A stretch of 64,000 nucleotides of DNA from positions 46,064 through 110,063 of the IMG/VR virus record IMGVR_UViG_3300021077_000115. One strand, given 5' to 3'. Positions 1 to 64,000 of the stretch are shown piece after piece. Numbering within the stretch: the first letter of the stretch is position 1; each line of letters begins with the position of its first letter. The notes under the pieces are model-generated. The model saw nothing but the letters and a program-made list of their open reading frames with translations, did no database searches and was not told where the DNA came from. A program made the translations under genes and the position numbers. This stretch comes from a virus.

Positions 1-462
1 ATTGTTGATGACGACAAGTACGACTATTTAAATCAATGGAAGTGGTTTGCTAGGAAAAGCCATAGAACATATTATGCGGAGAGGAAAATTAGACTCATAA
101 CTGGTAAGCAGAAAACGATTCATATGCACCACGATGTATTTAGCTCTACTACTCAATTAGATCATATAGATGGAAATGGTTTAAATAATCAATTACTGAA
201 TCTTAGGGCTGCAAATTCACTTCAAAATAGCAGAAACAAAAAGAAACGAAATAATTGTTCTTCTATTTTTTATGGTGTTTCTTTGTATAAACCAACTGGA
301 AAGTGGCATGCTCAAATTAGAGCTGGCAATCTTCAAGAAAATGGAAATCATAAGAGAATACATCTTGGATATTTTGATCTAGAAATTGAGGCGGCTATAG
401 CTTATGATATGGCTGCTAAAAAGCACTTCGGAGAATTTGCAAAACTCAACTTCTCTCTTTGA
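1..462 (+). CDS. HNH homing endonuclease with C-terminal AP2 DNA-binding domain (5' end truncated by window edge)
   Basis: The frame is open from nt 1 (IVDDDKYDYLNQWKWF...). An HNH motif (HIDGNGLNNQLLNLRAAN) is followed by an AP2-like block (YGVS..KPTGKWHAQI...HLGYFDLEIEAAIAYDMAAKKHFGEFAKLNF). It lies on the plus strand among minus-strand genes, as is typical of free-standing HEGs. Confidence 0.8.
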   Translation: MVDDDKYDYLNQWKWFARKSHRTYYAERKIRLITGKQKTIHMHHDVFSSTTQLDHIDGNGLNNQLLNLRAANSLQNSRNKKKRNNCSSIFYGVSLYKPTGKWHAQIRAGNLQENGNHKRIHLGYFDLEIEAAIAYDMAAKKHFGEFAKLNFSL

Positions 463-715
463 GTAGAGCTACGGCTTTGCTAACCCAATCGGCATTATCT
501 ATGTCTCTGTAATTTATATCTGAATCTTCTCCTACTCTAATAAGATCACGCAGCCCATGCTCATCACAAAACAATGGTATATGGTGTAATGCTTGGCGAG
601 TTGCCGGTCCCTTGCAAACTTCACAGCATAAACGTGAGGCTCGAATGTCTAGCGCTTCGCGTATAAGTTGCGTGGCAGAATCATTCTTCTTAGCGTAGAA
701 TGGATTTTCACTCAT
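446..715 (-). CDS. hypothetical protein
   Basis: An 89-aa ORF on the dominant minus strand, contiguous with neighbours. It has a CxxC pair (CCEVCKG). Confidence 0.4.
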   Translation of the reverse strand: MSENPFYAKKNDSATQLIREALDIRASRLCCEVCKGPATRQALHHIPLFCDEHGLRDLIRVGEDSDINYRDIDNADWVSKAVALLKERS

Positions 716-972
716 AGCCCACCAACCGGATCTTTATAGAGACGTTTCTTGAATTCTGTTTGCAACTCTTCCAAGTCATACGATGCGTGGTATTGATCTT
801 CCCATGCCACTACAGCATCACACGCGCCCTGCATCGCCTCAAGCATACTTGTGTCGTGCAAATCAGCTCTCGCCTTCTGTATAGCAGCTCTGGTCTCTGG
901 AGTGTCCACAATCGGTATCGGTTTCGCAACACGCCGCATCAATTCATCGAATGTTATCTGTTCATATGTCAT
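712..972 (-). CDS. hypothetical protein
   Basis: An 86-aa minus-strand ORF with a 4-nt overlap to each neighbour. Confidence 0.45.
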   Translation of the reverse strand: MTYEQITFDELMRRVAKPIPIVDTPETRAAIQKARADLHDTSMLEAMQGACDAVVAWEDQYHASYDLEELQTEFKKRLYKDPVGGL

Positions 973-1250
973 ACCGTCTCCAGAATGTAGATCGGTTTAT
1001 ACTTGTTATCGATTGATATATCAAAAGATTCCATAACTACTGAGACAAATGATTCCCAATCCTCAAGTGTCGTACCTTTTCTGCTATGGAGAACCTTCTG
1101 TGGCTTCTTCCAATGCACATTATACTCCCTAAATGATTGGCAAAATCTAGCAACACAACGACCGTTTTTGTTTATCAAAACATTAAGTCCATCAATCTCG
1201 ATATTATGTGCCATTTTGTATATCTTCAAATGCCAATCTGGCTTCTTCAA
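969..1250 (-). CDS. hypothetical protein
   Basis: A 93-aa minus-strand ORF in an operon-like tiling. Confidence 0.45.
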   Translation of the reverse strand: MKKPDWHLKIYKMAHNIEIDGLNVLINKNGRCVARFCQSFREYNVHWKKPQKVLHSRKGTTLEDWESFVSVVMESFDISIDNKYKPIYILETV

Positions 1251-1384
1251 TTGTGCAGCGAAATGAAGTTCTTATTACTTCCGCATCTAATCTATCACCA
1301 ATCAATTTATGGAGTACTTTAACTCTCTCGACCAGATCATTATGAGGTAATTTATTCCTAACCAAATATACAGAGCATTCTCTT

Positions 1385-1666
1385 TCAAATAGTTTTTCTG
1401 AAATGATTCCCTGGGCTAGGGCCAATTGAAGGCCAAGGTGCATCTGCGCTAGTCAGCATAGTTGCTGACGCCATCATCTCAGGAGATTCTGGGTCAGCAT
1501 ACACCGCTCGAACAATCTTTGAATCGTGCAGTAGATAGTGAGCGCCGCCAGGTGTTTTGCTTTTGACTATTGGCTCGGGGCTAACATCTTCTTCCCAACT
1601 TGTAGGCAGCTCCAGTTCATACACTGAAAAATCCATTGCTGCCCACGTGGGGATTTCAATCGACAT
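1385..1666 (-). CDS. hypothetical protein (start taken at the MSIEI ATG that overlaps the upstream TGA)
   Basis: The 1385..1840 ORF overlaps the 1666..2238 ORF by 175 nt. An internal ATG at 1664-1666 forms an ATGA overlap with the upstream stop at 1666-1668. Confidence 0.4.
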   Translation of the reverse strand: MSIEIPTWAAMDFSVYELELPTSWEEDVSPEPIVKSKTPGGAHYLLHDSKIVRAVYADPESPEMMASATMLTSADAPWPSIGPSPGNHFRKTI

Positions 1667-2127
1667 CAGATTGGCCCTGAAGTTCTCGGCACCTTTCCAT
1701 GTACGCCAGACCCAACCGCCTTCGTAGGATGGCTCGTTTGCATCTGCGTCTCTGCGACCAAGCTTCTTGGTACCACCTGGCTCATTGATAGCTTGGTTGT
1801 AAGATGTAGTTCTGCCACATCTGGATTCTCTAGTACGCACGTAAGAGTTCCAGTATCTGGATAAGCCAATAAATGAATCATTGACTTGCAGTTTTTTCTA
1901 GTCCAACCATTACTAGTCCAGGATGCGTGAGATTCTCTATCTTTATACACAAAGACTTCCTTATAAACTCCTCCAAATAACTCTTGCAATTGAAGTAGTT
2001 TATTCTCTGTATCTGCTGCTTCAATGACGCCCTTGAGCCAGATACTTAAGATTGCATCAGCGGCACGATGGATCAAATCCTCAATAAGACAGGATGAATG
2101 TAGAGTGATATCACACCCGCCTATCAT
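1666..2127 (-). CDS. hypothetical protein (start taken at internal M adjacent to the upstream stop)
   Basis: The 190-aa ORF 1666..2238 overlaps ORF 2124..2327. The internal start MIGGCDITL at about 2127 abuts the upstream stop. Confidence 0.4.
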   Translation of the reverse strand: MIGGCDITLHSSCLIEDLIHRAADAILSIWLKGVIEAADTENKLLQLQELFGGVYKEVFVYKDRESHASWTSNGWTRKNCKSMIHLLAYPDTGTLTCVLENPDVAELHLTTKLSMSQVVPRSLVAETQMQTSHPTKAVGSGVHGKVPRTSGPI

Positions 2128-2327
2128 GGTGCCTCTAACATTCCTAAGAATCTGCCAGTCCCATCTATTGTCTCGGGCCCCACAAACTCGGCGAGAATCC
2201 CACGCTCCTGTGCATCGCGCGTGATAAGAGCACACCACATCATTATCGACGCCATGCTAACAGGATCCTTTGCGCAACTACATAGAATTAAACAAACAAT
2301 TGCTAAAAACTTATTCGTCATATTCAA
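2124..2327 (-). CDS. small putative secreted/lipoprotein
   Basis: The N-terminus MNMTNKFLAIVCLILCSCAKD looks like a signal peptide with Cys residues after the hydrophobic core. The ORF is 67 aa. Confidence 0.35.
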   Translation of the reverse strand: MNMTNKFLAIVCLILCSCAKDPVSMASIMMWCALITRDAQERGILAEFVGPETIDGTGRFLGMLEAP

Positions 2328-2965
2328 ACCTTCTTAATAATTGCTAATGGCTCTTGAGAGTATTTCATCGGAGTATCAAAACTAACTTGAAGCCCACCCT
2401 TTGGGTTTCGGTCCCAAGCTAAGCGATGGCGAATCACTTGGTGAAGATCCCAAGCTACACGGAATGTATCGCCAATCTCTTCGCTGGATATTCCACGACA
2501 ACCGAAATGATTTCCCGTCCAAACATTGGAGGCTTCCCTGGCTAGCCTTTTTACTTCTTCCAACCTCTCCGGCAACAGAGAGCTGGATTCTGATGGCTTG
2601 GTATATGAACCAAGAATGTGAGCTATCTCCTCAAGTTGTCCCATACCAATCCTTGAGAATAAATCCAAGGCTTCCGTAATTACCCGCGCTTGACGCTCAG
2701 TAAGAGATAAATGATATGGCCTAGGATAATCATCCTTTGGTAACTCAACTTGAGATTTTAGCTTTATTCTAAGAACTCTATCAGCAGAACCCTTGGTTGG
2801 ATGAGTTGATACTAAGCTATACCATTCATCATCCATCTTGAAACTCTGATGGGCGCGCTCTTTGCCCTCTAGAATATCTGTGGTAACCACCGCCCATTTA
2901 TGAGACGCCACCTCTGGGTATACAATGTGGTGCGGAATATCTCTGATGAGAACTGCTTTATACAT
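2324..2965 (-). CDS. hypothetical protein
   Basis: A 213-aa minus-strand ORF with no recognised motif. Confidence 0.5.
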   Translation of the reverse strand: MYKAVLIRDIPHHIVYPEVASHKWAVVTTDILEGKERAHQSFKMDDEWYSLVSTHPTKGSADRVLRIKLKSQVELPKDDYPRPYHLSLTERQARVITEALDLFSRIGMGQLEEIAHILGSYTKPSESSSLLPERLEEVKRLAREASNVWTGNHFGCRGISSEEIGDTFRVAWDLHQVIRHRLAWDRNPKGGLQVSFDTPMKYSQEPLAIIKKV

Positions 2966-2972
2966 TAGTTTA

Positions 2973-3470
2973 TTATACCCTCTTTAGGTCTTCAACATAT
3001 CTAGATTGAACCACTTCCAGTTTCTTATTTCCGGGCCTGATTGCTTTCGCTGCGGCATCAACCGGTGAAATAAAAACAAGTGATAACAATTCATCTTTCG
3101 TGAAGTGCCTTGGATTCTTTGAGTTTGGTGATATAAAGGAACAACCAAGAAGGCCAATAGCAACAACATTCCATCCCTCGAACTTACCTGAAAAGTTGCT
3201 GCCGCTAGCACGAAAGTTACTGGCAGGAATAGTTATTGACAGTCTCTTTAGCTTACCAGAAATCTTAATCGGCTTCTTTGTTTTGGCTATGTAGTAGCCA
3301 TAGCTCTTACCAGCGTCGCAAATCTCTGGTGTAATTCCGAATTTGGCTTCAAAGATCTTTGTTGCCTCATCGACACCTTCAGCCAGGACGGCTTCATAAA
3401 CCATCCTATGTACATTTGAATTGTGCCCACGGAAGACTCCAATACACGGAAAGAATGTGCGACGTTGCAT
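2973..3470 (-). CDS. hypothetical protein; paralogous to the C-terminal domain of the 15390..16397 product
   Basis: Shared blocks VYEA(V/I)..A.EA.K.FEAK(F/Y)G..P.ICD.G..Y....YY(I/V)AK, ITIPA...R.SG.NF(S/T)G.FKGWNV(V/I)A.G and KDEL(L/M)S.V also occur in the 335-aa protein at 15390..16397. Confidence 0.5.
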   Translation of the reverse strand: MQRRTFFPCIGVFRGHNSNVHRMVYEAVLAEGVDEATKIFEAKFGITPEICDAGKSYGYYIAKTKKPIKISGKLKRLSITIPASNFRASGSNFSGKFEGWNVVAIGLLGCSFISPNSKNPRHFTKDELLSLVFISPVDAAAKAIRPGNKKLEVVQSRYVEDLKRV

Positions 3471-3841
3471 CAGTGAGCCTCACTTACCTTGCCATCCCTA
3501 CGCCGCTCTTCTGCAATTGCAGTCTCCGCAATCAATCTGAACCTCTCCCATAGCGGAGCGAACTCAGCCTGTATATCTTGATGTTCGCCCTTGAAAGTTT
3601 GGTAGCCAACTACCTCTTCAAGCTCCTTCCAATCGCCTTGGATGACGGCTTCAATAGCCATTTCTCCGAACGATGTAGAGAAGATGCTGACCTTCTTGAT
3701 CTCCTCAAGCTCAACAGCAAGGGCAATGATAGTCTTCAATCGATGCTTGCGCGTAGCCTTATCAGCCAAACACCATGAACGCATGATTGCTTCTAGTTGA
3801 CGTTCCTCGAACATCGCCATTAGCTTTTCAGATATTGACAT
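3470..3841 (-). CDS. hypothetical protein
   Basis: A 123-aa ORF whose start overlaps the upstream stop at 3470. Confidence 0.5.
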   Translation of the reverse strand: MSISEKLMAMFEERQLEAIMRSWCLADKATRKHRLKTIIALAVELEEIKKVSIFSTSFGEMAIEAVIQGDWKELEEVVGYQTFKGEHQDIQAEFAPLWERFRLIAETAIAEERRRDGKVSEAH

Positions 3842-4013
3842 TACGAATCTTCTTCAGGTAGGTATTGGTTCTTTATCCGGAGATCTGGCGGCCCAATTTC
3901 GGCAGTGTCCATATTTATTTCTGTCTTTACAGGATGATATGGAGCTGAGCCTGGCTTATTGTGAGCCGTTGCCTTACAATGATCGCACTCTGCACAAATC
4001 GTAATAGCACTCA

Positions 4014-5105
4014 TTAGTATTCAATCTCCAAGAAATCGTCTAGCTTAAAATACTTATCAAGCAAGTGCAGGGCTTCATCATAAGTGAAATCATCAAGGCC
4101 TGTGTATGGAGACTTATCCATAATAGTAACCTTGGCTCCTGAGTATGGGAGTATTTCGCATATGCGTTTGGCAATCAACTCTCCAGCAAGACAATCATCG
4201 AATCGATCGCGAGAGATATGCCGGCCAAGATTACCAGCAAAGAACTCAGTGTATACTTTTCGTAGCGCCTTCTTTTTCCGATTGCTTGTGCATGATACAA
4301 ACGTTAGCACACCATACCCATGCAGCTGATAGATCATACCCATGCTGAAGTAGGAGAGCCCACGCTTATCTCTAATCTCTTGGAGCAGCGGAGACTCAAT
4401 GCCATCATTGATGCACTTGAGAACCAAACCAACTCTATTCATTTCGCTATCTGGTATTATACACTCTCCCAACAAACCAACTACAGTCTTGCCTTTCTTT
4501 AGAACCGTCTCTAGCGGTACGTCGTAATTCCCAAGCATTGGCATTGGCGATCCAATACCAGGTAGAGATTCAATTTCCTGCGATAAATAAAGCTGCTTAC
4601 CAACTTGACATAACAACATCGGAGTTGTGAAGTTCTTTCGAAAGTCCAATGAGTCTTGGTATGAGAAGCGCTCGATGTCAGGCCTGAAGCCAATAGGATC
4701 GAAGTAATTGTAGTGCCTACGAAACACATTAGAGATTGTGCCACTCACCTGCTCATTGAATGCATCTTCGTATTCTTGTATGACCGTTAGCTTCTCGTTG
4801 TTGAATTCTTCTTCCGTCCACGTGTATGTGCCGGAAGTAATCAGGTTATAAAGTTCCTGGGCCATAACACCCAGGCTTTTATCGAGACCTTCGAAGTAGA
4901 ACACTAGGCGATTAGTGTCGGTGTACACTTCGTAGTTCAACCCAAGCCTCTTGAGCCTGGGCAGCAGGCTATCGAAGCACTTGCTCATCAAATGTTCCAT
5001 GAGATGGTTCGTGCCGCGCACGCCATCGTATTCGAAATCGCTACCCATTCGGTAGGCAATTCCCAGAAAGCCCATGCCGATGTCACTTGGTATGTAGATG
5101 TTCAT
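4014..5105 (-). CDS. M16-family (pitrilysin/insulinase-like) zinc peptidase homolog
   Basis: The inverted zinc-binding motif HxxEH (GTNHLMEHLMSKCF) sits near the N-terminus of a ~364-aa protein. The start is taken at MNIYIPSD (5103-5105), which makes an ATGA-type overlap with the stop of ORF 5102..5518. Confidence 0.6.
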   Translation of the reverse strand: MNIYIPSDIGMGFLGIAYRMGSDFEYDGVRGTNHLMEHLMSKCFDSLLPRLKRLGLNYEVYTDTNRLVFYFEGLDKSLGVMAQELYNLITSGTYTWTEEEFNNEKLTVIQEYEDAFNEQVSGTISNVFRRHYNYFDPIGFRPDIERFSYQDSLDFRKNFTTPMLLCQVGKQLYLSQEIESLPGIGSPMPMLGNYDVPLETVLKKGKTVVGLLGECIIPDSEMNRVGLVLKCINDGIESPLLQEIRDKRGLSYFSMGMIYQLHGYGVLTFVSCTSNRKKKALRKVYTEFFAGNLGRHISRDRFDDCLAGELIAKRICEILPYSGAKVTIMDKSPYTGLDDFTYDEALHLLDKYFKLDDFLEIEY

Positions 5106-5518
5106 AATGAAGAATCCTTTTTGATTGGCTGAGCCATCGCATAAGCAAGGCAATGAATGCAGTATTCCCGCGTCTTGCCAGGCGGATGCTCTAATGGCAA
5201 GACATGTTGGAAACCATGACGCCTGCACCATCTACGGGATTTTAACTCATCAAGGATTCGTTTAGATTCCTCCTTGACAACCTCCGCCGAGACGTAAGCC
5301 ATGATTGCTGCGGTTGCAATCTTCTCCCTAAGAGACCAATAAAAGATCTCTCCACACTTAGGGCAGGCATCGCCGTCTGCGCCATCTTTAGGATCATCTG
5401 ACGGTGGGATCTTGGTTCCGCAAGACTTGCATAAAGCCTCTGGAAGAAGAAACAGAGCTTCGTATGGGGCGTCGAATCCTCCCATGTCAGTTACTCTTTC
5501 TAGACTCATCAACATCAA
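5102..5518 (-). CDS. hypothetical zinc-ribbon protein
   Basis: The 138-aa ORF has a CKSCGTK...CPKCGE (CxxC...CxxC) motif. Confidence 0.45.
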   Translation of the reverse strand: MMLMSLERVTDMGGFDAPYEALFLLPEALCKSCGTKIPPSDDPKDGADGDACPKCGEIFYWSLREKIATAAIMAYVSAEVVKEESKRILDELKSRRWCRRHGFQHVLPLEHPPGKTREYCIHCLAYAMAQPIKKDSSL

Positions 5519-6347
5519 TGGTCTTGCAAATGGTCGGATGAAGTTTTTGATCTATTTTTTGTTGTAGTTTGAAAAGATCTGTCGTTTGAAATATACTTAC
5601 CAAAGAAGAACAATGTTCAATGATAGAGTCTGCGACTTTAGCAATCTCTTGGTTCTCTTTGACCTCTCGCAGAACATCTTCTACTGACCAAGTGAGTGTC
5701 TTTCCTGTCAGTGGGTAATTTTTAATCTGATACGGCGACATCAATTCGGCGAGCCTCTCCATCTTGGCTAGGGCATGACGCCAAGCCCGAGCTTCGTCGT
5801 TATCATCGAAGGGCAATATAGCCTCGGTACCGAAACCATTCTCATGCAACCAGACATCTCCAGCAGATATCTTTGAAAGATCAACTACTGTTGATGGTGA
5901 GTGGCCATTGTAGAATCTGCTTATATCAATCTCATTACCCATGTACAGATTGGCAAAGAAGCAATCGACAGTTTTGTATCCTGGCATAGCCATCTCAATT
6001 CTAACGCTGCGCTGCTTGGTATTGAACATGAAGTAAGCATGCTCATCTTCATCTTCTCGCCTCCACTTGGACATGCACTTACCTTTATCCTCTGGGGCTA
6101 TATCCCAATGAAAGGTAAGCCAACCCGTGCTCAAGTCAAACTCAGTTTTCTTGTATGGCGCATCCTTGGTCATAACAATCGATTGAGTTACTTGAAGCGG
6201 CTCGCCCGCTGGACGCTCAGCAACATGGCGTGTGCAGTTGCAGATGGGATGATCGCATTCTTCTTTCGGCGGAGCATGCTCTGCGAAGCGAAGTGTTTGG
6301 GTTTCGCCCTTGAAGAAACTGTAACGTGTTACCGATATTTCGTTCAT
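5487..6347 (-). CDS. hypothetical protein
   Basis: An ORF of about 286 aa. The start is taken at MNEISVTRYS, next to the upstream stop at 6344. Confidence 0.5.
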   Translation of the reverse strand: MNEISVTRYSFFKGETQTLRFAEHAPPKEECDHPICNCTRHVAERPAGEPLQVTQSIVMTKDAPYKKTEFDLSTGWLTFHWDIAPEDKGKCMSKWRREDEDEHAYFMFNTKQRSVRIEMAMPGYKTVDCFFANLYMGNEIDISRFYNGHSPSTVVDLSKISAGDVWLHENGFGTEAILPFDDNDEARAWRHALAKMERLAELMSPYQIKNYPLTGKTLTWSVEDVLREVKENQEIAKVADSIIEHCSSLVSIFQTTDLFKLQQKIDQKLHPTICKTIDVDESRKSN

Positions 6348-6781
6348 ATCAATTCCTTTGTGTAGTAGCCATACACGCATCTAGTACCGTCTCGCGAGCA
6401 ATCGTGATTGTCATAGAGAACGCGATCAATGACTGCCGTTAAATGGTGAGAGACTCTAACAATAATCCTACCCATCGGCAGCTCATCGGCACTTAGATGA
6501 ACCTTGCAACCAGATCCAACATGCATTAAGGGAACCCAGATGAAGCCAAGGCTTAGGATGAATTTCTTGTGAGTGAAGTGCCCAAGCACATTACCACCAC
6601 CATCAGCATCCCAACCTTGCCACTCAGTCAGGGAGTCATGGACTTCCTTGTATGGGCGCTCAGATATGATTGCAATGGCCCGTGTAACGCAGTCCCCGGC
6701 TTCGCCCACGAAACCAGCAGCTGCTCGGCCTCCATCGTTATGTACGAATCTAATCCCCATGATACTTGGCCTCCATTTCAT
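6344..6781 (-). CDS. hypothetical protein
   Basis: The ORF 6344..6901 is trimmed to an internal M close to the upstream stop at 6750. The start is uncertain. Confidence 0.4.
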   Translation of the reverse strand: MKWRPSIMGIRFVHNDGGRAAAGFVGEAGDCVTRAIAIISERPYKEVHDSLTEWQGWDADGGGNVLGHFTHKKFILSLGFIWVPLMHVGSGCKVHLSADELPMGRIIVRVSHHLTAVIDRVLYDNHDCSRDGTRCVYGYYTKELI

Positions 6782-7388
6782 GCAACCATTGTTTGAGTGG
6801 TTCGTTACCAACACTGCAGGCCAATGGATCTTGGCAATCTCCAAGCTCATCATGTTTCCATTCGCCCGGCACAGACATCGTGTACGGCTTGCCCTCTCCA
6901 TTCACATAGCTTTTCTCTTGAGGCCCGTCTGGAAACATAATGTATGCGCAAGGCTTATCACATCTTTCACAAACTGTTCCGAGACTTGTATCTAACTTGA
7001 TATTAGTTGGAAGCTCTTCCAATAACTCTTCGGGCTTGACTGTACCAAAGGCTTCATTCTCCCAATGATATTCTTCGAATGGATACACGCTGCCGAACTT
7101 GGTACGCAACCCAATGAATCCGCCAGTAGCCTCACGGAAGACACCGAAGGTTAAATTCCGCGAATGAATGCGGTATAAGAAACGGTCTTTGCATTTAGCT
7201 CTGGAGATATATACTTCTTCAATATCACTAACATCCACAAGCCCACACTTTGGACAGTTAGCATGAGTCGCAAACCCAATGGCAGTTTCAACTCGCTGAC
7301 CACAAAAACAACATTTGAATACATTAGTTCTATCACCTGGCCTCATAGGATTACCTTTCGCATTCCAGCCTAACCCATCTTTGTCCAT
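6750..7388 (-). CDS. hypothetical protein with two CxxC...CxxC zinc-ribbon-like motifs
   Basis: The 212-aa ORF has CCFCGQ...CPKCG and CERCDKPC motifs. Confidence 0.5.
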   Translation of the reverse strand: MDKDGLGWNAKGNPMRPGDRTNVFKCCFCGQRVETAIGFATHANCPKCGLVDVSDIEEVYISRAKCKDRFLYRIHSRNLTFGVFREATGGFIGLRTKFGSVYPFEEYHWENEAFGTVKPEELLEELPTNIKLDTSLGTVCERCDKPCAYIMFPDGPQEKSYVNGEGKPYTMSVPGEWKHDELGDCQDPLACSVGNEPLKQWLHEMEAKYHGD

Positions 7389-7682
7389 GGCCGTCTATCA
7401 ATAGAACTTTAGCACCGACCTCGGCTAGCTTTGCGCGAACCTGTTCAGCCTCGGCTCTATTCACTCCGCGTCTAACGAATCTACCATAGGAGACTCCCGT
7501 TTGGGAGTCTCGCGCCACTTGAGCAACTCCTCCAACATCTCGCGGATTTTATCAATCCTATTACCTTCAATGAAGTAAGGGGTGTGTCTAGATACTGGAG
7601 CATGTCATCGATGTCTTTGTTTTCAATTCCCATATAACATCTCCATTATACCATAGATGTAATTGAAGTCAAGACATCTTAT

Positions 7683-8006
7683 TTAGCCATCATGTCTTGG
7701 CACTTTACCTTCAAGTACAGATTGTATTGCACTACTACATTCATCAAGCGTTTCTTTGAAGTCAGAGCGCTTAGCAACCGAATCTGAAGAGTCTAAATGT
7801 TGTGGACGCTTGATTCCAAACGCATCTCCAATGCGTATTAGCTCGCCACGCAGCGCTGTGTCATTGCGCATTCTGGAGAGAACCTTGTAGAAATATGCGT
7901 CCTCTATTATTATTAGATGTGAATTGTCCTTATACATATCACCAATACTTACGTAAGAAGTGTGCGATAACCCACACAACAAAACCGAAGATACCAACTC
8001 CGGCAA
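7683..8006 (-). CDS. hypothetical protein
   Basis: A 107-aa minus-strand ORF. Confidence 0.4.
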   Translation of the reverse strand: MPELVSSVLLCGLSHTSYVSIGDMYKDNSHLIIIEDAYFYKVLSRMRNDTALRGELIRIGDAFGIKRPQHLDSSDSVAKRSDFKETLDECSSAIQSVLEGKVPRHDG

Positions 8007-8106
8007 TTACTTGGAATATGATAACGTGAATCGCTTCACTGCCTGATTAAAGTTATTGTCGAAGTTTTCAAATTGCTTTTCGATCTCGCCAGGTAATTTG
8101 CCACCG

Positions 8107-8334
8107 TCATGGAACATAAGATAAATACTCCCGAATGGTTTCTTGTATGTGAGAAAGAAGACTGCGCTCCAACCTTCTCACTGTTGTAATTTTTACCAAA
8201 GAAATATGAGACTTTTCTACCAGGAACTTCAGCCAGGTATACTCCGGATGATACTGAACCAAGTGTTCCAGATGTTCTTTGAAATCTCTAAGCTTGTCAT
8301 CTGGGATATTAATTGGAACGGTAATTGTGATCAT
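8107..8334 (-). CDS. hypothetical protein
   Basis: A 75-aa ORF whose start overlaps the upstream stop at 8331-8334. Confidence 0.35.
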   Translation of the reverse strand: MITITVPINIPDDKLRDFKEHLEHLVQYHPEYTWLKFLVEKSHISLVKITTVRRLERSLLSHIQETIREYLSYVP

Positions 8335-8822
8335 GACAAGTCTTCTTTGTTTTGAACCTTATTCTGACGAGCCCCTCTCATTATCATCTCCATCAGATCA
8401 GACTTCATCATCTCAACGGTATCCTTGATCGCGGCCATCTCATAATGTTCGGCAGCATGCTTGACGAAGCTCGGCAAACCCTGCTTGCCAAGGCTGGCCA
8501 CCTCGGCGCAACCAGTCATTATAATGCACACCATCTCGTGAAAGATGTTGAACCCCACCAGCCCTATCAACAATGAACGATTTTCACCGCTTATTTCATT
8601 GGTGGCTTCTTCCAAAGCTACACGAAGCTTGCTTAGGAATTCGTTAGTCAAAACTTGAAAGTCTTTAGCAAACTCACCCACTAAGACTTTTGATTTATCT
8701 ATCAAGATATTAGCCATATCCTCACTGGCGGAGTGCTTGATCAGCTCGCTAACTAGTTCCTCTCTGCTTCTGTACCGAGCAGGATTTGTATCTTTATGCT
8801 CTTCCATATCTATCCTTTGCAA
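8331..8822 (-). CDS. hypothetical protein
   Basis: A 163-aa minus-strand ORF. Confidence 0.45.
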   Translation of the reverse strand: MQRIDMEEHKDTNPARYRSREELVSELIKHSASEDMANILIDKSKVLVGEFAKDFQVLTNEFLSKLRVALEEATNEISGENRSLLIGLVGFNIFHEMVCIIMTGCAEVASLGKQGLPSFVKHAAEHYEMAAIKDTVEMMKSDLMEMIMRGARQNKVQNKEDLS

Positions 8823-8859
8823 CTACTATCAAAAGCCAACTGGCTTAAAGGATTCGCTT

Positions 8860-9435
8860 TTACATTTGGGAACGCCCACATCCAGAATGATGTTCTTCTC
8901 CTGGTAAGATGCCGCATTCAGGGCAACGGCGCAGCTCAGCAGGAATCAGCTTCAGAATCTCTATGAAGTCCCAACCCACTTCGACGCGCCCCGAGGCCTG
9001 TATAGCAAGTGCTACTCGCGCTATGCGGTCAAGCAATTCCTCACGATTCTTCTTCTCAAGCTCAGGCCCGCCCATGAAGTATTCGAATCTCTTACGCTGA
9101 TCATCCGTCATTGCCTCGCCGGTATAGGACGCATGCCTTTTTACCCACTCATCAATCGGTACGAAGATGCGCGAATCGTAGAAGTCTTTGGCATCAGAGT
9201 TGAAACTAATCCAGCCTTTGCAAGAGGCTGCCAACTTGCGCAGCAACTTGATCTCGTGCTCTGGCCAGTTCCAATTGAGTTCATCATCTTCACTTGGCTT
9301 TGGCTCTGGGCTTATCAACATCTCCCACATCGTATGTTCGATGCCCCCCACCCATCCAGCACAATGATCTCTCTCGGAGATGCGCTCCAAGATGCTGATG
9401 ATAGCACAGGCCTCAGAAGGGAGTGGTGTTTTCAT
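8860..9435 (-). CDS. hypothetical protein with C-terminal CPECG...HSGCG zinc motif
   Basis: A 191-aa ORF. Confidence 0.45.
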   Translation of the reverse strand: MKTPLPSEACAIISILERISERDHCAGWVGGIEHTMWEMLISPEPKPSEDDELNWNWPEHEIKLLRKLAASCKGWISFNSDAKDFYDSRIFVPIDEWVKRHASYTGEAMTDDQRKRFEYFMGGPELEKKNREELLDRIARVALAIQASGRVEVGWDFIEILKLIPAELRRCPECGILPGEEHHSGCGRSQM

Positions 9436-9499
9436 TAGTCATCACTTGGTGGGGAGGTGACCGATCAAAGTCACCTCCCCAATGGCTGGTAAGCCTGAT

Positions 9500-10186
9500 T
9501 TATGGAGTGCCCAACTTGGCACGCATCTCGGCGATACGCGCTGCTGCTCTGGACTTCTGCAGCAATGCTTCTGGACTATCCTGTACGTTTCCTACGGCCT
9601 GCTTCAGTTCCTGGCGAGCCACTTCCGATTGCTGTCTTGCCCTATCCAGAGCTCCTCCCAGGTGTATCGAGTCAACGCCAGTTGTCAGGTCATTGACAGC
9701 GCGCACAGCCTCTAAAGCTCTGTTGTCAGTTTTCGCCTGACTGACGGCGCTTCGCAATGCGCGCAGCTCTTTCATCATCTGGGCGTGGCGATCCTTCAAC
9801 TTACCCAGAGTCTCGTTCAACAGCGTGTAGTTTTCGTTCGCTGCCTGTTCGCTGGCCTTCAGTTCATCGCGCTCGCCTTCCAGTTCGATGACGTGGTTCA
9901 TCATCGTCTCAGCTTCATGATCGTTACTCGGATCTCCATCGCTGAGGTTGGCTTGAATGCCAGCATTGAAATCATCAATCTGCTGTTGGATTGCAGCAAT
10001 CTTTGTATGCAGACTCTGAGCTTCCACCTGGGCCCGAATGGTTTCGGTGGACTCTGACTGCATTGCCGATTCCAAATCACGGATGAGTTGTTCGTGGGCT
10101 TCCACGGAATTCGCATCAATGATTCGATCAAGCACGCCATGTGAGGCTGCCTTGACTATTAGCTTTGTTTTACCAAAAAGATTCAT
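9500..10186 (-). CDS. PspA/IM30 (phage-shock protein A / Vipp1) family coiled-coil protein
   Basis: The N-terminus MNLFGKTKLIVKAASHGVLDRIIDANSVEAHEQLIRDLESAM follows the PspA pattern (F..IV.A....LD...D......L.IQ..ED). The 228-aa length and heptad-rich coiled-coil body fit the family. Confidence 0.55.
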   Translation of the reverse strand: MNLFGKTKLIVKAASHGVLDRIIDANSVEAHEQLIRDLESAMQSESTETIRAQVEAQSLHTKIAAIQQQIDDFNAGIQANLSDGDPSNDHEAETMMNHVIELEGERDELKASEQAANENYTLLNETLGKLKDRHAQMMKELRALRSAVSQAKTDNRALEAVRAVNDLTTGVDSIHLGGALDRARQQSEVARQELKQAVGNVQDSPEALLQKSRAAARIAEMRAKLGTP

Positions 10187-10214
10187 GTGTTTCTCTTTTC
10201 TTTATTGCTCATTG

Positions 10215-12170
10215 TCAGTCGTCATCGCCACTGCCGAAGTCACTACCACTATTGTCAGCAGAGCCAGAGTCTCCATCCATGTCAAGATCGTCACTGCGAG
10301 TAACTGGGCCAGAGTCTCCGTCCATGTCATCGCTACGAGAATTTGAATGACGATCTAAATCGCGATCCAAATCTCTGCGCTCTCGATATAGGTCTTCGCG
10401 CTCTCGGTTCAACTCATCCCTTTCGATGATATTGCCGAGCGCATCGAGAGTATTTATTCCGTATGGATCGTAGAAAGGATCTCTGGTGCCGCCAACTACC
10501 ACTGTAGTTTGATTGACGGTCGTATGAGAATGCGAATGCCCGCCATTGCCACTCTGCCTATATGATGGGACAGGTGCTGGCCTGAGCTCTTGCTCGATGC
10601 GCGCACCAAGGTCTTGAATAGCATTCAGCGCATTGTTAATTTCATCACCAGCCGTCATGGCGGCATTGATTTGTTGATCGGCTAGGTCCCAATTCTGAGC
10701 AAATGATGTGCTCTTTGCCTTGGCAATCGCCTGACGCCGTACATCAATGTTCTGAACAATCAAAGCACGATACGTAGCACAGCGTGTCGTGGCGCTATCA
10801 CCATACTTGGTGCGAAGTGAGATGCCTGTGGCATCTGCCGTGGTGAGTTTTGGACTTTGGTTATCGAGATCTAACTTCTGAATTTCAGCATCCACTCGCT
10901 GCTTTCGCAAGCCGAGTTCCTGAACATCCATCGCCGCAGACTGGGCAAGCTTAGTTGCTTCGAGGCATGTATCAGCCACTGCTTGGAATTGCTTGGTAGC
11001 TAGCTCTGTATTGGCGCGTCCCATGAGGGTAATGGCTTGCTGCAGAACTGACTTCGGGCCATCAGTCTTCAAGATCTTCTCACTCATTACAGCTTTTGTT
11101 GCCGTCTCAATCTCTGTGGCAAGAGCTTCAATGGCTGGCAGCGCACCATCTTTTAGAGAGTTGATCTTTCGAATAGATGATTCAAGTGACTTAACTTCTG
11201 AATCGATAGCTTGAATCGATTTCAAGCTTCGATCAAAGTCAGATGTCATCGAGTCATACTCTTCGGCAGTTCGCCCAACAGAATCAGGATCGTTACTTGA
11301 GCCTTGCAAGTTTACGAACTGAGTTTTGGCAGTGTTGATTCTCGTCTGAATGCCGCCAAGTTTCGTTTGTATAACCTGAAATTCAGAAGCATTGATGACC
11401 GACTTGAAAGAGCTTAGCAGCGCTCCAAGTTGTGCCATGCTGGCATCGAACCCGATGAGTAGGTTGTTGCACTCAGCGCGCCGTCCCTGGGCAGTCTGTT
11501 GAGCGGCTCGACACTTTGCCTTAGCTGATTGGCTCTTCACGTACAACCAGATGCCAGCGCCAACTACGCCAAGGAACAGAAGAGCCCATAAGAAGGTTAG
11601 GTTCATCGGCTTCGATGGGGCCTGGTTGATGATTGTTGTCGGGCCATTTGAAAGTATGCGTGTCTCTGACGCTCGCATCTTGCCAACGGATAGGCTGCCG
11701 TGAATCGCCTTGATACCGTTCTGGATCGAGGTCGTTACATCACTCTGTAGTGTGCTTGCCATCTCACTGCGCACGCCGGCAGTTTGCCCACGCAAAGCGG
11801 TAAGTGGTCCGCTTTTGCTAAAGTAGATTCCGACAGGGCTATCGACAGAGTCTTGAGTGACCGCCAAGATCAAGAGGTTGCTCTTCATGTTGCCGCCGGG
11901 CGATTGCCAAGCTGAGCAGCGCTTCACCATACCCTGGGCGTACTTATCTAGGTTGCCACCGGCTGCGTTGATTTGCGCAGCAGTAATGATGCGTACCCTC
12001 GGGTCAGCTCCATCATTAATCAATGAGCTAAGTGCTGACTTGATGGTGTCGGTATTGGCTTTGCCTGTCGAATCAACGACCTGGCCATTACACTCAGAGT
12101 CTGCATATGCCGGTGTCGCGAATACAATGAGTGTTAGAAACAGAACAATTGATCTGAATACTCTGAACAT
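10215..12170 (-). CDS. signal-peptide TPM-domain (TLP18.3/Psb32/MOLO-1-like) membrane protein with long coiled-coil and acidic tail
   Basis: The start is taken at MFRVFRSIVLFLTLIVFATPAYA (signal peptide), 7 nt after a GGAAGG RBS. A TPM-like block follows (VDSTG...LSS....L......G..VRIITAAQINAAGG..DKYAQGMVKRC..W....GNMKSNLLILAVTQDSVDSPVGIYFSK). One TM helix (LTFLWALLFLGVVGAGIWLYV) is followed by about 350 aa of coiled coil and a DG/DS-rich acidic C-terminus. Confidence 0.55.
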   Translation of the reverse strand: MFRVFRSIVLFLTLIVFATPAYADSECNGQVVDSTGKANTDTIKSALSSLINDGADPRVRIITAAQINAAGGNLDKYAQGMVKRCSAWQSPGGNMKSNLLILAVTQDSVDSPVGIYFSKSGPLTALRGQTAGVRSEMASTLQSDVTTSIQNGIKAIHGSLSVGKMRASETRILSNGPTTIINQAPSKPMNLTFLWALLFLGVVGAGIWLYVKSQSAKAKCRAAQQTAQGRRAECNNLLIGFDASMAQLGALLSSFKSVINASEFQVIQTKLGGIQTRINTAKTQFVNLQGSSNDPDSVGRTAEEYDSMTSDFDRSLKSIQAIDSEVKSLESSIRKINSLKDGALPAIEALATEIETATKAVMSEKILKTDGPKSVLQQAITLMGRANTELATKQFQAVADTCLEATKLAQSAAMDVQELGLRKQRVDAEIQKLDLDNQSPKLTTADATGISLRTKYGDSATTRCATYRALIVQNIDVRRQAIAKAKSTSFAQNWDLADQQINAAMTAGDEINNALNAIQDLGARIEQELRPAPVPSYRQSGNGGHSHSHTTVNQTTVVVGGTRDPFYDPYGINTLDALGNIIERDELNREREDLYRERRDLDRDLDRHSNSRSDDMDGDSGPVTRSDDLDMDGDSGSADNSGSDFGSGDDD

Positions 12171-12198
12171 TAGATTGCCTTCCCGTGATTGTGTTTTC

Positions 12199-12651
12199 TT
12201 ATGGAGCTGAAGTTTCTTGCCAACCAGAATCAATGAACGCTTGTCTGAATTCAGTAACTGGTTCGATAGTATATTCGCCACCGCCGCCTACTTCGTACTT
12301 CTTGGAAGCAATCAGCGAGACGCAATAGTTGAGGGCTTCTTGAAAATGGTCTGCAGATCTTAATGTAATCGGGAGGCCACCCTTCCAATCCATAATCTCC
12401 AGACGATACTGCTCATTCTTTCCTGAGCAGCCTTCGCGTATGGCCCAGAATGCATGGTAAATACAAAGCTCAGGAATGTATGTTGTTGAGAATCTCAAAT
12501 AAAGAAAGATGCTATTAGATCTTCCTGCCAATTTTTTAGTCTCAACCTTACACAAACAAACATCGCTTGAGGCACAAATTCTGACATCAGTCTTTGTGTC
12601 AAGTCTCATGCCTTCTGTTTCTGCTCCGCTAATTATATTTGATAGGAACAT
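12199..12651 (-). CDS. hypothetical protein
   Basis: A 150-aa minus-strand ORF. Confidence 0.45.
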   Translation of the reverse strand: MFLSNIISGAETEGMRLDTKTDVRICASSDVCLCKVETKKLAGRSNSIFLYLRFSTTYIPELCIYHAFWAIREGCSGKNEQYRLEIMDWKGGLPITLRSADHFQEALNYCVSLIASKKYEVGGGGEYTIEPVTEFRQAFIDSGWQETSAP

Positions 12652-12657
12652 ACATCC

Positions 12658-13086
12658 TCAATTAGGTTGAGTTGATTTGCCAATTGACTCGTAGTCAACC
12701 ACCGGGCCAAATATTTGAACGAATGACCGGAGCACATCTGAGTCAGACCGGTCGTATATTGGGAATGCCACCCTATCAAAGAACGGTAGCTTCTTCAAGT
12801 TCTCTTTGAACAATTCCGCAACCAGCAATGGATCATTGCCAAATACGCCACAACCCCAAGCCCCTAGGATGATCGTTCGATGTCCATGAAGTGCCATTAT
12901 CGATAGAATTTGATTCATTCTCTTAAATAGCGTCTCTTCAATTCTAATCTCCATTACCTCTTCTTGATCATCATCCATCTTGTTATCTTCATCATTGAAG
13001 ATTGCATGACGATTAGGAGCCGGAGATGTCAAAACTGATGTCAAGTATGATTGTTCTAGCCAATCACCAGCGTCATTCCTAAACAC
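12658..13086 (-). CDS. macro-like domain protein fragment (DUF2263/TIGR02452, bacterial-type PARG-like C-terminal region)
   Basis: The motif ILGAWGCGVFGNDPLLVAELF matches, from memory, the conserved GAWGCGAFGNDP block of the TIGR02452 macro-like family. Three short same-strand ORFs continue upstream in other frames. Confidence 0.4.
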   Translation of the reverse strand: MFRNDAGDWLEQSYLTSVLTSPAPNRHAIFNDEDNKMDDDQEEVMEIRIEETLFKRMNQILSIMALHGHRTIILGAWGCGVFGNDPLLVAELFKENLKKLPFFDRVAFPIYDRSDSDVLRSFVQIFGPVVDYESIGKSTQPN

Positions 13087-13779
13087 TGGAACATCAGGAG
13101 AGTAAATTGCATAGTCCTTGCATAGTCCAAATACAAGCCAATATTATCCCTTTGAGACTTCTTGTTCTCTTCATAGAACTCGGGATGCTTAATTAGCGTT
13201 GGGTACTTCCATCTGGAAAGATTGCTTGCTTCCATCCACCCTTGCACAAGCCACATCTTAAATGTTCACTACTAAATACAGATACCCACTCTTCGTAAGT
13301 ATACACCTTGCGTCGTCGTGGGTTTATTGCCACGGCATTAATAAATATTAGTGTGCGTCCTGATATCTGATTGCAAATATCCAAAACTCTAACAGCCAAT
13401 TCAGATGCTCGCTCTGGTTCATTCTTAGTATCTATATATATATATATATAATCTCTGGCCTGAATGTTCCTATTGAATATGCTTTCGTCATATTACTGAC
13501 GATGTCACCCTCATACAGATGAGATTGTGGATATTCTTTTTGAAAGACATCCTTTGATACTTTATACGCATCATTGTCTATTTCAGATCCATAATATTGA
13601 TTTGGTGTAATTAGTCCAGAATCAACCATCTGAACAATTTCAGAATTAGAATTTAATGATAAGTATTTTCCGGCCAGCGTCCAATACTGCCGAGATCTTT
13701 CAATTGAAATTCTACCAGTTAGATCTCGATATGGTAAAATTATACTTTCTTCTCTGGCGCTGGATTTTGACCAAGTCAT
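13056..13779 (-). pseudogene. possible frameshifted upstream part of the PARG-like macro gene (three consecutive ORFs of 66, 68 and 115 aa in different frames)
   Basis: ORFs 13056..13256, 13193..13399 and 13432..13779 tile the region in three frames. The middle one carries LIFINAVAINPRRRKVYTYEE, which resembles the LNFASA.NPGGG...QEE PARG signature block with GGG replaced by RRR. A (TA)9 microsatellite at 13433-13450 lies at a frame junction. Confidence 0.3.
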
Positions 13780-14093
13780 TCGGTCCTCACATCGCTCCTA
13801 AATATGGTTGCGCAATCCTTGCAGCAATGCGTCAGATGATGTGGAGTAATAGGTGCCGAAACATCCCAACCACCAAGCTCGCCACTCCCTGGCCCATTTG
13901 GTTTGACCTTATGACAAAGCGATGGCGTTGTAATGCCGCCATTAGGATGCTTACCAGACTCATCTAGCTTTCGGATATGCCATAGGTTTAGGGTGGCGGT
14001 GCTTGATTCACAGAACGAATACGCCTCTGATCCTAGAACGCTTGTGTGGCGATCTTTTTCAGTGAATAACACATTATTAAATGTTTGATACAT
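13776..14093 (-). CDS. hypothetical protein
   Basis: A 105-aa ORF that overlaps the radical SAM gene start by 17 nt. Confidence 0.4.
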   Translation of the reverse strand: MYQTFNNVLFTEKDRHTSVLGSEAYSFCESSTATLNLWHIRKLDESGKHPNGGITTPSLCHKVKPNGPGSGELGGWDVSAPITPHHLTHCCKDCATIFRSDVRTE

Positions 14094-15042
14094 TGCTAAT
14101 ACTCTCTACTTTATCATTAAATCTACACTTGAAGTCCATGCAATATGTACGGCATAGCTCATCATTATGAGAGTTGTGATCAGCAAACCACGCTTCGCGT
14201 AGCTCAACGTTATCTGGTCCAAACTTACCTATTGATGGCCCTCCCTCACGAATGTACACAGCACAAGGATAAAAATCATCTCCAAAGATTGTAATGTCAT
14301 CCCTAACCAAATGACATCTGGACGTTTGGGATAAGCCAGAGCCCCTCATGTTCCTGCCAGCATTGAAGTTATCAACCCTAAACTTTAGGATTGGATGTTT
14401 TGCAAGCAAGATACTATCCAGTTCAAAAGCGAGAATCTTGTTGTACTTTGTAGCTGTCATGATCCTGATATCGTGAGTCCCCAAACCGGATATGAATTCA
14501 ATAATCTCTCTATACTTACCCGCATTGTCATCATTGAATACAACTCCAACGTTCGTGTATACCATCTTAGATAATTCTCGAATGTTAGAGGTCACCACAT
14601 CAAAGACATTTGCCGGCACCATGGTAAACTTTGGATTAAGATTTCGCTGGTGAACATCAAGTGAAATTGAAAACAACTCAACTCCAGCTTCAATCAAATC
14701 CTTATAGTAAATTATCCTTCTAGATCCGTTGGTGGAGATACCAACCCTGATACCGAAATTCCTAATCAGCCGCACGATGTCAATGAGGTCTTTGCGGGTG
14801 GTTGGTTCTCCGCCGGTAAGGTGAATATACTTACAACCCATACCGGCTAGAATTTTGGTATAAGATCGGATTTGTTCCAGAGTTAAGTCTGCGGTGTGTC
14901 TCGGTTCCAGGCGATTGCAGTATGGACAGTTGAAGTTGCAATTGGATGTGATGATCCATTCGCAATAGGAGATCTTCCCATGGGTGATTCTTTCGGCACG
15001 CTCCTCAACTACTTCTAAGAATCCTATATCTTCTAGCTTCAT
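14077..15042 (-). CDS. radical SAM enzyme (MoaA/PqqE/SPASM-twitch-like maturase)
   Basis: It has the CNFNCPYC (CxxxCxxC) cluster, a GGEP motif (HLTGGEPT), an ISTNG block, and a C-terminal Cys-rich region (CHLVRD...YPCAVY...CRTYCMDFKC). Confidence 0.8.
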   Translation of the reverse strand: MKLEDIGFLEVVEERAERITHGKISYCEWIITSNCNFNCPYCNRLEPRHTADLTLEQIRSYTKILAGMGCKYIHLTGGEPTTRKDLIDIVRLIRNFGIRVGISTNGSRRIIYYKDLIEAGVELFSISLDVHQRNLNPKFTMVPANVFDVVTSNIRELSKMVYTNVGVVFNDDNAGKYREIIEFISGLGTHDIRIMTATKYNKILAFELDSILLAKHPILKFRVDNFNAGRNMRGSGLSQTSRCHLVRDDITIFGDDFYPCAVYIREGGPSIGKFGPDNVELREAWFADHNSHNDELCRTYCMDFKCRFNDKVESISNVSNI

Positions 15043-15335
15043 AAACTTATAACCTCAACAATCCATGTTAATTTGATTTGGACTTCGTTTACTCCACATT
15101 TGGCACACGGCATTCCTGTTCCATCATCAGGCTCAACGAATACCTCGGTCGTAGCAGGATTGAAGTCTGGTGTTGGGGATCGTATGTGGCGTACCACGCC
15201 AGTGATTGATATGGCAATTGCTGTTGTCTTGATTTGCATTCCAGTCAGAGCTGCCTTGTCGAACGGTTCTGCCTTGAACCATTCCGCCCGAATGCGTGAA
15301 CCTTTTTGGATTATGCCTTCCATGCGCGTCTCCAT
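15039..15335 (-). CDS. hypothetical small protein; paralog of the 55820..56197 product; translationally coupled to the radical SAM gene
   Basis: Shared blocks QKGSRIRAEWF, DDGTG..C.KCGV.EVQIK and a C-terminal ...EVISL occur in both paralogs. A CAKCG motif is present. The stop overlaps the radical SAM start. Confidence 0.5.
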   Translation of the reverse strand: METRMEGIIQKGSRIRAEWFKAEPFDKAALTGMQIKTTAIAISITGVVRHIRSPTPDFNPATTEVFVEPDDGTGMPCAKCGVNEVQIKLTWIVEVISL

Positions 15336-15345
15336 TGCCCGCCCG

Positions 15346-15390
15346 GCCTCCCCTGCCCCGCTCCGAGGCGCGACAGGGGTTTAGCAGGCC
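15346..15390 (-). promoter_or_regulatory. conserved ~40-bp upstream motif (copy 1), 10-25 nt upstream of the 15039..15335 start
   Basis: The plus-strand text is cccctgccccgctccgaggcgcgacaggggtttagcag. It contains a CCCCTG...CAGGGG dyad. It is near-identical to 56222..56265, which lies upstream of the paralog. Confidence 0.4.
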
Positions 15391-16397
15391 TATATCTTTT
15401 GTAGATTCTCGATGCTGTCGCGCCTAACCAATTCGAGTTTCTTGATCTTTGGCTTATCGATCTTCACTTTTGGATTGGACTGGGACACGCATACCACCGA
15501 CATCAATTCATCACGATTATATTTCTTACCATCCAGATCGAAAGAGGATATTCCACTAGCGATTACATTCCAACCTTTGAATGTTCCAGTGAAATTACAG
15601 CCGCTTGGACGATAACATCTAGCTGGAATTGTTATACTAACTCTCAACTCGTTCATCGCGGTGCCCTTGGCTACATAATAGCCGTCACCGCCTTCGTATT
15701 TCTCTCCATTATCACAGATTGTTGGAGAGGATCCATACTTGGCCTCGAAAAGTTTCTTTGCCTCATTGGCATCCTTGGCCACAATTGCCTCGTAAACAAT
15801 CTTTGACTTGATAATTACGGCACAAGGAAACCTTCGGTCACGTGGACCGCGCTTAGCAGATGTAGAATACTGATTGTCAGTAGAGTCATGAGATTCAGCC
15901 AAAGCTTCCGCCCCAGCCTCTTCTGGTTCTGATTCTGCTTCGGTCGCGACTTCCTGGTCGTGTGATGCAATCGTGAAAACACGTACCCCTTTGGTCTGTG
16001 CCAATTCGGCAGCGTATTCCTTTGCTTCATCCTTGCTTTTGCGCGGCTCCACAACGAGATTCAACTTGATTGCCAAATCACTGCAGAGTTTTGCGACAGA
16101 CTTAGCCGTTTCCGGATTGTCAAAGAGTCTGGCCAAACATGTATTAGATCCATTGATGCCGTAGAAATGAGCCCGATATGGTCCAGTTCCAGATCGATAT
16201 GATCCAGTCTTTCCCGTACCGCGAGTGCCATCTATATACAGTACTGAATGGCCATTGACGATGATGTCACCGCAACTAACCATATCCAATAGGCCCATCT
16301 CATGTACAAGTTCATTTAGTAAACTTTGCAACCCTGTATTCTTCTTAGACATATCACCATTATCCTTTGTCATGCTTAACCAATTTGATATACTCAT
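15390..16397 (-). CDS. hypothetical protein; C-terminal domain paralogous to the 2973..3470 product, with an acidic linker
   Basis: The 335-aa ORF has an N-terminal region with GTRGTGKTG, an acidic low-complexity linker (EAESEPEEAGAEALAESHD), and a C-terminal domain shared with the 165-aa protein at 2973..3470. Confidence 0.5.
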   Translation of the reverse strand: MSISNWLSMTKDNGDMSKKNTGLQSLLNELVHEMGLLDMVSCGDIIVNGHSVLYIDGTRGTGKTGSYRSGTGPYRAHFYGINGSNTCLARLFDNPETAKSVAKLCSDLAIKLNLVVEPRKSKDEAKEYAAELAQTKGVRVFTIASHDQEVATEAESEPEEAGAEALAESHDSTDNQYSTSAKRGPRDRRFPCAVIIKSKIVYEAIVAKDANEAKKLFEAKYGSSPTICDNGEKYEGGDGYYVAKGTAMNELRVSITIPARCYRPSGCNFTGTFKGWNVIASGISSFDLDGKKYNRDELMSVVCVSQSNPKVKIDKPKIKKLELVRRDSIENLQKI

Positions 16398-16504
16398 AAA
16401 TCCTCAATCCATAACCGCATCAATGATAGAGCTGCAAGCCCATGCAAACAGATACAAGGCTACACAGATTACAACAAGAGTATTGAAGAATAACCTTGCC
16501 ATAA

Positions 16505-16813
16505 TTATTTCTCGTTGGCCATTCTTTCATCTGCGTCATACAACTTATCCAAGAAGACATTGCCTGGCTCGCCGCAGATGGAGCAAGCTTCCATTACATT
16601 TGGGTAGCAAATATCACACAGATGCCTTCCGCACACTGAGCATCCCATATCACCAGGATGAGTCCCGCAAATCTCGCAGAACTCTTCCTCCAAGGCCAGC
16701 CGCGCTAGTTCTCCAAGATCATTTGAAGATGCAACATCTGAAATGCCAGCAATTGATTCAAGTACCGTCTTGAAAAATTGCATCTTCTTCTCAGTGAGTT
16801 CGACTGGTGTCAT
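16505..16813 (-). CDS. hypothetical Cys-rich zinc-ribbon protein (family A, full length)
   Basis: Four C-x-x-C pairs (CEICGTH, CSVCGRHLC, CDICYP, CSICGEPGN) sit in one 102-aa ORF. Paralogs are at 17706..18047 and a fragment at about 56362..56480. Confidence 0.5.
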   Translation of the reverse strand: MTPVELTEKKMQFFKTVLESIAGISDVASSNDLGELARLALEEEFCEICGTHPGDMGCSVCGRHLCDICYPNVMEACSICGEPGNVFLDKLYDADERMANEK

Positions 16814-17013
16814 AATACCACCTCGATCATCTCAAGCCCAACATGGCGATAGCTGCCTGGAACTTCAACCACCAAGCTTGGCAGGGTAACTAGGTGTGTA
16901 TTGCCAGAACGGCAACTGATGCAATCGCATTCCAAAATCTCGAAGATGCCCTCATTGAGCAACAACGGATCCTTGTAACGAACTTTTGTTCTTGGTGCCA
17001 TAATTAAATTCAC
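16810..17013 (-). CDS. hypothetical protein
   Basis: A 67-aa ORF with a 4-nt overlap downstream. Confidence 0.35.
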   Translation of the reverse strand: MNLIMAPRTKVRYKDPLLLNEGIFEILECDCISCRSGNTHLVTLPSLVVEVPGSYRHVGLEMIEVVL

Positions 17014-17152
17014 CTCTCTTTACCAGAGTAGCAATGCAAAGGGCAGCCACAATAAGGCACAGGAAAACACAAGCTATTAGCATTCTACCAGCCTTACGAT
17101 CAGATTCTTCATCCGCTCTCCAATTCAGACCTTTGTGATATCGCTCTACCAT
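16952..17152 (-). CDS. small hydrophobic (single-TM) protein
   Basis: It has a predicted TM segment, MLIACVFLCLIVAALCIATLV. It overlaps its neighbour, so the call is uncertain. Confidence 0.3.
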   Translation of the reverse strand: MVERYHKGLNWRADEESDRKAGRMLIACVFLCLIVAALCIATLVKRGEFNYGTKNKSSLQGSVVAQ

Positions 17153-17159
17153 ATTTCAC

Positions 17160-17666
17160 CTATGGATTATCCTTGTGATCAAAGTCTGTACAGCGATGAT
17201 AGGTTTGTCGTGCCCATGCTCCCTCTGTGTTCCACATATAATCACACAGAGCATAGAAGGTTGGCTCATCTATATTGCCAACCGTCAAGAAGTAGGTAGA
17301 GTGTTCCGGATCTCCTGGCCATCCCGCCTTTTGTATTGACGCCTTATTGGCTAGGTCTTTGCAGAAATCCTCACTGCAATCAATAAGGTACCCCTTGAGC
17401 TTTGCTAGGTCTTGCTGGGCACCTTCCATCGTTTCGAACTGACCAACATCAGCCGTCACGTTTTGGTATGGCAGATTGAAGATCTTGCACTTGGTTGGAA
17501 TCCAGGCTGAACTCTTGATGCTTGGATTTTCATACTCTTGAGGTAGAGTCATTGGGTGCTTGGCTCGAAGCCTGTCCAAAGTTATAGGCTCATCACTCCA
17601 AGCGCTACTGGATAATATTGGCATAGGATGTGGCTCGGGTACGAATAGCATTATCACGCTAGCCAA
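17160..17666 (-). CDS. hypothetical protein (family B, long paralog)
   Basis: The 168-aa ORF shares the block DEPTFYALCDYMWN....W.R.TYH.C.DF with the 18102..18350 product. Candidate starts are a TTG at 17664-17666 and an ATG 15 nt downstream. Confidence 0.5.
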   Translation of the reverse strand: MASVIMLFVPEPHPMPILSSSAWSDEPITLDRLRAKHPMTLPQEYENPSIKSSAWIPTKCKIFNLPYQNVTADVGQFETMEGAQQDLAKLKGYLIDCSEDFCKDLANKASIQKAGWPGDPEHSTYFLTVGNIDEPTFYALCDYMWNTEGAWARQTYHRCTDFDHKDNP

Positions 17667-17670
17667 AAGT

Positions 17671-17706
17671 GTTTCAACTCACGCTCCTTCTCAGGAGCGA
17701 TGTAAC
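17671..17706 (-). repeat. solitary (orphan) CRISPR repeat, 36/36 identical to the array repeat and in the same orientation
   Basis: The text is gtttcaactcacgctccttctcaggagcgatgtaac. No second repeat or degenerate copy lies within ±100 nt. It sits between the stop of 17706..18047 and the start of 17160..17666. Confidence 0.9.
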
Positions 17707-18047
17707 TAACATTTGGCCGAATGAGTTCCACAAATCTCGCAGAACGTTTCCTCCAAAGCTTTACGCGCCAAGGTTGCGATGTATTCTGGGTCCATTACAT
17801 CAGCACAGTTGACAATAGTTTCAAGTACCGTTTTGAAAAGTTGAAGTTTCTTTTCGGCAACTTCGTACTTGGTTATACAATCTTTCTCGTATGGATTCTT
17901 TAGAGATTTTCCTTGATGAAGACGTCTATTGATTCTTTTGAGATTGGTAGTTGTTCCATGATCATCTTCGTAATCAAAGTTTGCCCCAAGCATTTCTGCT
18001 CTAGCTTTCCAGCCAAGAAATAGTTCCCTTTGAAGTTTTGATTTCAT
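17706..18047 (-). CDS. hypothetical zinc-ribbon protein (family A paralog, C-terminally truncated at the orphan repeat)
   Basis: The 113-aa ORF ends ...EETFCEICGTHSAKC, whereas the paralog 16505..16813 continues with three more CxxC pairs. The stop codon overlaps the first nt of the orphan repeat. Confidence 0.45.
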   Translation of the reverse strand: MKSKLQRELFLGWKARAEMLGANFDYEDDHGTTTNLKRINRRLHQGKSLKNPYEKDCITKYEVAEKKLQLFKTVLETIVNCADVMDPEYIATLARKALEETFCEICGTHSAKC

Positions 18048-18101
18048 TGTAACTCCTCAATCATCTCGTGACCAACGTGACGGCTGGGCCATGATTGGTT
18101 G

Positions 18102-18350
18102 TTATTCCTCTAGGTATTTGAAGTCTGAGCAAACGTGATAGGTTTCCCTCGCCCACCGCTCAGGATACCCGTTCCACATGTAATTGCAGAGCGCGTAGAA
18201 TGTTGGATCGTCCATGTGCTCAATCACCAAATGGTAAGTAACACCACCTGGCCAGTTCGTTGGCTTCATCGCAACTTGCTCAGATAGGCCCTGACAAAAA
18301 TCCTCATTGCATGCATTGAGTGGGCTGTATTTCAATGGTTTGCTATTCAT
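18102..18350 (-). CDS. hypothetical protein (family B, short paralog)
   Basis: The 82-aa ORF shares DDPTFYALCNYMWNGYPERWARETYHVCSDF with the 17160..17666 product. Confidence 0.45.
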   Translation of the reverse strand: MNSKPLKYSPLNACNEDFCQGLSEQVAMKPTNWPGGVTYHLVIEHMDDPTFYALCNYMWNGYPERWARETYHVCSDFKYLEE

Positions 18351-18396
18351 TGGGTAAATCCATCTGCTTGTTTCATAAATATCCTTTCAGCCTGAA

Positions 18397-18669
18397 TTAA
18401 TCTACTTCCCAACCAGCTTCTAGCATTGCCTCAAAGCTTTCGAACTCGATTGTGGGAACTCCAACCAATCGAGTAGATAGAGGACCGCCTTCCAGTTCGA
18501 ACAGTTCGAACATGTTCTTGTGGTATAGCTTTGGACCATGCCCCTTTACCAAGAAGGCGCAATCAGGCCATCTATTATCGCCGCGCTTGACCATTGCAAA
18601 CACTATACTTGCCCATTGGTTATGGTCTGTGATGATGGCCAAATCTGCCTTCTGATCGTCATTCAACAT
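18397..18669 (-). CDS. hypothetical protein
   Basis: A 90-aa ORF. Confidence 0.4.
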   Translation of the reverse strand: MLNDDQKADLAIITDHNQWASIVFAMVKRGDNRWPDCAFLVKGHGPKLYHKNMFELFELEGGPLSTRLVGVPTIEFESFEAMLEAGWEVD

Positions 18670-18905
18670 AATAATGTCCCGTCTGTAAATCCATAGACAC
18701 CGAAGCCTTGGATTTCAACAATGTAAGTGTCCCAGTTGATGCGCTTATCAAACCCGTAATGCTTCACGCTCAACGAGTCATCGGCAACGCTTAATGGAGC
18801 CATGGAAGTCCTGACAGCTGCCATAAGAGCATCCATGGTTGGTTCGATTTCAATTGTGGTAGCCATCGATTCTTCCAAGCCACCACGGGCCTGTCGTAAT
18901 TTCAT
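18663..18905 (-). CDS. hypothetical protein
   Basis: An 80-aa ORF whose start overlaps the upstream stop. Confidence 0.4.
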   Translation of the reverse strand: MKLRQARGGLEESMATTIEIEPTMDALMAAVRTSMAPLSVADDSLSVKHYGFDKRINWDTYIVEIQGFGVYGFTDGTLLC

Positions 18906-20486
18906 TCAAGCCGCCTTCCGTAAACCAACTATTCGTTTCTTCACCGCACACTCTGGACACCATTGTTTGGTGTTTTTTATCTGGTCAGCTCTTCCACACC
19001 AACGATGTCCTTCGGCACATTCAAGTTCTATTTTATCAAAACAACTAGTTATTGATGTGGAAAGACACTGACCGCCCTTCTTTTCGGCGGCTACTTGATA
19101 AGCCTCAATTCCAATATGTTTGGCCTTTGAACGCTTAATTATTCCACACTTAGGACACCAATCACCCCTCTGAATTGCGTTGTAGGTTGCCATCCAAACA
19201 TTACCACAAGAACATTGCCACTCAAGTTTTGTATAGTTGTTTTTGTATTCTGTAGATAGACAGACCCCACCACGATCACCAGCAATCTTTTGAATATCGG
19301 CTATAGATATTTTTGTCTTATGAGAACAAACCGAACACCAATTACCGTTCTTTATTCTGGTTGGCGTGGATGTCCATTCATGATTAAGACCACACACTAA
19401 TTTGATGGTACAATTGTGACCGCTATAAATTGTTGAAAGACAATCACCACCTTTGCTTTGTGCAATGTCTTTTATTTTTTGTAACTCTTTATCACGTTCA
19501 ATAAGGTTTACCGCATCAAAATCTATAATTTCAGAAGCTGGTTGAAGTCTTTTTAAATCATACTTTATTTTTGTATTATCCAATTGCAAACCTATAACGG
19601 TATGAAGGAGATCTAGTGCGGTTATATAAAACAACGCTGGGATTTCTATTAGTATTACTCCCGCTTGTTGGCATATAAATCTTTTTCTAGAATCTCTGAT
19701 TTGTATATCTGTGGTATTGCCTTTAAAACATGAAATGTTTTCGTAATGCTGAAGACCTTGATGTTCGAAAGCAATACCAATTTCTTTGCAATACCCATCA
19801 AGTTCCATTAATTTATCATTATAATTAGTTAGCCAAAGCGGTCGTATTTTAGGAAACGGTTTTCTAAATAAGAATTCAAGATACTGCCTGCATATGTTTT
19901 CAGAAAAGCTAGAACTACAATGTGGACACCAAGAATGTTTGTATATGACATTCTGGAATGTGGCCTCCCATTTATGACCAGCATCACATTCCCAAATCAT
20001 TTTTTCTTTTAATGAAATATATTCTGATACTAATTTACCACCGCGCTTAAGTGCTGTCTCCTTTGCTAGTTCCAGTTTGTCAGCATAAGAACCTCCAAGT
20101 TGGCAAGTTGGACACCATGAGCCATGATTAATAGTCTTGAAATCAGTTTCCCACTTATGACCTTCCGAACATATGAATTTAAGCTTTTTTCTATTATTGA
20201 TGTAGGTTTCTGAAAGGCATTTTCCTCCATGGGATATAGCAATATCTTTAGCTTCTTGTATCTTATGCGGCTGCGCTTTTACTGCCATACGTTTATTAGT
20301 ATCGTTATAACAAGTAGCACAACCACCACCATTTCTTATACTCTTAGCTGTTGGATGACAAAGATGCCCTTCTGAACAAATTACATCAAGTTTTTGATTG
20401 TTGTCTTTATATTCAACAGTCAACAATTTAAAGCCTTTTACCTCTACCAACTCCCGAACTAGATCTAGTGTTAATTTCTTTGACAA
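18906..20486 (-). CDS. multi-zinc-ribbon repeat protein with a central PD-(D/E)XK-like nuclease-type block
   Basis: At least six copies of a ~45-aa unit (GG.CLS..Y.N....KL.F.C..GH.W......I..G.WCP.C) flank a central region. That region (FSENICRQYLEFLF...LMELDGYCKEIGIAFEHQGLQHYE) resembles E..D...IAFEYQG nuclease cores, read by eye. Confidence 0.45.
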   Translation of the reverse strand: MSKKLTLDLVRELVEVKGFKLLTVEYKDNNQKLDVICSEGHLCHPTAKSIRNGGGCATCYNDTNKRMAVKAQPHKIQEAKDIAISHGGKCLSETYINNRKKLKFICSEGHKWETDFKTINHGSWCPTCQLGGSYADKLELAKETALKRGGKLVSEYISLKEKMIWECDAGHKWEATFQNVIYKHSWCPHCSSSFSENICRQYLEFLFRKPFPKIRPLWLTNYNDKLMELDGYCKEIGIAFEHQGLQHYENISCFKGNTTDIQIRDSRKRFICQQAGVILIEIPALFYITALDLLHTVIGLQLDNTKIKYDLKRLQPASEIIDFDAVNLIERDKELQKIKDIAQSKGGDCLSTIYSGHNCTIKLVCGLNHEWTSTPTRIKNGNWCSVCSHKTKISIADIQKIAGDRGGVCLSTEYKNNYTKLEWQCSCGNVWMATYNAIQRGDWCPKCGIIKRSKAKHIGIEAYQVAAEKKGGQCLSTSITSCFDKIELECAEGHRWCGRADQIKNTKQWCPECAVKKRIVGLRKAA

Positions 20487-21937
20487 GTAAACTCCAGCAA
20501 ATATCTAAGATTGTGCTGGTCAGTTCTATACAACATCATCTCGTCATTAATAACTCCACTTTGCCCACCCTTAGCCCATACAGAATGATATGGAGCTATT
20601 GATTTTAAAGTATATTGCCCAGGTGATTTTGCCATAAATTGATTTCCTAATGCACAATCGGATACAAATAAGAAAGCCCTATCATCAGAGCCTTTCGCCC
20701 AATATGATGACCTAATATTAGTATAATTGATGCTCTTTGTTGAAGAACTTGATTTATATATTGCCTCCGAGCCGTACATAGAACCAGTAATAATAGCACC
20801 AGCTGGACGAATCAACAAACCAGACTTCAATATACCTGTAATATTTTGTGATCTTGAGCCATGAAACAAAGGAATTACATTGGCATTATGAAACAGATCT
20901 GTATCATATACATCCTTTCTCTTTGTAACAATACCCATCTGATCTGGAATTACTTGCTTACCACATTGTTTTGATATTTCTTTAGCTCTGCCTAAGAAGC
21001 GATCACGTTCTCCATTGCGCTGTATATCCCAAGCATTCAAAAGAGTAATCTTGCCGAGGTAATGATGATTACTGGCTCGTGTATCTTGTACTAACCTATC
21101 CAACCAACCGAACCTATAATCTGTTTTTTCTATAAAACAAAACTCTGTATCCAAAGATTTGTATTGATCATATACTGAGTTGCTTGTAAGTGTAGCCCCA
21201 ATGGATTTTGCATCCAATAAGGTATCAAGCTCATCCTCTAAAACAGCAACCTTCTGATCACTATCAATCAATAAATGCATCATCTGACCACGAGCACCAG
21301 CTCCAAGATTATGAGGAATCAATCCATAGAATTGATTAGTTAAATCCAATAAATCATTATAGTTCTTATTAGAAGCCAAGATGCGTTTAGCTGCCACTAG
21401 ACAGGCACGACCACGATCTACCTGATCATTGGTTAGCTGTCCAAGAGGACACTTTAGAGTTTTAATAACCCAATTATTGGTTGCTCCCATTAGCACAGAA
21501 ACAATTCTGAATGTTTCTACATGAATAGAAGGCTGTGATGGAGTTGCGGATGAGTCAGCATTTTTTAACTGAACAGTCTTAACATGCTTCTTGGCCTCAT
21601 CGCTACCGAGGGTGCGCTGAGCTACATCAATTTCAACATAACCTTTCTTGAGCTTGGCCTTCTTGATAGAGTTGAACTCAGCCTCGGCAGCAGCACGATC
21701 TGTACCGAAATATCTCCAGTTACTTGCTTGAATTGTTCCAGTGGGTCCGTGTTGAGAAAAAATCTGACATGTATCATCTTTACCTACTTGCAGTTCCATA
21801 TGATACATCTTGTTACTTGAACCACAAGTGCCGGATTTTTCTCCTATCATATCGAAGAAGTTTAGTTCTAAAATCCAGCCTGCAGGAACTTCGTAATCTG
21901 TAATTGTTGCTCGTTTATCTGCTTTTACTTTTGCCAT
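20471..21937 (-). CDS. poly(ADP-ribose) polymerase (PARP) homolog with WGR, helical regulatory and catalytic ART domains
   Basis: A WGR-like N-terminus (WILELNFFDMIGEKSG...NKMYHMELQV...RYFGTDRAAAEAEFNSIKKAKLKKGY) is present. The catalytic signature is LFHGSRSQNITGILKSGLLIRP (H), MYGSEAIYKSSSS (Y) and VINDEMMLYRTDQHNLRYLLEF (E). This matches the PARP1 blocks HGSR..N..GIL..GL, YF...SKSA.Y and YNEYIVY...NLKYLL. Confidence 0.8.
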   Translation of the reverse strand: MAKVKADKRATITDYEVPAGWILELNFFDMIGEKSGTCGSSNKMYHMELQVGKDDTCQIFSQHGPTGTIQASNWRYFGTDRAAAEAEFNSIKKAKLKKGYVEIDVAQRTLGSDEAKKHVKTVQLKNADSSATPSQPSIHVETFRIVSVLMGATNNWVIKTLKCPLGQLTNDQVDRGRACLVAAKRILASNKNYNDLLDLTNQFYGLIPHNLGAGARGQMMHLLIDSDQKVAVLEDELDTLLDAKSIGATLTSNSVYDQYKSLDTEFCFIEKTDYRFGWLDRLVQDTRASNHHYLGKITLLNAWDIQRNGERDRFLGRAKEISKQCGKQVIPDQMGIVTKRKDVYDTDLFHNANVIPLFHGSRSQNITGILKSGLLIRPAGAIITGSMYGSEAIYKSSSSTKSINYTNIRSSYWAKGSDDRAFLFVSDCALGNQFMAKSPGQYTLKSIAPYHSVWAKGGQSGVINDEMMLYRTDQHNLRYLLEFTCQRN

Positions 21938-22164
21938 TATTTTACCAAAGAGTTAGAATATTAGATTCTCTATTCATTTCATTCACCATTTAACATAATC
22001 CGGCTCACATTATCACTTTCTATTCGCACTTACAATAACTAAGTTCCGGCCGGACGAAAAGCCTGGCTATGGAGTTCCACTCTTTCCTGGTGACGAACCT
22101 TGGATGTATCCTGACAATGGCGGATTGCAGACAATGAAATGCGTATCTACCCAACTAGCGCTAC

Positions 22165-22416
22165 TTAAAACCCTTCACCAGAATGAGCATCAAGTAGATA
22201 TGAAGAACATATAGACAATCCCATCTGGAAAGTTCCAATTTCAGTTGGAGTTAAAACAACTTTATTAGTGGCAACTTTTGTCTCGTTCGAATCAGCACGT
22301 ACATTAGCGTTGATACAGCTAAGCTCTGGAGTTGGTACATCAAAGTGAGAAAATAAAAAACCAATAACAGTCGCCATAACCACAGCAACTACAAATCCCA
22401 TTGGACGTATTCTCAT
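22165..22416 (-). CDS. small membrane protein
   Basis: The 83-aa ORF has an N-terminal TM/signal segment, MGFVVAVVMATVIGFLF. Confidence 0.4.
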   Translation of the reverse strand: MRIRPMGFVVAVVMATVIGFLFSHFDVPTPELSCINANVRADSNETKVATNKVVLTPTEIGTFQMGLSICSSYLLDAHSGEGF

Positions 22417-22587
22417 TATTTCCTCACTGGTCGGTCGGCTGCCTCGGCAACTATTTCCAATTTAGTTCTGCCAAGTTCAGTGAATGCAATGCTCTTGGCC
22501 ATCAATCTAATCTCTCTAGAATTATGTGTCTCACGAAGTACACGTCGAATACCAGCGTTCTCATTACCTGGAAACGGTTATCGGCGT

Positions 22588-22824
22588 TCAGATAATTACA
22601 ACGACATTCACTGGGTCGTCATTACCATCTACATCGGAATTCGCCCAATACTGCCATCCGTTTGCAGTCGGTGTTTCGTGGAGCCGATTAACGCCAAGAA
22701 CTTCTCTCGCCCACGCTCTTGCTGCACGTTCAGAGCGTACAATAGTATGATACCTATTCATGTAAGAAAGTTGTAAACGTCTTTTGATTCGACTTCGAAG
22801 TAAACTAACAGGTTTACGAGCCAT
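22588..22824 (-). CDS. hypothetical basic protein
   Basis: The 78-aa ORF is Arg-rich. Confidence 0.35.
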   Translation of the reverse strand: MARKPVSLLRSRIKRRLQLSYMNRYHTIVRSERAARAWAREVLGVNRLHETPTANGWQYWANSDVDGNDDPVNVVVII

Positions 22825-22835
22825 GATTCTACTTT

Positions 22836-22961
22836 CTATCGGTTATCAGTTATCAGTCAGAAATCTGCAGTCGGCGGTCGGCAGTCGGCAGTCAGCTATC
22901 GGAGGTCGGCGGTCGGAGGTCGGAGGTCGGCGGTCGGCTATCAGCTATCGGCTATCGGTAG
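22836..22961. repeat. intergenic tandem array of ~18 degenerate 7-bp units (consensus TCGG[A/C]GG on plus strand)
   Basis: The tract ctatcgg ttatcag ... tcggcgg tcggcag tcggcag tcagcta tcggagg tcggcgg tcggagg tcggagg tcggcgg tcggcta tcagcta tcggcta tcggtag has 7-nt periodicity throughout, with one phase slip near 22857. It lies exactly between two minus-strand genes. Confidence 0.85.
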
Positions 22962-23173
22962 TCCAGCTTCTCAGAGAACCCAGGTTGGAATACTTGGAGT
23001 TCCCTTTGCTTCATGTTGCTATTTTCAATCTGAGCCAATCGAACCTTACCCCAGCCGCCAGATAAGCAGCACATCAATACAACGCCATTTTGCAAGAACT
23101 GCAACGCCTCCCAGGCTTCCAGCACTTGCATGCCCTCAGGCTCACAACGCATCTCACTATCTAATTCAGACAT
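22952..23173 (-). CDS. hypothetical protein
   Basis: A 73-aa ORF. Confidence 0.35.
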   Translation of the reverse strand: MSELDSEMRCEPEGMQVLEAWEALQFLQNGVVLMCCLSGGWGKVRLAQIENSNMKQRELQVFQPGFSEKLDYR

Positions 23174-23207
23174 AATCTATACCTCCACAATCTCAATTCG
23201 AGGGTAC

Positions 23208-23414
23208 CTAGGACTCCAATGTTTCAACATGAAGTTTAGGTTCTTTTCCATTCCGATAAACGCCATCCACCATCAGGAAGTTATCTGGACATAGAACTAC
23301 TTTCACACCAGAGCACGGATAGGCTTTGGCCCACGTACTCTTTCCAACACCAGGCAGACCAGTGAGTAGAATGTTACGCTTCTCCCATAGCTTGTTTATT
23401 ACCAAAGATGCCAT
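23208..23414 (-). CDS. small P-loop NTPase-like protein (Walker A only)
   Basis: The 68-aa ORF carries LLTGLPGVGKSTWAKAY. Confidence 0.4.
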   Translation of the reverse strand: MASLVINKLWEKRNILLTGLPGVGKSTWAKAYPCSGVKVVLCPDNFLMVDGVYRNGKEPKLHVETLES

Positions 23415-23679
23415 CCCAATTATTCCGAAAGGCCTTTGAGTTTACCTTCGAGGGCTTGCTTATCGGAACTTCACTGGTGACCTGATAGATAGGTCCGGCA
23501 ATTTGCTCTGTCTCAACTCGCGTGAGCTCTCCTTCCCCGCAGTCTGCTGGGGCTTCTCCTTCGCGAAACATCACTCCCTCTTGTGTACCTTCTTTGGTAA
23601 CACGAAGAGCGGCCCGGCCGCCATTGCTTAGCTCCGGGCCCATTACAACGAAACCTTTATCTTCTTTGTCGTCAGCCAT
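23374..23679 (-). CDS. hypothetical protein
   Basis: A 101-aa ORF. It overlaps the next ORF by 41 nt, so the start is uncertain. Confidence 0.35.
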   Translation of the reverse strand: MADDKEDKGFVVMGPELSNGGRAALRVTKEGTQEGVMFREGEAPADCGEGELTRVETEQIAGPIYQVTSEVPISKPSKVNSKAFRNNWDGIFGNKQAMGEA

Positions 23680-23681
23680 AG

Positions 23682-23909
23682 TTATTTTCTCGCTATTGCT
23701 CTTCGACCTTCATCAGTAGGTTCCAATACCAATCGGTAGTTTTCATCACTCCGATGGTCATCCTTTTTCACATAACCAAGCTTGAGTAACGTTATCGCTG
23801 GTTTGTAGTCTGGCACACACGACCACATCACAAAACCCTTATCAGCAACTTCAATTACTTCTTGAAGAGTTCGAAGTTGTGCAGAGCTCAGCCTAACTTT
23901 ATTGGCCAT
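23682..23909 (-). CDS. hypothetical protein
   Basis: A 75-aa ORF. Confidence 0.4.
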   Translation of the reverse strand: MANKVRLSSAQLRTLQEVIEVADKGFVMWSCVPDYKPAITLLKLGYVKKDDHRSDENYRLVLEPTDEGRRAIARK

Positions 23910-25575
23910 GGTTTCCTATTTCAGGTTCAACTAAATGAAACTCTCGAACAAAGTACGACTTCCTATTCTTCGGATCTCCATACGAAATGACAGCAACACT
24001 TCCGGGCTTGGCTTGGAATACCTCCACGCTCCGAGGATCTCCAACGTACAGAATACGAATCTCCCAAAGTTCTTTGGGATGATCTTTGAGCGTTACAATA
24101 TAGCTTGTGTTGCTGTTGACTGTAATGGATTCGACGCTGTCGATTACACCCTTGACCTCTTTATCCTCCAGAACGTTCGAGCCAGTTCTAGCGGATTGAC
24201 TCATGACAAGGTGTTGCTCATATCGCAAGAAGGTATCCTGCTTGTTGTTGGCCCATATTACATTGGCGGGCTTGACATCGTAATTAGCGCGCAGAAGGAA
24301 AGTTGCCGCATAGAGAGCGCCATACTCCTTGTTATCGTTATCAACTGCCGGCTTGGTAAGAACTCCCTCCCATGTCCGTTCTCCGTAGATGGAATGAATC
24401 GTCATATCTTCTGGAGTGTATCCATAGAGCGCAGTTGCTTGCTTGACGGCATTGAGCGCTGCGCTTTTTGTCGCCATGCTCTGCTTACCTTCAGTCAAGT
24501 AATAGGTGCACTCGCCTGTCCTTGGGTCGCAAAGCATAATCCCTGATGTTGAAACATCTGGCATCGAGCTGGTAATGTAGGCCGTGTAAACTAGATTGGT
24601 ATTAGCCTCGTTCATTACCGGATACAGATCGTTACCATCAACCTGAAATTGATTTAGCTTTGATGTCTTCCCAAAGTTTTCTGTATTGTAGCCCCAATAA
24701 TTTATAGCATCACACAACACATTCTCAGAATAGATTTGGTCAATCCACTCCGGAATCTTAGGATCCCGTTCATTCTTTTCAGTGAAAGGATTGTCGAGCA
24801 AGAACTCCTGAAGTTTTTCTTCTTGAGGATCAACCAGAATAAACTTCTCAGCCCAGTATCCATGTCCATTTTCAAGTTTATCGGCGTCATCCATTACATA
24901 CGTAACTGTAAAGAATGGACGCCAGTTGTCATCAACCTCCAACGTTGGGTTGTCTAGCCTGTGATATCCTACAGTCCAATAGCCACGATTACGCAGGAAG
25001 CGATAGATGTTGTGGTCATCCCTTGTAGTTGATTGATCACCGAGATACAGCTTGATTTTGTACGGGTGCCCATCTTCGTCCTGGATCCGAATCCAAGCTG
25101 GCCGTGTTTCATCTTCTGCATCGGCTACACCAATAGCTGGAATGGCTCTTCCAGTCTGTTCGTATGCCGCTCGATTTGCTTCATCCTTTGGATAGTCGAG
25201 CATCGCAATATAATACTGATGCCCTTTGACTACGACCGGAGTAATTGCAGGGCCACCATCGCCACCTTCATCGGTGTCCGTTTTGGCAATTTGAAAAACG
25301 GTGCTCAACCGATAATTGAACTTGCCATCGTATGTCTCAAGTGCCTGATTGATTTTGGCCGCCGCCATAAGACGGCTGACATTTGAGATCTGAGTGCGCG
25401 TTGTAGCAAGCGGCTTGTTGGGTTCCGCAATCTTTACCTTGAGTATCTTCTTCCACTTGATTCGATTGGAAAGCTTCGGTGCCCCAGTCTCATCCTTTAT
25501 TGTGCTTCCATTGCATCCACTAAACATTAGCAATGAGCACAGAATCAGCAATGCGATCTTGAATAGTTGTTTCAT
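23899..25575 (-). CDS. putative lipoprotein
   Basis: The signal peptide MKQLFKIALLILCSLLMFSGC has a lipobox-like FSGC. The mature domain is 558 aa with no recognised motifs. Confidence 0.55.
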   Translation of the reverse strand: MKQLFKIALLILCSLLMFSGCNGSTIKDETGAPKLSNRIKWKKILKVKIAEPNKPLATTRTQISNVSRLMAAAKINQALETYDGKFNYRLSTVFQIAKTDTDEGGDGGPAITPVVVKGHQYYIAMLDYPKDEANRAAYEQTGRAIPAIGVADAEDETRPAWIRIQDEDGHPYKIKLYLGDQSTTRDDHNIYRFLRNRGYWTVGYHRLDNPTLEVDDNWRPFFTVTYVMDDADKLENGHGYWAEKFILVDPQEEKLQEFLLDNPFTEKNERDPKIPEWIDQIYSENVLCDAINYWGYNTENFGKTSKLNQFQVDGNDLYPVMNEANTNLVYTAYITSSMPDVSTSGIMLCDPRTGECTYYLTEGKQSMATKSAALNAVKQATALYGYTPEDMTIHSIYGERTWEGVLTKPAVDNDNKEYGALYAATFLLRANYDVKPANVIWANNKQDTFLRYEQHLVMSQSARTGSNVLEDKEVKGVIDSVESITVNSNTSYIVTLKDHPKELWEIRILYVGDPRSVEVFQAKPGSVAVISYGDPKNRKSYFVREFHLVEPEIGNHGQ

Positions 25576-26492
25576 TTCTTTATCTCTTGCGGTTTGAAGT
25601 TTCGAGTAGATAGTAACGTTCCCTGAGTTGAGAATTGATAGGCGCGCACAGCATCATTCTCAAACAAGAACACTTGTCCGACATTGATGTGCAGCTTGTT
25701 GTGTCGTTCATCATGGAAGGTTACTTGATTCCCATCCACATGAGCGTCAGCGATGTGCTCCGATACATAGGGTGTGAACCCAGCCGTACCTGAGGTATAT
25801 CGCTGTGAATACTTTATGATTCCTGTATCGCTAATCAGTGCCAGATTCAGGAATGAAGCTTTGCTGCGCTCATCCATTACTTCAGCGCTGTTCGACCACG
25901 GACCAAAGTCAGTCTCCTGTTTATCAGCAACCTGCTGTTGGTAGACTTCAACCTTGGGCGGTTCTGGTGGAGTTGTTGAAACAACTGGAGCTTCCGTATA
26001 GTAACGTTGGATACCCCAAACTGATAATACCAGAATAGCTGAGTAGATGAAGTCAACAATAGCTACTAGTGAGATTAGAGATTGGAACATGAAGATGGCA
26101 AGGACAACCACACTCTCGCCATTATAGTAGGATGACCATGATGCCGATGGCGAAACATCCCATGTTGGTGGAGACCATTCAACATGAGGGGCTGGCTTGG
26201 CGGCTTTTGCTTTCTTTGCCTTCCGTGCTTCATTCCATGGAACGAATTCTTGATAGTATGTACAGCGTACATGAAGCCACATGCGCGTAGCCATTACGGC
26301 AATTTCACGCCATGGATTTTTGAGACGCGCCATCCACTTCCAGCTCTTAGTTGCCGTAGCAATGATTACAGGAATCAATAGTGTGATTCCTATCGCTGCT
26401 TGGATGGCTACATAGCCAATGAAGATGGGACAGATTATACAATAGAAGAGAAGCTCTCTTCCAATTATATTCCACGATGATGACTTAGACAT
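25572..26492 (-). CDS. integral membrane protein
   Basis: Two strongly hydrophobic stretches (IICPIFIGYVAIQAAIGITLLIPVIIATA and VVVLAIFMFQSLISLVAIVDFIYSAILVLSV) are present. A KAKKAKAAK basic patch follows. Confidence 0.5.
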   Translation of the reverse strand: MSKSSSWNIIGRELLFYCIICPIFIGYVAIQAAIGITLLIPVIIATATKSWKWMARLKNPWREIAVMATRMWLHVRCTYYQEFVPWNEARKAKKAKAAKPAPHVEWSPPTWDVSPSASWSSYYNGESVVVLAIFMFQSLISLVAIVDFIYSAILVLSVWGIQRYYTEAPVVSTTPPEPPKVEVYQQQVADKQETDFGPWSNSAEVMDERSKASFLNLALISDTGIIKYSQRYTSGTAGFTPYVSEHIADAHVDGNQVTFHDERHNKLHINVGQVFLFENDAVRAYQFSTQGTLLSTRNFKPQEIKK

Positions 26493-27015
26493 TTTGAATC
26501 CCCATTTCGGCGAAGCATTCAGATACTTCGTCAGACATATATGTTACCAAGAAGATTTCCTCAAGAGATGTTTCGCCCTGGAGAAATGACTCCACCTCAC
26601 GTACAGCAATCTCACATGCTTGCTGTATTGGGTAGCCGAAGATGCCGGTACTGATTGCCGGAATGGCTATTGAATTACCGTGAAGCTCGCCAAGCTTCAG
26701 TGAGTTTCTGTAGCACGAAGCAAGCAGCTCGGCTTCGTGACGCTTCCCACCACGCCATGTGGGACCAGCTGTATGGATTACGAATTTACAAGGCAGCTTG
26801 AACGCCGGAGTAATTCGGACATACCCCGTTGGACACCGAACTCCTTTGGATACTTCTGGAATCAGAGCGCAAGCGTCAACTAAACTAGTACCAGCCGCTC
26901 TGTGAATTGCTCCATCAACCCCACCGCCACCAAGCATTCGTTCGTTGGCCGCGTTGACAATGCAGTCAACGTTCATAGTAGTTATGTCTTGTTCGATAGT
27001 TCTATAGCGTGCCAT
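26485..27015 (-). CDS. macrodomain protein (MacroD/YmdB-type ADP-ribose-binding / ADP-ribosylhydrolase)
   Basis: The canonical macro motifs VDCIVNAANERMLGGGGVDGAIHRAAG and IAIPAISTGIFGYP are present. Confidence 0.85.
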   Translation of the reverse strand: MARYRTIEQDITTMNVDCIVNAANERMLGGGGVDGAIHRAAGTSLVDACALIPEVSKGVRCPTGYVRITPAFKLPCKFVIHTAGPTWRGGKRHEAELLASCYRNSLKLGELHGNSIAIPAISTGIFGYPIQQACEIAVREVESFLQGETSLEEIFLVTYMSDEVSECFAEMGIQNV

Positions 27016-27016
27016 G

Positions 27017-27352
27017 TTAGACTCCAGTGGATCTCGAAATCACCCTATCAACCGTGTCAGTGAGAGACAGCCACACCCCTGTCCAACCAACAATCTCTGC
27101 GCATAGTTCGCGCACGATTGCTCGTCGAGGAGATCGATTCTTATCACCAACCCTTGCCAATGCATCTCGCGTCGCAATGATTGAGGCGAAGTCGCAAGTT
27201 GTATTAGCGACTGCCGCCTCATGTTCAGGAGCCAATTGGCTACCGAGCTGAGTGAACAATCTCGGCAACGCTTTCCAATCAATAGCCGAGATAGCAAATT
27301 CTGCTTGCGCCCTTGACTTCGAAGCCTTGATTAGTGCTTGGATATTTTGCAT
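27017..27352 (-). CDS. hypothetical protein
   Basis: A 111-aa ORF. Confidence 0.4.
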   Translation of the reverse strand: MQNIQALIKASKSRAQAEFAISAIDWKALPRLFTQLGSQLAPEHEAAVANTTCDFASIIATRDALARVGDKNRSPRRAIVRELCAEIVGWTGVWLSLTDTVDRVISRSTGV

Positions 27353-27492
27353 GTTACCAACCGATTTTCTTATTCAACCAGGACAAAATACCCACAAAAC
27401 ATAAGCATCCAGATAGAAGACTAATCACTTCATTTGTGGAATGGGTATAGACAATCAACATCATTGTCGAGAATATCAACAATTCAAATGGT

Positions 27493-27894
27493 TCAATTTT
27501 CTTCATCTAATTTCCTTGCCGAATTATAACTGGGTAACGCAATAACGCTGCTCGTTAGGCAATTGACATAATCAACCTCTTGCATCCTTGTGAGTAGGGC
27601 GTTGATAAATACAAACAAGCAAACAATAAACACACAAAGCAATGAAGCGAAAGTCCATGCTCCAAACAAATCATTAGGTCCTAATTCATACTTAATCCAG
27701 AATGGTATGGGCGACATAGCTAACACCAATATTCCACATACCGATGACCAAAAGATCTGCCTGCTCCTATTCTTGTTTTGCCGTGACGCCCAATCATCTA
27801 AACCCTGAGCGTTTGTGACCATCTTGGCAAATTCAAAAGGCGTGATTCTAAGCATGCCCCTTCTGCTGTCGTATTTTGCTTGTTGAACTTGCAT
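27493..27894 (-). CDS. hypothetical membrane protein
   Basis: The 133-aa ORF has hydrophobic segments (ILVLAMSPIPFWI and FASLLCVFIVCLFVFINALL). Confidence 0.4.
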   Translation of the reverse strand: MQVQQAKYDSRRGMLRITPFEFAKMVTNAQGLDDWASRQNKNRSRQIFWSSVCGILVLAMSPIPFWIKYELGPNDLFGAWTFASLLCVFIVCLFVFINALLTRMQEVDYVNCLTSSVIALPSYNSARKLDEEN

Positions 27895-27900
27895 TATTAA

Positions 27901-28953
27901 TCAATTCCTTTCTTTGAGCAATCGGAATAGATCGATTGTCATTTTAGGCGTGGTGTACGCTACTTGAAAGCGAACACTTTCATACTTCTGATTCTTGAGA
28001 ACAGCATCACCTCGGCCCAACAAAGTCTCCGCCCCGATGCGATCTAGAATCACAACGCTATCGGTTTTGGATGCCGTCTTGCAAGCAATACGACCTGGGA
28101 AGTTGGCTTTGATCAGGCCAGTGATAACGCTAACGCTCGGACGTTGCGTTGCCAGCACCATGAAAATGCCAGCGGCGCGACCCTTTTGAGCCAACTTCAC
28201 GATCAGGGTTTCGAGCTTGTGACCCTTGTCCTGAATCATTAGGTCTGCAACCTCATCAATGATACACAGCACGAGCGGGATTTTCTTAGGATCCTCTTCG
28301 ATGCTGCGCATACCAATCTCACCCATCTCGCGGTAGCGGCGCTCCATCATTGCTGATAGGCCTTCGAGTTGGTTGAGAGTTTCTGTGTACGTGGAGGCTA
28401 CTTCTGAAACTACACCACTAAGTTCTTCAGACCTATAGTCTTGAAACTCAATTCGTTTCGGATCATTTAGATAGATCCAAACGTTGCGCCAGCGCACCGT
28501 ATCAAGCATAATGCAATTTGCAATCAGCGTGTGAAGCAAAGTGGACTTGCCTGAGCCGGTGCTGCCGGCGATTAGTAGATGGGGATTGTTGTTCATATCC
28601 ATCCACAGCTTGCGTCCCTCATCACTCTCGCCCAACAACATGGGGAACACCATGTTGTCAGGTATCATCTCGTTGTAGAACAGGTTTGTCAGCGGTATGG
28701 GCTGTGCTTTTTCAAGCGCAACCTGTAGCCGTACAATACCCTGCTCGGGCACGAGCCTCATGATCGGGACGGTTTCCGATTGAATGGCCAATGCAATTTG
28801 CTTGGCACTGCGTTCGAGCCTTCCAAGCACTGATGGTTTGGTTGCTAGTTTGACGTCGAAGAACGCCAGGTGGCGATTCCTCTCTGCCCGTACGCAACTT
28901 CCATCAATGCCGAGATCACTCAACACACCATTCATTTGAGCTTGAATAGACAT
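27901..28953 (-). CDS. FtsK/SpoIIIE-family DNA translocase ATPase domain protein
   Basis: Walker A is HLLIAGSTGSGKST. Walker B is LCIIDEVADLM. The FtsK motor blocks LATQRPSVSVITGLIKANFPGRIACKTASKTDSVVILD..GAETLLGRGD are present. Confidence 0.8.
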   Translation of the reverse strand: MSIQAQMNGVLSDLGIDGSCVRAERNRHLAFFDVKLATKPSVLGRLERSAKQIALAIQSETVPIMRLVPEQGIVRLQVALEKAQPIPLTNLFYNEMIPDNMVFPMLLGESDEGRKLWMDMNNNPHLLIAGSTGSGKSTLLHTLIANCIMLDTVRWRNVWIYLNDPKRIEFQDYRSEELSGVVSEVASTYTETLNQLEGLSAMMERRYREMGEIGMRSIEEDPKKIPLVLCIIDEVADLMIQDKGHKLETLIVKLAQKGRAAGIFMVLATQRPSVSVITGLIKANFPGRIACKTASKTDSVVILDRIGAETLLGRGDAVLKNQKYESVRFQVAYTTPKMTIDLFRLLKERN

Positions 28954-29069
28954 GGCACTTCCAATCTATTATCTTGAGAATCTAAATGATGTCAAGATAA
29001 TTCATCTGTAGTAATTCAACTGATGATATTGGTGTTCGGTTGGTTGACCGAACCGGCCAGCCAATTTAC

Positions 29070-30104
29070 TTAGTCATTATCTCGAACCCCAATGCCAACT
29101 TCATTCGAATCAATTAGTGATTGAATCGCAGCCAGAACATCTTCCGATCTGGCGTTGGAAGGTAAGTGGAGCTTGCTGCATATCTTGCCCCAATCCCTTT
29201 CAACCATTGCAGACTTGATAACCTCAGTAATATGTGCCTCGGCCTCGCTAAGCTTTTGCTCCAACTGTGAGAAGTCAATGCTGCCAGCGAAGTCCTTGAT
29301 ATGATTATCAACTATCCTGCGAGCAATGCCGCGAACCATATCTCCAGAGTTGCCGAAGTATGCTGTGCTCTGCCACGTTTTGCCGTAACGTATTTGATAG
29401 CCCCAATTTTTCTCATCCAAAGCCACAATCCTGTGTGAAGCATCAATAACAATTTCACACCCCTTGGTATATGAATCACCAGAAGAATCCTCAACCTCGG
29501 AATCCTCTACGACTTCCTCAGCTGATTCATCGGTATCATCTGAGCCAGTGCTCTGGTAACCAAGCCTCTTGGCGCTTTCAATCCCGGTAATCTTGCCTTC
29601 GCTTATTGCACATTTGAAAGCTCGAATGAAATCATCCTCACCCATAGTGCAAGTTCCGTTTTCAGAGAGGAACTTTTGATAGATGGCAGCAGCAGTCATT
29701 CGCTTTTGACCGCGAATGTTCTTGCCAATAAATTCACGTACCTTATCCAAGTACGGAAGAAAGGCAGCCAATGCCGGATCGGTTGGAATTACCTTGGGGG
29801 TACGCACCGTATTAGAATGCTTGTAGCCGTGGCGGCCAGCTCCCTCTAGCCCAGTGATGAGGCATTCGCGAATAGCCAAGCGTAAGCTCTTGACAAAATC
29901 ATCATTCGAAATATCGCACTTCGAACCTCTCATGAATGCTTCAGCAATCATGAGAGCCGTCATCGTCTTGTTGCCAATGACATTCTTATCAATGAATTCT
30001 TGGATGTCTGGAATGAACGCATTGATTAGTGCCAATTGTTTTGTTTCACTGTTGTTCACTGTAGTCTCCTGGTAGGAAGGTAGCCTGCTCTGCAAGAAAT
30101 ACAC
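29070..30104 (-). CDS. hypothetical protein with internal tandem duplication and acidic linker
   Basis: Two ~110-aa repeats share (FI.KN..G.K.MTA..I...F......DDF...AI.E..ITG.E.A.R.GY). A D/E/S-rich linker (TGSDDTDESAEEVVEDSEVEDSSGDS) is present. It likely begins with GTG. Confidence 0.45.
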   Translation of the reverse strand: MYFLQSRLPSYQETTVNNSETKQLALINAFIPDIQEFIDKNVIGNKTMTALMIAEAFMRGSKCDISNDDFVKSLRLAIRECLITGLEGAGRHGYKHSNTVRTPKVIPTDPALAAFLPYLDKVREFIGKNIRGQKRMTAAAIYQKFLSENGTCTMGEDDFIRAFKCAISEGKITGIESAKRLGYQSTGSDDTDESAEEVVEDSEVEDSSGDSYTKGCEIVIDASHRIVALDEKNWGYQIRYGKTWQSTAYFGNSGDMVRGIARRIVDNHIKDFAGSIDFSQLEQKLSEAEAHITEVIKSAMVERDWGKICSKLHLPSNARSEDVLAAIQSLIDSNEVGIGVRDND

Positions 30105-30270
30105 GAGTTGTGTTGTTGCTCGTACGTATCGTTACATCATATCGTTTTGATAGCTCAAACAATCGCTCGGCAGTTACTTTCATTGGGAAGTGAGTGAGAC
30201 CGTCTTGCTCCATCATTTGAGCAACAGATTTTTTACCAAAGAGATTTAGAAATATTACTTCGATGTCCAT
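30046..30270 (-). CDS. hypothetical protein
   Basis: A 74-aa ORF. It overlaps the upstream gene by about 58 nt, so the call is uncertain. Confidence 0.3.
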   Translation of the reverse strand: MDIEVIFLNLFGKKSVAQMMEQDGLTHFPMKVTAERLFELSKRYDVTIRTSNNTTRVFLAEQATFLPGDYSEQQ

Positions 30271-30418
30271 ACTTATCCGTCAGCGTGAAAATCTTCTCTA
30301 TCTGGATCCGAATGTGGACGGTCATCATAGCCGTCATCGTAAAGCGTGCAGATGTTGCCTTCCGAGTCAACCTCTTCGTCTTCTTCTACGTCATCTTCAT
30401 CATCGATATCGTTTGTTG

Positions 30419-31186
30419 TCATAGATCTTCCCTAGCTCTAACGAATATTGCCGGCCGTGGAATTCCTTCTTTTGTCAGCAACTCCCATTCATAGGTTATA
30501 ATCTTTCCAATAGGCGGCGGGTTCTTTGCCATCGCCTCCGTCATACCCGAAGCAACTTTGAATCTCAGGCCCTTGCTGTTCATTACCTCAAGAGATCCGC
30601 AAAGCCCTGGACGAGTTCCTTCAATGTGTCCAATGACCACGGCCTCTGCATCGAACCTAGGCTTTACTTTGAGCAGTGTGCTGCTTCGCTTTTTCTCATA
30701 TCGAGAACCAGGCTTGCGAAGCATCAGGCCCTCACCTCCGGCAGCTACGATTTCTTTGAGCTGCTTGAGAAGTTGTTCTTTGCTTTCACATACCCAAAAA
30801 TCAATTACCTTCGCATTGACGGCTCGATTGAGAACCATCTGAGCATACTTGATACGCTGTTCAAACCCTTGCAGATAATCAGGCGCATCATATACCGAGT
30901 AATGAATGGCTTTCCAATCCTGCTCGCGTTTACCACTGACTGCTGAAGTTACCTTTCCAATCTCACCACGTCCGGCGTACAGCTCTCCATCAAGCGCTTC
31001 GTGTGGAAGGCCCTGAGTGAACCATGCCGGAGGCTCAATGACGCGCCCGAAGCTACCATCAGCTTTGCGGCTATGAAAGTGTTTGCCATTCCAATGAGCT
31101 CTGTGTCCGTCCAATTTTTCGCTAACCAAATATCCCTTTGGATCGAGTTTATGATCCCATCTATTAGCTAATAGAAAGTCAGTCAT
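30419..31186 (-). CDS. ATP-dependent DNA ligase (minimal, Chlorella-virus/T7-like size)
   Basis: The adenylation motif I KxDGxR is present (SEKLDGHRAHW). Motifs IV/V are EGLMLRKP and LLKVK. The 255-aa length fits a minimal ligase. Confidence 0.85.
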   Translation of the reverse strand: MTDFLLANRWDHKLDPKGYLVSEKLDGHRAHWNGKHFHSRKADGSFGRVIEPPAWFTQGLPHEALDGELYAGRGEIGKVTSAVSGKREQDWKAIHYSVYDAPDYLQGFEQRIKYAQMVLNRAVNAKVIDFWVCESKEQLLKQLKEIVAAGGEGLMLRKPGSRYEKKRSSTLLKVKPRFDAEAVVIGHIEGTRPGLCGSLEVMNSKGLRFKVASGMTEAMAKNPPPIGKIITYEWELLTKEGIPRPAIFVRAREDL

Positions 31187-31301
31187 TATTAGCCTTTCGG
31201 TTTTTGAACGAGGCCATTAGGTATTCCTAATGAGATGGCCCACTGTCTCCAAATACTTCTCCCATATTCTTGGAGAAATATCTTGTCACTCTCAAACATA
31301 A

Positions 31302-32189
31302 TCATGGAAACTCTCGCTCCTCTTTTTTACCAGAAGAATTCAATACCTCAATCTTTCCGGCACCCACATCAATCTTACCCGCCAGTTCCGGAAAGTAATA
31401 TTTCGCACCACCAGTATATACAACCAGGTTATCTCGCCTCTCATAAATACCGGGCGAATGTGTATGTCCCGTCAGAACCACAAACTTCTTGTCTGTATTC
31501 TTCTCGGCATATTTATCAAGCACAGCCCCTATGCTAGCGCTTGTAAACCAAGGCTGCCAATCTCGATCGCTATGACTCCCCTCATGCCAAGCTGATTCTG
31601 GATATGGAGGGACATGCGTCGCAACCAGGATTATATCCTTTGGCGTTTCACAAACCATTTTGAGCATATCATCCAAACGATCCGCTTCTTTCTTTGCTCG
31701 CTCTCGAACCAGATCGATCATCAGATCTCTGTAGTTGAGTCCAGATAACTCTTTGATAGCCGTGAAATCATTAATCTCAATGAATGTTTTGGTGTTGCCG
31801 TGATAAGCATCATACCAACCATTAACACCAACGATGGCCATTCGGTTTGCATTGTCGTTCGGACTGCGCGGGTGAAATTCGCTTACCCAACCCTCGTTGA
31901 GCCAAAATAAATTACCAAACTTCTTGGTAAGTTTTGGAATCAACTCATCAATTTCTTTGAATGAACTGTTGTAATGATCATGATTACCAAGAATGAAGTA
32001 AATTGGATTAGGAAATCCTTGTGCAATTTGCGTGAGATGTTTCTCAAGCACTTCGCCACTTGAAATATCTCCTGTGAGTATTAGACCATCAGCATTTGGA
32101 TTCTCTTCAGCAAGACATTGCACAAACCTAAATGCTCCATCGTCTCGTTTTAGAAAATTTAGGTGGCTGTCTGAAACCCATAATAACAT
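31302..32189 (-). CDS. calcineurin-like metallophosphoesterase
   Basis: The motifs VSDSHL, LTGDIS, GNHDH, ATHVPP and GHTHSPG match the MPP signature (D-X-H...GD...GNH[DE]...GH-X-H). Confidence 0.8.
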   Translation of the reverse strand: MLLWVSDSHLNFLKRDDGAFRFVQCLAEENPNADGLILTGDISSGEVLEKHLTQIAQGFPNPIYFILGNHDHYNSSFKEIDELIPKLTKKFGNLFWLNEGWVSEFHPRSPNDNANRMAIVGVNGWYDAYHGNTKTFIEINDFTAIKELSGLNYRDLMIDLVRERAKKEADRLDDMLKMVCETPKDIILVATHVPPYPESAWHEGSHSDRDWQPWFTSASIGAVLDKYAEKNTDKKFVVLTGHTHSPGIYERRDNLVVYTGGAKYYFPELAGKIDVGAGKIEVLNSSGKKEEREFP

Positions 32190-32230
32190 AAAAATCTCCG
32201 TCTGTGCTGATATATCTATAAGGCATGTAA

Positions 32231-32940
32231 AAGATATGCGCAGCCTGTGGTAAGGCCTATAATAAATTAAACAAGAAGTATTGTTCAGCAGAATGTTTCA
32301 AAGAATCTCCACGCCAATGGACTAAATACAAGGAATTCGATGATTCTGATACATCTTATATCAAGATTGAGTCTGCTGAATTTGCCTATACTCTTGGATT
32401 CCTTTGGGGAGATGGATCTCTGAAGGAAAAGAAATGTAAACTTTATAATCTTCACTATCCGGTTATCCATATTGTACGAGATGATTTTGAAGAGATCAAA
32501 CACTGTTTTGAAATTATGGGTAAATGGAAAGTTAGAATAGCCAAGCCGCGTAAAAGACAGCCAAAGGAACAATCCCACGCAACACTCTACGATAAGTCAA
32601 TGGATGTTTTTATATTAGCAAAGACAAAAAATGTATTCAATTTTCCTTTGCTGGATCCTTTGATCAAGATTGGTCTGCGACCAGTATCTTACTAACTGAA
32701 CTTAATGTAAAATACAAAGCATCTAAGAGAGAAGTAAAAACTGGTCGGTCGTCAGACGTTAAAGGCTCTGGAGTATTCAATGTCAGCAAGCTTGGTGAGT
32801 ATCTCTATCAAGGATCGTTGACTCCAAAGCTCACAAGAAAATACGAAAAGTTTCTAAAAATTAGAGAGCTGGCGCAGATAGCCGGTGAGAAATCTATGAA
32901 TAAAGGTCGTTCTGGTAACTACTTCAAACAGGCTGCGTAA
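32231..32940 (+). pseudogene. free-standing double-motif LAGLIDADG homing endonuclease gene, apparently disrupted (no in-frame start codon; -1 frame change at an A6 tract)
   Basis: The first frame (from 32231) reads KICAACGKAY..YCSAECF...EFAYTLGFLWGDGSLKEKK... with LAGLIDADG motif 1 (LGFLWGDGS), and stops at about 32693. The -1 frame from 32596 carries a degenerate motif 2 (FSFAGSFDQDWS) and a C-terminal region ending KYEKFLKIRELAQ...NYFKQAA at 32940. The frames switch at a_aaa_aat (32626-32632). No ATG, GTG or TTG lies in frame upstream of motif 1. Confidence 0.55.
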
Positions 32941-32955
32941 CTTTACTTGCTTTCT

Positions 32956-33897
32956 TTATGCGGCTGGTGGAAATTTAGTTGTCGTAAAGTCCATCTTCTC
33001 GCTAGCTGGCGTGAATTGTATCTGTCGTACCGCAGCATCAATCTTAGAAGCTATTGCCGGATTCGCCGGAGTGGTAATAATAGTTACGCCAGCAGCCTTT
33101 CCGTTCTGTATGGCCGCTCGAATTTCAACCGCCATCGTCTCTGGAAGATCAGGTGGTAAATAAGAACCGCTATTTAGGAGTGCTGCGTACTGTCCTTGTG
33201 TTACGTCAGCCTTTCCTCTTTGGCCAATGTTCATCTTATCACCACCCTTGGCTTGATAAGAGGCATAGACCTGTTCATAACTCTGTCCTGCTGCCGTCTT
33301 CTTGCTCAGATAATTGGCAACCTTCAATAGGCTAGAGATGTTTTTGCTTGCTCCGGTATAGCTAGGATCATCTGGTCCTGGAGTATAGCCCAAATAGTCA
33401 GGATCGTCTGGGCCCGGCGTATATGTTCGTGGAGGAAGAATTCCAGCTGGGCTATCCATTGTCTGTCGTAGGTTGAATTGTGGAGCCGGCTGGGAGATTG
33501 GAGCGGCAGCAGGAACTGGCTGACCTTGCCTTGGAACTGGACGCCGTGCAGGAGCCGCAGGGCGCTGTACGTGAGCAGCGCCCGTTGGAGCCGATGGACG
33601 AAGCAATTGTCCAAGCTCATCTGTGGAGTTTTGATTCCAGGCGGCGACGTCTTGAGGATTATTCAGTGTGCCATGACGTAATGATTCTTCCAATTCCTCA
33701 TAACTTTGCGGTTTGTTCCAAGCTGCAACCTGCTCTGGAGTAGCAGATGGAGGAAGCGCAGCTTGCTGCTGTGCTAGTTTTGACCAGAGAATCTTTCGCT
33801 CTGCAACTCTGATGGCGTGACCATCTAAATCCGGAATCCCTCGTCCAGCAGATTCGAATAGGTTATGAATTGCAGCGTTATTAAGTTCTCTAGCCAT
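32956..33897 (-). CDS. hypothetical proline-rich protein
   Basis: The 313-aa ORF has a central P/A/Q-rich low-complexity region and YTPGPDDP(D/S)Y repeats. Confidence 0.5.
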   Translation of the reverse strand: MARELNNAAIHNLFESAGRGIPDLDGHAIRVAERKILWSKLAQQQAALPPSATPEQVAAWNKPQSYEELEESLRHGTLNNPQDVAAWNQNSTDELGQLLRPSAPTGAAHVQRPAAPARRPVPRQGQPVPAAAPISQPAPQFNLRQTMDSPAGILPPRTYTPGPDDPDYLGYTPGPDDPSYTGASKNISSLLKVANYLSKKTAAGQSYEQVYASYQAKGGDKMNIGQRGKADVTQGQYAALLNSGSYLPPDLPETMAVEIRAAIQNGKAAGVTIITTPANPAIASKIDAAVRQIQFTPASEKMDFTTTKFPPAA

Positions 33898-34003
33898 ATC
33901 ATTCCTCTGATAACAACAAATAAACCCTTACTTCACAATGCATAATTATTGATGTAGGGATTTCTTTAATTATTACCAGGGAATTTCTAGGAAAATGGCC
34001 GTA

Positions 34004-34342
34004 TTAGCTACTGCCATTCCTATTACCGAAATACAATTGGCCTATCATTCTGCCATCTCTTCTTGCGGCAGCGTTGATTGCCTCCCATTCTTCTTGACGA
34101 AGAAGGCTTTGTGGACTGATTTTCCAAACCGCCTGATCGGAAGTTAGCTCCCCAGACTTTGCCTTCTCTATAGTTGACCGTACCGATTCGGTAACACGGT
34201 CAACCACGCCCTGCTCAGCAAATATAATCAGTACGGCAATGTTCTTCAACCAAAGGTTCCAGAGAGTCTCGTTCTTGGAGTCCCATCCGGAAACTTTACA
34301 ATCACCCCACAGGTCTTCTGGAGTAGGAGGATTATGGGCCAA
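34004..34342 (-). CDS. hypothetical protein
   Basis: A 112-aa ORF. Confidence 0.4.
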   Translation of the reverse strand: MAHNPPTPEDLWGDCKVSGWDSKNETLWNLWLKNIAVLIIFAEQGVVDRVTESVRSTIEKAKSGELTSDQAVWKISPQSLLRQEEWEAINAAARRDGRMIGQLYFGNRNGSS

Positions 34343-34548
34343 ATTTATTCTGATCTACTGGAATCATATATTACCTGCAGCTACAAGAGCATGGACAGGC
34401 GCAAGGGTGTTTGCTGACCAAAGCCAAGCCAATGAACACCACTGCCAGTGCCACAACAATAGCAATTACAGGACAAGCTTCTTTGAGTATTTTCATAATG
34501 CCTCGGGGTTGGAGGGCTCGCTTTCGAGCCCTCCAATTACTTCTTGCT

Positions 34549-35481
34549 CTAGCTGGCCTTTGCCGTCTTCGCTCGGGTTCGCTTTGCCTTTGGCTCCTTA
34601 GCCACTGGCGCTGTCAACGTCAAAGGCTCTACAGCCTTAGTCACAACAGGTGCTGCAGCTGGCGCAGCTTCAATACCAATCTTAGCCATCTCCTCGGCGA
34701 TCTTTTCTTCCGACATGCCAATGGCACGCAGTGAAGCACGAAGAGCATCCGCCATACCGGTGTTCTTGACTGGCGCTGACACTTCAGTAATCGTGGCGCT
34801 CGGATTCTCAATCTTCACCTGCACCGCAGCGTTCAGCTTCTCGATGAACCTGTCAGAATATCTGGAAGAATCGAAGGTGGGCTTGGACAACGTATCCATG
34901 AGCACCTTGCCCATTGCCATCTCGACCGGAGAAATCTGTACGTTCGCACACTTGTTATCGAAGCCGCGAACCTCTGTGTCGTAGAACATCTGGTACATGA
35001 CGAGGCCGTGTTGATAAGCACGGATTGCCACAAGATGTTCCTTGCCACGTGCTACGTATGTTCCAACTGCCGCTCGATTATGAGCCTTGAGAAGTTCATA
35101 CAAGAACTTGTAACCCTTATCCATGCCCTTGTCAGGCGCGGTGTAGTACGTTTGCTCGACATGCAGAGGATCAATTTCGCTTGTCGGCACGAACTCGGCA
35201 ATGTCCAGCGAGTCTTTCTTCGCCGCTTGCATGTTCGCCACTTCTTCTTCCGTGAATATAACGTATTGGTCCTTGGCGTATTCGTAGCCCTTTACAGAGT
35301 CACTACGCAGAACCTCTGCTAGCGTAACCGAATCAACCAACTTCTGACTGAGTCGGTTCCCAGTTTTGGGATTGATCATGTTGAAGCTCACAGACTCGGC
35401 ACCCGCCGCCTTGTATAGCTTGATAGCAATTTGTGCCATTCCAAAACTAAGAACTACTCGTCCGACTGATCGTGCTGACAT
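34549..35481 (-). CDS. ku: Ku (NHEJ DNA-end-binding protein) homolog
   Basis: The N-terminus SVGRVVLSFGMAQIAIKLYKA matches the bacterial Ku pattern (isFGLV.iPVkLysA). The core LVAIRAYQHGLVMYQMFYDTEVR is present. A lysine/alanine-rich basic C-terminal tail is present. Confidence 0.8.
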   Translation of the reverse strand: MSARSVGRVVLSFGMAQIAIKLYKAAGAESVSFNMINPKTGNRLSQKLVDSVTLAEVLRSDSVKGYEYAKDQYVIFTEEEVANMQAAKKDSLDIAEFVPTSEIDPLHVEQTYYTAPDKGMDKGYKFLYELLKAHNRAAVGTYVARGKEHLVAIRAYQHGLVMYQMFYDTEVRGFDNKCANVQISPVEMAMGKVLMDTLSKPTFDSSRYSDRFIEKLNAAVQVKIENPSATITEVSAPVKNTGMADALRASLRAIGMSEEKIAEEMAKIGIEAAPAAAPVVTKAVEPLTLTAPVAKEPKAKRTRAKTAKAS

Positions 35482-35484
35482 TTG

Positions 35485-35667
35485 TTATGTTTCCTTTTTT
35501 GTGGTTTCATCATCTAAAGAAATGAAAGCTCCCTGATCACCAGTTAGACGCTCAGCCTCTTTGGAAAGTAAAGCGAACCTTCCAATACTCGAAGCGGTTA
35601 GCGGCTTGCTGGAGCGAAGCTCAATTGTGACGTCTTCATTACTCCACCGAACACAGAGGCATTCCAT
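35485..35667 (-). CDS. hypothetical protein
   Basis: A 60-aa ORF directly downstream of Ku. Confidence 0.3.
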   Translation of the reverse strand: MECLCVRWSNEDVTIELRSSKPLTASSIGRFALLSKEAERLTGDQGAFISLDDETTKKET

Positions 35668-35868
35668 TGCTTAGCTCACTTTTATAAAACAAAGCCTGTA
35701 TGACAAACTCTGGTAATCAATACGTTATCGAGTACCAGCTTCCCTTATTGTCGAGACTTTGGATAATTTGTAAACAACTAGTTGTTTATACCATGGCCGT
35801 CTCAAACTGTCAAGCAAAAAAGAGAGGGCTGCGTTTCCACAGCCCTCATCACCAACCTGCCGTTCGGT

Positions 35869-36306
35869 TCAAAGCCAGTTTTTTTCGATGTTGATTCCTT
35901 GCTGCTTGGCTATGTAAAGCCCACGAAGCAGATGGGCGGGAAGTTCTGCTGTAACTTCCTTGCTGCATAGATAATCAATCATGCTTTGAACTCTATCCGC
36001 ACCATATAGGTTTGTGTCGAATTCAATATCTCGGCTGATGTCTACCAGCAGTCGAAGCTTTGAAAGAACATCATGGGTCTGACGTTCAAGCATAGCTCTC
36101 ATCTTATTCACCGAAGGCCCAGGCTCTACTTTACTGCCTGCGCTTTTTAGCAAGCTGTTCACGGCCTGCCATTCCCAAGAATCCGCATCTGAATGAATCG
36201 CCTCCTCCGCTTGAGTCTGTTCAGCGACATCAATAAGCCTCGCAACGATGTCTGCGAAGTTTCTGCCAACCGTTGCTCGCTGTGAAATAGCTTCAATAGC
36301 TTTCAT
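35869..36306 (-). CDS. hypothetical protein
   Basis: A 145-aa ORF. A possible 44-aa ORF lies immediately upstream (36307..36438) with a TGA/ATG overlap. Confidence 0.45.
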   Translation of the reverse strand: MKAIEAISQRATVGRNFADIVARLIDVAEQTQAEEAIHSDADSWEWQAVNSLLKSAGSKVEPGPSVNKMRAMLERQTHDVLSKLRLLVDISRDIEFDTNLYGADRVQSMIDYLCSKEVTAELPAHLLRGLYIAKQQGINIEKNWL

Positions 36307-36464
36307 AGATCCTCTGGGTGAATGTGAACTGCGATGTCAGCGATATACCTCAAGGCAGAACGACGTTCGGTCGCGAGCCGGTTGAGCTTGAATGCCGCTT
36401 GAATCTTTGCCTTGAGTTGATGCATTAATTTGAACATATAGATCCTATGGTGTCGAGTTGATGG

Positions 36465-36884
36465 TTACAATTTAATAAGTTCGGCTGGATTGAAAAGATC
36501 AGAGAGGCTAGAAGCGGCGGTGGGGTCCTCAGGTCTACCGCTCAAAGTGCGAAATCCAGAGATAGCCGGAGCCGGTGGTACTAAAGTTACAGTAGTACAT
36601 GAAGCTTTGGCGGAGTTGATTGGAATGCCGTATAAATCAACTGGTTCCCATTTAGATGGATGAGTGTCTGATTTGAAGGCATCACTCAACAGTGTTCTGA
36701 AGTACGTGTTGCTGGTATAGCTCATCTTGTAGAGCCATATGCCTTGGCAAGCGAAAGCATTGCCAGTACCATCTTGTATCCAGTTAAATTTTAGTAACTG
36801 CGGAATAGAATTCATCTTGTTCCTCCCCTTCTGATTAGTGTATTTCCTCCCAAGGATTTCCACATCTAACTCTCGTGTCCTCAC
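36465..36884 (-). CDS. hypothetical protein
   Basis: A 139-aa ORF. Confidence 0.4.
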   Translation of the reverse strand: MRTRELDVEILGRKYTNQKGRNKMNSIPQLLKFNWIQDGTGNAFACQGIWLYKMSYTSNTYFRTLLSDAFKSDTHPSKWEPVDLYGIPINSAKASCTTVTLVPPAPAISGFRTLSGRPEDPTAASSLSDLFNPAELIKL

Positions 36885-37068
36885 AAACCATCACACCCCG
36901 ATCTCCGCAAACATGATTGCATTTATCGCTGATTTTATTAAGGTGTGTGCGCCAAATTTTAACCACCGGTATTTGTGAACAAATTGCACAGACAATAAGC
37001 ATCACAATGAAACATACCGGAATCCAAAATCTATCTGGTATTTTTGATATCCTCATTTTACCTCCCAA
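36835..37068 (-). CDS. small membrane protein
   Basis: A TM segment, FWIPVCFIVMLIVCAICSQIPVV, is present. A Cys-rich tail follows. Confidence 0.35.
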   Translation of the reverse strand: MGGKMRISKIPDRFWIPVCFIVMLIVCAICSQIPVVKIWRTHLNKISDKCNHVCGDRGVMVCEDTRVRCGNPWEEIH

Positions 37069-37306
37069 TCAACCCACGCGCCAGTAGGTAGCCCTGGATG
37101 GTTGATAAATCTCGATTGGTAGCCGAGAATGCCAAGTAGAATTCAGGGCACCTATCACCAAGGTATGGCAGCGCGTTTTTCAATTGTTCTTCCATGGCTA
37201 GCAAATCGTTATCGGAGATATGATTCCCCATTCGAAGTGCTTTCCATGCATTGTTCAATGATCTCTCTTTGGGCTTACTCATGTGCCGGTTTCCAAATCT
37301 CTTCAA
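37058..37306 (-). CDS. hypothetical protein
   Basis: An 82-aa ORF. Confidence 0.4.
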   Translation of the reverse strand: MKRFGNRHMSKPKERSLNNAWKALRMGNHISDNDLLAMEEQLKNALPYLGDRCPEFYLAFSATNRDLSTIQGYLLARGLIGR

Positions 37307-40300
37307 ACCGTCCCTTGAGTTGTCGTCGATACCTCACCAGGATCCTTTCCAAAACCCTGTATGAAACCTCGTCTTCTTCTCGTAGGCACATTCCAATCCA
37401 TCGAGACATAAAGGCGTCCGGCTTATTGAACCCCATTTGGTCTCGTGTCTCAGCGCCATCGCATACGCTGATCATGTATTCCAATGCGTCCCGTAACATT
37501 GCCATGCGACCTGGCGTTAGCTCCGGTTCCGGGACGTTGTTGACCTTCGCCGATTCGCGAGCAAGCACTCCATGCAACCGTTCAAGCGCCAACTCTCGGT
37601 CAACCTCTTCGCCAGCTGCATTGATACGAGCCATCATCTCGTCATCGGTCTCTTCAATCACCGCAACCCCAGGTAGCCGAGGCGGTGGTGGGTTGAATTT
37701 TATGCTGGCCTCAAGCGCCTTGTACGCAAGAGCAATCTTACGAGCAAGTAGCTTTTGGATGTGTCGATCAAGTGGATGATTTGACCGCATCCTCATGATC
37801 AAAACGTGGCTGCCAGAAGCACCGATACGAACAAGACGATCCTCAGCTTGGATATTCCATGAAGGAGTCCAGTGCAAGTCAACGAACAGAGCATTCGTTG
37901 CCCGAGTCAACGTAAACCCTACGCCACCAGTCTTGATTGTTAGGGCTATTCCCTTCAACAATCCGTCTTGGAATTCCTTGACGAAGTTGCGTCTGGTTTC
38001 TGGGTCAGTGTCCCCAGTGATGATTCTCCAACCAGCACGATCCTGCAGTGCTTCGATTGGTTCCTTGTGAGCGCTGAACACTACCAGTGGCGTTCCTGAA
38101 TCTTCGTAGCTTTCTACCATCTCAAGCATCGCTGGGATGCGTGACCTGGCCAGCATTGCACGAATCTCCGAGAACTCCTTGAAGTCCGGAAGCTCTTCGA
38201 GATCAAGTTCCGCTTCGTAGTCGAAATCATCGTCGATTTTCTTGCCGGTTACTTTACCAACAAAGGTATTAAGTGTCTTGTTCAGCGTTCCGTCACAATC
38301 AACCTCGATGTCCTGGTAGACCTTGGGCGGTAGGTCTTTCAACACCTCAGTCTTCAACCTCCGTAACATGACCCGTTGCATTCGCTCGGGTACCTCGGGC
38401 ATCGGATCTCCGAATTCGTATCCTCCCCATCCATTCTTGTACCCATTGAACAACCTCAGGAAGTTGTCCCAGCTACCAAACACATTTATGTTGCCAGCTG
38501 ACAAGACGCCAAACAAATCCAGAGGGTTATTCATCAATGGCGTGCCAGATAGAGCCCAGACTCGCTTGCTGATTCTTGTGATTTGGCTAACCTTCTGTGA
38601 CCGTGCCGTCTTGTAGTTTTTGACGAGGTGAAATTCGTCTCCAATCACTGTCGTTTCACTCAGCGCTTGCTCTTGTGCCGGTGTTAGGTTGGCTACAAGA
38701 ATCGGCTTGCCCTTCTTCGATACCTTACCACTATCTTTCTTCGGCGAGAGATAGTTAGGAAGGATGTCGTAGTTGACAATCACAATCTCACCAGGCTCAG
38801 GGATCTTGAACGGTATCGCTTTGGTCTTCTTACCTTCAGCTAATGCCTTTTCTACCGTCTCTTCTTTGCCGCTGCAGATTGTAACTCGGTAACTCGGACG
38901 CCACATCTGAATTTCGTCGCGCCAATTGTACTTCAACGACGCCGGGCAAATTACCAACACCCTTTCGTTGTCGGGCAGCGCTACGATTGCCTGCACCGTG
39001 TTGTGCGTTAGAATATAGTCTCGTGTAACGTATAGATGATCCTTTGCTTCGACACGAATACAAACACAATCCTCCTGACCAGCTGGGAAGATATCTGTGA
39101 TAGCGTGTGTCGATGGGTATTTTGTAGGAGGAATGAACCGCTCTACCTTGCGCGGAATTCTGAACGGTACCATTCCACTAGGAAGTTTGATACGAATTCT
39201 AAAATCTGGCAGCCCAGCTTTCTTTTCTCCGTTATGTGTGAAGAGCGGAATCCGGCTTGACATCAATGCGATACCACCGAGGCTTCGCACCAAAGAACAA
39301 ACCTGACTTGCAAGAACAGGGGAAGTTGTATTGTATTCAATACACATTCCATCCTTAGAAATTGTCCCATCATTATCCAATAGGCCTTGTAGCAGGTTAA
39401 GTCTTTGACCTGCTGAGGCAAGCATGTACTCTTCTGGAACAAATCTATCTTGGCTCTGTAGCCCTTTCAGGCACAAGTTATCAAGTACTTGGGTAATCGG
39501 ATTGGTATCTTGATTTTCAGGACCTAGATACGAAAGACGGTATGTGCAATCGTCACTCTGTGATAGGTAAATTCCAACTGGAAGATACTCCTTGAATGCA
39601 GCTCGTTGTTCATCATCACCGGCATGAGTTATTGTAGTTGCACACAATCCGCCGTTTGCAATCAACGCACCCAATAAGTAGGGATGCATCGGAAGGTCTG
39701 TTTCATCAAACTCAACCGGCTGTACCATTGGAATGAAGAATTTATGATTTTCATTCCTATCTTTCAAACCCAATGCATTCAGATCCTTCAATGAATGCAC
39801 TCGAATTCTGCCTGGATTGCGAACACGATCATTTGGAGTTTGAACAGCCCAAAGATGATCTTCACAACAGCGGGTACGAGCATCATCAGAAAGGACGATC
39901 TCGAAGATATCTTTTACACCCTGGGGAAACACCCCATCAACTCTAGTTGGTCTTCCATTGGAACCAATTACAAAATCACCAACTTTCAAAGTCCCGATTG
40001 GAACCCATCCTTTTGGTGTGAGAACTGGTTCTGAAACAGGCTGCGCCTTGCCCAAACCCATGTCGTCGGCCAAGAAGAACCGTTCGTGCAACGCGAGGGC
40101 TTTGACACCCTCCGTCTGAAACCCGAACAACGTCTTGCCATTGACGCTAATCGCATTCGCACGAGCAACTGCTTCGCGACTCTCTTCAGTACCAGCTTCA
40201 ACCAACGCACGAAGCGATTCCGGAACTTCCAACTTGAGCTGATCGGCAATTTCAACCACTCGCGGAAGGTCGGCAGGCTTCATACTCACTTGCCAGTAGA

Positions 40301-40589
40301 CCTGATCCTTCGGAAGGTTCTCTGGATTGAAGCGCGCCCCCGGAAATGATCTAATCAGTGGAATTGCGTCTCTGTCAAATGGCATGTATACTTTGCCATC
40401 CTCGGTGAGTTTGCGCACCACATTCTTATCAGTAACACTTGAACTAATTTCAAGACCGAGATGGCGATGGCAAGCAGCAGAAGCACAGGCCGTAAACCAT
40501 CCGCTGCCATTGTTGTACGCAAACCCAGCACCAACCTTGACCAACATCCCACAACATTGGCATTTTTTGGAGTATTTATTAACAATCAT
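37275..40589 (-). CDS. SNF2/SWI2-family helicase (Rad5/RapA-like) interrupted by an intein in motif I
   Basis: The extein motif I is LADDMGLGK|TVQAIVAL once residues 212-560 are removed. Motif II is DEFHLVKNY. Motif III is LSGTPLMNNPLDLFGVL. Motifs IV-VI are VVFSAHKEP..., GGVGFTLTRATNALFVDLHWTPSWNIQAEDRLVRIG. An N-terminal CQCCG zinc motif is present. The start is taken at M31 (MIVNKYSKK, AGGAA 9 nt upstream). The track start at 40679 would overlap the HNH gene on the opposite strand. Confidence 0.85.
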   Translation of the reverse strand: MIVNKYSKKCQCCGMLVKVGAGFAYNNGSGWFTACASAACHRHLGLEISSSVTDKNVVRKLTEDGKVYMPFDRDAIPLIRSFPGARFNPENLPKDQVYWQVSMKPADLPRVVEIADQLKLEVPESLRALVEAGTEESREAVARANAISVNGKTLFGFQTEGVKALALHERFFLADDMGLGKAQPVSEPVLTPKGWVPIGTLKVGDFVIGSNGRPTRVDGVFPQGVKDIFEIVLSDDARTRCCEDHLWAVQTPNDRVRNPGRIRVHSLKDLNALGLKDRNENHKFFIPMVQPVEFDETDLPMHPYLLGALIANGGLCATTITHAGDDEQRAAFKEYLPVGIYLSQSDDCTYRLSYLGPENQDTNPITQVLDNLCLKGLQSQDRFVPEEYMLASAGQRLNLLQGLLDNDGTISKDGMCIEYNTTSPVLASQVCSLVRSLGGIALMSSRIPLFTHNGEKKAGLPDFRIRIKLPSGMVPFRIPRKVERFIPPTKYPSTHAITDIFPAGQEDCVCIRVEAKDHLYVTRDYILTHNTVQAIVALPDNERVLVICPASLKYNWRDEIQMWRPSYRVTICSGKEETVEKALAEGKKTKAIPFKIPEPGEIVIVNYDILPNYLSPKKDSGKVSKKGKPILVANLTPAQEQALSETTVIGDEFHLVKNYKTARSQKVSQITRISKRVWALSGTPLMNNPLDLFGVLSAGNINVFGSWDNFLRLFNGYKNGWGGYEFGDPMPEVPERMQRVMLRRLKTEVLKDLPPKVYQDIEVDCDGTLNKTLNTFVGKVTGKKIDDDFDYEAELDLEELPDFKEFSEIRAMLARSRIPAMLEMVESYEDSGTPLVVFSAHKEPIEALQDRAGWRIITGDTDPETRRNFVKEFQDGLLKGIALTIKTGGVGFTLTRATNALFVDLHWTPSWNIQAEDRLVRIGASGSHVLIMRMRSNHPLDRHIQKLLARKIALAYKALEASIKFNPPPPRLPGVAVIEETDDEMMARINAAGEEVDRELALERLHGVLARESAKVNNVPEPELTPGRMAMLRDALEYMISVCDGAETRDQMGFNKPDAFMSRWIGMCLREEDEVSYRVLERILVRYRRQLKGRFEEIWKPAHE
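39000..40046 (-). mobile_element. intein (349 aa) with double-LAGLIDADG homing endonuclease domain, inserted in the SNF2 P-loop; class-3-like (N-terminal Ala, W-C-T pattern, terminal HN, +1 Thr)
   Basis: Block A is AQPVSEPVLTPKGWVPIGTLKVGDFV. Block B is RTRCCEDHLW. The endonuclease motifs are YLLGALIANGG and LLQGLLDNDGTI. Blocks F and G are CVCIRVEAKDHLYV...ILTHN, followed by T. Removing this span restores a canonical GLGKTVQAI in the extein. Confidence 0.75.
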
Positions 40590-40636
40590 GATATTATTCC
40601 TAGTCGAGGCTTTGTTGTTAGCGCCATCTAATTCAG

Positions 40637-41242
40637 ATGAAGAAGACTTGCCCAAAATGTAACAGTGAAAAACTAACAAAGTTCTTCAGCAAGAATCATA
40701 AAGCACCAGACGGATTAGCTTATTACTGCAAGAAGTGCAGTTCTGATTGTGCAAAGGATTTTAGAAGTAAACCTCTTCCAAATATCAAAACAACAATTAA
40801 GAGGTTTGAATCTAAGTTTGAAAAGTCTGGCAGTAATGATTGCTGGTTGTGGAAGTCTTCAATTAATCAAAATGGGTATGGTGTCTTTGGGGTTGGCGGT
40901 AAAGTTCTGACAGCTTCGCGAGTGGCATATGAACTTTACATTGGCCAAATTCCAACAGATAAACTTGTACGTCACAAGTGTGACAACCCGCCATGTGTAA
41001 ATCCAAATCACCTTGAGCTTGGAACAAACCTTGATAACTCTGGAGATATGGTAAACAGAGAGCGGGTTGCGCGAGGAGAGTCTAGTGGATTATCTAAGAT
41101 TAGCGAGACTGATGTTAGAAATATCATCAGGTTAAGAAGTGAAGGGATAACTCAACAAGCAGTTGGAGATATGTTTGGTTTGTCTAGATCACAAATATCA
41201 AACATTGAAAGAGGGATTAGCTGGAATCAACAGGCCCAATAG
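40637..41242 (+). CDS. HNH homing endonuclease (HNH_3 type) with N-terminal zinc ribbon and C-terminal HTH
   Basis: An N-terminal CPKCNS...CKKCS ribbon is present. The HNH core is CWLWKSSINQNGYGVF...ASRVAYELYIGQIP.DKLVRHKCDNPPCVNPNHLELGT. The C-terminal HTH is ITQQAVGDMFGLSRSQISNIERG. It lies on the plus strand among minus-strand genes. Confidence 0.8.
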   Translation: MKKTCPKCNSEKLTKFFSKNHKAPDGLAYYCKKCSSDCAKDFRSKPLPNIKTTIKRFESKFEKSGSNDCWLWKSSINQNGYGVFGVGGKVLTASRVAYELYIGQIPTDKLVRHKCDNPPCVNPNHLELGTNLDNSGDMVNRERVARGESSGLSKISETDVRNIIRLRSEGITQQAVGDMFGLSRSQISNIERGISWNQQAQ

Positions 41243-41371
41243 TGAAGTGCTTAACCGTAGCTATACCTACGCAGCCCTCAGGAACCTTGTTTACCATTGG
41301 AATGAACATAAAAACCTCTCTGGTAAAACCCTGATATATATTCTGGCGAGTCTAAACCAAAAGGTGACAGA

Positions 41372-42418
41372 ATGAAATATGCTTATTTGACAACAATCGT
41401 AACATCCGCAATGCTGAGTGGCTGCCCATCCCCCACACCAACTCCCGTAGCAAATACCGGAGGAAACTTTTCAACCGGGGGAAAATTTGCAACTGGTGGA
41501 AGGTTTTCAACCGGAGGCAATCTTGCAACTGGAGGTGCATCACGCGGTGGCTCTTCTGCAACAGGCGGAAGCTTCGGCGGCGCTGCAACAGGTGGAGAAT
41601 CTTCGGCAACAGGCGGAAGCTTACCATGCGTAACCACCGTTTGGCCAAGCGTCATAATCACCCCACCAAAAACAGCAACAAAAACACAGCATAAGTTCAT
41701 CGAACGTCACGTGCGGCCTCGTGCCAGAGCTATGTCAGCCACCGCTTTCTACGGAGCGGCTCCCGTGCAATGTGATTTGGCTCATTTTCCGAATAGTACA
41801 ACGCCACTGAACCAAGGCAAGTACGGAGCTTGTACTGGTTGCGCGTCTGATGGTGTTATCTCCAGCTTACCATTCATTGGAATCCCACATTTCAACCTGA
41901 CAACCGCCCTTCAGATCTATCAAGGAGGAACATGTAAAGATAATGGGTGTGCGTTCCCATGTACCTGTGCCTCTTGTCCTGCAGCATTTTGCCCAGCCAC
42001 AGGAGCAAATGATAACGGAAGCCAAGGAAGCTCTGTATTTGACTACCTAGTTTACATGGGCTGGATGAAAGGCTACGTAACAGCCGATACTACAGACGAT
42101 CTTCTCGCCGGTCTTTCGTATAGCTCATGCGAAATTGGTATTGATTACTACTATTCCATGATGACGCCAGCTTCAAACGGTAGGTTGGTTGTTACAATCT
42201 CCTCAGGAATCGCGGGCGGACACGAACTCGATGTCGTTGGCTATCGAAGTGACTTCCAAGGCGTTGTGATTCGCAATAGCTGGGGCCCTTGGGGTCAGTG
42301 CTATCCAAACCAAGAGACTTCCAATACATCGAAGGACGGAACAGGTTGCGGTTTCGCTTGGATCGCTGTTAGCGACTTGCCAACATTGAACTTCGATGGT
42401 GATTGTGTTGTATTGTAA
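41372..42418 (+). CDS. secreted lipoprotein with Gly-rich TGG repeats and papain-like (C1 family) cysteine peptidase domain
   Basis: The lipobox is MKYAYLTTIVTSAMLSGC. The low-complexity stretch (FSTGG/FATGG/SATGG) x7 follows. The C1 triad context is QGKYGACTGCAS (Cys), GGHELDVVGY (His) and VIRNSWGPWG (Asn). Confidence 0.55.
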   Translation: MKYAYLTTIVTSAMLSGCPSPTPTPVANTGGNFSTGGKFATGGRFSTGGNLATGGASRGGSSATGGSFGGAATGGESSATGGSLPCVTTVWPSVIITPPKTATKTQHKFIERHVRPRARAMSATAFYGAAPVQCDLAHFPNSTTPLNQGKYGACTGCASDGVISSLPFIGIPHFNLTTALQIYQGGTCKDNGCAFPCTCASCPAAFCPATGANDNGSQGSSVFDYLVYMGWMKGYVTADTTDDLLAGLSYSSCEIGIDYYYSMMTPASNGRLVVTISSGIAGGHELDVVGYRSDFQGVVIRNSWGPWGQCYPNQETSNTSKDGTGCGFAWIAVSDLPTLNFDGDCVVL

Positions 42419-42449
42419 TAAGAAAAAAGAAAGCACTAAAGAAAGCCGC

Positions 42450-42638
42450 TTAGCTATCCTCAATCTCTGTTTGAGATGTGAAATACGTGTGCGTATGTCG
42501 CTCCCAAAAGAACTTGCGGCCACAATGAGGGCAGGTATCCTCACCAGAATCTACCCTCATCGCTATCGAAATACAGTAGCCAAGCTCTTGTGAATCTAGT
42601 AACTCGCCGCAGTGCGGGCAGTACGCTGATGCACTCAT
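42450..42638 (-). CDS. small zinc-ribbon protein
   Basis: The 62-aa ORF has a CPHCG...CPHCG pair. Confidence 0.4.
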   Translation of the reverse strand: MSASAYCPHCGELLDSQELGYCISIAMRVDSGEDTCPHCGRKFFWERHTHTYFTSQTEIEDS

Positions 42639-43429
42639 TGTAAAAATCCTAACAGTTGTTGCAGAACTTTCAACATGATGTTGACCTTATTCCTTCTGGT
42701 TCCGTGGCTCCTGAATGTCCTGTCCTTCGCGCACAGTTGACATTTGGCGCATTGCACAGTAGGAAGAACCTTTGGTCGATGACTGCCCATTTCAGCCTTC
42801 GTTCGCCTCTTTTGTTTGGGCATCTCGGCAGGACATACAATCACATGCCGACCTTGAGGAGTCCGCATCTTCTTTGGTGCGTCACTATCAACCACCACAA
42901 CCACCGGAGCAATGCCAAGCTCCGCAAGTTCATCGGCTTCACTCAAACTATCAGCACTGACGTTGATATGAAAGCCTGATTTGTTTGCGGCATAGATTGC
43001 TTGGGCGTTTACCAATGCCTGACCGCTACGTCCAACAGGTTTGTGCGTGTATGTAAAGCCGCAAGCCCTTGATTTATTGTTGGCATCAACCAATTGTTGT
43101 AGGGCTTTGGTATCAATCGAGTTTCCAATCCCAGGAAGATCCCCTGCAGTGTTGTGACGCCACAATTGATTCTTCGGAAGCTGGCCAATGTTGCCGCAAA
43201 ACTCATCCCATGTGATTGGTGTGATTGCCTTTCGATGGCCATTCCCACCAACGTTATATCCGCCGTTGTTCAGAGCCTCCCACATGAATCCAAGGGGTGA
43301 AAAGTATGGGTAACATAACTTACCAGCCTTGAATGGACATGCCGAAGGACATGATGATTGTTCTGTCATACTGGTTGGGATTGGGCCAGTCTTCACGTTC
43401 ATCGAAACACGAGAAAATCCTACTAGCAT
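42635..43429 (-). CDS. hypothetical protein with N- and C-terminal Cys clusters
   Basis: The 264-aa ORF has N-terminal SCPSACPF...C and C-terminal CAKCQLC motifs. Confidence 0.45.
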   Translation of the reverse strand: MLVGFSRVSMNVKTGPIPTSMTEQSSCPSACPFKAGKLCYPYFSPLGFMWEALNNGGYNVGGNGHRKAITPITWDEFCGNIGQLPKNQLWRHNTAGDLPGIGNSIDTKALQQLVDANNKSRACGFTYTHKPVGRSGQALVNAQAIYAANKSGFHINVSADSLSEADELAELGIAPVVVVVDSDAPKKMRTPQGRHVIVCPAEMPKQKRRTKAEMGSHRPKVLPTVQCAKCQLCAKDRTFRSHGTRRNKVNIMLKVLQQLLGFLQ

Positions 43430-43551
43430 TGTAGTATCTTTCTATTGTTTGCGCGCTTTGTTGTTGCGCTCTTTATTGGCCGCTATCCAACCAACGGTGG
43501 CCATTATACCAAGTGCAATGGTAAGGCCTATAAGATATGTATAATCGCCCA

Positions 43552-43785
43552 TTAGGATGTTTTCTTTGTCCTTCCAACGAGACTTTCCAATTGATTCTTG
43601 ATCGCCGTCAACGAAGCCTCGGGCGTAACCCTGAGCGGACCCTTCGCAAGCATAATCTTATTGTCTGTATTGATGACAATGCATTTCCAAGCACGTTCCG
43701 CAACCTTGATGTACCAAACTCTAATTGGCAAAGGTTTGAAGAACTTCTCTGCGGCATTTGTGGTGTCTATGAGTAGCTGTTGCAT
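43552..43785 (-). CDS. hypothetical protein
   Basis: A 77-aa ORF. A possible 36-aa hydrophobic peptide ORF (43441..43552) lies immediately downstream. Confidence 0.4.
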   Translation of the reverse strand: MQQLLIDTTNAAEKFFKPLPIRVWYIKVAERAWKCIVINTDNKIMLAKGPLRVTPEASLTAIKNQLESLVGRTKKTS

Positions 43786-43836
43786 TCTGCTCCACTAAAG
43801 ATATTGCCTGATAGGCATAGAAAATATGCGTAGTTA

Positions 43837-43876
43837 GAAAAAAGAATGGGTGGATGAAAGGATCATCCACCCATTC
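43837..43876 (-). terminator. rho-independent terminator downstream of the AT-hook/H1-like gene
   Basis: The minus-strand text is GAATGGGTGGATGA-tcctt-TCATCCACCCATTC, a 14-bp perfect stem, followed by TTTTTTCT. Confidence 0.6.
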
Positions 43877-43912
43877 TTGTCAAATGCCTAGGAAGCAGCC
43901 ACCATCAGGGTC

Positions 43913-44539
43913 TTACTTGGAACCCTTTTTGCCGGCCTTCTTGCCAGTCTTCTTCGTGGCCTTGGCTTTGGCAGCCTTCTTGGCAGCCCTTGCTTCGGCA
44001 GCAGCAACGGCTTCCTTCTTGACGTTCTGGCGCACATTGTAAACGTTGGCCGGAACAACTTTCTTCAGGCCGAGCGAGTGGCAATGATCAACAACTTCCG
44101 TGGCCTTGGCTTCGGGATTCTCATCATCGTAGTCACGAATGACCTGAGAGGCCGTACGCCCATCCTTCGTCAGTACGCGCTTGCCAGCTTTGCTGGGCTT
44201 CACTGCGGCGGTAGCCTTAGCTTTCTTCGCGCGACCGCTCGGGCCAATATCGCCGTCATCATCCTTCGCCTTGTTCTTGGAACCTGCTGGGCGTCCTGGA
44301 CCTCTCTTCACAGGCGTCTCGACCGTCTTGCTCTTTGACCCAGCAGGACGACCGGGGCCACGCTTCGTGGGCTGCTCGGTAGTATCAGTTGCGTCGGCGA
44401 CGACTGCGGCCGGTGCAGAAATAGTAGAGGACATTGCAGCCACGAATTTATTGAAGAAGAGACCTTCGAGAGCTTTGACGGTCTTGGGGTGAAGGGTCTC
44501 AAGTACTTCCGCTGCATTGATGTTTGTTATTGCGTTCAT
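43913..44539 (-). CDS. AT-hook / histone H1-like basic DNA-binding protein
   Basis: Two AT-hook motifs, KRGPGRPAGSK, are present. The C-terminus is Lys/Ala-rich (AKKAAKAKATKKTGKKAGKKGSK). It has its own consensus promoter and terminator. Confidence 0.6.
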   Translation of the reverse strand: MNAITNINAAEVLETLHPKTVKALEGLFFNKFVAAMSSTISAPAAVVADATDTTEQPTKRGPGRPAGSKSKTVETPVKRGPGRPAGSKNKAKDDDGDIGPSGRAKKAKATAAVKPSKAGKRVLTKDGRTASQVIRDYDDENPEAKATEVVDHCHSLGLKKVVPANVYNVRQNVKKEAVAAAEARAAKKAAKAKATKKTGKKAGKKGSK

Positions 44540-44615
44540 TTGATTTGCCTTTTGTGTTTTTCTGTTGATGGTGGCTGCTTGCTTTCATTTGACAAGCTGC
44601 CATTTGACAATTCCG

Positions 44616-44643
44616 ATTATACCTATTGACATTTGACTGTCAA
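44616..44643 (-). promoter_or_regulatory. sigma70-type consensus promoter for the H1-like gene (-35 TTGACA, 16-nt spacer, -10 TATAAT) with flanking GTCAAATG direct repeats
   Basis: The minus-strand text is TTGACAgtcaaatgtcaataggTATAAT. Two more copies of TTGTCAAATG lie in the predicted 5' leader. One more copy sits beside the terminator at about 43880. Confidence 0.5.
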
Positions 44644-44829
44644 TAAGTTTTTTCAATATCGACTATATCAAATCGAAAAAGATAAGTTATCAAGGTATTA
44701 AAGCTGTGCGGTTTGAGGTTACCAATTGTATATCGGCAGTTCTCTTGCCAAATTGTTCGGGCATCCGGCCAGTCATAGCCCGCGTGTCATTAATAAGGTG
44801 CGCGTGCGCTAGTTTTTCGGCCAGCCGGT

Positions 44830-45438
44830 CTAGTAATCTGATTCTGTGATTGGACCAGGAATCCCAGAAGGTCGAACGCTACGAGAATTAGCTTCGTTCA
44901 ACCTACCTTTGCGATACGGAATCCCATAACGATCTACAATCTCTCGAAAGACCTCAGCGACAGCGCCCAACGCATACGCTGGGCTCATACAAATACCAAC
45001 ACCCACGCAATCGCGAAGGTACGTCATGATATTTAGTCTGTCTCGCTTGATGTGTCGAGATGAGCAACGGCCCCAATCAGTGTCTTCGGTCCAATGCCCG
45101 CGATCATTGCCATTGCATGAGCCTTGGAAATCGCGGTGCGAACGAATCCAAATGTATTCACCATCTTTTCTCCACCTTACATACGATATCCAGGTTCCAC
45201 AATTCAACTTACTAACGCTACTCTCAGCTAAATCTGAGTGCTCATCGATGTTGATTAGTCTATTTGCTCCTGATACGTTGACGGCCGGCAGCATCTGCTG
45301 ATGATTCATACAGGCCATGACCGGAATCTTCTTACCAAGATTCTTCATAAGAAGATGTAATTGTTTTCGACAGGGCTCCGGCTTATCCCAAAAATCTACA
45401 TCAACACTGACGAATGTTTTCATGACCAACTCTTTCAA
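44830..45438 (-). CDS. hypothetical protein (possible metal-dependent hydrolase fold)
   Basis: A 202-aa ORF. The motifs VSVDVDFWD and LINIDEHSD are weakly reminiscent of arginase/deacetylase-fold metal ligands. The call is low confidence. Confidence 0.4.
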   Translation of the reverse strand: MKELVMKTFVSVDVDFWDKPEPCRKQLHLLMKNLGKKIPVMACMNHQQMLPAVNVSGANRLINIDEHSDLAESSVSKLNCGTWISYVRWRKDGEYIWIRSHRDFQGSCNGNDRGHWTEDTDWGRCSSRHIKRDRLNIMTYLRDCVGVGICMSPAYALGAVAEVFREIVDRYGIPYRKGRLNEANSRSVRPSGIPGPITESDY

Positions 45439-45600
45439 TTATTCATTGCCAGGTACATCAAAAGCGTCCACTGGATCGTGAGGTGTCACATGACCCTTTG
45501 TTTGATGTTCGTTGTACTCTTCTAATGTTTCCGATTCGTGGCCACACACTCCACAGAAACCTTCGCATTGCAAAAATTCATAAGCCGCAGGATCTTTCAT
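45439..45600 (-). CDS. small Cys-rich protein (53 aa) between the array end and upstream gene
   Basis: An ATG at 45598-45600 opens MKDPAAYEFLQCEGFCGVCGHESE... It is not in the track because it is shorter than 60 aa. Confidence 0.3.
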   Translation of the reverse strand: MKDPAAYEFLQCEGFCGVCGHESETLEEYNEHQTKGHVTPHDPVDAFDVPGNE

Positions 45601-45660
45601 TACAAAACCTTATTTGGTAAAAGATAGTAGCTGTTAGAATCGTTATGTTGTGTAAATCCC

Positions 45661-46555
45661 ATCCTTGCTCCTTCTCAGGAGCGATGTAACCTCAGGAGCG
45701 ATGTAACGATGCCCATCATGCACAGGTTTCAACTCACGCTCCTTCTCAGGAGCGATGTAACCTTTCTTTGGTAACATTACTTAATTACACTCACACCCGT
45801 TTCAACTCACGCTCCTTCTCAGGAGCGATGTAACAGGGTCTTGTCGTTCTGAAGGTCGAGAGTGCCGATGTTTCAACTCACGCTCCTTCTCAGGAGCGAT
45901 GTAACCTGTAAGACGACAACCGACCTCCGACCTCAGACCTCCGTTTCAACTCACGCTCCTTCTCAGGAGCGATGTAACCAATCACGTAGCGAACTAGCCT
46001 TATTCTGTGGAATAGGTTTCAACTCACGCTCCTTCTCAGGAGCGATGTAACGACGATCAGCGCTCGCACCTGCGGTATCAAGGCGCAGTTTCAACTCACG
46101 CTCCTTCTCAGGAGCGATGTAACTTTACACCAAGTGGAAATCACTTCCCCGATTCTGTTTCAACTCACGCTCCTTCTCAGGAGCGATGTAACCTAGTTCG
46201 CATTGCCACGGAGTATTTAGTGGGTAATGGTTTCAACTCACGCTCCTTCTCAGGAGCGATGTAACCAATGGCATCTAAGAAACGCGGTCGTCCAAAGGGC
46301 TTGTTTCAACTCACGCTCCTTCTCAGGAGCGATGTAACTTGGTAAGAGTCATGGGGTCGGAAATCGTGGCTCCGTTTCAACTCACGCTCCTTCTCAGGAG
46401 CGATGTAACCGCCAGGCCCGTTGCAGTCTGGAGACTCTCCCGGCCCGTTTCAACTCACGCTCCTTCTCAGGAGCGATGTAACCCGTCAGGAGTCGTTATC
46501 CCTTCTCCGTCAATTCCAAGTTTCAACTCACGCTCCTTCTCAGGAGCGATGTAAC
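45661..46555 (-). CRISPR. CRISPR array with 12 identical 36-bp repeats and 11 spacers (33-37 nt), plus two truncated degenerate repeats at the leader-distal end; type I-C-like repeat transcribed on the minus strand
   Basis: The plus-strand repeat is GTTTCAACTCACGCTCCTTCTCAGGAGCGATGTAAC. It starts at 45726, 45799, 45870, 45943, 46016, 46088, 46157, 46230, 46303, 46374, 46447 and 46520. The reverse complement ends GTGAGTTGAAAC, and I-C repeats typically end ATTGAAAC. An internal palindrome GCTCC-ttctca-GGAGC is present. The partial repeats at 45661-45707 mark the old end. The leader lies next to cas7. Confidence 0.95.
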
Positions 46556-46779
46556 TCATTCGTCAATAACCTAACAATTTCAAAGACTTGAAGTTTGATT
46601 TGCGAGAGGGTGTCACAATAATGATGTGACTACCCAACACAGTAGTCGGCCATCAGTATTATCTATAACAATATCCACTACATATGCGCTGCGAGCGGCT
46701 ACTGGAATTTGTATACCATCAAGCCGCTCGCAGAAATAAATTATCAAAGAACCGGATGGCTAATTAGCCACACGTCAAT
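46556..46779 (-). promoter_or_regulatory. CRISPR leader region
   Basis: It is 224 bp, AT-rich, and sits between the cas7 stop and the first repeat. It contains an 11-bp inverted repeat, tgcgagcggct...agccgctcgca. Confidence 0.5.
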
Positions 46780-47616
46780 TCAGAATCCAGAAATCACTTC
46801 AGGCTTTAATCCAGTGAGCTCTGAAATATCTACCTCACCATTCGGCCTTGCCATCACAGATTGATGTACCTTGGCTGATGAGTATTGTCCAGCTTTACAG
46901 TTGTGCTCAAACCACACAACTTTCAATACCTCCATGCTGCCCTCGGGTCGCGACGATGAAGCGTCATTCTCAAACATTTTCGGCAGAATTTTCTTGATAA
47001 CTTCAGCATCCGTATCACTGAATCCTGTACGTTCTGCCAATTGAGGGTTCATACTGCCACGCATCACGTACACACCTTCACCTACCCGATGTTTCATTCC
47101 CATCGTATCCGAACCGCGCTTCTTCCCATCCCCATCCCCATTCACGCTCTTTGTAATTTGCGTGCTAGTAATTCTAATAGGTTCAACACTTACCGCAGAA
47201 TGAATCGATACAGGGCCACGAATACCTACCGATATCCCAGAGTCCTGGTCTTCGCCCTTCTTAACCTTCTTGGCGGCAAAGGCAAACAACTGTCCAAATG
47301 CACGAACATCGAACCAGGTTTTGCAAGACTCAGCAACCAGCTCGCTACTACCAAGCTTGCTTCCTAATGTCTTTTCCGCACGAGCCTTGAGGCTCTCTGC
47401 ATCATCTGTTTTACGATCATCAGACTGTACGAAGATCTTCTGACCACTCTCAAGCAATCGGTCTCGTAACTTACGCTTGAGACATACGTCAGTAACCTCA
47501 CCGAAGCCGTTGTAATCAGTGCGCGGACAATTTCCGTTAAGCGGGTCACCATTGGGATTGGCGTTGCGAACACGGAAGACTAGAATGAAATCGATTTTGC
47601 TGTTTAAAGTTTTCAT
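46780..47616 (-). CDS. cas7: Cas7 (Csd2), type I-C
   Basis: MKTLNSKIDFILVFRVRNANPNGDPLNGNCPRTDYNGFGEVTDVCLKRKLRDRL matches the Csd2/DevR signature (V.N.NPNGDPD.GN.PR.D...G.VTDVCLKRKIR). Confidence 0.85.
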   Translation of the reverse strand: MKTLNSKIDFILVFRVRNANPNGDPLNGNCPRTDYNGFGEVTDVCLKRKLRDRLLESGQKIFVQSDDRKTDDAESLKARAEKTLGSKLGSSELVAESCKTWFDVRAFGQLFAFAAKKVKKGEDQDSGISVGIRGPVSIHSAVSVEPIRITSTQITKSVNGDGDGKKRGSDTMGMKHRVGEGVYVMRGSMNPQLAERTGFSDTDAEVIKKILPKMFENDASSSRPEGSMEVLKVVWFEHNCKAGQYSSAKVHQSVMARPNGEVDISELTGLKPEVISGF

Positions 47617-47660
47617 ATCTGTAAATCTTTCTTCTGTAAATTGTCGCTAACTAAAAAAAC

Positions 47661-49553
47661 TTAATTCTTGACCGTTTTTGAAGGCTCATCCGCACTATTA
47701 CCTTCTCCTGACCCTTCTTGCTTTTCCCACAACACAGCACGTTGGCAGTAGTAGCCAAGTTGATATTCTGTTGAAAGCCGCAGATCACTAATAAAGTCAT
47801 CATGCTTAAATGATGTAATGACACTTTCGAGCAATTGTTCCATATTATAAAGGAACCCACCAGCCTTAGATGCCAGCTGAGCTTTGTATGGAACAAGTGC
47901 TAGTGAAATCGTCCTCCACGTTGACGATGGCCTATCCGCAAAACACTGAGTCAACCGCGCAGCATTTGTCTGACGTTGATCCTTTGGGTTTGGATTTGAA
48001 AGATACAGAGCAAAGCCCTCTATGCGCTCGGCAATTGCCAACAATCTCCCAAACAAATAGTCTCTGGATGTACGGTTCTCTTCGAGTGTCATCTCATATT
48101 TCCTTTGGTAAAAAGTACCACGATAAAGGGCGCATGCAATCCCTAAACATTTTTCAAACTCCCATTTTTCCAAACCAACTCGATTCGATACTCTGCGAGA
48201 TATTGACTCAACCAAATCTCGTGGAACAGTTACATCATCAATAATACATGGCAGCAATCTCTCAACAGTTGCCTTCTTGAGCTTGTCATCCAACCGACGG
48301 CCATACGCCGCCTCTGCAATATCTCTCGGCGCTGGAGCTCCAACGAATCGGTGCTCCTTACCAAAATTCTGCTTCCATGAATATTGCAGATGCCACTTCT
48401 CAAGCCGTTCTAGAAAGTCCGAGCCCTTCAAATCCCTATAGTAAGGTATTGCTAAACGCCCAGGAGTTGCGGAGTCAAGAACCATCACCACTACATTTTC
48501 ATTACCAGAAAGATTTGATTTATATCCGGCAATTGCCCTCGATAGCCGCTTAGCAAACGCTTGACCTACGTCGGTGGCCCTATCTGTTTCTTCCTCAATT
48601 CCAAAGATGGTCATCGTGTCATCGCATAGGCTCGGTATCACCTTTCCACTTACGGCCCAAGAGACGATTGCCTGGGTATCATTTCTGAATGACTGTCTGC
48701 CAATCAACCACCGAAGCGCATTGTGGGCCTTGTGAGTTGCCTCGAACCCAATCGTTATTGCTTCATTGGAGTTTGTGAATTTTCCACGAAACGTGTAATT
48801 TTTATCGTCATTAGACGATATTAATTTTGCATTATCTGCCGTGTGTCGAATTTTTTTAGGATGCTTCGTTGTGAGTGGAACTTCCTGTCCCGTTATCATG
48901 CATATCCCAAATATAGATTCCTGCTTCGAAACATACTCTGACCACGCATTTAGAAGGGTAGGATCTTCCCAAGTGCCTGAGGCTAAGTCATTTTCATGCT
49001 CAACTCTCCAACGTACGAAAGCATCCGATTGGTTACCGCTGATGATCGCCTTACAAATTTCAGGCGTGTTATCTTTTCCACCAACCCATTGCGCAGGTAG
49101 CTTTCCCTTACTGTCGGCAAATAATACCTTGGCCCCTATAAGGTCTGTAATTACCTGCATCTTTTTGACATACTTAAGGATAGCAATTAGCTTCGGATGC
49201 TTTGAGGTGTTGGTAAAGTTTACAAGCGCATCAAGATATGCGCTATGAAATTTTTCTGCGCCAGAAACCTTTTCAGAGAAATCTCCCGCCACATACTTCA
49301 GCTTATCACAAAGGGGGTGGGCGGTTGAATCGCAGGTTCTGCACGCTGAATCATCTGTGCAAGGAATTATGGTTGGCTGATCCCGCTTGGCAAGTACAGA
49401 AGCCCTTCGAAAGTTACCATTGCCATCGAGGACAATCTCTATTTGTGCCAGCTGGCTTGTATGGGAGATTGGATAAATATCTTCAGATTCTGGAACGTTC
49501 TGATTGTCCTTACAGCAATCATACGTCTCTATCAATCTATGCATCCAGCTCAT
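47661..49553 (-). CDS. cas8c: Cas8c (Csd1), type I-C large subunit
   Basis: Its 630-aa size and position between cas5c and cas7 fit. The N-terminal pattern MSWMHRLIETYD...IYPISHTSQLAQIEIVLDGNGNF resembles Csd1 N-termini. Confidence 0.75.
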   Translation of the reverse strand: MSWMHRLIETYDCCKDNQNVPESEDIYPISHTSQLAQIEIVLDGNGNFRRASVLAKRDQPTIIPCTDDSACRTCDSTAHPLCDKLKYVAGDFSEKVSGAEKFHSAYLDALVNFTNTSKHPKLIAILKYVKKMQVITDLIGAKVLFADSKGKLPAQWVGGKDNTPEICKAIISGNQSDAFVRWRVEHENDLASGTWEDPTLLNAWSEYVSKQESIFGICMITGQEVPLTTKHPKKIRHTADNAKLISSNDDKNYTFRGKFTNSNEAITIGFEATHKAHNALRWLIGRQSFRNDTQAIVSWAVSGKVIPSLCDDTMTIFGIEEETDRATDVGQAFAKRLSRAIAGYKSNLSGNENVVVMVLDSATPGRLAIPYYRDLKGSDFLERLEKWHLQYSWKQNFGKEHRFVGAPAPRDIAEAAYGRRLDDKLKKATVERLLPCIIDDVTVPRDLVESISRRVSNRVGLEKWEFEKCLGIACALYRGTFYQRKYEMTLEENRTSRDYLFGRLLAIAERIEGFALYLSNPNPKDQRQTNAARLTQCFADRPSSTWRTISLALVPYKAQLASKAGGFLYNMEQLLESVITSFKHDDFISDLRLSTEYQLGYYCQRAVLWEKQEGSGEGNSADEPSKTVKN

Positions 49554-50260
49554 AACAAACCAACTTCTGTGTCTACTGATTGTACGTTTGTGCCAAGACC
49601 AAACATTTTCGGAGCCATATCCCTCACAAACCTACGAATCTTGCATTTGTCAGGACGAGGGAAATTAATAACTCCATTAACCATTGTTGGTTGGTACATT
49701 CGACACTCCAACTTGTGCTCTCCGGTTTCCTCAGGATAGTCGAAGCCATGGAACATCAACCCGTAAGCCAGCTCAGCGCTATCGTCATAGTAACCTTTGC
49801 TAGCGCCAAACTCACACGGTTCTACATATCCCTGGCAATCTCTAGTTCCAAGAAAGATGTCTTGCCGGCCACCAAGTTCCAAACACCGCTTCACTATCGC
49901 AAAGTGCTTGCCATCAATACGATCTTCTTTCAAACCAGGCTGGTGCAGGTTCCATTCGAAGTGAGCTTGAACTTGGTACTCGACATTTGATAGAAACGTG
50001 TAAATGGATAGGTCGTTGCCACCTGAAAACTTAAGAGGTTTAACACCCTTCGTCTGGGTTGTGATGCGATTCATGATCCGCACCCGGTCTACAATCCATG
50101 TGAACGTTGGTTTGAAGTATATGGACTTAACGATGCCTTTCACTGCTTCGTATGTGGGTATTTGATAGGAGCATTTCTCACCACCCACCCTGGTCACCGG
50201 GTCTGTGAAGAGGGCATAGCGCCCCCAAACTCTAAAGCTGATCGCATTCTTCATATTCAT
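49550..50260 (-). CDS. cas5c: Cas5c (Cas5d), type I-C pre-crRNA endoribonuclease/Cascade subunit
   Basis: AISFRVWGRYALFTDPVTRVGGEKCSYQIPTYEAVKGIVKSIYFKPTFTWIVDRVRIMN matches the Cas5d N-terminal signature (YALF.DP......SY.VPTYSALKGI.ESIYWKP). Confidence 0.85.
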   Translation of the reverse strand: MNMKNAISFRVWGRYALFTDPVTRVGGEKCSYQIPTYEAVKGIVKSIYFKPTFTWIVDRVRIMNRITTQTKGVKPLKFSGGNDLSIYTFLSNVEYQVQAHFEWNLHQPGLKEDRIDGKHFAIVKRCLELGGRQDIFLGTRDCQGYVEPCEFGASKGYYDDSAELAYGLMFHGFDYPEETGEHKLECRMYQPTMVNGVINFPRPDKCKIRRFVRDMAPKMFGLGTNVQSVDTEVGLL

Positions 50261-50382
50261 TCCTTTCTAAAACGCTTCAACTCACGAGCCACCTGCGAAT
50301 GGCGCGAACTTTCAAGCCCATGATAATGCATGGGCTTGAAAAGTCAAAGTGTTTCTTTCTAAAACAAAGATTATTAGGCCGG
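50261..50382 (-). promoter_or_regulatory. cas3-cas5c intergenic region with a 10-bp perfect hairpin and a CRISPR-repeat-like fragment just upstream of the cas5c start
   Basis: The plus-strand hairpin is caagcccatg-ataatg-catgggcttg. Read on the minus strand, 20 nt before the cas5c ATG, the segment GCTCGTGAGTTGAAGCG shares 11 nt (CGTGAGTTGAA) with the repeat 3' end GAGCGTGAGTTGAAAC. Confidence 0.35.
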
Positions 50383-52860
50383 TCAATCAGACCAAGTAAC
50401 CCCGAAGTCGTTGTAATAGCCATCATCTAAGTAGTAAATTGATGAGCCTTCTTGGATAGGGTGAATGGCATTAAGATCCATTAATTTTTTGCAATCAGTA
50501 TCAAAAATATTAACTGTGAATTGCTGCGCTCTGCGAAGTAGTTTGAATTCAGTTTCCAAATTAGCCGAACGTAGTTCATTGATTATTTCAATACCATCTT
50601 TATAAGGAACGACTACTCCAGTGGTTCGCGAATCAATAGGGTTAAAGGCCTTGGCGGCAGTAGAAAACGACTGCCACATCATATTCTTATCAAGATCTCC
50701 GTATGTTTTATCATAGGAGACTACTGAGATTGCGTTCGTTGAAAGCAGTTGAAGCAATGAATCAGATCTGCCAATATCATTAGCTTGATTGGCAGTAACG
50801 TTGTACTCCATTTCGCCGCGTCGTTTGAAGAAATAACCTTCGTAAAAAGCATTCATGGCAGCCAATCCAATTATATCACCATCAAATTTCTGTGGGTCTG
50901 CTTGGAAGTCTGCCAAGATTCTTTCTGAAACCTCAATGCCTTTTTTGATATCAACCAAGCTGCTTATGTTTTCAATCTCTTTCGCTGGATTAGTAATGGA
51001 CACAATTCCCATTTCACGCTCACCATTGCGGTTACAACGACCAGCCGCCTGAGCAATAGAATCCAGCCCAGCTAAACACCGTATAACTGCGCCAAAATCA
51101 ACATCAACTCCGGCCTCAATAAGCTGAGTGCTAACACAAATTATATTCTCCTTGCGTTTCAAGTGCCCTCGTACCTTAGCTAATATCTCACGCCGATGGG
51201 TTGAGCACATATTAGTGCTAAGATGATACAATGGTAACTTCGTATCCTTGAGTGCCAGACACACCGCCTTGGCTGTCTTTTTTGTATTCACAATCACCAA
51301 GCAACTTCCAGCTTGCTCTGCTTTTTCCTGAGCGGAGCTGGCAATCTCTGCAGCTTGCCAACCTTCAGGCTTTCTACAATCAACTACCTTTACACGTTTC
51401 AGGTCATTGAATAAACGCTGAACGTCTGGAATAATTTCTGTAGCCTGCTTGATCGCACCCTTCTTTTGGTCAACCTTGCTAAGAAGAGGTTGTGTCGCTG
51501 TGCAAAGAACTACTGAGCAGCCACATTGCTCAACTAAGAAGTTGATTGCGTTGTTGAACATATGAATGCATTTTATGGGTAGCGTTTGGATCTCGTCAAA
51601 TATAATAACCGAATTCGCCAGCTGATGTAGTCTCCTAACATTGCGTGTTCCACTACCAAAAATAGCTTCAAGAAATTGCACATGTGTAGAAAAAACTACC
51701 GGTGCATCCCAGTTCTCTGTTAGGATTCTATCTTTCCAAATTCTACTCTTATCTTGCCACTTAGAAACCATCTCATCATCGTCATTCTTTTTCTCATTCA
51801 CCACATTACAATGGTGTTCAAGCACCACCTGTGTGTTACCCTCTGGTCTATTCTTAGGTTCTAAGATTTCCCTAACTACATCAGCATTCTGATCAATGAT
51901 TGAGGTAAATGATATAAAATTAAATACTCGTTTTAAATTATGTATTTTGGCGTGATGTAAACCAAACCTTAAGCTACCAAGTGTTTTGCTTCCTCCAGTA
52001 GGAACTGATAACGTAAAAATACCAGGTAGACGAACAGCGGCTTCGCGACAATTCCTAGATACGTTATTTCGAATTAAATCAATTTGGCGAGTTCCAAGAG
52101 CATATGAATTAACTTTCTTCTCAAGCCGCTCAATCAACACATCCCATGATACGTAATTACCATTCAAACGAAATTTTCCAAAATTTGGTTTTTCGAAGTC
52201 GGCGGTATCGGTTCTATCAGCATCAATCAAACCACTAAATAAATATCTCACCAACAACCCAACTTGGAATTTTGATACCATTATGCTGTTGCTGGAGTTG
52301 GTTGCAATATTTTTGATTACATCTATCAATCTATCTACAAACCCAGGCCTTCCAATAATTTCCAAACTCCGCCTAACTAATTCATATTCTGCATTAGAAA
52401 CCACCTCATCGAAGTTCACGTCCTTACTAGCACGGCGCGTAAATTTATCTTCAGCCGGATTTGGTGCCAAGCAGTCAATTAAACCAGAATGGTGAGAACA
52501 TACACAAAGAAAAAGAATCTGACCAACAAGCCTGCCGCATACACCTTGCTTCGACAATTCACGCCAGATAAATTGTGCCCCAGCTGTTGCATGATCAATC
52601 TTGCCTTTGTATTCAGAAACGTCTACAAACCCCGCATCTCCGGGTTTTAGTAATCCAACTCCTGATTTGATGTAGTTCTGAAATTTAGAGCTGTACTTAC
52701 CGAGATCGTGTAGTAATCCGATTAGCTCACCATGATCTGCCAGCCCTATCTTTTCTGCGCAAATTCTGGATATCTTAGCTACACCTTCTAGATGTTCTTG
52801 AACGGTTTGTGTGATGCCATCTTCTTCTCGTAAATGAGCTATATAAGTCATCTTACCCAC
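50383..52860 (-). CDS. cas3: Cas3 (HD nuclease + DExH helicase), type I signature protein
   Basis: The N-terminal HD domain is HLEGVAKISRICAEKIG.ADHGELIGLLHDLGKYS..FQ. Helicase motif I is VPTGGSKT. Motif II is IFDEIQT. The C-terminal helicase domain runs for 825 aa in total. Confidence 0.9.
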   Translation of the reverse strand: MGKMTYIAHLREEDGITQTVQEHLEGVAKISRICAEKIGLADHGELIGLLHDLGKYSSKFQNYIKSGVGLLKPGDAGFVDVSEYKGKIDHATAGAQFIWRELSKQGVCGRLVGQILFLCVCSHHSGLIDCLAPNPAEDKFTRRASKDVNFDEVVSNAEYELVRRSLEIIGRPGFVDRLIDVIKNIATNSSNSIMVSKFQVGLLVRYLFSGLIDADRTDTADFEKPNFGKFRLNGNYVSWDVLIERLEKKVNSYALGTRQIDLIRNNVSRNCREAAVRLPGIFTLSVPTGGSKTLGSLRFGLHHAKIHNLKRVFNFISFTSIIDQNADVVREILEPKNRPEGNTQVVLEHHCNVVNEKKNDDDEMVSKWQDKSRIWKDRILTENWDAPVVFSTHVQFLEAIFGSGTRNVRRLHQLANSVIIFDEIQTLPIKCIHMFNNAINFLVEQCGCSVVLCTATQPLLSKVDQKKGAIKQATEIIPDVQRLFNDLKRVKVVDCRKPEGWQAAEIASSAQEKAEQAGSCLVIVNTKKTAKAVCLALKDTKLPLYHLSTNMCSTHRREILAKVRGHLKRKENIICVSTQLIEAGVDVDFGAVIRCLAGLDSIAQAAGRCNRNGEREMGIVSITNPAKEIENISSLVDIKKGIEVSERILADFQADPQKFDGDIIGLAAMNAFYEGYFFKRRGEMEYNVTANQANDIGRSDSLLQLLSTNAISVVSYDKTYGDLDKNMMWQSFSTAAKAFNPIDSRTTGVVVPYKDGIEIINELRSANLETEFKLLRRAQQFTVNIFDTDCKKLMDLNAIHPIQEGSSIYYLDDGYYNDFGVTWSD

Positions 52861-53239
52861 CCTCTCTTATCAACTCAGCTTCACATTCTGCACTGCAAGA
52901 GTATTTATGAATCGGTGGCCCATCTAAAGACTCAACCGCATCCCATATCTCGGCTCCGCACTGCATACAAGATCCAACCCGCACCTCAGTACCTGGCACC
53001 CACTCTTCGTACTCCATGAGGCAAGGGAACTGGCTCTTAGTAGGATCGACAATCTTCCCCTCTGCAGTCACCAACCACCAATGACTTCGCTGCCCCCACT
53101 GCAAGTCGAACACATGACCACGAACAATGCGAAGCTCAAGGAAATCCTTGACCATCGCAGCAACTGCAGAAGAGCATTTCCCATATACAATACCCTTCTG
53201 CGATTCTACATAGGCCTTGATCCATTCAGCGTAGGTCAT
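52853..53239 (-). CDS. hypothetical protein with C-terminal zinc ribbon, overlapping the cas3 start
   Basis: The 128-aa ORF has CMQCGAEIW...YSCSAECEAE. Its stop overlaps the cas3 start by 8 nt, suggesting translational coupling. Confidence 0.45.
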   Translation of the reverse strand: MTYAEWIKAYVESQKGIVYGKCSSAVAAMVKDFLELRIVRGHVFDLQWGQRSHWWLVTAEGKIVDPTKSQFPCLMEYEEWVPGTEVRVGSCMQCGAEIWDAVESLDGPPIHKYSCSAECEAELIREGG

Positions 53240-53769
53240 CCCGTCCTCAATATAATGTTGTAGCAGAAGACGCGCTCGATACCCTCTTCATCAGCCAGGT
53301 ACTCACACTGCTTCTCGTGAGTCCCAATATACGGTCCCCACTTGTGCCAGCGCCATCCACCTTTAGATGGTTGTTCATCCTTCCGAACCTCCGTCAAAGT
53401 TGCAATGAATTCCTCGGGCCGCTCGTTGTAGAACTTGTAAACATCACTGGCTAGGAATTGCTCAGCGCTATCACAAACACCATACGTACTGCGAAATCCT
53501 GAATCGATGAACCATTTCAAAGGATCGATCCCATCCTTGGCTGCCAAAGTACGCTCACAAAAACTTTCAAACTCTTTGGTAAGATAAGAGTTCTCAAAGT
53601 CATGTGTCCACGTTATCCAAACCCCAGGAGAAACTTCCTCCCCAGGCTCAGAATCACAAAAGCAATCAACCCAGACTTCATAACTTTGATTAGCCAAAAA
53701 CTCCATCCGGTTAGCCCTAGCGTGCGTCCAGGTAGAGTCCAGAGATAATAGATTAATTGACTTGAACAT
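53236..53769 (-). CDS. hypothetical protein
   Basis: A 177-aa ORF with a 4-nt overlap to the downstream gene. Confidence 0.45.
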   Translation of the reverse strand: MFKSINLLSLDSTWTHARANRMEFLANQSYEVWVDCFCDSEPGEEVSPGVWITWTHDFENSYLTKEFESFCERTLAAKDGIDPLKWFIDSGFRSTYGVCDSAEQFLASDVYKFYNERPEEFIATLTEVRKDEQPSKGGWRWHKWGPYIGTHEKQCEYLADEEGIERVFCYNIILRTG

Positions 53770-53792
53770 TATCTTGTGTCCTCGTTATCATG

Positions 53793-54110
53793 TTATCGCA
53801 TTGGTTCCTGAATTTCAACGTATCCACGCTCAACGAATACAGAAGAATCACGCGGTACCTTGGCGAGCTCAACAATTTTACCAGAAAGTTTATTTATATT
53901 TTCTTCTAGCTTGTCAATTGTACGCTGCTTTGAGAGGCATGCTTGACATGTTGTTGGCCCAATAAATTGATAAGATTCCATTTCGCGTTCCATTTCAATA
54001 TGTCCAACGAAGTCCTTGGAAACGCTATCAATCTGCTCTTGGGTAAGTTGTACTCCAAATTCAGCGAGTAAATCTCCCAACGTATCGGATCTTACCTGCG
54101 CAATTGTCAT
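53793..54110 (-). CDS. hypothetical protein
   Basis: A 105-aa ORF. Confidence 0.4.
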   Translation of the reverse strand: MTIAQVRSDTLGDLLAEFGVQLTQEQIDSVSKDFVGHIEMEREMESYQFIGPTTCQACLSKQRTIDKLEENINKLSGKIVELAKVPRDSSVFVERGYVEIQEPMR

Positions 54111-54131
54111 ATCATTACCTTTACTAACAAC

Positions 54132-54437
54132 CTAATCGAATAAACTTATGACTTCTTCCCAGTCATTCTCTGAGAAATCTACGATGTATGGTGTCCAGTT
54201 TTTTGGAGACAGATCAAGATACCCACCCACAAATACGAAAGAGCACTCAGGATGGCCAAGTCTAAAGCTGTCAGCATAGATATAAACACCAGCTACCCAT
54301 GCCTTGCGCCTAACCTTCCTGCCCTTGAGCAACAGTTTCCAGGCCCAAGCAAATGATCCTTTTGATGGACGCATTGACCACACAACTGACCATATACAAA
54401 TACCAGTTGCAATTATATACAACACCAATCTTAACAT
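54132..54437 (-). CDS. small membrane protein
   Basis: An N-terminal TM segment, LVLYIIATGICIWSVVW, is present. The ORF is 101 aa. Confidence 0.4.
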   Translation of the reverse strand: MLRLVLYIIATGICIWSVVWSMRPSKGSFAWAWKLLLKGRKVRRKAWVAGVYIYADSFRLGHPECSFVFVGGYLDLSPKNWTPYIVDFSENDWEEVISLFD

Positions 54438-54841
54438 CAGAACAACTCCCTTAGTGCTTTGTAGAAGTCCGAAGCGTTGCCACCCTCAGGAATTCCAGCA
54501 GTGCCACCGTCATTTACTTCAACCACAATCCATTCGCCTTCCTCTTTCTCCGCAACATCAATAGCAAAGAAGTTACTTTTGACATCCGAAACCAGATCAA
54601 TGATAATCTTCTTTAGTGGTCTGTTTGCGAAGTTGTAGAATAAAGAATCCCAATATGGAGCCGAGTAAAAAATCTGACCCTTAAATACAAAGAACCGGTG
54701 TTCATTGAATAATGGTGTCTTGCTCTTGGGGTGCGATCCAATTTGCTTGAGCTTGATGAACTCTCGGAACACAAGACCGCCAGCCAGATCATCGCCCTGC
54801 CCATTGATAAAGTTCGTAATTACTCGACGTAGATTTCCCAT
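54437..54841 (-). CDS. hypothetical protein with ATP-grasp-like C-terminal block
   Basis: FFAIDVAEKEEGEWIVVEVNDGGTAGIPEGG resembles the C-terminal Mg/ATP-binding strand of ATP-grasp enzymes (D.A....G.W.VIEVN...G). The ORF is 134 aa. Confidence 0.35.
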   Translation of the reverse strand: MGNLRRVITNFINGQGDDLAGGLVFREFIKLKQIGSHPKSKTPLFNEHRFFVFKGQIFYSAPYWDSLFYNFANRPLKKIIIDLVSDVKSNFFAIDVAEKEEGEWIVVEVNDGGTAGIPEGGNASDFYKALRELF

Positions 54842-54872
54842 GTCAGTTGGGTCGGGAATAAAACAAGCATCA

Positions 54873-54899
54873 AACCATGCTTATCCGGTTTACTCCCAT
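54873..54899. promoter_or_regulatory. 27-bp dyad motif copy 1 (AAACCATGCtTATCCGGTTTaCTCCCA), upstream of the 54437..54841 start
   Basis: It is one of three near-identical copies, each 20-60 bp upstream of three consecutive minus-strand genes. It has an AAACC...GGTTT inverted repeat. Confidence 0.45.
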
Positions 54900-54912
54900 G
54901 AACATGAAAGCT

Positions 54913-55107
54913 TTACTTTCGAGCCGCAGCTAGTGCCGCCGCCAATGTCGTGAAGCGATTCCCTTCCACGATGAAGACGGGCTTCCGTCTCATCGGAACA
55001 AGTTTCTCTACTTTTTTTCCGTCCACAACGGCTACGGATAGGTAGATGGGTCCGTCAGAATCGCCCTGTGAAATCATGCCTTTGAATGTCCACTCTGGTC
55101 GTTTCAT
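54913..55107 (-). CDS. hypothetical protein
   Basis: A 64-aa ORF. Confidence 0.35.
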   Translation of the reverse strand: MKRPEWTFKGMISQGDSDGPIYLSVAVVDGKKVEKLVPMRRKPVFIVEGNRFTTLAAALAAARK

Positions 55108-55167
55108 AATTATTACCTTTCGTTCGTTACTACTGGAAAAACTTCGTTCAACTCATGTCATGGGAGC

Positions 55168-55194
55168 AAACCATGCCTATCCGGTTGTTACCCA
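55168..55194. promoter_or_regulatory. 27-bp dyad motif copy 2 (AAACCATGCCTATCCGGTTgttaCCCA), upstream of the 54913..55107 start
   Basis: It is in the same orientation as copy 1 and is preceded by TGGGAG, which extends the dyad. Confidence 0.45.
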
Positions 55195-55196
55195 AT

Positions 55197-55430
55197 TCAA
55201 CGAGTTCGTCCCAATTTTTGGCCCATCGGGGCAAGTGAGACGGGCCAATCAACCTGTCCAGCTTGGATGCGGGCGCGTTGGTTCATCGTAATTGGATGGA
55301 TCTCGTGTTCGCCAAGCTCAGCACCTTCCAGCCACTGTTTTGAGTCTTTGAGGGCTGCATTTGCGCTCGTCCCCATTCCCCAGACCACAAGACGAATCCC
55401 GTCAGACGCGACAACAACATAGTATTTCAT
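55197..55430 (-). CDS. hypothetical protein
   Basis: A 77-aa ORF. Confidence 0.4.
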   Translation of the reverse strand: MKYYVVVASDGIRLVVWGMGTSANAALKDSKQWLEGAELGEHEIHPITMNQRARIQAGQVDWPVSLAPMGQKLGRTR

Positions 55431-55445
55431 TTTTCTACTTTCCTT

Positions 55446-55814
55446 TCAATTTACTGATTGTTGGGAGAAAACCGGATAGGCATGGTTTGAACGATGAGCT
55501 TCATGGAACATCTTCGTGCCCATCCAAGGAGGCAGCCCAGTATCCTTGAGGCCAACTTGCGCTGCAGTGAATTGCTCTAGCAAAGAATCATTGTAACCCC
55601 TGCCAATCCACTCCTCACAAATAGCCTTGCCATATTGTAACAATTGGTATTCATATCCAGCCCACATCTTCGTGGCAGGATGATGAACCCAACCCTTGTT
55701 CTGGGTTAGTGCATTGAATATCTGTTTTGTCTCTACGCGCTGCTTCCCAAGATGTTTGAAGTGAAGCGCTTTGGCAGATTTTTCAAAATCAGGATATGGA
55801 AGAAATGTTTGCAT
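55446..55814 (-). CDS. hypothetical protein (weak resemblance to the pyrimidine-dimer DNA glycosylase/TIGR02328-like N-terminus)
   Basis: The start is taken at MQTFLPYPDFEKSAKALHFKHLGKQRVE, adjacent to the upstream stop at 55820. The pattern M..W/F..LIP.LP..QLLGQ.RE is recalled only from memory. Confidence 0.3.
   Translation of the reverse strand: MQTFLPYPDFEKSAKALHFKHLGKQRVETKQIFNALTQNKGWVHHPATKMWAGYEYQLLQYGKAICEEWIGRGYNDSLLEQFTAAQVGLKDTGLPPWMGTKMFHEAHRSNHAYPVFSQQSVN
55461..55487. promoter_or_regulatory. 27-bp dyad motif copy 3 (inverted orientation), upstream of the 55197..55430 start and overlapping the 3' end of the 55446..55814 gene
   Basis: The plus-strand text is TGGGAGaAAACCGGATAGGCATGGTTT, which is the reverse complement of copies 1 and 2. 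It encodes the C-terminal ...NHAYPVFS of the upstream gene. Confidence 0.45.
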
Positions 55815-55819
55815 GATAC

Positions 55820-56197
55820 TTATAAAGAGATCACTTCTCGAATCCAACTCGGTTTGATTTGGACTTCCTTCACACCACACTTGTCGCAATGCTGTCCGGT
55901 ACCATCATCCTCATCCAGCTCAACGAACAGCACCACGTTCTCAGGTGCCCAGTTCGGATCGTTGGTTCTCAGGTGACGGATTGTGCCAGTGATTGACTTG
56001 GGCCTGCCGGTTGTCTTGAGCTGAACGCCGGCAAGGGACGCAGTGAAAAGGTCTGTCTCGAACCACTCAGCGCGAATACGAGAACCTTTTTGAACAACAA
56101 CATCGGTCTTCTGTTGTGTCATGGAATCCACTGCCTCGGCCTCCCCCATCTCCTGGAAGAAGTCCTGCAACGTTTCTGAGCTGATATGCTTGGTCAT
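55820..56197 (-). CDS. hypothetical small protein; paralog of the 15039..15335 product
   Basis: The 125-aa ORF shares the QKGSRIRAEWFE, DDGTGQHCDKCGVKEVQIK and ...REVISL C-terminal blocks with the 15039..15335 product. It has the same upstream 40-bp motif. Confidence 0.5.
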   Translation of the reverse strand: MTKHISSETLQDFFQEMGEAEAVDSMTQQKTDVVVQKGSRIRAEWFETDLFTASLAGVQLKTTGRPKSITGTIRHLRTNDPNWAPENVVLFVELDEDDGTGQHCDKCGVKEVQIKPSWIREVISL

Positions 56198-56221
56198 GTG
56201 TCTACGCGGCCTTCCTGGGCT

Positions 56222-56265
56222 CCCCTACCCCGCTCCGAGGCGCGACAGGGGGTTTAGCAGTCAGT
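56222..56265 (-). promoter_or_regulatory. conserved ~40-bp upstream motif (copy 2), 10-25 nt upstream of the 55820..56197 start
   Basis: The text is tcccctaccccgctccgaggcgcgacagggggtttagcag. It is near-identical to 15346..15390. Confidence 0.4.
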
Positions 56266-56361
56266 CTGGTAGGGCCTCAATAATAGAACTGCAGGCCCAT
56301 ACAAATAGAAATATTACTACACAAGCTCCAGCAAACAGTTTGAAAAGTACATCTCCCATAC

Positions 56362-56480
56362 TATTCTCCCATAAGTTTATCTGCATCAAACAACTTATCC
56401 AAGAATATGTTGCCGGCTTTTCCGCATATAGAACAAGCCTCCATAATATTCGGATAACAAATATCACAGAGAGTCCTGCC
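56362..56480 (-). pseudogene. C-terminal fragment of a family-A Cys-rich zinc-ribbon gene (third paralog), out of frame with the upstream ORF
   Basis: It translates to CSVCGRTLCDICYPNIMEACSICGKAGNIFLDKLFDADKLMGE*. The paralog at 16505..16813 reads CSVCGRHLCDICYPNVMEACSICGEPGNVFLDKLYDADERMANEK. No in-frame start exists. The upstream ORF 56501..56761 ends in a different frame. Confidence 0.4.
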
Positions 56481-56500
56481 ACATACAGAACAGCTTACCC

Positions 56501-56761
56501 TTAGATTGTTCCATGGCAATTCCCATTCGCGGCGCAGCCCCTCGCGGGGGCAACAGTGACAGGTGTCCTGTCTATCTCAACTCTAGCCTCATTGCAACTG
56601 ACACCTAAGATGCCCTCCCAATCCGGGAAAGAACGTACAAGCTCTTTGGCCGTTTCAATCGAGTACATCTCGGCCTGTTCCCGTGGACCCCAGTACCAAT
56701 GTAGGCCTTCGTGGCATAGGTAAACACCAGTGACCGTCCTGTGTGCGATTATAATGCTCAT
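56501..56761 (-). CDS. hypothetical protein
   Basis: An 86-aa ORF. Confidence 0.4.
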   Translation of the reverse strand: MSIIIAHRTVTGVYLCHEGLHWYWGPREQAEMYSIETAKELVRSFPDWEGILGVSCNEARVEIDRTPVTVAPARGCAANGNCHGTI

Positions 56762-56970
56762 GCTTTATCCACATCTTTTTTCTGCATAGCTTTCATCTTA
56801 CCCCTAAGCGTATCTTTCTCTTCAATCCAAGTCCCCAGCCCTCTTCGAATTGCTCGCCATGCCCCGCGTTCTTTGCCTCGCAAATTTCCAGGCGTAAACA
56901 TGCGGAATGTACGCTCAACGCATTCGGCTTGAGCGCGAGTCATCGTGATTGTTACAATATCATCAGCCAT
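56758..56970 (-). CDS. hypothetical protein
   Basis: A 70-aa ORF with a 4-nt overlap. Confidence 0.35.
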   Translation of the reverse strand: MADDIVTITMTRAQAECVERTFRMFTPGNLRGKERGAWRAIRRGLGTWIEEKDTLRGKMKAMQKKDVDKA

Positions 56971-56980
56971 TTTTAGTTTC

Positions 56981-57178
56981 TCAGGCCGGTTTAATCCAAG
57001 TAGGATCCAATTGGACAGCGTCCATTACTTTTCTTTGGTCTACTTCACTACCCTTCGCCGCACGCAACAACACAAACCGCATGTCATTATTGTGACGAAC
57101 GATTGCATTGTTCTCAAGCCATTCAAGTTGCTGGAATGTCAAGTTCTTGAAAAATTGTGGAATGTATTCTGACATCAA
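56981..57178 (-). CDS. hypothetical protein
   Basis: A 65-aa ORF. Confidence 0.35.
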   Translation of the reverse strand: MMSEYIPQFFKNLTFQQLEWLENNAIVRHNNDMRFVLLRAAKGSEVDQRKVMDAVQLDPTWIKPA

Positions 57179-57194
57179 TACTTACCTTACATTG

Positions 57195-57461
57195 TCAACA
57201 TGATCCAAATCTGAATGAAGACCAGCAATCGTAACTTTCATCCCAAGAGAAACCCAATTCTTCAAGACGCTCCGTGTCTTCAGCAGATACGGCATCTTCT
57301 CTAATGCCCGCGCACACCATGAAGACATCATGCTCACAATGCGTTGGAGCATATGCATCTTCCTTGATATACTTCTTGAAAATCGTCAGCGCTTCAATTA
57401 GATCATCCATAATTAATTCCAGAGTTAGGTCGATGGGTGCCCGAGACGCCCGTTCAGGCAC
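57195..57461 (-). CDS. hypothetical acidic protein
   Basis: An 88-aa ORF. Confidence 0.4.
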   Translation of the reverse strand: MPERASRAPIDLTLELIMDDLIEALTIFKKYIKEDAYAPTHCEHDVFMVCAGIREDAVSAEDTERLEELGFSWDESYDCWSSFRFGSC

Positions 57462-57601
57462 CCATCTTAAGACTTTATTATCGTTTCTTGGACGTCTTCT
57501 TCGCAGTAACCTTCTTGGGCTTGGTCAGAAGCCTTTTGCCCTTCTCGGTTAGTTGAACTGTTTCTTGATCATTCATTTGCAGTGCGTCAGACTTCTTGGT
57601 A

Positions 57602-58153
57602 TCACATCCATATCTGATCAGTTGGTGTTGCTTCTCGAACCATTTTCTCTGCCATTTCGGAATAAGCCTCCCGAACGCAAACTATTCGTTTCTTTACCAA
57701 ACGATAGAGTCTTTTTTCTTTCAAGCTCACGCCTTGCAGCGGCTTCATATGTGTCACACGAAATTCATTTGACGGATTATCGAGTGCCACAATCATTCCA
57801 ACTGCAATTCGCTTTACAATGGTATGATTGTTAAGCCTCTTTTCGTGGTAGTCAACAACCCTCTCTCGCCAACCAGAGTTGATTGCAGGTGCCAAAGCCA
57901 GAAATGCTAGCGGACATTTGTAGTAATGCGGACCAGCCTCCTCCGATATCTCCTTGAAGCCCCAACATAGGTTCTTCGACATTAGCAAGAATAGAAGAAT
58001 GATTTTGGTACCATCCTTCTTTTCCCAAACGGTCCAGAGTTCGTTGCCTTGGACCGACTGTTGCAAGCAAGTCATGCTGCAAATGCTCTTGACACACTCT
58101 TCAATGATCTCTTGCTTGCAACAGGGTAGTGCTCTGAAGTCCCAGCCCATCAT
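57602..58153 (-). CDS. hypothetical protein
   Basis: A 183-aa ORF. Confidence 0.45.
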   Translation of the reverse strand: MMGWDFRALPCCKQEIIEECVKSICSMTCLQQSVQGNELWTVWEKKDGTKIILLFLLMSKNLCWGFKEISEEAGPHYYKCPLAFLALAPAINSGWRERVVDYHEKRLNNHTIVKRIAVGMIVALDNPSNEFRVTHMKPLQGVSLKEKRLYRLVKKRIVCVREAYSEMAEKMVREATPTDQIWM

Positions 58154-58728
58154 TTCCTCCCAATCTTGGGGTGACGCAATCCTAACTTCTGACTGATGTA
58201 GATGATCTCTTCTTCACTCTTCGGAAAACCATCAGCCCGATTGATCCATAGGCTCTTATACTTGGTATCACCAGTATGAGAATTCTGATCGCCCTCAGAA
58301 GTAATCCAAGAACGTTGATCTGGACTGCTGCTCGACCACTCCAACCAATTTGCATCGGAACCAACACAACGCAGGATGTCGTCCAACGTATCGTAAGGCT
58401 CGGACCCCTCATTCTCCCAGCCCTTATCATCTGTCTCACCAATTTCTAGGGATTCTTCATCCCAGTTTTCGTACGTCATCTTGTAGACGTAGCCCTTCCA
58501 AGCAGCCTTCTGCTTTTCAGTCAGGGCCTCAAGGGCTTCATCATCTAAAACAACTATCATAGCTCCGTCTAGCGATTTCTGCTCAACAAGCAAATCGAGA
58601 ACTGAATCCATCGCATCTGCAATTACGGTCATTGCATTTGGATCGTTTGGAGACGTCTCCCGAACCTTTTGAACCAACTTACGAGGCTCAGCATAATATC
58701 GCCTAGCTCTTGTTTCTTCTATTGTCAT
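58150..58728 (-). CDS. hypothetical acidic protein
   Basis: A 192-aa ORF with a 4-nt overlap. Confidence 0.45.
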   Translation of the reverse strand: MTIEETRARRYYAEPRKLVQKVRETSPNDPNAMTVIADAMDSVLDLLVEQKSLDGAMIVVLDDEALEALTEKQKAAWKGYVYKMTYENWDEESLEIGETDDKGWENEGSEPYDTLDDILRCVGSDANWLEWSSSSPDQRSWITSEGDQNSHTGDTKYKSLWINRADGFPKSEEEIIYISQKLGLRHPKIGRK

Positions 58729-59036
58729 ATGAACTCCTCAACATCGTTTCTAGGAATGTCCCCGTCTGGCCAAGGCCCTGGGATACAGTTTACAACATGC
58801 TCAAGTACTCGAATCACCTTCTCGCGAGCCTCATCTTCGGACGATGCTCGAAAGATTAGGTCTCCGCCTTCCCCGATGGCCTTCCAAAGAGGTTCATCAA
58901 CACCGTAGTATTGATGCGGCGGTTCAACCGTGTATCCGCCTTCATCCAATTCGATTTCCCGAAGTCTGAACTCGGGTATCGGAGGCGGTGCGGGAGCTGT
59001 GTTTTCCCGTCGCGTTTGTTCAGACTCAATCACCAA
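58725..59036 (-). CDS. hypothetical protein
   Basis: A 103-aa ORF. Confidence 0.4.
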   Translation of the reverse strand: MVIESEQTRRENTAPAPPPIPEFRLREIELDEGGYTVEPPHQYYGVDEPLWKAIGEGGDLIFRASSEDEAREKVIRVLEHVVNCIPGPWPDGDIPRNDVEEFI

Positions 59037-59419
59037 CTCACGCTACCCCTTCCAGTGACCCTCAAGGCCATATCTTCATCAAACACATCATCATCGAACT
59101 CTCCATCAAGGAGACATGAATCATCAGTCAGGCGATTAGGTCGGCTTGACTCGTTTGATTCCATATACATCTCGTAGACTTCTTTTTCGATCTGTTCTTG
59201 TTCTCTCTTGTTAAGGTGGCCAATCCAAGGAATGCCACCGTCAGCCAAGAAAATCTCACCCGTCAACTCAGCTCGGCCACCATTGGAAGTTTCAATATCA
59301 GAGTTACGCTTGCTTCGGTGTGCGCGCCGCTGAACACCAACCGTTACTTCAAATGAGGCTCTCAATTCGCATTCGGTATCTTTACGCACTACCGTGAATT
59401 CATGTGCTATCTGTGGCAT
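59030..59419 (-). CDS. hypothetical protein
   Basis: A 129-aa ORF. Confidence 0.4.
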   Translation of the reverse strand: MPQIAHEFTVVRKDTECELRASFEVTVGVQRRAHRSKRNSDIETSNGGRAELTGEIFLADGGIPWIGHLNKREQEQIEKEVYEMYMESNESSRPNRLTDDSCLLDGEFDDDVFDEDMALRVTGRGSVSW

Positions 59420-59429
59420 TGCTATTCCC

Positions 59430-59816
59430 TCATGCTTTTATAGCATTCACAAGCTCCAGAATCTGATTGAGGCGCTGGATATTTTCCTCTGTCCACTTAT
59501 CACTACCATGCATTTCGGTATTTATCCCGTAAACGGCAAGCTTAAGAGCTTTGTCGTACTCGATCATCAATCTGTAATCTTCTGGTAAGTACATTCGGTG
59601 ACTGTATCCACCGTCAGCTATACAAAGCTCACCGTTTTTATACATGAATCTGAAGTGCCTATGCGTGGACCCCTCACGACCAATGGATATGTACTTATGC
59701 CCAACTGACATAATCACCATATCTTCGCCTTTGGAAGAGACACTGTGAGAGCTAACGAATATAACATTCTCACCAACTTTCCAATCGGATAATTTTGTTC
59801 TCATTTTTTCCCTCAC
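59430..59816 (-). CDS. hypothetical protein
   Basis: A 128-aa ORF. Confidence 0.4.
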   Translation of the reverse strand: MREKMRTKLSDWKVGENVIFVSSHSVSSKGEDMVIMSVGHKYISIGREGSTHRHFRFMYKNGELCIADGGYSHRMYLPEDYRLMIEYDKALKLAVYGINTEMHGSDKWTEENIQRLNQILELVNAIKA

Positions 59817-60172
59817 AATTTAGCTAGCAATTCGTTGGCCTCTTTGATTAGGGCCTCCTCATCAACCATCTCTGACTCGGTTGGAAAGAACTCAACCATC
59901 GCTGGAGTGCTCTCGCCATCCCAACCGTAAATTACCCCAGTCAATTTTGACATCTTAGAAAGCTTGATGTCGTCAATGGCCTCCTCTACAGTGGCAAAGC
60001 CAGAGGTATGATGTGAGCTTGACTTGTAACGCTCATGTTCACGCTTGACATATGGCCCAGGCGGCGGAGAGATATAGAAATATATCGGATGCCATCGCTT
60101 GGTTTGCATGTTCAACAACAAACAAGCCGGATAAACACTCATATCAAACCCTGTTCCTTCAGTACCTGCCAT
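59813..60172 (-). CDS. hypothetical protein
   Basis: A 119-aa ORF. Confidence 0.4.
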   Translation of the reverse strand: MAGTEGTGFDMSVYPACLLLNMQTKRWHPIYFYISPPPGPYVKREHERYKSSSHHTSGFATVEEAIDDIKLSKMSKLTGVIYGWDGESTPAMVEFFPTESEMVDEEALIKEANELLAKL

Positions 60173-60594
60173 GGATTGAATACGTTTTTTGTTTGCTCAA
60201 GTACATAAGCTTCGCATTCAGCCATCGCCTCATCCAAAGTCTTAGTGCCTTCACTAATCATAGGCTCAATTCGATATGGAAACTCATGAGTTGGGTTCAA
60301 ACTAGCAGAATACAACCAATCAACAGCTGTATCAGGATCACCAGATAAGGCAGGCATCACATGCCCAACGCCTATGCCGTTGAACATCAGGACTTTCGAG
60401 CCGCCAACCGCCTCACGCCAAATATATCTCTTACCAAGTTCCCAATCCTTTGGTAATATGCCATTGGTAAGAATCGAATTATCCAATGCACCGAATGCTA
60501 CAGCTAGGTCTAATCCAGCGTTAGCATCGGTTGGATCCGAAACAACTATTTCCGCACGCTTCCGAACATTGAACAGCAGATCATCGGCTTTCAT
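60139..60594 (-). CDS. hypothetical protein
   Basis: A 151-aa ORF. Confidence 0.4.
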   Translation of the reverse strand: MKADDLLFNVRKRAEIVVSDPTDANAGLDLAVAFGALDNSILTNGILPKDWELGKRYIWREAVGGSKVLMFNGIGVGHVMPALSGDPDTAVDWLYSASLNPTHEFPYRIEPMISEGTKTLDEAMAECEAYVLEQTKNVFNPWQVLKEQGLI

Positions 60595-60890
60595 TAGAAC
60601 CCTCGTTCGGTTTTGTCACTGCAGTCATCACATTGGTAACCATGCTGAACATCAATCGCCGTCAACCGATTTTCGGTTCCACAAGTAGGACAAGGATACA
60701 TCCTGGGATTGTCTATCGTCTCAGCACGTAGCGCTGAGCGCCCGCCAGGGTCGGCAAAGCCAACCCCATCAATGTTATTGCGGAGATCATCGTCATCCCC
60801 ATCGCGTTCTTCATTGAAGTCTTCGTCAAAGAATTCATCAGTCTCTTCGTCGAAGTCATCACAATCGCATTCATCACTACCTATACACAT
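60594..60890 (-). CDS. hypothetical protein with acidic N-terminus and C-terminal zinc ribbon
   Basis: A D/E-rich N-terminus is followed by CPTCGTEN...CDDCSDK. Confidence 0.4.
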   Translation of the reverse strand: MCIGSDECDCDDFDEETDEFFDEDFNEERDGDDDDLRNNIDGVGFADPGGRSALRAETIDNPRMYPCPTCGTENRLTAIDVQHGYQCDDCSDKTERGF

Positions 60891-60915
60891 ATAAGCCTCC
60901 TATATTTAGAATGCT

Positions 60916-61644
60916 CTATTCCGGAATGCCGGCGAAGCCATGTGCTTCGTGGAAATCCTTGGCTTCAGGAGTCATCGCATCAAGGTTGTTGTCGATTGTA
61001 TCCCAATCAATATCCTTACGGAACATTCCCTCGTGGTAATCTTCAAGCCCACTACCATCCTTGGAGGTAAAGGTTCCATAGAAACCCATACCACTTTCAG
61101 AATAGTGAATCTCAAAGGTCAACTCGGGGAATTTTGAACTTACCGCAACGACCCAATTGGTTGGCGGTGCCCATGCAGTATCAAATATTGAAACCAGAGC
61201 AGCATGCCCATCCTGATTCCAGGCTTCTGTCATCGTGGTATCACTGTCAGTGTCCCATTTGGTACCCCAGTTGGTCTGAGCCCAGCTGTACCAGTCCATC
61301 GAGCCGTACTTATTGACCAGGTATTCAGTCTCAACTTCGGAAACCGGAACCGTAACTCGTTTGCTGCCGCCGTTGCGCTCAATCTTGGCTCGGTAACTGG
61401 CAATTGCTGCCTTACGAGCCTTGCGGGTCTTGACGCGAGGAGGCGTTAGCGTTTGCTCGCGCCAATGAGTGACCTGCTTGCCATTGATTTTGGCATTGCC
61501 AACCATGATTCCTTGAAATCCCCTTGGCATCGGGATTGTTTGACTGAACTTGAAGTCACCATCGGAGCCAAGAGTCTTCTTGAACTCTGCTATTTTCTCA
61601 ACGGTACCACTAATCACAAGTTTGTTATTGCACCAGTTAGGCAT
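60916..61644 (-). CDS. DUF1281/Api92-like family protein
   Basis: The N-terminus MPNWCNNKLVISG matches the MxNWCxNxL signature recalled for DUF1281 (Api92-like ferredoxin-like) proteins. The ORF is 242 aa. Confidence 0.45.
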   Translation of the reverse strand: MPNWCNNKLVISGTVEKIAEFKKTLGSDGDFKFSQTIPMPRGFQGIMVGNAKINGKQVTHWREQTLTPPRVKTRKARKAAIASYRAKIERNGGSKRVTVPVSEVETEYLVNKYGSMDWYSWAQTNWGTKWDTDSDTTMTEAWNQDGHAALVSIFDTAWAPPTNWVVAVSSKFPELTFEIHYSESGMGFYGTFTSKDGSGLEDYHEGMFRKDIDWDTIDNNLDAMTPEAKDFHEAHGFAGIPE

Positions 61645-61808
61645 TGTCTATTCCCTTGCATTATGAGCTGCGATACAATGATCGCCTGCCCATTTTTCGC
61701 ACTTCAATTTTCCCAACAACATACCAAAAATTGTTCCCGCACAGAAAACAATTATTCCAAACATGAAAGCTGTAGTTTTAAGCTTCATTATTACACTCAG
61801 CTTACTAT

Positions 61809-62396
61809 TTAGCGAACAGGTCTGGCGTAGTAGTGGTGGTTGGGGTCCTTGCGATTTCTGGAGTCGGCTTCTTTTACCGCACCTTCATAAGATTTTGGCT
61901 TTGACCCAGCCCAAACTTCACTACTGGAGAAGCCGGAGAATATCCTTGGCTCACAGAATACGCAGTAGAGTCCCTCCGGGGCTGGCCCAATGGATTCATC
62001 TGAATATGTACGATCGAAGATGTCTTCAGGTTGTTGAGCAATTTCTTCGCAGGTTATGTACGTTCGGCCAGTACAATGACTGATGATTTCTGCCAAGCAG
62101 ACAGCGTCTGAGATGCTTGCACGCATCTTCTCCATCACATATTGCCAATGAAGTAGACCTCCATTATCAGTAACTACCATGGCTTTCAAATCATGGGAGT
62201 TTATCCACGTCACTAACCAACCGCCCTGGTCTCCAACATCATCTACACCGGTAATATTGGTGAAGATTAGATTATATTGAGTACCATTTCCTGGAGCGTA
62301 AGAACAATATGTCACGGCACCCGTTTTATCTAATAAAATGATGCCACTAATGATACCCTCTTCAATTGTTTTCTTGGTTCGTATATCTAGGTTCAT
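61809..62396 (-). CDS. hypothetical protein
   Basis: A 195-aa ORF. Confidence 0.4.
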   Translation of the reverse strand: MNLDIRTKKTIEEGIISGIILLDKTGAVTYCSYAPGNGTQYNLIFTNITGVDDVGDQGGWLVTWINSHDLKAMVVTDNGGLLHWQYVMEKMRASISDAVCLAEIISHCTGRTYITCEEIAQQPEDIFDRTYSDESIGPAPEGLYCVFCEPRIFSGFSSSEVWAGSKPKSYEGAVKEADSRNRKDPNHHYYARPVR

Positions 62397-62788
62397 GGTT
62401 GTAGCCTAATTGGACTATCATCTAAGGAAGCAGGTCGATCCGCAACCCTTTTGCGAAGCTCTATCAATTCCTTGCGCATCTGCTCAAGCTCATCTTGTCG
62501 AATTAACGCAAGACCCATATCGCCATTCAACTCAGCAGCGAACTCCTGAGCCTTATCAGCAATTGCCTTATCACCAGTCGCTACCGTTTGTAAAAGCGCA
62601 TATAAAAAGTAGCTGCTCAGGTCATTGGCAACTGCCGATACCGTTCGGGCCAGCATAAGAGCATGAATCAGAGCAAGAACCTCACCATCGGTTAGCTCAT
62701 TGAAGGCTACCGAATGTAGGTTTGTATTACTTGCATTCGTTTTGAATCCGCATCTGCTTATTATCTTCGTTGTCTTCCGAGCTACCAT
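62393..62788 (-). CDS. hypothetical protein
   Basis: A 131-aa ORF with a 4-nt overlap. Confidence 0.4.
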   Translation of the reverse strand: MVARKTTKIISRCGFKTNASNTNLHSVAFNELTDGEVLALIHALMLARTVSAVANDLSSYFLYALLQTVATGDKAIADKAQEFAAELNGDMGLALIRQDELEQMRKELIELRKRVADRPASLDDSPIRLQP

Positions 62789-62896
62789 TATCTACTTCCG
62801 TTCTGAGGCATTTTTCGGCCTCTGTTTGTGGTGCTTCCCCTCGTGTCTCAGCAGCAATCCTAGCGTGAGCATCCAAGAGCGCAGCAACTACTAAGT

Positions 62897-63163
62897 TCAT
62901 TTTATATCTCCACTAATTAGCGAATTTGAGCTTGGCAGTGAGGGGTCATTTGTCTTGAGACGAATCACCGGACAGTACTCGGAGTACTCGTCTTGTGTCC
63001 ATTCCCCGAGTTTAACGTTGAAAATCTCTAGTATGCGTTCAAGGTTAGCTATAGGGATAGCACTTGGATCCAACCAAGTATCCCGACGGTTCGTCAACCA
63101 GAGCTTCCCCTTACTTCGTCGAACTATTACGTCGGAGAACAGGCTTATCTTTAAGTTTAGCAT
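62897..63163 (-). CDS. hypothetical protein
   Basis: An 88-aa ORF. Confidence 0.35.
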   Translation of the reverse strand: MLNLKISLFSDVIVRRSKGKLWLTNRRDTWLDPSAIPIANLERILEIFNVKLGEWTQDEYSEYCPVIRLKTNDPSLPSSNSLISGDIK

Positions 63164-63447
63164 CTTTCTACCCCTATCAAACCACGGTCATACTTAGTGG
63201 TGATCATCCGGTAGGTCTTGGCTAACGACTCAGGAGGCATACATCCAAAGCGGTCTGCATAGAGAAACTCCAACCTCTCCAGATTCCAATTCAGATAGTC
63301 ATCAAAGATCTCTCTCTGGGCCGCAATACGAGCCTTGAGGATAGAGTACAGTAAGCTGGTATGAACAGTCCGAGCATCGACAATCATCATGCCCAATGCT
63401 TGGGTTTCTACAGAGGGCTTAATGTTTGAACTATTGGTCTTGAACAT
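63157..63447 (-). CDS. hypothetical protein
   Basis: A 96-aa ORF. Confidence 0.35.
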   Translation of the reverse strand: MFKTNSSNIKPSVETQALGMMIVDARTVHTSLLYSILKARIAAQREIFDDYLNWNLERLEFLYADRFGCMPPESLAKTYRMITTKYDRGLIGVERC

Positions 63448-63477
63448 GTTAGATCCTTGCTAGGAGCTAGTTCCATC

Positions 63478-63813
63478 TTACAAGCCCGCGAATTCTTCGC
63501 ATGCCTTGACGTTTGCGTCGAACCGATCATTGTATTCGGCCCATGTATCCAGGCTATCGATTAGCTTCCAATAGGTATTCGCAGGGTCCATCCTCTTACA
63601 AGGGCCTTCGCAATCACTTTCCGAAGTCGCCCCGATTGCCGAATGTAAATTGCTGGCGCAGCAGCAAACGTTGAAGTTCTTAGGGCTGACCGTACCACCA
63701 TCATCGCCAGTTTCAATCTGACTACCACAAGCGGTTATCATCAGAACCAAACTTATCATAAAAACCAACAGAATCAGAATTGGTTTAATGTTCTTCATAC
63801 TTCCTCCGCACAT
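63478..63813 (-). CDS. small lipoprotein
   Basis: The signal peptide with lipobox is MKNIKPILILLVFMISLVLMITAC. The Cys-rich mature part runs for 111 aa. Confidence 0.5.
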   Translation of the reverse strand: MCGGSMKNIKPILILLVFMISLVLMITACGSQIETGDDGGTVSPKNFNVCCCASNLHSAIGATSESDCEGPCKRMDPANTYWKLIDSLDTWAEYNDRFDANVKACEEFAGL

Positions 63814-63989
63814 TTAGCTGTGCATTCATTACAGCAATTGCATTGCGTGATATTGGACTCAGCTTCCTCATCACCAGCTGCCATCTCTGCATCGTAAGGG
63901 CATGGATGAAGCTCAGCTGCTGGTGCTCCGCACTTGCAAAGCTTGGCAGCTTTGCGTCGTTTTGGTTTGGGGTTTTCCGAGGCTGTCAC
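63795..63989 (-). CDS. small Cys-rich protein
   Basis: The 64-aa ORF has CKCGAP...CPYD...CNCCNECTAKC. Confidence 0.35.
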   Translation of the reverse strand: MTASENPKPKRRKAAKLCKCGAPAAELHPCPYDAEMAAGDEEAESNITQCNCCNECTAKCAEEV

Positions 63990-64000
63990 GTCTTGTATCT

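Follow-up and report, generated by a model that had tools for sequence, protein, structure and literature searches.

A 64-kb window (the whole stretch of DNA analysed here) carries a type I-C CRISPR-Cas interference module, read in one direction, in which adaptation genes were not found. Profile searches together with negative tblastn and HMM searches bear out this core reading, which the first-pass annotation had proposed. Taking all the evidence together, we consider it quite likely that the locus is best explained as the interference-only I-C module of a probable huge phage, with spacers acquired in trans and a self-regulating guide.

Type I-C effector genes

Four consecutive minus-strand genes encode Cas3, Cas5c, Cas8c and Cas7c with intact catalytic motifs. 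Family scores lay far past the curated cut-offs in three libraries (Pfam, NCBIfam and PADLOC), which agreed on the order cas3-cas5c-cas8c-cas7 annotated earlier; all four proteins were assigned to Cas families and none to a non-Cas family. Using profile HMMs and PDB alignment, we found that cas3 (50383..52860, minus strand) encodes a fused HD nuclease and SF2 helicase (PADLOC Cas3c, 1e-209; TIGR01596 cas3_HD, 7.5e-28; TIGR01587 cas3_core, 5.7e-29) that matches PDB 8zns at 1.8e-81 and the N. lactamica I-C Cas3 (8g9u_P) at 2e-78. The alignment showed that the HD (LLHDLGK, HHSGL), Walker A (PTGGSKT), DEIQ, TAT and QAAGRCNR motifs are intact. The cas3 ORF is 825 aa long from a GTG; the likelier start is the ATG at 52851 (822 aa), and gene callers on other contigs also place the start at ATG.

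The gene for the pre-crRNA endonuclease, cas5c (49550..50260, minus strand; 236 aa, likely start 50254), matched TIGR01876 at 4.9e-74 and the B. halodurans Cas5d structure (PDB 4F3M) at 2.1e-89, and its Tyr (SIYFKPT) and Lys-His (GKH) residues align with what we take to be the catalytic triad. The large-subunit gene cas8c (Csd1; 47661..49553, minus strand; 630 aa) matched TIGR01863 (4.4e-115) and PF09709 (2.6e-120), and the closest bacterial Cas8c proteins are ~53% identical to its product. Met488 inside cas8c (ATG at 48092) has AAGGA upstream and aligns with the matching Met of the solved N. lactamica Cas8 chain; cas8c probably also encodes Cas11c (143 aa), by internal translation from this codon. 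The backbone-subunit gene cas7c (Csd2; 46780..47616, minus strand; 278 aa) matched TIGR02589 (5e-93) and PF05107 (5.1e-73), and a terminator-like hairpin lies directly past it.

CRISPR array and leader

The array (45655..46555, minus strand), the leader (46556..46779, minus strand; 224 bp) and the repeat hairpin have the canonical I-C form and orientation. The array comprises 12 identical 36-nt repeats (GTTTCAACTCACGCTCCTTCTCAGGAGCGATGTAAC, at 45726-46555; 0 expected from shuffles), 11 spacers of 33-37 nt, a chimeric oldest spacer and a decayed terminal repeat, and the leader length, repeat count and spacer lengths first described were all recovered. The reverse complement of the repeat ends GTGAGTTGAAAC and forms a 7-bp hairpin (-13.2 kcal/mol, z = -3.3), indicating that the crRNA is read in the direction of the cas genes, as had been claimed. 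Repeat decay was found at the leader-distal end, again in agreement with the annotation: the 12 other repeats are perfect, and a thirteenth at 45655-45690 has 8 mismatches, all inside the 12 nt of the would-be 5' handle. This decayed repeat therefore delimits a twelfth, oldest 'spacer' at 45691-45725. A 17-nt copy of the repeat makes up half of this spacer, which is a recombination scar. By the established polarity of acquisition, the leader-proximal spacer alone is the newest, and the proposal that spacers 4, 7 and 11 are the newest held for spacer 11 (46483-46519, leader-proximal) and failed for spacers 4 and 7, both mid-array. Spacer GC ranges from 0.35 to 0.73, with several spacers at or above 0.59, and is often above the 45% of the element. 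A scan of the leader's coding strand revealed no sigma-70-like promoter.

Adaptation genes and related cassettes

No Cas1, Cas2 or Cas4 was found within ~80 kb. Tblastn with Cas4, Cas1 and Cas2 queries from a bacterial I-C locus gave no match in the window at E <= 0.01, and in a control the same queries matched 10/10 IMG/VR I-C loci at 35-51% identity. Profile HMMs of Cas1, Cas2 and Cas4 applied to six-frame ORFs of the window, its flanks and its relatives reached a best E of just 0.18. The claim that the 64 kb holds none of these genes thus stood on both methods. We also looked for cas4, cas1 and cas2 right outside the window, and found none in ~16 kb of flanks, where they were likewise absent from the Pfam calls on the flanking contigs. 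In canonical I-C loci the adaptation genes come directly after cas7; here the leader and array occupy that place. Repeat searches found no host locus with the 36-nt repeat; it is plausible that a host I-C adaptation module supplies the spacers.

The cassette, its repeat family and its leader motifs recur in at least three phage-like contigs related to the window, with the array read in two of them. These relatives (L030, L031 and L032; 8-22 kb read around each cassette) carry cas3-5-8-7, with Cas proteins 63-75% identical to those of the window, and no cas1, cas2 or cas4 was found in ~4-10 kb either side of the cassette, depending on the contig. The arrays were read in L030 and L031, and contig L032 ends shortly past cas7. 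The L030 and L031 repeats are 36 nt long and differ from the window repeat at 2 and 8 positions, with compensatory stem changes; their spacers are entirely different from those of the window, and their leaders keep the blocks TGCGAGCG...CGCTCGCA, TCGCAAA and AAGTnnTTGAAAT. Searches of IMG/VR and of GenBank phages did not recover the cassette clade with 36-nt repeats, and the Cas7 relatives in IMG/VR are more distant (50-61%).

Carrier genome

The carrier is probably a huge phage. An identical Cas8c was found on a 391,957-bp contig, which puts the carrier at ~392 kb. The window contains 98 short ORFs, nearly all co-oriented and mostly ORFans without a family match, and encodes HNH homing endonucleases, a probable intein, PARP, Ku, ligase, a Tad2-like gene (anti-Thoeris domain) and a Phage_ProQ_C_like gene. 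Its SNF2 helicase gene is split by an insertion and has huge phages of 350-484 kb as top matches, and a 209-kb viral contig in IMG/VR has the same PARP-HNH cassette at 74% identity. The carrier sequence read also includes an FtsK/SpoIIIE-like gene, and no tRNA, rRNA or housekeeping gene was found in the 64-kb window. The label 'phage' is unproven because the ~80 kb read (window plus ~16 kb of flanks) showed no gene for a capsid, portal or terminase protein. The phage-like surroundings reported in the first-pass annotation were supported by the 392-kb contig, the ORFans, the HNH genes, the intein, the Tad2-like gene and the SNF2 matches, and not by any structural gene.

Repeat-like elements outside the array

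A perfect repeat at 17671-17706 and a repeat-like element at 50274-50309 had been missed in the first reading. The latter, the degenerate repeat psiR (GTTCGCGCCATTCGCAGGTGGCTCGTGAGTTGAAGC; 50274..50309, minus strand), lies directly upstream of cas5c and is identical to the repeat at 22/36 positions, including 12/13 of the 3'-end nucleotides and 10/11 of the handle. At no more than one mismatch over the 3' 13 nt, psiR is the sole match outside the true repeats in 64 kb (0.06 expected). A hairpin abutting the 11-nt handle is retained; its stem sequence differs, and the fold scores z = -0.24 against shuffled sequences. The adjoining putative psi-spacer (GTTTTAGAAAGGAATGAATATGAAG...; 50238..50273, minus strand) covers the cas5c 5' UTR, the Shine-Dalgarno sequence and the first codons. 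A promoter scan identified a promoter-like TTGACT-16-TATCAT (50347-50320, minus strand; 10/12 matches) whose -35 is directly preceded by a candidate crlRNA target, a PAM-like TTT (50368-50366) followed by GTTTTAGAAAGAAA (50365-50352, minus strand). Target and psi-spacer are the same at positions 1-11 and 13-14; they differ at position 12, a flipped-out position. TTT is the second-best type I-C PAM (PMC5602111), and experimentally validated I-C SRUs sit at the same position, upstream of cas5c (bioRxiv 10.1101/2024.12.27.630466). These features point to probable CreR/crlRNA-like self-repression by psiR and its guide. The arrangement is known from one genome, where the PAM is TTT, not TTC. Relatives L030-L032 have no psiR element because their cas3 and cas5 genes overlap; a further relative, P0002, has a cas3-cas5 gap of 157 nt, comparable to the 122 nt of the window.

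The solitary perfect repeat (SRU; 17671..17706, minus strand, crRNA-sense; 36/36) sits between two ORFan genes, directly after a small ORFan and 28 kb from the array, and a promoter-like TTGAAA-16-GATAAT overlaps it. An independent JGI contig (L015) shows the same SRU junction, and four Logan contigs have their breaks within the SRU. No second repeat was found near it at up to 13 mismatches, and no target of an SRU-derived guide was found in ~85 kb.

Spacer targets

The spacer search proposed with the first reading gave no target in GenBank phages, plasmids or two IMG/VR pattern scans, and in the window itself gave one near-match, to spacer S9 (30/37; 22908..22944, plus strand), in a heptamer tandem-repeat region without a TTC PAM. 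This match suggests that S9 may have been acquired from the equivalent region of a related genome. Spacer 6 of L030 agrees at 32/36 positions with a gene of L030 itself that lies upstream of cas3; the site has a TTC PAM, and the seed is mismatched at positions 1, 4 and 5. The two near-self matches hint at related phages as targets. The system may be used offensively.

Alternative explanations

The system might be complete, with cas4-cas1-cas2 or an unrelated adaptation module elsewhere on the ~392-kb genome, making the locus split and not minimal; we regard this as quite improbable. Adaptation genes could sit elsewhere because the sequence read covers ~80 of 392 kb, the clade arrays have no spacer in common and acquisition therefore occurred after their carriers diverged, and the conserved leader motifs are as expected if an integrase recognises them. 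However, the leader and array hold the position directly after cas7, three independent relatives also lack adaptation genes around the cassette, and nearly all huge-phage CRISPR systems are without Cas1, Cas2 and Cas4 (PMC7162821). It is likewise unlikely that the carrier is a megaplasmid, another large extrachromosomal element or a bacterial genomic island whose CRISPR defends the element or its cell. Its short, co-oriented genes, mostly without a family, the lack of tRNA, rRNA and housekeeping genes, the homing HNH endonucleases, the probable intein, the Tad2-like and Phage_ProQ_C_like genes, the cassette shared with the 209-kb viral contig and the SNF2 matches to large phages all argue for a virus, although no virion or packaging gene was identified across ~80 kb and plasmids and chromosomes also carry FtsK/SpoIIIE-like, Ku, ligase and SNF2 genes. 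A non-viral carrier would also fit the places where relatives were found: the close Cas relatives (L030-L032 and P0002) are all from metagenome assemblies in ENA, JGI and Logan, and IMG/VR yielded the more distant Cas7 relatives only, with neither the repeat family nor a Cas3 relative.

That psiR and the SRU are inert debris of past array recombination, with no regulatory role, is possible but doubtful. What psiR keeps is exactly what Cas5c needs, the hairpin abutting the handle, and it lies in sense orientation within the 122-nt gap, where ~6e-5 chance matches are expected; its guide match is exact over 11 nt (14 ignoring flipped-out position 12), has a functional PAM and adjoins the -35 of the gap's sole strong promoter. 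The SRU is intact, whereas debris would be expected to decay like the terminal repeat. Debris would nevertheless agree with the psiR fold being no better than shuffled, with the missing target of the SRU-derived guide, with the oldest spacer being itself a recombination scar containing 17 nt of repeat, and with the absence of both elements from the three relatives with DNA, whose 8-22 kb are too short to reach an SRU 28 kb off. We give a low probability to a mainly anti-host use, in which the system would cut or silence host genes or defence loci, or the solitary repeat and psiR RNAs would be Racr/Cracr-like RNA anti-CRISPRs jamming a host I-C system with the same repeat. Spacers against host genes are documented in huge phages (PMC7162821), and phage solitary repeats act as Racrs, with a validated I-C example directly after an acr gene (PMC10651486), comparable to the SRU directly after a small ORFan; the often elevated spacer GC and a Testudinibacter I-C array repeat with the same 3' 24 nt, loop excepted, are in line with such a use. 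Against it, no host was identified, the bacterial sequences searched gave no spacer match, an SRU with the very repeat of the element would also sequester the element's own Cas5c and Cas7, and the two informative near-matches indicate related mobile genomes, not a host.

Proposed mechanism

As an interference-only module, the reading that we prefer, the array would be transcribed from the minus strand and Cas5c would cut each repeat at the 3' base of the hairpin, giving crRNAs in which a guide of 33-37 nt lies between an 11-nt 5' handle (UGAGUUGAAAC) and a 3' hairpin of 25 nt. Cascade would be assembled from Cas5c, Cas7, Cas8c and internally translated Cas11c, bind protospacers flanked by TTC (TTT less well) and recruit Cas3, which would shred the DNA; competing related phages would be the likeliest targets, and the two near-self spacers (one in the window, one in a relative) may be disarmed by seed or PAM differences. 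New spacers would be provided by Cas1-Cas2-Cas4 in trans, from the host or from elsewhere on the carrier genome. The 5' leader of the cas5c-cas8c-cas7 mRNA would carry the degenerate repeat and a guide to the TTT-flanked site abutting its own promoter -35, and Cascade with the psiR-derived crRNA-like RNA may repress its own synthesis in CreR fashion.

Comparison with known systems

The module resembles bacterial I-C (Dvulg) systems of Bacillus halodurans, Desulfovibrio vulgaris, Neisseria lactamica and Legionella pneumophila in the order cas3-cas5c-cas8c-cas7 without Cas6, in Cas5c as processing nuclease, in a predicted Cas11 nested in cas8c, in a hairpin repeat with a ...TTGAAAC 3' end, and in 33-37-nt spacers, as in L. 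pneumophila. It differs from them in having the leader and array after cas7 and no cas4-cas1-cas2, and its 36-nt repeat is longer than that of the Testudinibacter array (31-32 nt). The type I-F system of Vibrio phage ICP1 reportedly includes cas1 and a cas2-3 fusion and performs its own spacer acquisition, and its target is said to be the host PLE island. Both are phage-borne class 1 systems with a Cas3 nuclease, that of ICP1 (Seed et al. 2013) being used offensively, whereas the present one is type I-C, with no adaptation genes found in ~80 kb and no spacer targets found in the databases searched.

Like the CreR/crlRNA mini-CRISPRs (bioRxiv 10.1101/2023.03.10.532045; 10.1101/2024.12.27.630466), psiR is one isolated, degenerate repeat immediately 5' of cas5c whose hairpin is followed by a conserved 11-nt handle, and its guide has a limited PAM-proximal match to a PAM-flanked site abutting a promoter -35; the carrier is a phage-like genome, not a bacterium. 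Published I-C SRUs use a TTC PAM and control the promoter of defence genes that lie as an insert between cas3 and cas5c (bioRxiv 10.1101/2024.12.27.630466), whereas here there is no insert, the PAM is TTT, and control is predicted to act on the promoter of cas5c-cas8c-cas7 and of the crlRNA itself. Like Racr SRUs (Camara-Wilpert et al. 2023; PMC10651486), the SRU is a lone full-length repeat between genes of a phage-like genome; it comes directly after a small gene and overlaps a promoter-like site. Racr SRUs are described as unconnected with cas genes and as mimics of the host's repeat (PMC10651486), whereas the SRU here has exactly the repeat of a cas locus in its own genome.

The closest setting is that of the huge-phage systems (Al-Shayeb et al. 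2020, Nature 578:425; PMC7162821), which likewise combine a very large phage-like genome, a compact array (13 repeats here) and effector genes without nearby Cas1, Cas2 or Cas4, and for which phage-phage or phage-host conflict was proposed. In the published huge-phage I-C variant, an unidentified helicase replaces Cas3 and the Cas5 active-site residues are altered (PMC7162821), whereas the present module has a canonical HD-helicase Cas3 and a Cas5c with conserved Tyr and Lys-His; its cassette falls in a small clade of its own whose repeats are 36 nt long. Interference-only CRISPR is already known from huge phages (Al-Shayeb 2020; PMC7162821), and what this genome adds is a guide RNA that probably regulates itself, together with a stray CRISPR repeat.

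The cas genes encode a type I-C effector

The first-pass annotation had read four consecutive minus-strand genes as cas3, cas5c, cas8c and cas7, and Cas profile searches confirmed them at the same coordinates with scores far over curated cut-offs. cas3 (50383-52860) matched PADLOC Cas3c at 1e-209, Pfam Cas3-like_C_2/Cas3_HD and NCBIfam cas3_HD at 7.5e-28 (97.8 bits, cut-off 43), with only its cas3_core score of 101.3 bits lying slightly below the cut-off of 102.45. cas5c (49550-50260) matched TIGR01876 at 4.9e-74 (249 bits, cut-off 85), and cas7c/Csd2 (46780-47616) matched TIGR02589 at 5e-93 (312 bits, cut-off 182). cas8c/Csd1 (47661-49553) was recognised by the equivalog model TIGR01863 at 4.4e-115 (385 bits, cut-off 219), by PF09709 (403 bits) and by PADLOC Cas8c (2.3e-161).

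Cas5c could be aligned over its full length with Cas5d of B. halodurans (4F3M, 2.1e-89), and in this alignment it retains the Tyr of SIYxKPT (here SIYFKPT) and the Lys-His of GKH, which we take to be the catalytic triad (Nam et al. 2012). The four cas genes abut, and no Cas6 model was found among the PADLOC or Pfam matches listed. Cas3 is a single chain of HD nuclease and SF2 helicase; its residues 5-649 aligned with two solved I-C Cas3 proteins (8zns, 1.8e-81; N. lactamica 8g9u_P, 2e-78), and the HD (LLHDLGK, HHSGL), Walker A (PTGGSKT), DEIQ, TAT and QAAGRCNR motifs are all intact. In type I-C systems, Cas11c is translated internally from cas8c. The cas8c gene here has an in-frame Met488 that is preceded by AAGGA and aligns with a Met in N. 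lactamica Cas8, consistent with a predicted internally translated Cas11c of 143 aa. Leaving the predicted Cas11c aside, all tested defining features of type I-C are present in the locus except cas4-cas1-cas2.

The array, repeat and leader follow the type I-C pattern

On the minus strand, cas7 is followed by a 224-bp leader (46556-46779) and by a CRISPR array of 12 exact 36-nt repeats (45726-46555; 0 expected in shuffles) with 11 spacers of 33-37 nt, both positioned as first annotated. The minus-strand repeat, GTTACATCGCTCCTGAGAAGGAGCGTGAGTTGAAAC, forms a 7-bp hairpin (-13.2 kcal/mol, z = -3.3) followed by the I-C-type end ...GTTGAAAC, which would give the 11-nt 5' handle of type I-C repeats. 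Because the hairpin and then this end appear on the minus strand, the leader would lie 5' of the array and transcription would run the same way as in the cas genes, as was proposed earlier for the crRNA. The 3' 12 nt of the repeat are the same as those of a bacterial I-C array that adjoins cas5-8-7-4-1-2 in Testudinibacter sp.

At the leader-distal end, a decayed 13th repeat (45655-45690, minus strand) carries 8 mismatches, all of them in the 12 nt of the would-be 5' handle of a further crRNA. The oldest 'spacer', 35 nt between the decayed and the last perfect repeat (within 45655-45725), joins 18 unique nt to 17 nt copied from the repeat start. Spacers 4 and 7 had been counted among the newest, which was not upheld: the newest is only the leader-proximal spacer at 46483-46519.

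The locus lacks adaptation genes

Cas4, Cas1 and Cas2 queries were taken from the Testudinibacter sp. I-C locus (cas5-8-7-4-1-2 plus array), which was fetched via the repeat. In tblastn, these queries matched ten of ten IMG/VR I-C loci at 35-51% identity, and nothing was found in the window at E <= 0.01. Profile HMMs of nine sequences per protein were run with filters off on six-frame ORFs of at least 30 aa, taken from the window, from the contigs that flank it and from three related loci; no E-value was better than 0.18. Contigs extending the window by about 10 kb to the left and about 6 kb to the right held no Cas families. The absence of cas1, cas2 and cas4 claimed in the first-pass annotation is thus borne out for the window and about 16 kb of flanks, including the sequence just outside the window, and covers about 80 kb of a carrier contig of 391,957 bp. 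Since cas4-cas1-cas2 is not in the locus, we file it as a I-C interference module and not as a complete I-C locus; this main reading of the annotation is upheld by the profile searches together with the negative tblastn and HMM results. The IMG/VR relatives of Cas7 (50-61% identity) were rejected as the same kind of system, for all ten of their loci carry cas4, cas1 and cas2.

Related cassettes share the gene order and have different spacers

The closest relatives of Cas8c are four metagenomic proteins of 63-70% identity. They are followed by a large set at about 53%, and the few of these with a source name are bacterial (Nitrospira, Bryobacteraceae, Pseudomonadota). We read the DNA of three of the four close relatives, the contigs L030 (41 kb, ENA), L031 (16.7 kb, JGI) and L032 (8.3 kb, Logan). 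Each carries cas3-cas5c-cas8c-cas7, and none carries cas1, cas2 or cas4; the array was read in L030 and L031, and L032 ends soon after cas7. Identities to the proteins of the window are 67-71% for Cas3, 73-74% for Cas5c, 63-66% for Cas8c and 75% for Cas7. The non-Cas neighbours in the three contigs (topoisomerase, PIF1-like helicase, RlaP, PP2C, ClpX zinc finger) are unrelated.

The repeats of both relatives are also 36 nt long: that of L030, GTTATATCGCTCCTGAAAAGGAGCGTGAGTTGAAAC, has 2 differences from that of the window, and that of L031, GTTACATCGTCCCTAATAGGGGACGTGTGTTGAAAC, has 8, with compensatory changes on both sides of the stem. The arrays of the window, L030 and L031 have no spacer in common, which implies spacer turnover since the elements diverged, although no integrase is encoded nearby. 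The leaders of the window, L030 (12745-12952) and L031 (8332-8537) have conserved blocks, namely TGCGAGCG...CGCTCGCA (an inverted repeat), TCGCAAA and, about 25 nt before the first repeat, AAGTnnTTGAAAT, suggesting that these blocks may be promoter or integration signals under selection.

Repeat-pattern scans of IMG/VR, in a strict and a relaxed form, and of the JGI metagenome collection gave no match. A repeat scan of genome contigs found only the Testudinibacter array, whose 31-32-nt repeat has the handle and stem in common; it is a lead on repeat ancestry, not on the host. The arrays of L031 (9344-9530) and L030 (13387-13520) finish with one or two oddly spaced degenerate repeats. In L031, the last of them continues straight into a strong promoter (TTGACA-17-TACAAT) that belongs to the downstream gene, and its 'spacer' is similar to the one before it (11/16). 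These array-end units may be similar to crlRNAs, which are crRNA-like regulatory RNAs.

The carrier is probably a huge phage

An identical Cas8c sits on the contig of 391,957 bp, which exceeds the size used to define huge phages (>200 kb). The window has a G+C content of 45% and 98 ORFs, nearly all on the minus strand. Pfam matches include a eukaryote-like PARP with WGR, regulatory and catalytic domains, Macro, Ku, ATP-dependent ligase, Metallophos, FtsK/SpoIIIE, radical SAM, pyrimidine-dimer glycosylase, HNH endonucleases, SNF2 helicase and Phage_ProQ_C_like. Most other proteins of the window had no match in Pfam, PHROGs or PADLOC, and the window held no tRNA genes or Rfam families. The best tblastn matches of the SNF2 protein, at about 30% identity, were in an uncultured 484-kb phage and in 350-kb Brevundimonas jumbo phages. 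In megablast searches against GenBank phages, the locus and window positions 1-25000 had no match, and Cas3 had no relatives in IMG/VR. From the gene context of the window, which is the evidence for a viral nature, we consider it probable that the carrier is a huge phage; we call it probable rather than proven because no capsid, portal or terminase gene was seen in the roughly 80 kb read.

Several neighbouring genes fall into groups. The motor domain of the SNF2-family helicase (37275-40679, 1134 aa) is split directly behind the GLGK P-loop, where about 350 aa ending in ...THN|T are inserted, and one tblastn match of the protein overlies a feature annotated as a DOD-type homing endonuclease; the insertion is a probable intein. 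The PARP (488 aa) adjoins a 526-aa HNH endonuclease (18906-21937), and copies of this pair with 62-74% identity are also found on IMG/VR contigs, one of 209 kb (74%) and one of 54 kb. These contigs share nothing else with the window, so that the pair appears to be a mobile cassette and the contigs were rejected as relatives of this genome. Ku (34549-35481), an ATP-dependent DNA ligase (30419-31186) and a Metallophos phosphoesterase (31302-32189) are clustered and look like an NHEJ-like repair set, as in some large phages. One of the 98 ORFs, outside the 18 proteins scanned individually, matched the SspH model at 3e-40 in a pooled PADLOC scan. A protein with a Tad2-like (Thoeris anti-defence) domain and an R2K ATP-grasp protein are encoded at 53793-54841, 1.3-2 kb upstream of cas3 with the Tad2-like domain at 1.3 kb, which would place the CRISPR-Cas cassette in a possible counter-defence neighbourhood. 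The contig that extends the window leftward by about 10 kb encodes a ClpX-type zinc-finger protein, a PP2C phosphatase, a protein kinase and NAD synthase, genes that would fit a large genome with many auxiliary genes; the ClpX zinc-finger protein and PP2C phosphatase flank the cassette in L031 too.

Near-self spacer matches point to close relatives as possible targets

No spacer matched the window, GenBank phages or plasmids, and the whole array had no blastn match in phages at E <= 10. A match of the array to a Streptomyces plasmid in blastn against plasmids (39 nt, 87%, E = 0.02) was taken as chance. Patterns of spacers S1 and S4 that were tolerant at every sixth base found no match in IMG/VR.

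At lower identity, near-self matches were found. The oldest regular spacer of L030 (13351-13386) resembles the gene directly upstream of cas3 on its own contig (6705-6740; 32/36, TTC PAM), three mismatches out of four falling in the seed (positions 1, 4 and 5), and it similarly matches the L032 orthologue (2000-2035; 32/36). In the window, spacer S9 resembles 22908-22944 (30/37, no TTC PAM), inside a heptamer tandem-repeat tract. This tract (22870-22944) has about ten GTCGGCG-like heptamers and lies within a gap of about 790 nt without long minus-strand ORFs; it may serve as an iteron or resemble an origin, and relatives may target it in each other. S9 and the L030 spacer look as if they were taken from a close relative, the carrier's own copy being disarmed. 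These near-self matches give indirect support to the view, put forward for huge phages (PMC7162821), that such systems act on competing related phages. The offensive use proposed in the first-pass annotation stays at the level of inference.

The reverse complement of S4 (46266-46302) reads ATG GCA TCT AAG AAA CGC GGT CGT CCA AAG GGC and translates as MASKKRGRPKG, so its protospacer would span the first codons of a gene encoding an AT-hook-like protein. An ORF of the window (43913-44539) has similar GRP motifs and is not matched by S4.

A degenerate repeat lies at the putative cas5c promoter

The 122-nt gap between cas3 and cas5c contains a strong sigma-70-like promoter (TTGACT-16-TATCAT, 10/12; 50347-50320, minus strand). 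A few nucleotides past its expected start site, on the same strand, is a degenerate repeat, psiR (50309-50274, GTTCGCGCCATTCGCAGGTGGCTCGTGAGTTGAAGC), which is identical to the array repeat at 22 of 36 positions. In psiR a hairpin still adjoins the handle, and the final 13 nt, handle included, match the repeat at 12 of 13 positions; this match is the only one outside true repeats in the 64 kb, against 0.06 expected. Within this region (50238-50368), the guide following psiR includes the cas5c 5' UTR, Shine-Dalgarno and start codon.

This guide, the psi-spacer, begins GTTTTAGAAAGGAA and recurs as GTTTTAGAAAGAAA at 50365-50352, with matches at positions 1-11 and 13-14. Its sole mismatch is at position 12, a guide position that is not base-paired in type I effectors. 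TTT stands in front of the GTTTTAGAAAGAAA copy, whose end lies 5 nt ahead of the -35 element of TTGACT-16-TATCAT. TTT is a functional PAM and the second most efficient one for I-C (PMC5602111). In Neisseria I-C, solitary repeat units just upstream of cas5c are cut to the 11-nt handle and repress the adjacent promoter about 20-fold (bioRxiv 10.1101/2024.12.27.630466); psiR occupies the same place. The region also has the architecture of CreR and crlRNAs, with a degenerate repeat that keeps handle and hairpin and a PAM-flanked partial match at a cas promoter. The promoter at the target site would drive cas5c-cas8c-cas7, so that repression there would be autorepression. On this in silico evidence from one genome, the element in the cas3-cas5c gap looks like a CreR/crlRNA-type autorepressor. 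In L030-L032, cas3 and cas5 overlap, and P0002, a relative known by its Cas proteins, is the one relative with a cas3-cas5 gap (157 nt).

A solitary perfect repeat lies 28 kb from the array

A perfect copy of the repeat (36/36), the solitary repeat unit (SRU), was found at 17671-17706 in crRNA sense on the minus strand, 28 kb away from the CRISPR array. The whole space between two ORFan genes is taken up by the SRU, which touches the stop codon of the upstream gene. No second repeat was found near it or elsewhere outside the array, even with up to 13 mismatches allowed. An assembly artefact was rejected as its origin, because an independent JGI contig (L015, 3077-3112) contains the identical junction, and four Logan contigs break inside the SRU. 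The flanking ORFs had no Pfam match above the curated cut-off (one had a weak zf-HIT match) and no PDB match, and their only PHROG match was to a family of unknown function; the adjoining ORFan has no relatives in IMG/VR.

The SRU may be a Cas5c processing site, a crlRNA, a Racr-like decoy or a recombination relic. A promoter-like TTGAAA-16-GATAAT overlaps it. A search of about 85 kb gave no convincing target for a guide derived from the SRU; the strongest candidate, an 8-nt seed with TTC PAM at 15466, was judged too weak. The RNA anti-CRISPRs (Racrs) are solitary repeat units in phages (PMC10651486), and the SRU is like them in being intergenic, on a mobile element and without a partial repeat within 100 bp. 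Unlike Racrs, which are unlinked to cas genes, imitate the repeat of the host and inhibit its CRISPR-Cas, it has its cognate Cas proteins on the same genome, 29 kb away.

Proposed mechanism and significance

The array would be transcribed on the minus strand and, by homology with type I-C, Cas5c would cut at the 3' base of the hairpin, leaving crRNAs whose guide of 33-37 nt is framed by a 5' handle of 11 nt and a 3' handle of 25 nt. Cas5c, Cas7, Cas8c and Cas11c would assemble as Cascade, the crRNA-guided effector complex, which would bind TTC-flanked targets and recruit the HD-helicase Cas3. Related phages would be the probable targets, on weak evidence, and spacers would be acquired in trans. 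The crRNA-like 5' leader of the cas5c mRNA would render the effector operon self-limiting. A broader proposal is that Cascade serves programmed gene regulation as well as DNA destruction, with the crRNA-like RNA of the cas5c leader autorepressing the operon and the Cas5c-cut SRU giving either a processed mRNA end or a further guide, one by which a promoter of the phage or host would be silenced and not cleaved; we regard this as speculative and rather unlikely.

That huge phages carry CRISPR-Cas systems without adaptation genes is established, and the published examples include a Cas3-less I-C variant (Al-Shayeb 2020, PMC7162821). As phage-borne CRISPR-Cas without acquisition genes has been known since 2020, the existence of the locus is unsurprising. 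It resembles those systems in its effector genes and compact array without Cas1, Cas2 or Cas4 (within about 80 kb), and it has 13 repeats compared with a published huge-phage median of six (PMC7162821). In contrast to the published Cas3-less I-C variant, it has a canonical Cas3, and it is set apart by this Cas3 and by a separate clade with a 36-nt repeat that is absent from IMG/VR and GenBank phages. Built-in crlRNA regulation is possibly a further distinction. The finding thus adds a canonical I-C effector with a bona fide Cas3, in a small, previously unsampled clade.

Because the cassettes have a common 36-nt repeat and common leader motifs and wholly different spacers, in-trans acquisition becomes a concrete, testable question, namely which Cas1-Cas2-Cas4 recognises this leader and repeat. 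The near-self spacer matches predict close relatives as targets, and the compact cas3-5-8-7 cassette is a possible self-contained I-C tool for editing and deletion. If autorepression is real, it would buffer Cas levels and allow a rebound when the anti-CRISPR of a rival inactivates Cascade. If both the CreR-like element and the SRU are functional, this would be a virus with its own crRNA-like regulatory circuit, whereas the viral crlRNAs described so far hijack the host's Cas proteins.

What the first reader, a model, noticed from the sequence alone, without database searches (positions are those of the whole stretch)
45906..45942. CRISPR spacer 3 is built from the same 7-bp-periodic units as the element's own heptad repeat tract, though it is not identical to it
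Seen: the spacer reverse complement is ggaggtc tgaggtc ggaggtc ggttgtc gtcttacag. That is four NGAGGTC heptads plus a unique 9-nt flank. The intergenic tract 22836-22961 contains ...tcggagg tcggcgg tcggagg tcggagg tcggcgg.... The best local alignment gives about 28/33 identity, for example ggaggtcTgaggtcggaggtcggTtgtcg versus ggcggtcGgaggtcggaggtcggCggtcg. The unique flank does not occur beside the tract here. Inference: the protospacer lies at the edge of a homologous heptad locus in a related, competing element. The mismatches, several of them PAM-proximal or seed, would spare this genome from self-targeting. This fits inter-phage warfare that targets a conserved functional locus such as an origin or a packaging or binding array.
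Basis: partly seen in the sequence, partly recalled or inferred. Interest (0 to 1): 0.6.

Follow-up and report, generated by a model that had tools for sequence, protein, structure and literature searches.

The report
Phage CRISPR spacer resembling own heptad repeat
One spacer in a huge-phage-like element's own type I-C CRISPR array really is built from the same 7-base units as a repeat tract elsewhere in that element, but the tract is a fast-evolving leader of a recently imported small gene, not a conserved origin or packaging site, and the spacer's true target was not found.

Summary
Spacer 3 (45906-45942) aligns ungapped over all 37 nt with 22908-22944 at 30/37. The other ten spacers reach 19-24, and shuffled copies of spacer 3 reach at most 25.

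The array belongs to a cas3-cas5-cas8c-cas7 (type I-C) module on the minus strand, with no adaptation genes next to it.

- (GGNGGTC)n tracts are a widespread simple-repeat family. Seventy-two IMG/VR stretches match spacer 3 at up to 29/37, so the similarity is not locus-specific.
- The two closest syntenic relatives have no tract. Window 22576-22967 (tract plus a 78-aa ORF) is a lineage-specific replacement that truncated two genes.
- Two short contigs carry the same 78-aa gene (91% and 100% identical) inside strings of small ORFs separated by variable mixed heptad tracts. These resemble the intergenic TAACTGA-type heptamer repeats described in bacteria.
- No exact protospacer was found in any collection searched. 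Assemblies break inside such tracts, so this is weak negative evidence.
- No register of the window's own tract has a TTC PAM, and every register has at least one seed mismatch, so self-cleavage is not expected.

Best reading: the spacer was taken from such a tract in a related cassette-bearing phage. Interest is modest.

The parts
45906..45942 (-). Spacer 3 of the array. It is third from the trailer end, so it is an old spacer. crRNA sense: GGAGGTCTGAGGTCGGAGGTCGGTTGTCGTCTTACAG.
45726..46555 (-). CRISPR array: 12 identical 36-nt repeats (crRNA sense GTTACATCGCTCCTGAGAAGGAGCGTGAGTTGAAAC) and 11 spacers of 33-37 nt. The repeat folds as a 7-9 bp hairpin followed by an unpaired tail ending GUUGAAAC.
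45667..45725 (-). Trailer end of the array: an 18-nt mini-spacer and two truncated repeat remnants.
46556..46779 (-). Leader between cas7 and the first repeat.
   Evidence: Related loci L082 and L083 have the same layout.
46780..47616 (-). cas7 (Csd2), 278 aa.
   Evidence: PF05107, E = 5e-73
47661..49553 (-). cas8c (Csd1), 630 aa.
   Evidence: PF09709, E = 2.6e-120
49550..50260 (-). cas5 (Cas5d/c type), 236 aa.
   Evidence: PF09704, E = 7e-40
50383..52860 (-). cas3, 825 aa, with an HD domain and a helicase C-terminal part.
   Evidence: Cas3_HD, HD, Helicase_C, Cas3-like_C_2
22839..22961 (-). Mixed heptad tract of about 17.5 units. On the coding strand the units have the form xxxCYGA (CTACCGA, TAGCCGA, TAGCTGA, CCGCCGA, CCTCCGA, CTGCCGA, TAACTGA, TAACCGA). 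It ends 14 nt upstream of the ATG of the 78-aa ORF. There is no Shine-Dalgarno motif. As RNA it is less structured than all 200 shuffles (z = +3.1).
22908..22944 (+). Best quasi-protospacer for spacer 3: 30/37 identity, PAM slot GTC, seed mismatches at positions 3 and 8.
22588..22824 (-). 78-aa ORF downstream of the tract. It belongs to a small-protein family with 13 representatives. Versions 91% and 100% identical occur in L091 and L092.
22576..22967 (-). Lineage-specific 392-bp segment (tract, 78-aa ORF and the first 13 nt of a downstream tract). It replaces 287-359 bp present in the syntenic relatives. Both junctions lie in or at heptad sequence.
22417..22574 (-). Start-less 52-codon remnant of the 126/151-aa gene that the insertion truncated.
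22952..23173 (-). 73-aa ORF. Its last 3 codons and its stop codon come from the heptad tract. Orthologues in the relatives are 89-91 aa.

Best explanation
Spacer 3 is an ordinary, old spacer in the array of a phage-borne, adaptation-less type I-C CRISPR-Cas module. I infer that it was captured from the 5' edge of a mixed heptamer-repeat tract in another phage genome. That edge lies just after a stop codon: in coding orientation the spacer reads CTG TAA GACGA CAACCGA CCTCCGA CCTCAGA CCTCC. The inferred source genome carries strings of small genes separated by such tracts, as contigs L091 and L092 do.

The window's own tract is the leader of one such small-gene cassette (the 78-aa ORF). The cassette entered this lineage by recombination, with junctions inside heptad sequence, and damaged two resident genes. 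The tract is therefore a scar of genetic exchange with the same pool of elements the spacer came from. It is not a conserved origin or packaging site.

The tracts evolve by whole-heptad insertions, deletions and substitutions much faster than the genes they flank. This explains about 80% identity without an exact match.

The window's copy is not a Cascade target. Every in-phase register offers NTC with N = G or A instead of TTC, and every register carries at least one seed mismatch.

Shown: the array and cas genes, the similarity, the cassette boundaries, the absence of the tract from relatives, the variability of the tracts, and the PAM and seed state.
Inferred: the source of the spacer, the direction of gene flow, and the competition.
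For: - Type I-C cas3-cas5-cas8c-cas7 plus array sit on one strand. The same architecture occurs in related contigs L082-L084, and no cas1, cas2 or cas4 lies beside any of them.
- Full-length match of 30/37 to 22908-22944, against 19-24 for the other spacers and at most 25 for shuffles.
- Such tracts are rare: 72 stretches among 2.9 million IMG/VR contigs. A tract and a matching spacer in one 64-kb window are unlikely to be independent.
- Syntenic relatives L085-L089 have flanks 87-99% identical in DNA but no 7-periodic sequence. Homology breaks at 22968 and resumes at 22575.
- L091 and L092 share only 22575-22857 and 22575-22912 with the window, which is the cassette. They carry three or more heptad tracts each, with the same units in different orders.
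- An L092 ORF hits a phage protein family (phrog_6724, E = 3e-8).
- Spacer 3 scores 27/37 at the tract edge after the 78-aa gene's stop in L091. With one gap it matches TAAG-ACGAC...CCGACCTC after the TAA stop of ORF2 in L092.
- PAM and seed analysis of the own tract, read against the type I-C rules in PMC7913775.
- Huge phages with adaptation-less CRISPR systems whose spacers hit other phages are documented in PMC7162821.
- Intergenic mixed heptamer repeats lying just upstream of start codons, absent from close relatives and linked to gene rearrangement, are documented in PMC4679880.
Against: - No exact or near-exact protospacer was found in IMG/VR, JGI metagenome contigs, GTDB genomes or GenBank phages.
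- None of the other ten spacers has an identified target either, so 'competitor targeting' is untested for the whole array.
- By k-mer sharing, unrelated viral tracts (L034, L067) resemble the spacer as much as or more than the window, L091 or L092 do. Sequence alone does not tie the spacer to this cassette family.
- The rest of the roughly 392-kb genome could not be read, so a closer self-match elsewhere is not excluded.
- The phage nature of the window rests on PHROG hits, gene orientation and IMG/VR relatives. No structural genes were identified in the window.
Confidence: 0.5

Rival explanations
1. Generic-repeat coincidence. The spacer came from some unrelated (GGNGGTC)n tract, in the host chromosome, a plasmid or an unrelated virus. 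It resembles the window's tract only because both belong to a widespread simple-sequence family.
For: - Seventy-two IMG/VR stretches from contigs of 27-72% GC fit the degenerate three-heptad pattern and match spacer 3 at 21-29/37.
- L034 matches positions 1-23 exactly.
- An unrelated high-GC JGI contig (L090) fits a degenerate full-length 37-mer that includes the flank.
- In bacteria such as Microcystis, mixed heptamer arrays occur hundreds of times per genome (PMC4679880).
- Phage arrays are known to carry host-directed spacers (PMC7162821).
Against: - Tracts of this family are rare per contig (72 in 2.9 million). Having both a tract and a matching spacer in 64 kb is improbable if the two are unrelated.
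- The window's tract is still the top scorer, and the match runs in phase across a change of unit type.
- The real heptad order beats 99.4% of permuted orders. That null is biased, however, because permutation breaks up the clustering of like units.
Confidence: 0.22
2. Fossil self-spacer. The spacer was acquired from this phage's own tract, or from an earlier version of the cassette, using host adaptation proteins during replication. The lineage survived because the fast-mutating tract, or its PAM, drifted out of range.
For: - The own tract is the best match known, at 30/37.
- The tracts mutate quickly by heptad indels and substitutions. The window, L091 and L092 differ greatly in their tracts while the gene is 91-100% identical.
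- The mismatches include seed positions and the PAM slot, which is what escape from self-targeting would select.
Against: - Seven mismatches plus a non-TTC PAM is more change than escape requires.
- No heptad in the present tract begins with A after CCTCCGA, so no in-phase TTC PAM exists from which the spacer could have been sampled.
- The tract is identical in five independent samples, so no ongoing drift is visible.
- The spacer lies near the old end of the array, whereas the cassette looks recent. Its gene is 100% identical to the L092 copy, and the genes it truncated still survive as recognisable remnants.
Confidence: 0.13
3. The protospacer lies in a conserved functional array (an origin, a pac site or a protein-binding array) shared by competing relatives.
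For: - The tract is tandemly repetitive and intergenic.
- A spacer resembles it.
Against: - The tract is absent from the closest syntenic relatives.
- It lies in an insertion that destroyed two genes.
- Its neighbours are small ORFs and a PARP-like gene, not replication-initiator or terminase genes.
- The tracts around the same gene in L091 and L092 have different unit orders.
- From general knowledge, 7-bp units without dyad symmetry are unlike typical iterons.
Confidence: 0.05
4. Regulatory crRNA. The partly complementary crRNA guides Cascade to bind the phage's own tract without cleaving it and so represses the 78-aa gene, in the manner of CreA-type or autoregulatory mini-arrays.
For: - The partial match (30/37) lies in the leader of a gene, 14-137 nt upstream of its ATG.
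Against: - Known Cascade-based repression needs a functional PAM and an intact PAM-proximal seed. Here the PAM slot is GTC or ATC, and positions 3 and/or 8 mismatch in every register.
- The spacer is an ordinary internal member of a 12-repeat array.
Confidence: 0.03

Closest known systems
CRISPR-Cas systems encoded by huge phages (Al-Shayeb et al. 2020, PMC7162821)
   Same: - The context is a large phage-like contig. Cas8c cluster P0001 is recorded on a 392-kb contig.
- The array is compact and no cas1, cas2 or cas4 lies beside the locus.
- The proposed use is against competing phages.
   Different: - The module here is a complete type I-C interference set with an HD-helicase Cas3. The type I-C variant in that paper has a different helicase in place of Cas3.
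- No target of any spacer could be identified here.
- No Cas8c homologue (E < 1e-20) exists among 50,697 GenBank phage records.
Canonical bacterial type I-C (Dvulg) CRISPR-Cas, e.g. the Pseudomonas aeruginosa island system (Leon et al. 2021, PMC7913775)
   Same: - Gene order cas3-cas5-cas8c-cas7.
- Cas5-type processing is implied by the absence of cas6.
- The repeat is a hairpin with a tail ending in TTGAAAC.
- Spacers are 33-37 nt.
   Different: - cas4-cas1-cas2 are missing next to the array.
- The repeat is 36 nt, and the repeat family is absent from 185,579 GTDB species genomes and from IMG/VR.
- The PAM is undetermined.
Intergenic TAACTGA and related heptamer direct repeats of Beggiatoaceae, Cyanobacteria and Bacteroidetes (MacGregor 2015, PMC4679880)
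   Same: - Tandem 7-nt units, mixed with related heptamers.
- Orientation is forward towards a start codon a few nucleotides downstream, with no Shine-Dalgarno motif.
- Close relatives with the same gene neighbourhood lack them.
- The downstream ORF looks horizontally acquired.
- Differences arise in 7-nt steps, and assemblies break at these tracts.
   Different: - Here they are in a phage-like element, and TAACTGA itself is a minority unit (one exact copy in the window, more in L091).
- The dominant units are CCGCCGA, CCTCCGA and TAGCCGA.
- No link between such repeats and a CRISPR spacer, and no occurrence in phages, is mentioned in that paper ('phage' and 'CRISPR' each occur 0 times).
Self-targeting spacers and escape by PAM or seed mutation
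   Same: - A spacer has strong similarity to the genome that carries it.
- The differences sit at the PAM slot and at seed positions.
   Different: - It is not an exact match (7 of 37 differ).
- No evidence shows that the present tract was ever the source.

Membership tests
Type I-C CRISPR-Cas | Signature gene cas8c (Csd1) together with cas5 (Cas5d type), cas7 (Csd2) and cas3 | tested here: met
   Pfam matches: Cas_Csd1 E = 2.6e-120, Cas_Cas5d E = 7e-40, Cas_Cas7 E = 5e-73, Cas3_HD plus Helicase_C plus Cas3-like_C_2. The genes are contiguous on the minus strand at 46780-52860.
Type I-C CRISPR-Cas | Adaptation genes cas4-cas1-cas2 between cas7 and the array | tested here: not met
   The array follows cas7 after a 224-bp leader. 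ORFs flanking the locus have no Cas Pfam hits. The same holds in relatives L082 and L083. The rest of the genome was not examined. The module is an interference-only variant.
Type I-C CRISPR-Cas | Repeat with a stable hairpin followed by an unpaired tail of about 11 nt ending in (A/G)TTGAAAC, and no cas6 | tested here: met
   The repeat folds at -13.2 kcal/mol, z = -3.3, with tail GAGUUGAAAC. No cas6 lies in the locus. The expected form of the tail is from general knowledge of type I-C repeats.
Type I-C CRISPR-Cas | 5'-TTC PAM beside protospacers | not testable with these tools
   No protospacer was found for any spacer. TTC is taken from PMC7913775.
Phage-encoded CRISPR arrays aimed at competing phages | Spacers match other phage genomes | tested here: inconclusive
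   All 11 spacers were searched against GenBank phages with no match. Spacer 3 was searched against IMG/VR, JGI metagenome contigs and GTDB genomes with no exact match. There is no cross-matching with related loci. Assemblies end inside heptad tracts, so absence is weak evidence.
Phage-encoded CRISPR arrays aimed at competing phages | The carrier is a phage genome | tested here: inconclusive
   - PHROG hits.
- Genes are almost all on one strand.
- Relatives are IMG/VR viral contigs.
- The best GenBank hits are a huge uncultured phage and Brevundimonas jumbo phages.
- A 392-kb contig is recorded.
- No capsid, tail or terminase gene was recognised inside the window.
Self-targeting spacer | Exact or near-exact protospacer with a functional PAM in the same genome | tested here: not met
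   Within the 64-kb window the best match is 30/37 with PAM slot GTC. Every register has at least one seed mismatch. The remaining roughly 330 kb of the genome could not be examined.
TAACTGA-type intergenic heptamer direct repeats (MacGregor 2015) | Tandem 7-nt direct repeats that include TAACTGA mixed with related heptamers | tested here: met
   The window's coding strand reads ...CTGA TAACTGA TAACCGA TAG..., preceded by about 15 xxxCYGA units. L091 has runs of TAACTGA and CAACTGA.
TAACTGA-type intergenic heptamer direct repeats (MacGregor 2015) | Intergenic, forward orientation, ending a few nucleotides upstream of a start codon that lacks a canonical ribosome-binding site | tested here: met
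   The last unit ends 14 nt before the ATG at 22824, and no GGAG, GAGG or AGGA lies in that leader. The same arrangement is seen before ORFs in L091 and L092.
TAACTGA-type intergenic heptamer direct repeats (MacGregor 2015) | Occurrence in Beggiatoaceae, some Cyanobacteria and some Bacteroidetes | not testable with these tools
   The host is unknown. The CRISPR repeat is absent from GTDB genomes, and the nearest named Cas8c homologues (about 52% identity) come from assorted phyla.
   L085-L089 keep the flanking genes at 87-99% DNA identity but have no 7-periodic sequence. The tracts around the same gene in L091 and L092 differ in unit order.
Cascade-guided regulatory crRNA (partial self-complementarity) | Functional PAM and an uninterrupted PAM-proximal seed match at the regulated promoter or leader | tested here: not met
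   The PAM slots are GTC or ATC, with mismatches at position 8 (every register) and position 3 (best register).

The most novel reading that the evidence does not exclude
The heptad tracts are the recombination substrate of a cassette-shuffling system in huge phages: small genes move between genomes by crossovers inside the tracts. Because each lineage's tract sequence is idiosyncratic, a CRISPR spacer taken from a tract edge would work as a kin or non-kin barcode. It would cut co-infecting relatives, or incoming cassettes, that carry the matching variant and spare the carrier's own diverged copy.
Probability: 0.1. Interest if true: 0.7.

Novelty: new member of a known kind. Interest (0 to 1): 0.38.

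Why it matters
If the source of spacer 3 is confirmed as a tract in a sibling phage, this would be a concrete case of a phage-borne type I-C system aimed at a hypervariable, non-coding repeat of relatives. It would also link CRISPR memory to a partner with which the phage has demonstrably exchanged a gene cassette.

Separately, heptamer tracts flanking small-gene cassettes and marking recombination junctions in a huge phage would extend a repeat class so far described in bacteria (PMC4679880). That points to a possible route of gene gain in large phages.

As it stands, the target is unknown. The general phenomena, phage-encoded CRISPR and intergenic heptamer repeats, are already described.

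Tried and rejected
**Protospacer searches**
- The exact 20-nt PAM-distal part of the spacer gave 0 hits in IMG/VR, JGI metagenome contigs and GTDB genomes.
- A 19-nt central part gave 0 hits in IMG/VR.
- A degenerate 37-mer in JGI metagenome contigs gave one unrelated high-GC hit, L090.
- All 11 spacers concatenated against GenBank phages gave no match.

**CRISPR repeat searches**
- The exact repeat and a degenerate version gave 0 hits in IMG/VR and GTDB genomes.

**Relatives found through neighbouring proteins**
- The 558-aa neighbour has no IMG/VR relative.
- PARP-based relatives L008 and L009 are not syntenic around the tract and have no tract.
- Spacers of the related arrays L082 and L083 do not match the window, and the window's spacers do not match them.
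- Distant homologues of the 78-aa protein (L093-L097) sit in high-GC phage contigs with no heptad tracts. The tracts are therefore not intrinsic to that protein family.

**Structure and host**
- Rfam and tRNA scans of the window were empty.
- The tract is not a structured RNA, and no convincing promoter or terminator lies in it.
- k-mer sharing failed to tie the spacer specifically to the cassette family.
- The host could not be inferred. Shine-Dalgarno motifs precede 36% of genes against 12% background, which is not diagnostic. Sample accessions are not in the literature library, except PRJEB12083, which is river and hospital effluent and is the source of relative L082.

**Other tandem repeats**
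- The 18-bp and 12-bp repeats at 41456-41535 and 43916-44002 lie inside called ORFs (348 aa on the + strand, 208 aa on the - strand). I read them by eye as coding repeats rather than iterons; I did not translate them.
Full report
**1. What is at the coordinates**

The window carries a CRISPR array of 12 identical 36-nt repeats at 45726-46555, with 11 spacers of 33-37 nt. The segment 45906-45942 is the third spacer counted along the + strand. Tandem Repeats Finder independently reports period 7 inside the spacer (45920-45943) and in 22837-22958. A 7-periodicity scan finds no other such tract in the 64 kb.

**2. Context of the array**

Immediately on the high-coordinate side, all on the minus strand, lie four cas genes (Pfam):
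- cas7 at 46780-47616
- cas8c/Csd1 at 47661-49553 (E = 2.6e-120)
- cas5 at 49550-50260
- cas3 at 50383-52860 (HD plus helicase)

This is a type I-C interference module. The array follows cas7 after a 224-bp leader, and no cas4, cas1 or cas2 lies beside it.

Several features put transcription on the minus strand:
- The repeat read on the minus strand is GTTACATCGCTCCTGAGAAGGAGCGTGAGTTGAAAC. It forms a stable hairpin with an unpaired tail.
- Truncated repeats sit at the low-coordinate end, which is therefore the trailer.
- Related contigs L082 and L083 have the same cas-leader-array order.

Spacer 3 is therefore third from the trailer, an old spacer.

The carrier looks like a huge phage:
- Genes run almost all in one direction.
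- There are PHROG hits.
- Relatives occur in IMG/VR.
- The best GenBank hits for the primase-helicase are a 484-kb uncultured phage and 350-kb Brevundimonas phages.
- The identical Cas8c is recorded on a 392-kb contig.

I did not recognise any structural genes in the window. Huge phages with adaptation-less CRISPR systems and compact arrays, some aimed at other phages, are already described (PMC7162821).

**3. The similarity, and chance**

The best self-match of spacer 3 is ungapped and full length, 30/37, to + strand 22908-22944. The other ten spacers score 19-24. Three hundred shuffles of spacer 3 averaged 21.8 with a maximum of 25. The resemblance is not chance in the simple sense.

It is largely a shared repeat unit, however. 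A degenerate three-heptad pattern finds 72 stretches in IMG/VR, in contigs of 27-72% GC. These match spacer 3 at 21-29/37, and one, L034, matches the 23 PAM-proximal bases exactly. An unrelated high-GC JGI contig even fits a degenerate version of the whole 37-mer. Similarity alone therefore cannot show that the protospacer sits at the homologous locus.

Two points argue for a biological link:
- Such tracts are rare (72 in 2.9 million contigs), yet a tract and a matching spacer sit in one window.
- The real order of the tract's heptads matches better than 99.4% of permuted orders. I treat this second point as weak, because permutation also destroys the natural clustering of like units.

**4. 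What the tract is**

On the coding (minus) strand the tract reads as about 17.5 units of the form xxxCYGA: CTACCGA, TAGCCGA, TAGCTGA, CCGCCGA, CCTCCGA, CTGCCGA and so on, ending TAACTGA TAACCGA. It stops 14 nt before the ATG of a 78-aa ORF (22588-22824), and no Shine-Dalgarno motif is present. As RNA it is unusually unstructured (z = +3.1).

The tract is identical in four other metagenome contigs of the same phage. The two nearest syntenic relatives tell a different story. L085/L086 and L087-L089 have flanking DNA 87-99% identical to the window but no 7-periodic sequence at all. Homology stops at window 22968 and resumes at 22575. The 392 bp in between, which is the tract plus the 78-aa ORF plus 13 nt of a further tract, replace 287-359 bp of the relatives.

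The replacement damaged two genes:
- It cut the upstream gene from 89-91 aa to 73 aa. The last three codons and the stop codon of the shortened gene come from heptads.
- It left a start-less 52-codon remnant of a 126/151-aa gene at 22417-22574.

A conserved origin or packaging site is therefore not supported.

**5. Where the cassette comes from**

The 78-aa ORF belongs to a real small-protein family (13 representatives; alignment). Two short contigs carry close copies: L091 (91% amino-acid identity) and L092 (identical). They share only the cassette with the window.

In both contigs the gene is one of several small ORFs, each separated by mixed heptad tracts built from the same units in different orders. 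Some tracts are in reverse orientation. One L092 ORF hits a phage protein family.

The window's upstream tract is 85% identical over 81 nt to L092's downstream tract. Beyond that stretch the tracts differ by whole heptads while the gene is 91-100% identical. The tracts therefore evolve much faster than the genes, and the window's junctions lie in heptad sequence. More distant homologues of the protein sit in high-GC phage contigs without any heptads.

This is very like the intergenic TAACTGA and related heptamer repeats described in Beggiatoaceae, Cyanobacteria and Bacteroidetes. Those repeats are mixed units, face forward just upstream of start codons that lack ribosome-binding sites, are absent from close relatives, differ in 7-nt steps, break assemblies, and have suggested roles in translation or gene rearrangement (PMC4679880). 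That paper does not mention phages or CRISPR.

**6. Spacer versus the other tracts**

Spacer 3 scores 27/37 at the tract edge just after the stop codon of the 78-aa gene in L091. It scores 25/37 in L092. With one gap it matches TAAG-ACGAC..CCGACCTC after the TAA stop of the second ORF in L092.

Read in coding orientation, the spacer looks like a stop codon followed by the start of a tract: CTG TAA GACGA CAACCGA CCTCCGA CCTCAGA CCTCC. No copy is exact.

Both L091 and L092 begin inside a tract, which shows that assemblies break there. The failure to find the protospacer in assembled collections is therefore weak negative evidence.

**7. Self-sparing**

In the heptad frame the PAM slot is always NTC, because the GA that ends each unit supplies the TC. 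In the window N is G or A, never T. Every register has a mismatch at position 8, and the best register has another at position 3. Published type I-C data give a TTC PAM and escape mutations at +2 and +3 (PMC7913775). On those rules the window's tract should not be cleaved. This step is an inference from rules established in other type I-C systems.

**8. Best explanation and rivals**

The most likely account (about 0.5) is as follows. The spacer was taken from a tract edge in a related phage that carries heptad-flanked cassettes. The window's own tract arrived by recombination from the same pool. The two differ because the tracts are hypervariable.

The rivals, with my confidence in each:
- A generic heptad tract from the host or an unrelated element (about 0.22).
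- A fossil self-spacer whose target drifted (about 0.13).
- A regulatory crRNA (about 0.03).

**9. Verdict**

The finding is a new example of known kinds of things: phage-borne CRISPR and intergenic heptamer repeats. One twist is new and still unproven, namely that the heptad tracts flank mobile small-gene cassettes in a huge phage and that one tract has been sampled by the phage's own CRISPR array.

Noticed in passing
window 17671-17706: A solitary, exact copy of the 36-nt CRISPR repeat lies 28 kb from the array, in the same orientation. It fills the 39-bp gap between two minus-strand ORFs (17706-18047 and 17160-17666). Its flanks match nothing else in the window apart from a 13-nt identity to 16680, which probably reflects paralogous genes. 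Contigs from two other samples (L004, L006) end right at it. It could be a Cas5 processing site inside an mRNA or a solitary-repeat RNA of the anti-CRISPR kind.
   Followed up: partly
window 45667-45725: The trailer end of the array has decayed. An 18-nt mini-spacer is followed by a 17-nt and a 24-nt truncated repeat.
   Followed up: partly
window 22417-22574 and 22952-23173: The cassette insertion left a start-less 52-codon remnant of a 126/151-aa gene. It also shortened the upstream gene from 89-91 aa to 73 aa, with heptad sequence supplying the new stop codon.
   Followed up: yes
L091 1-55, 293-418, 650-729; L092 1-50, 304-400, 636-700, 1020-1290: Related contigs carry three to four mixed heptad tracts per 1-1.7 kb, in both orientations, between small ORFs. 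Both contigs start inside a tract, so assemblies break there.
   Followed up: partly
L083 9296-9343: The trailer-proximal spacer of a related phage array is 48 nt long and contains an internal tandem duplication (CCGTGTCTCACGC twice). This is another repeat-like spacer in this family of arrays.
   Followed up: no
window 20471-21937, 26485-27015, 30419-31186, 31302-32189, 34549-35481, 54132-54841: The window holds a cluster of DNA-repair, ADP-ribosylation and counter-defence genes: a PARP-like protein with WGR and PARP_reg domains, a Macro domain, an ATP-dependent DNA ligase, a metallophosphatase and Ku. Upstream of cas3 lie a Tad2-like (anti-Thoeris family) protein and an R2K protein.
   Followed up: no
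window 46780-52860: No Cas8c homologue at E < 1e-20 exists in 50,697 GenBank phage records. The 36-nt repeat family is absent from IMG/VR and from 185,579 GTDB species genomes. This type I-C lineage is so far known only from a handful of metagenome contigs (L001-L003, L082-L084).
   Followed up: partly
window 40637-41242 and 18906-20486: Two nuclease-type genes. The + strand 201-aa ORF in an otherwise minus-strand region looks HNH-like by eye (motif CDNPPCVNPNHLELGT) but was not scanned against any family library. The 526-aa ORF next to the PARP-like gene hits HNH endonuclease PHROGs and is shared with IMG/VR contigs L008 and L009.
   Followed up: no
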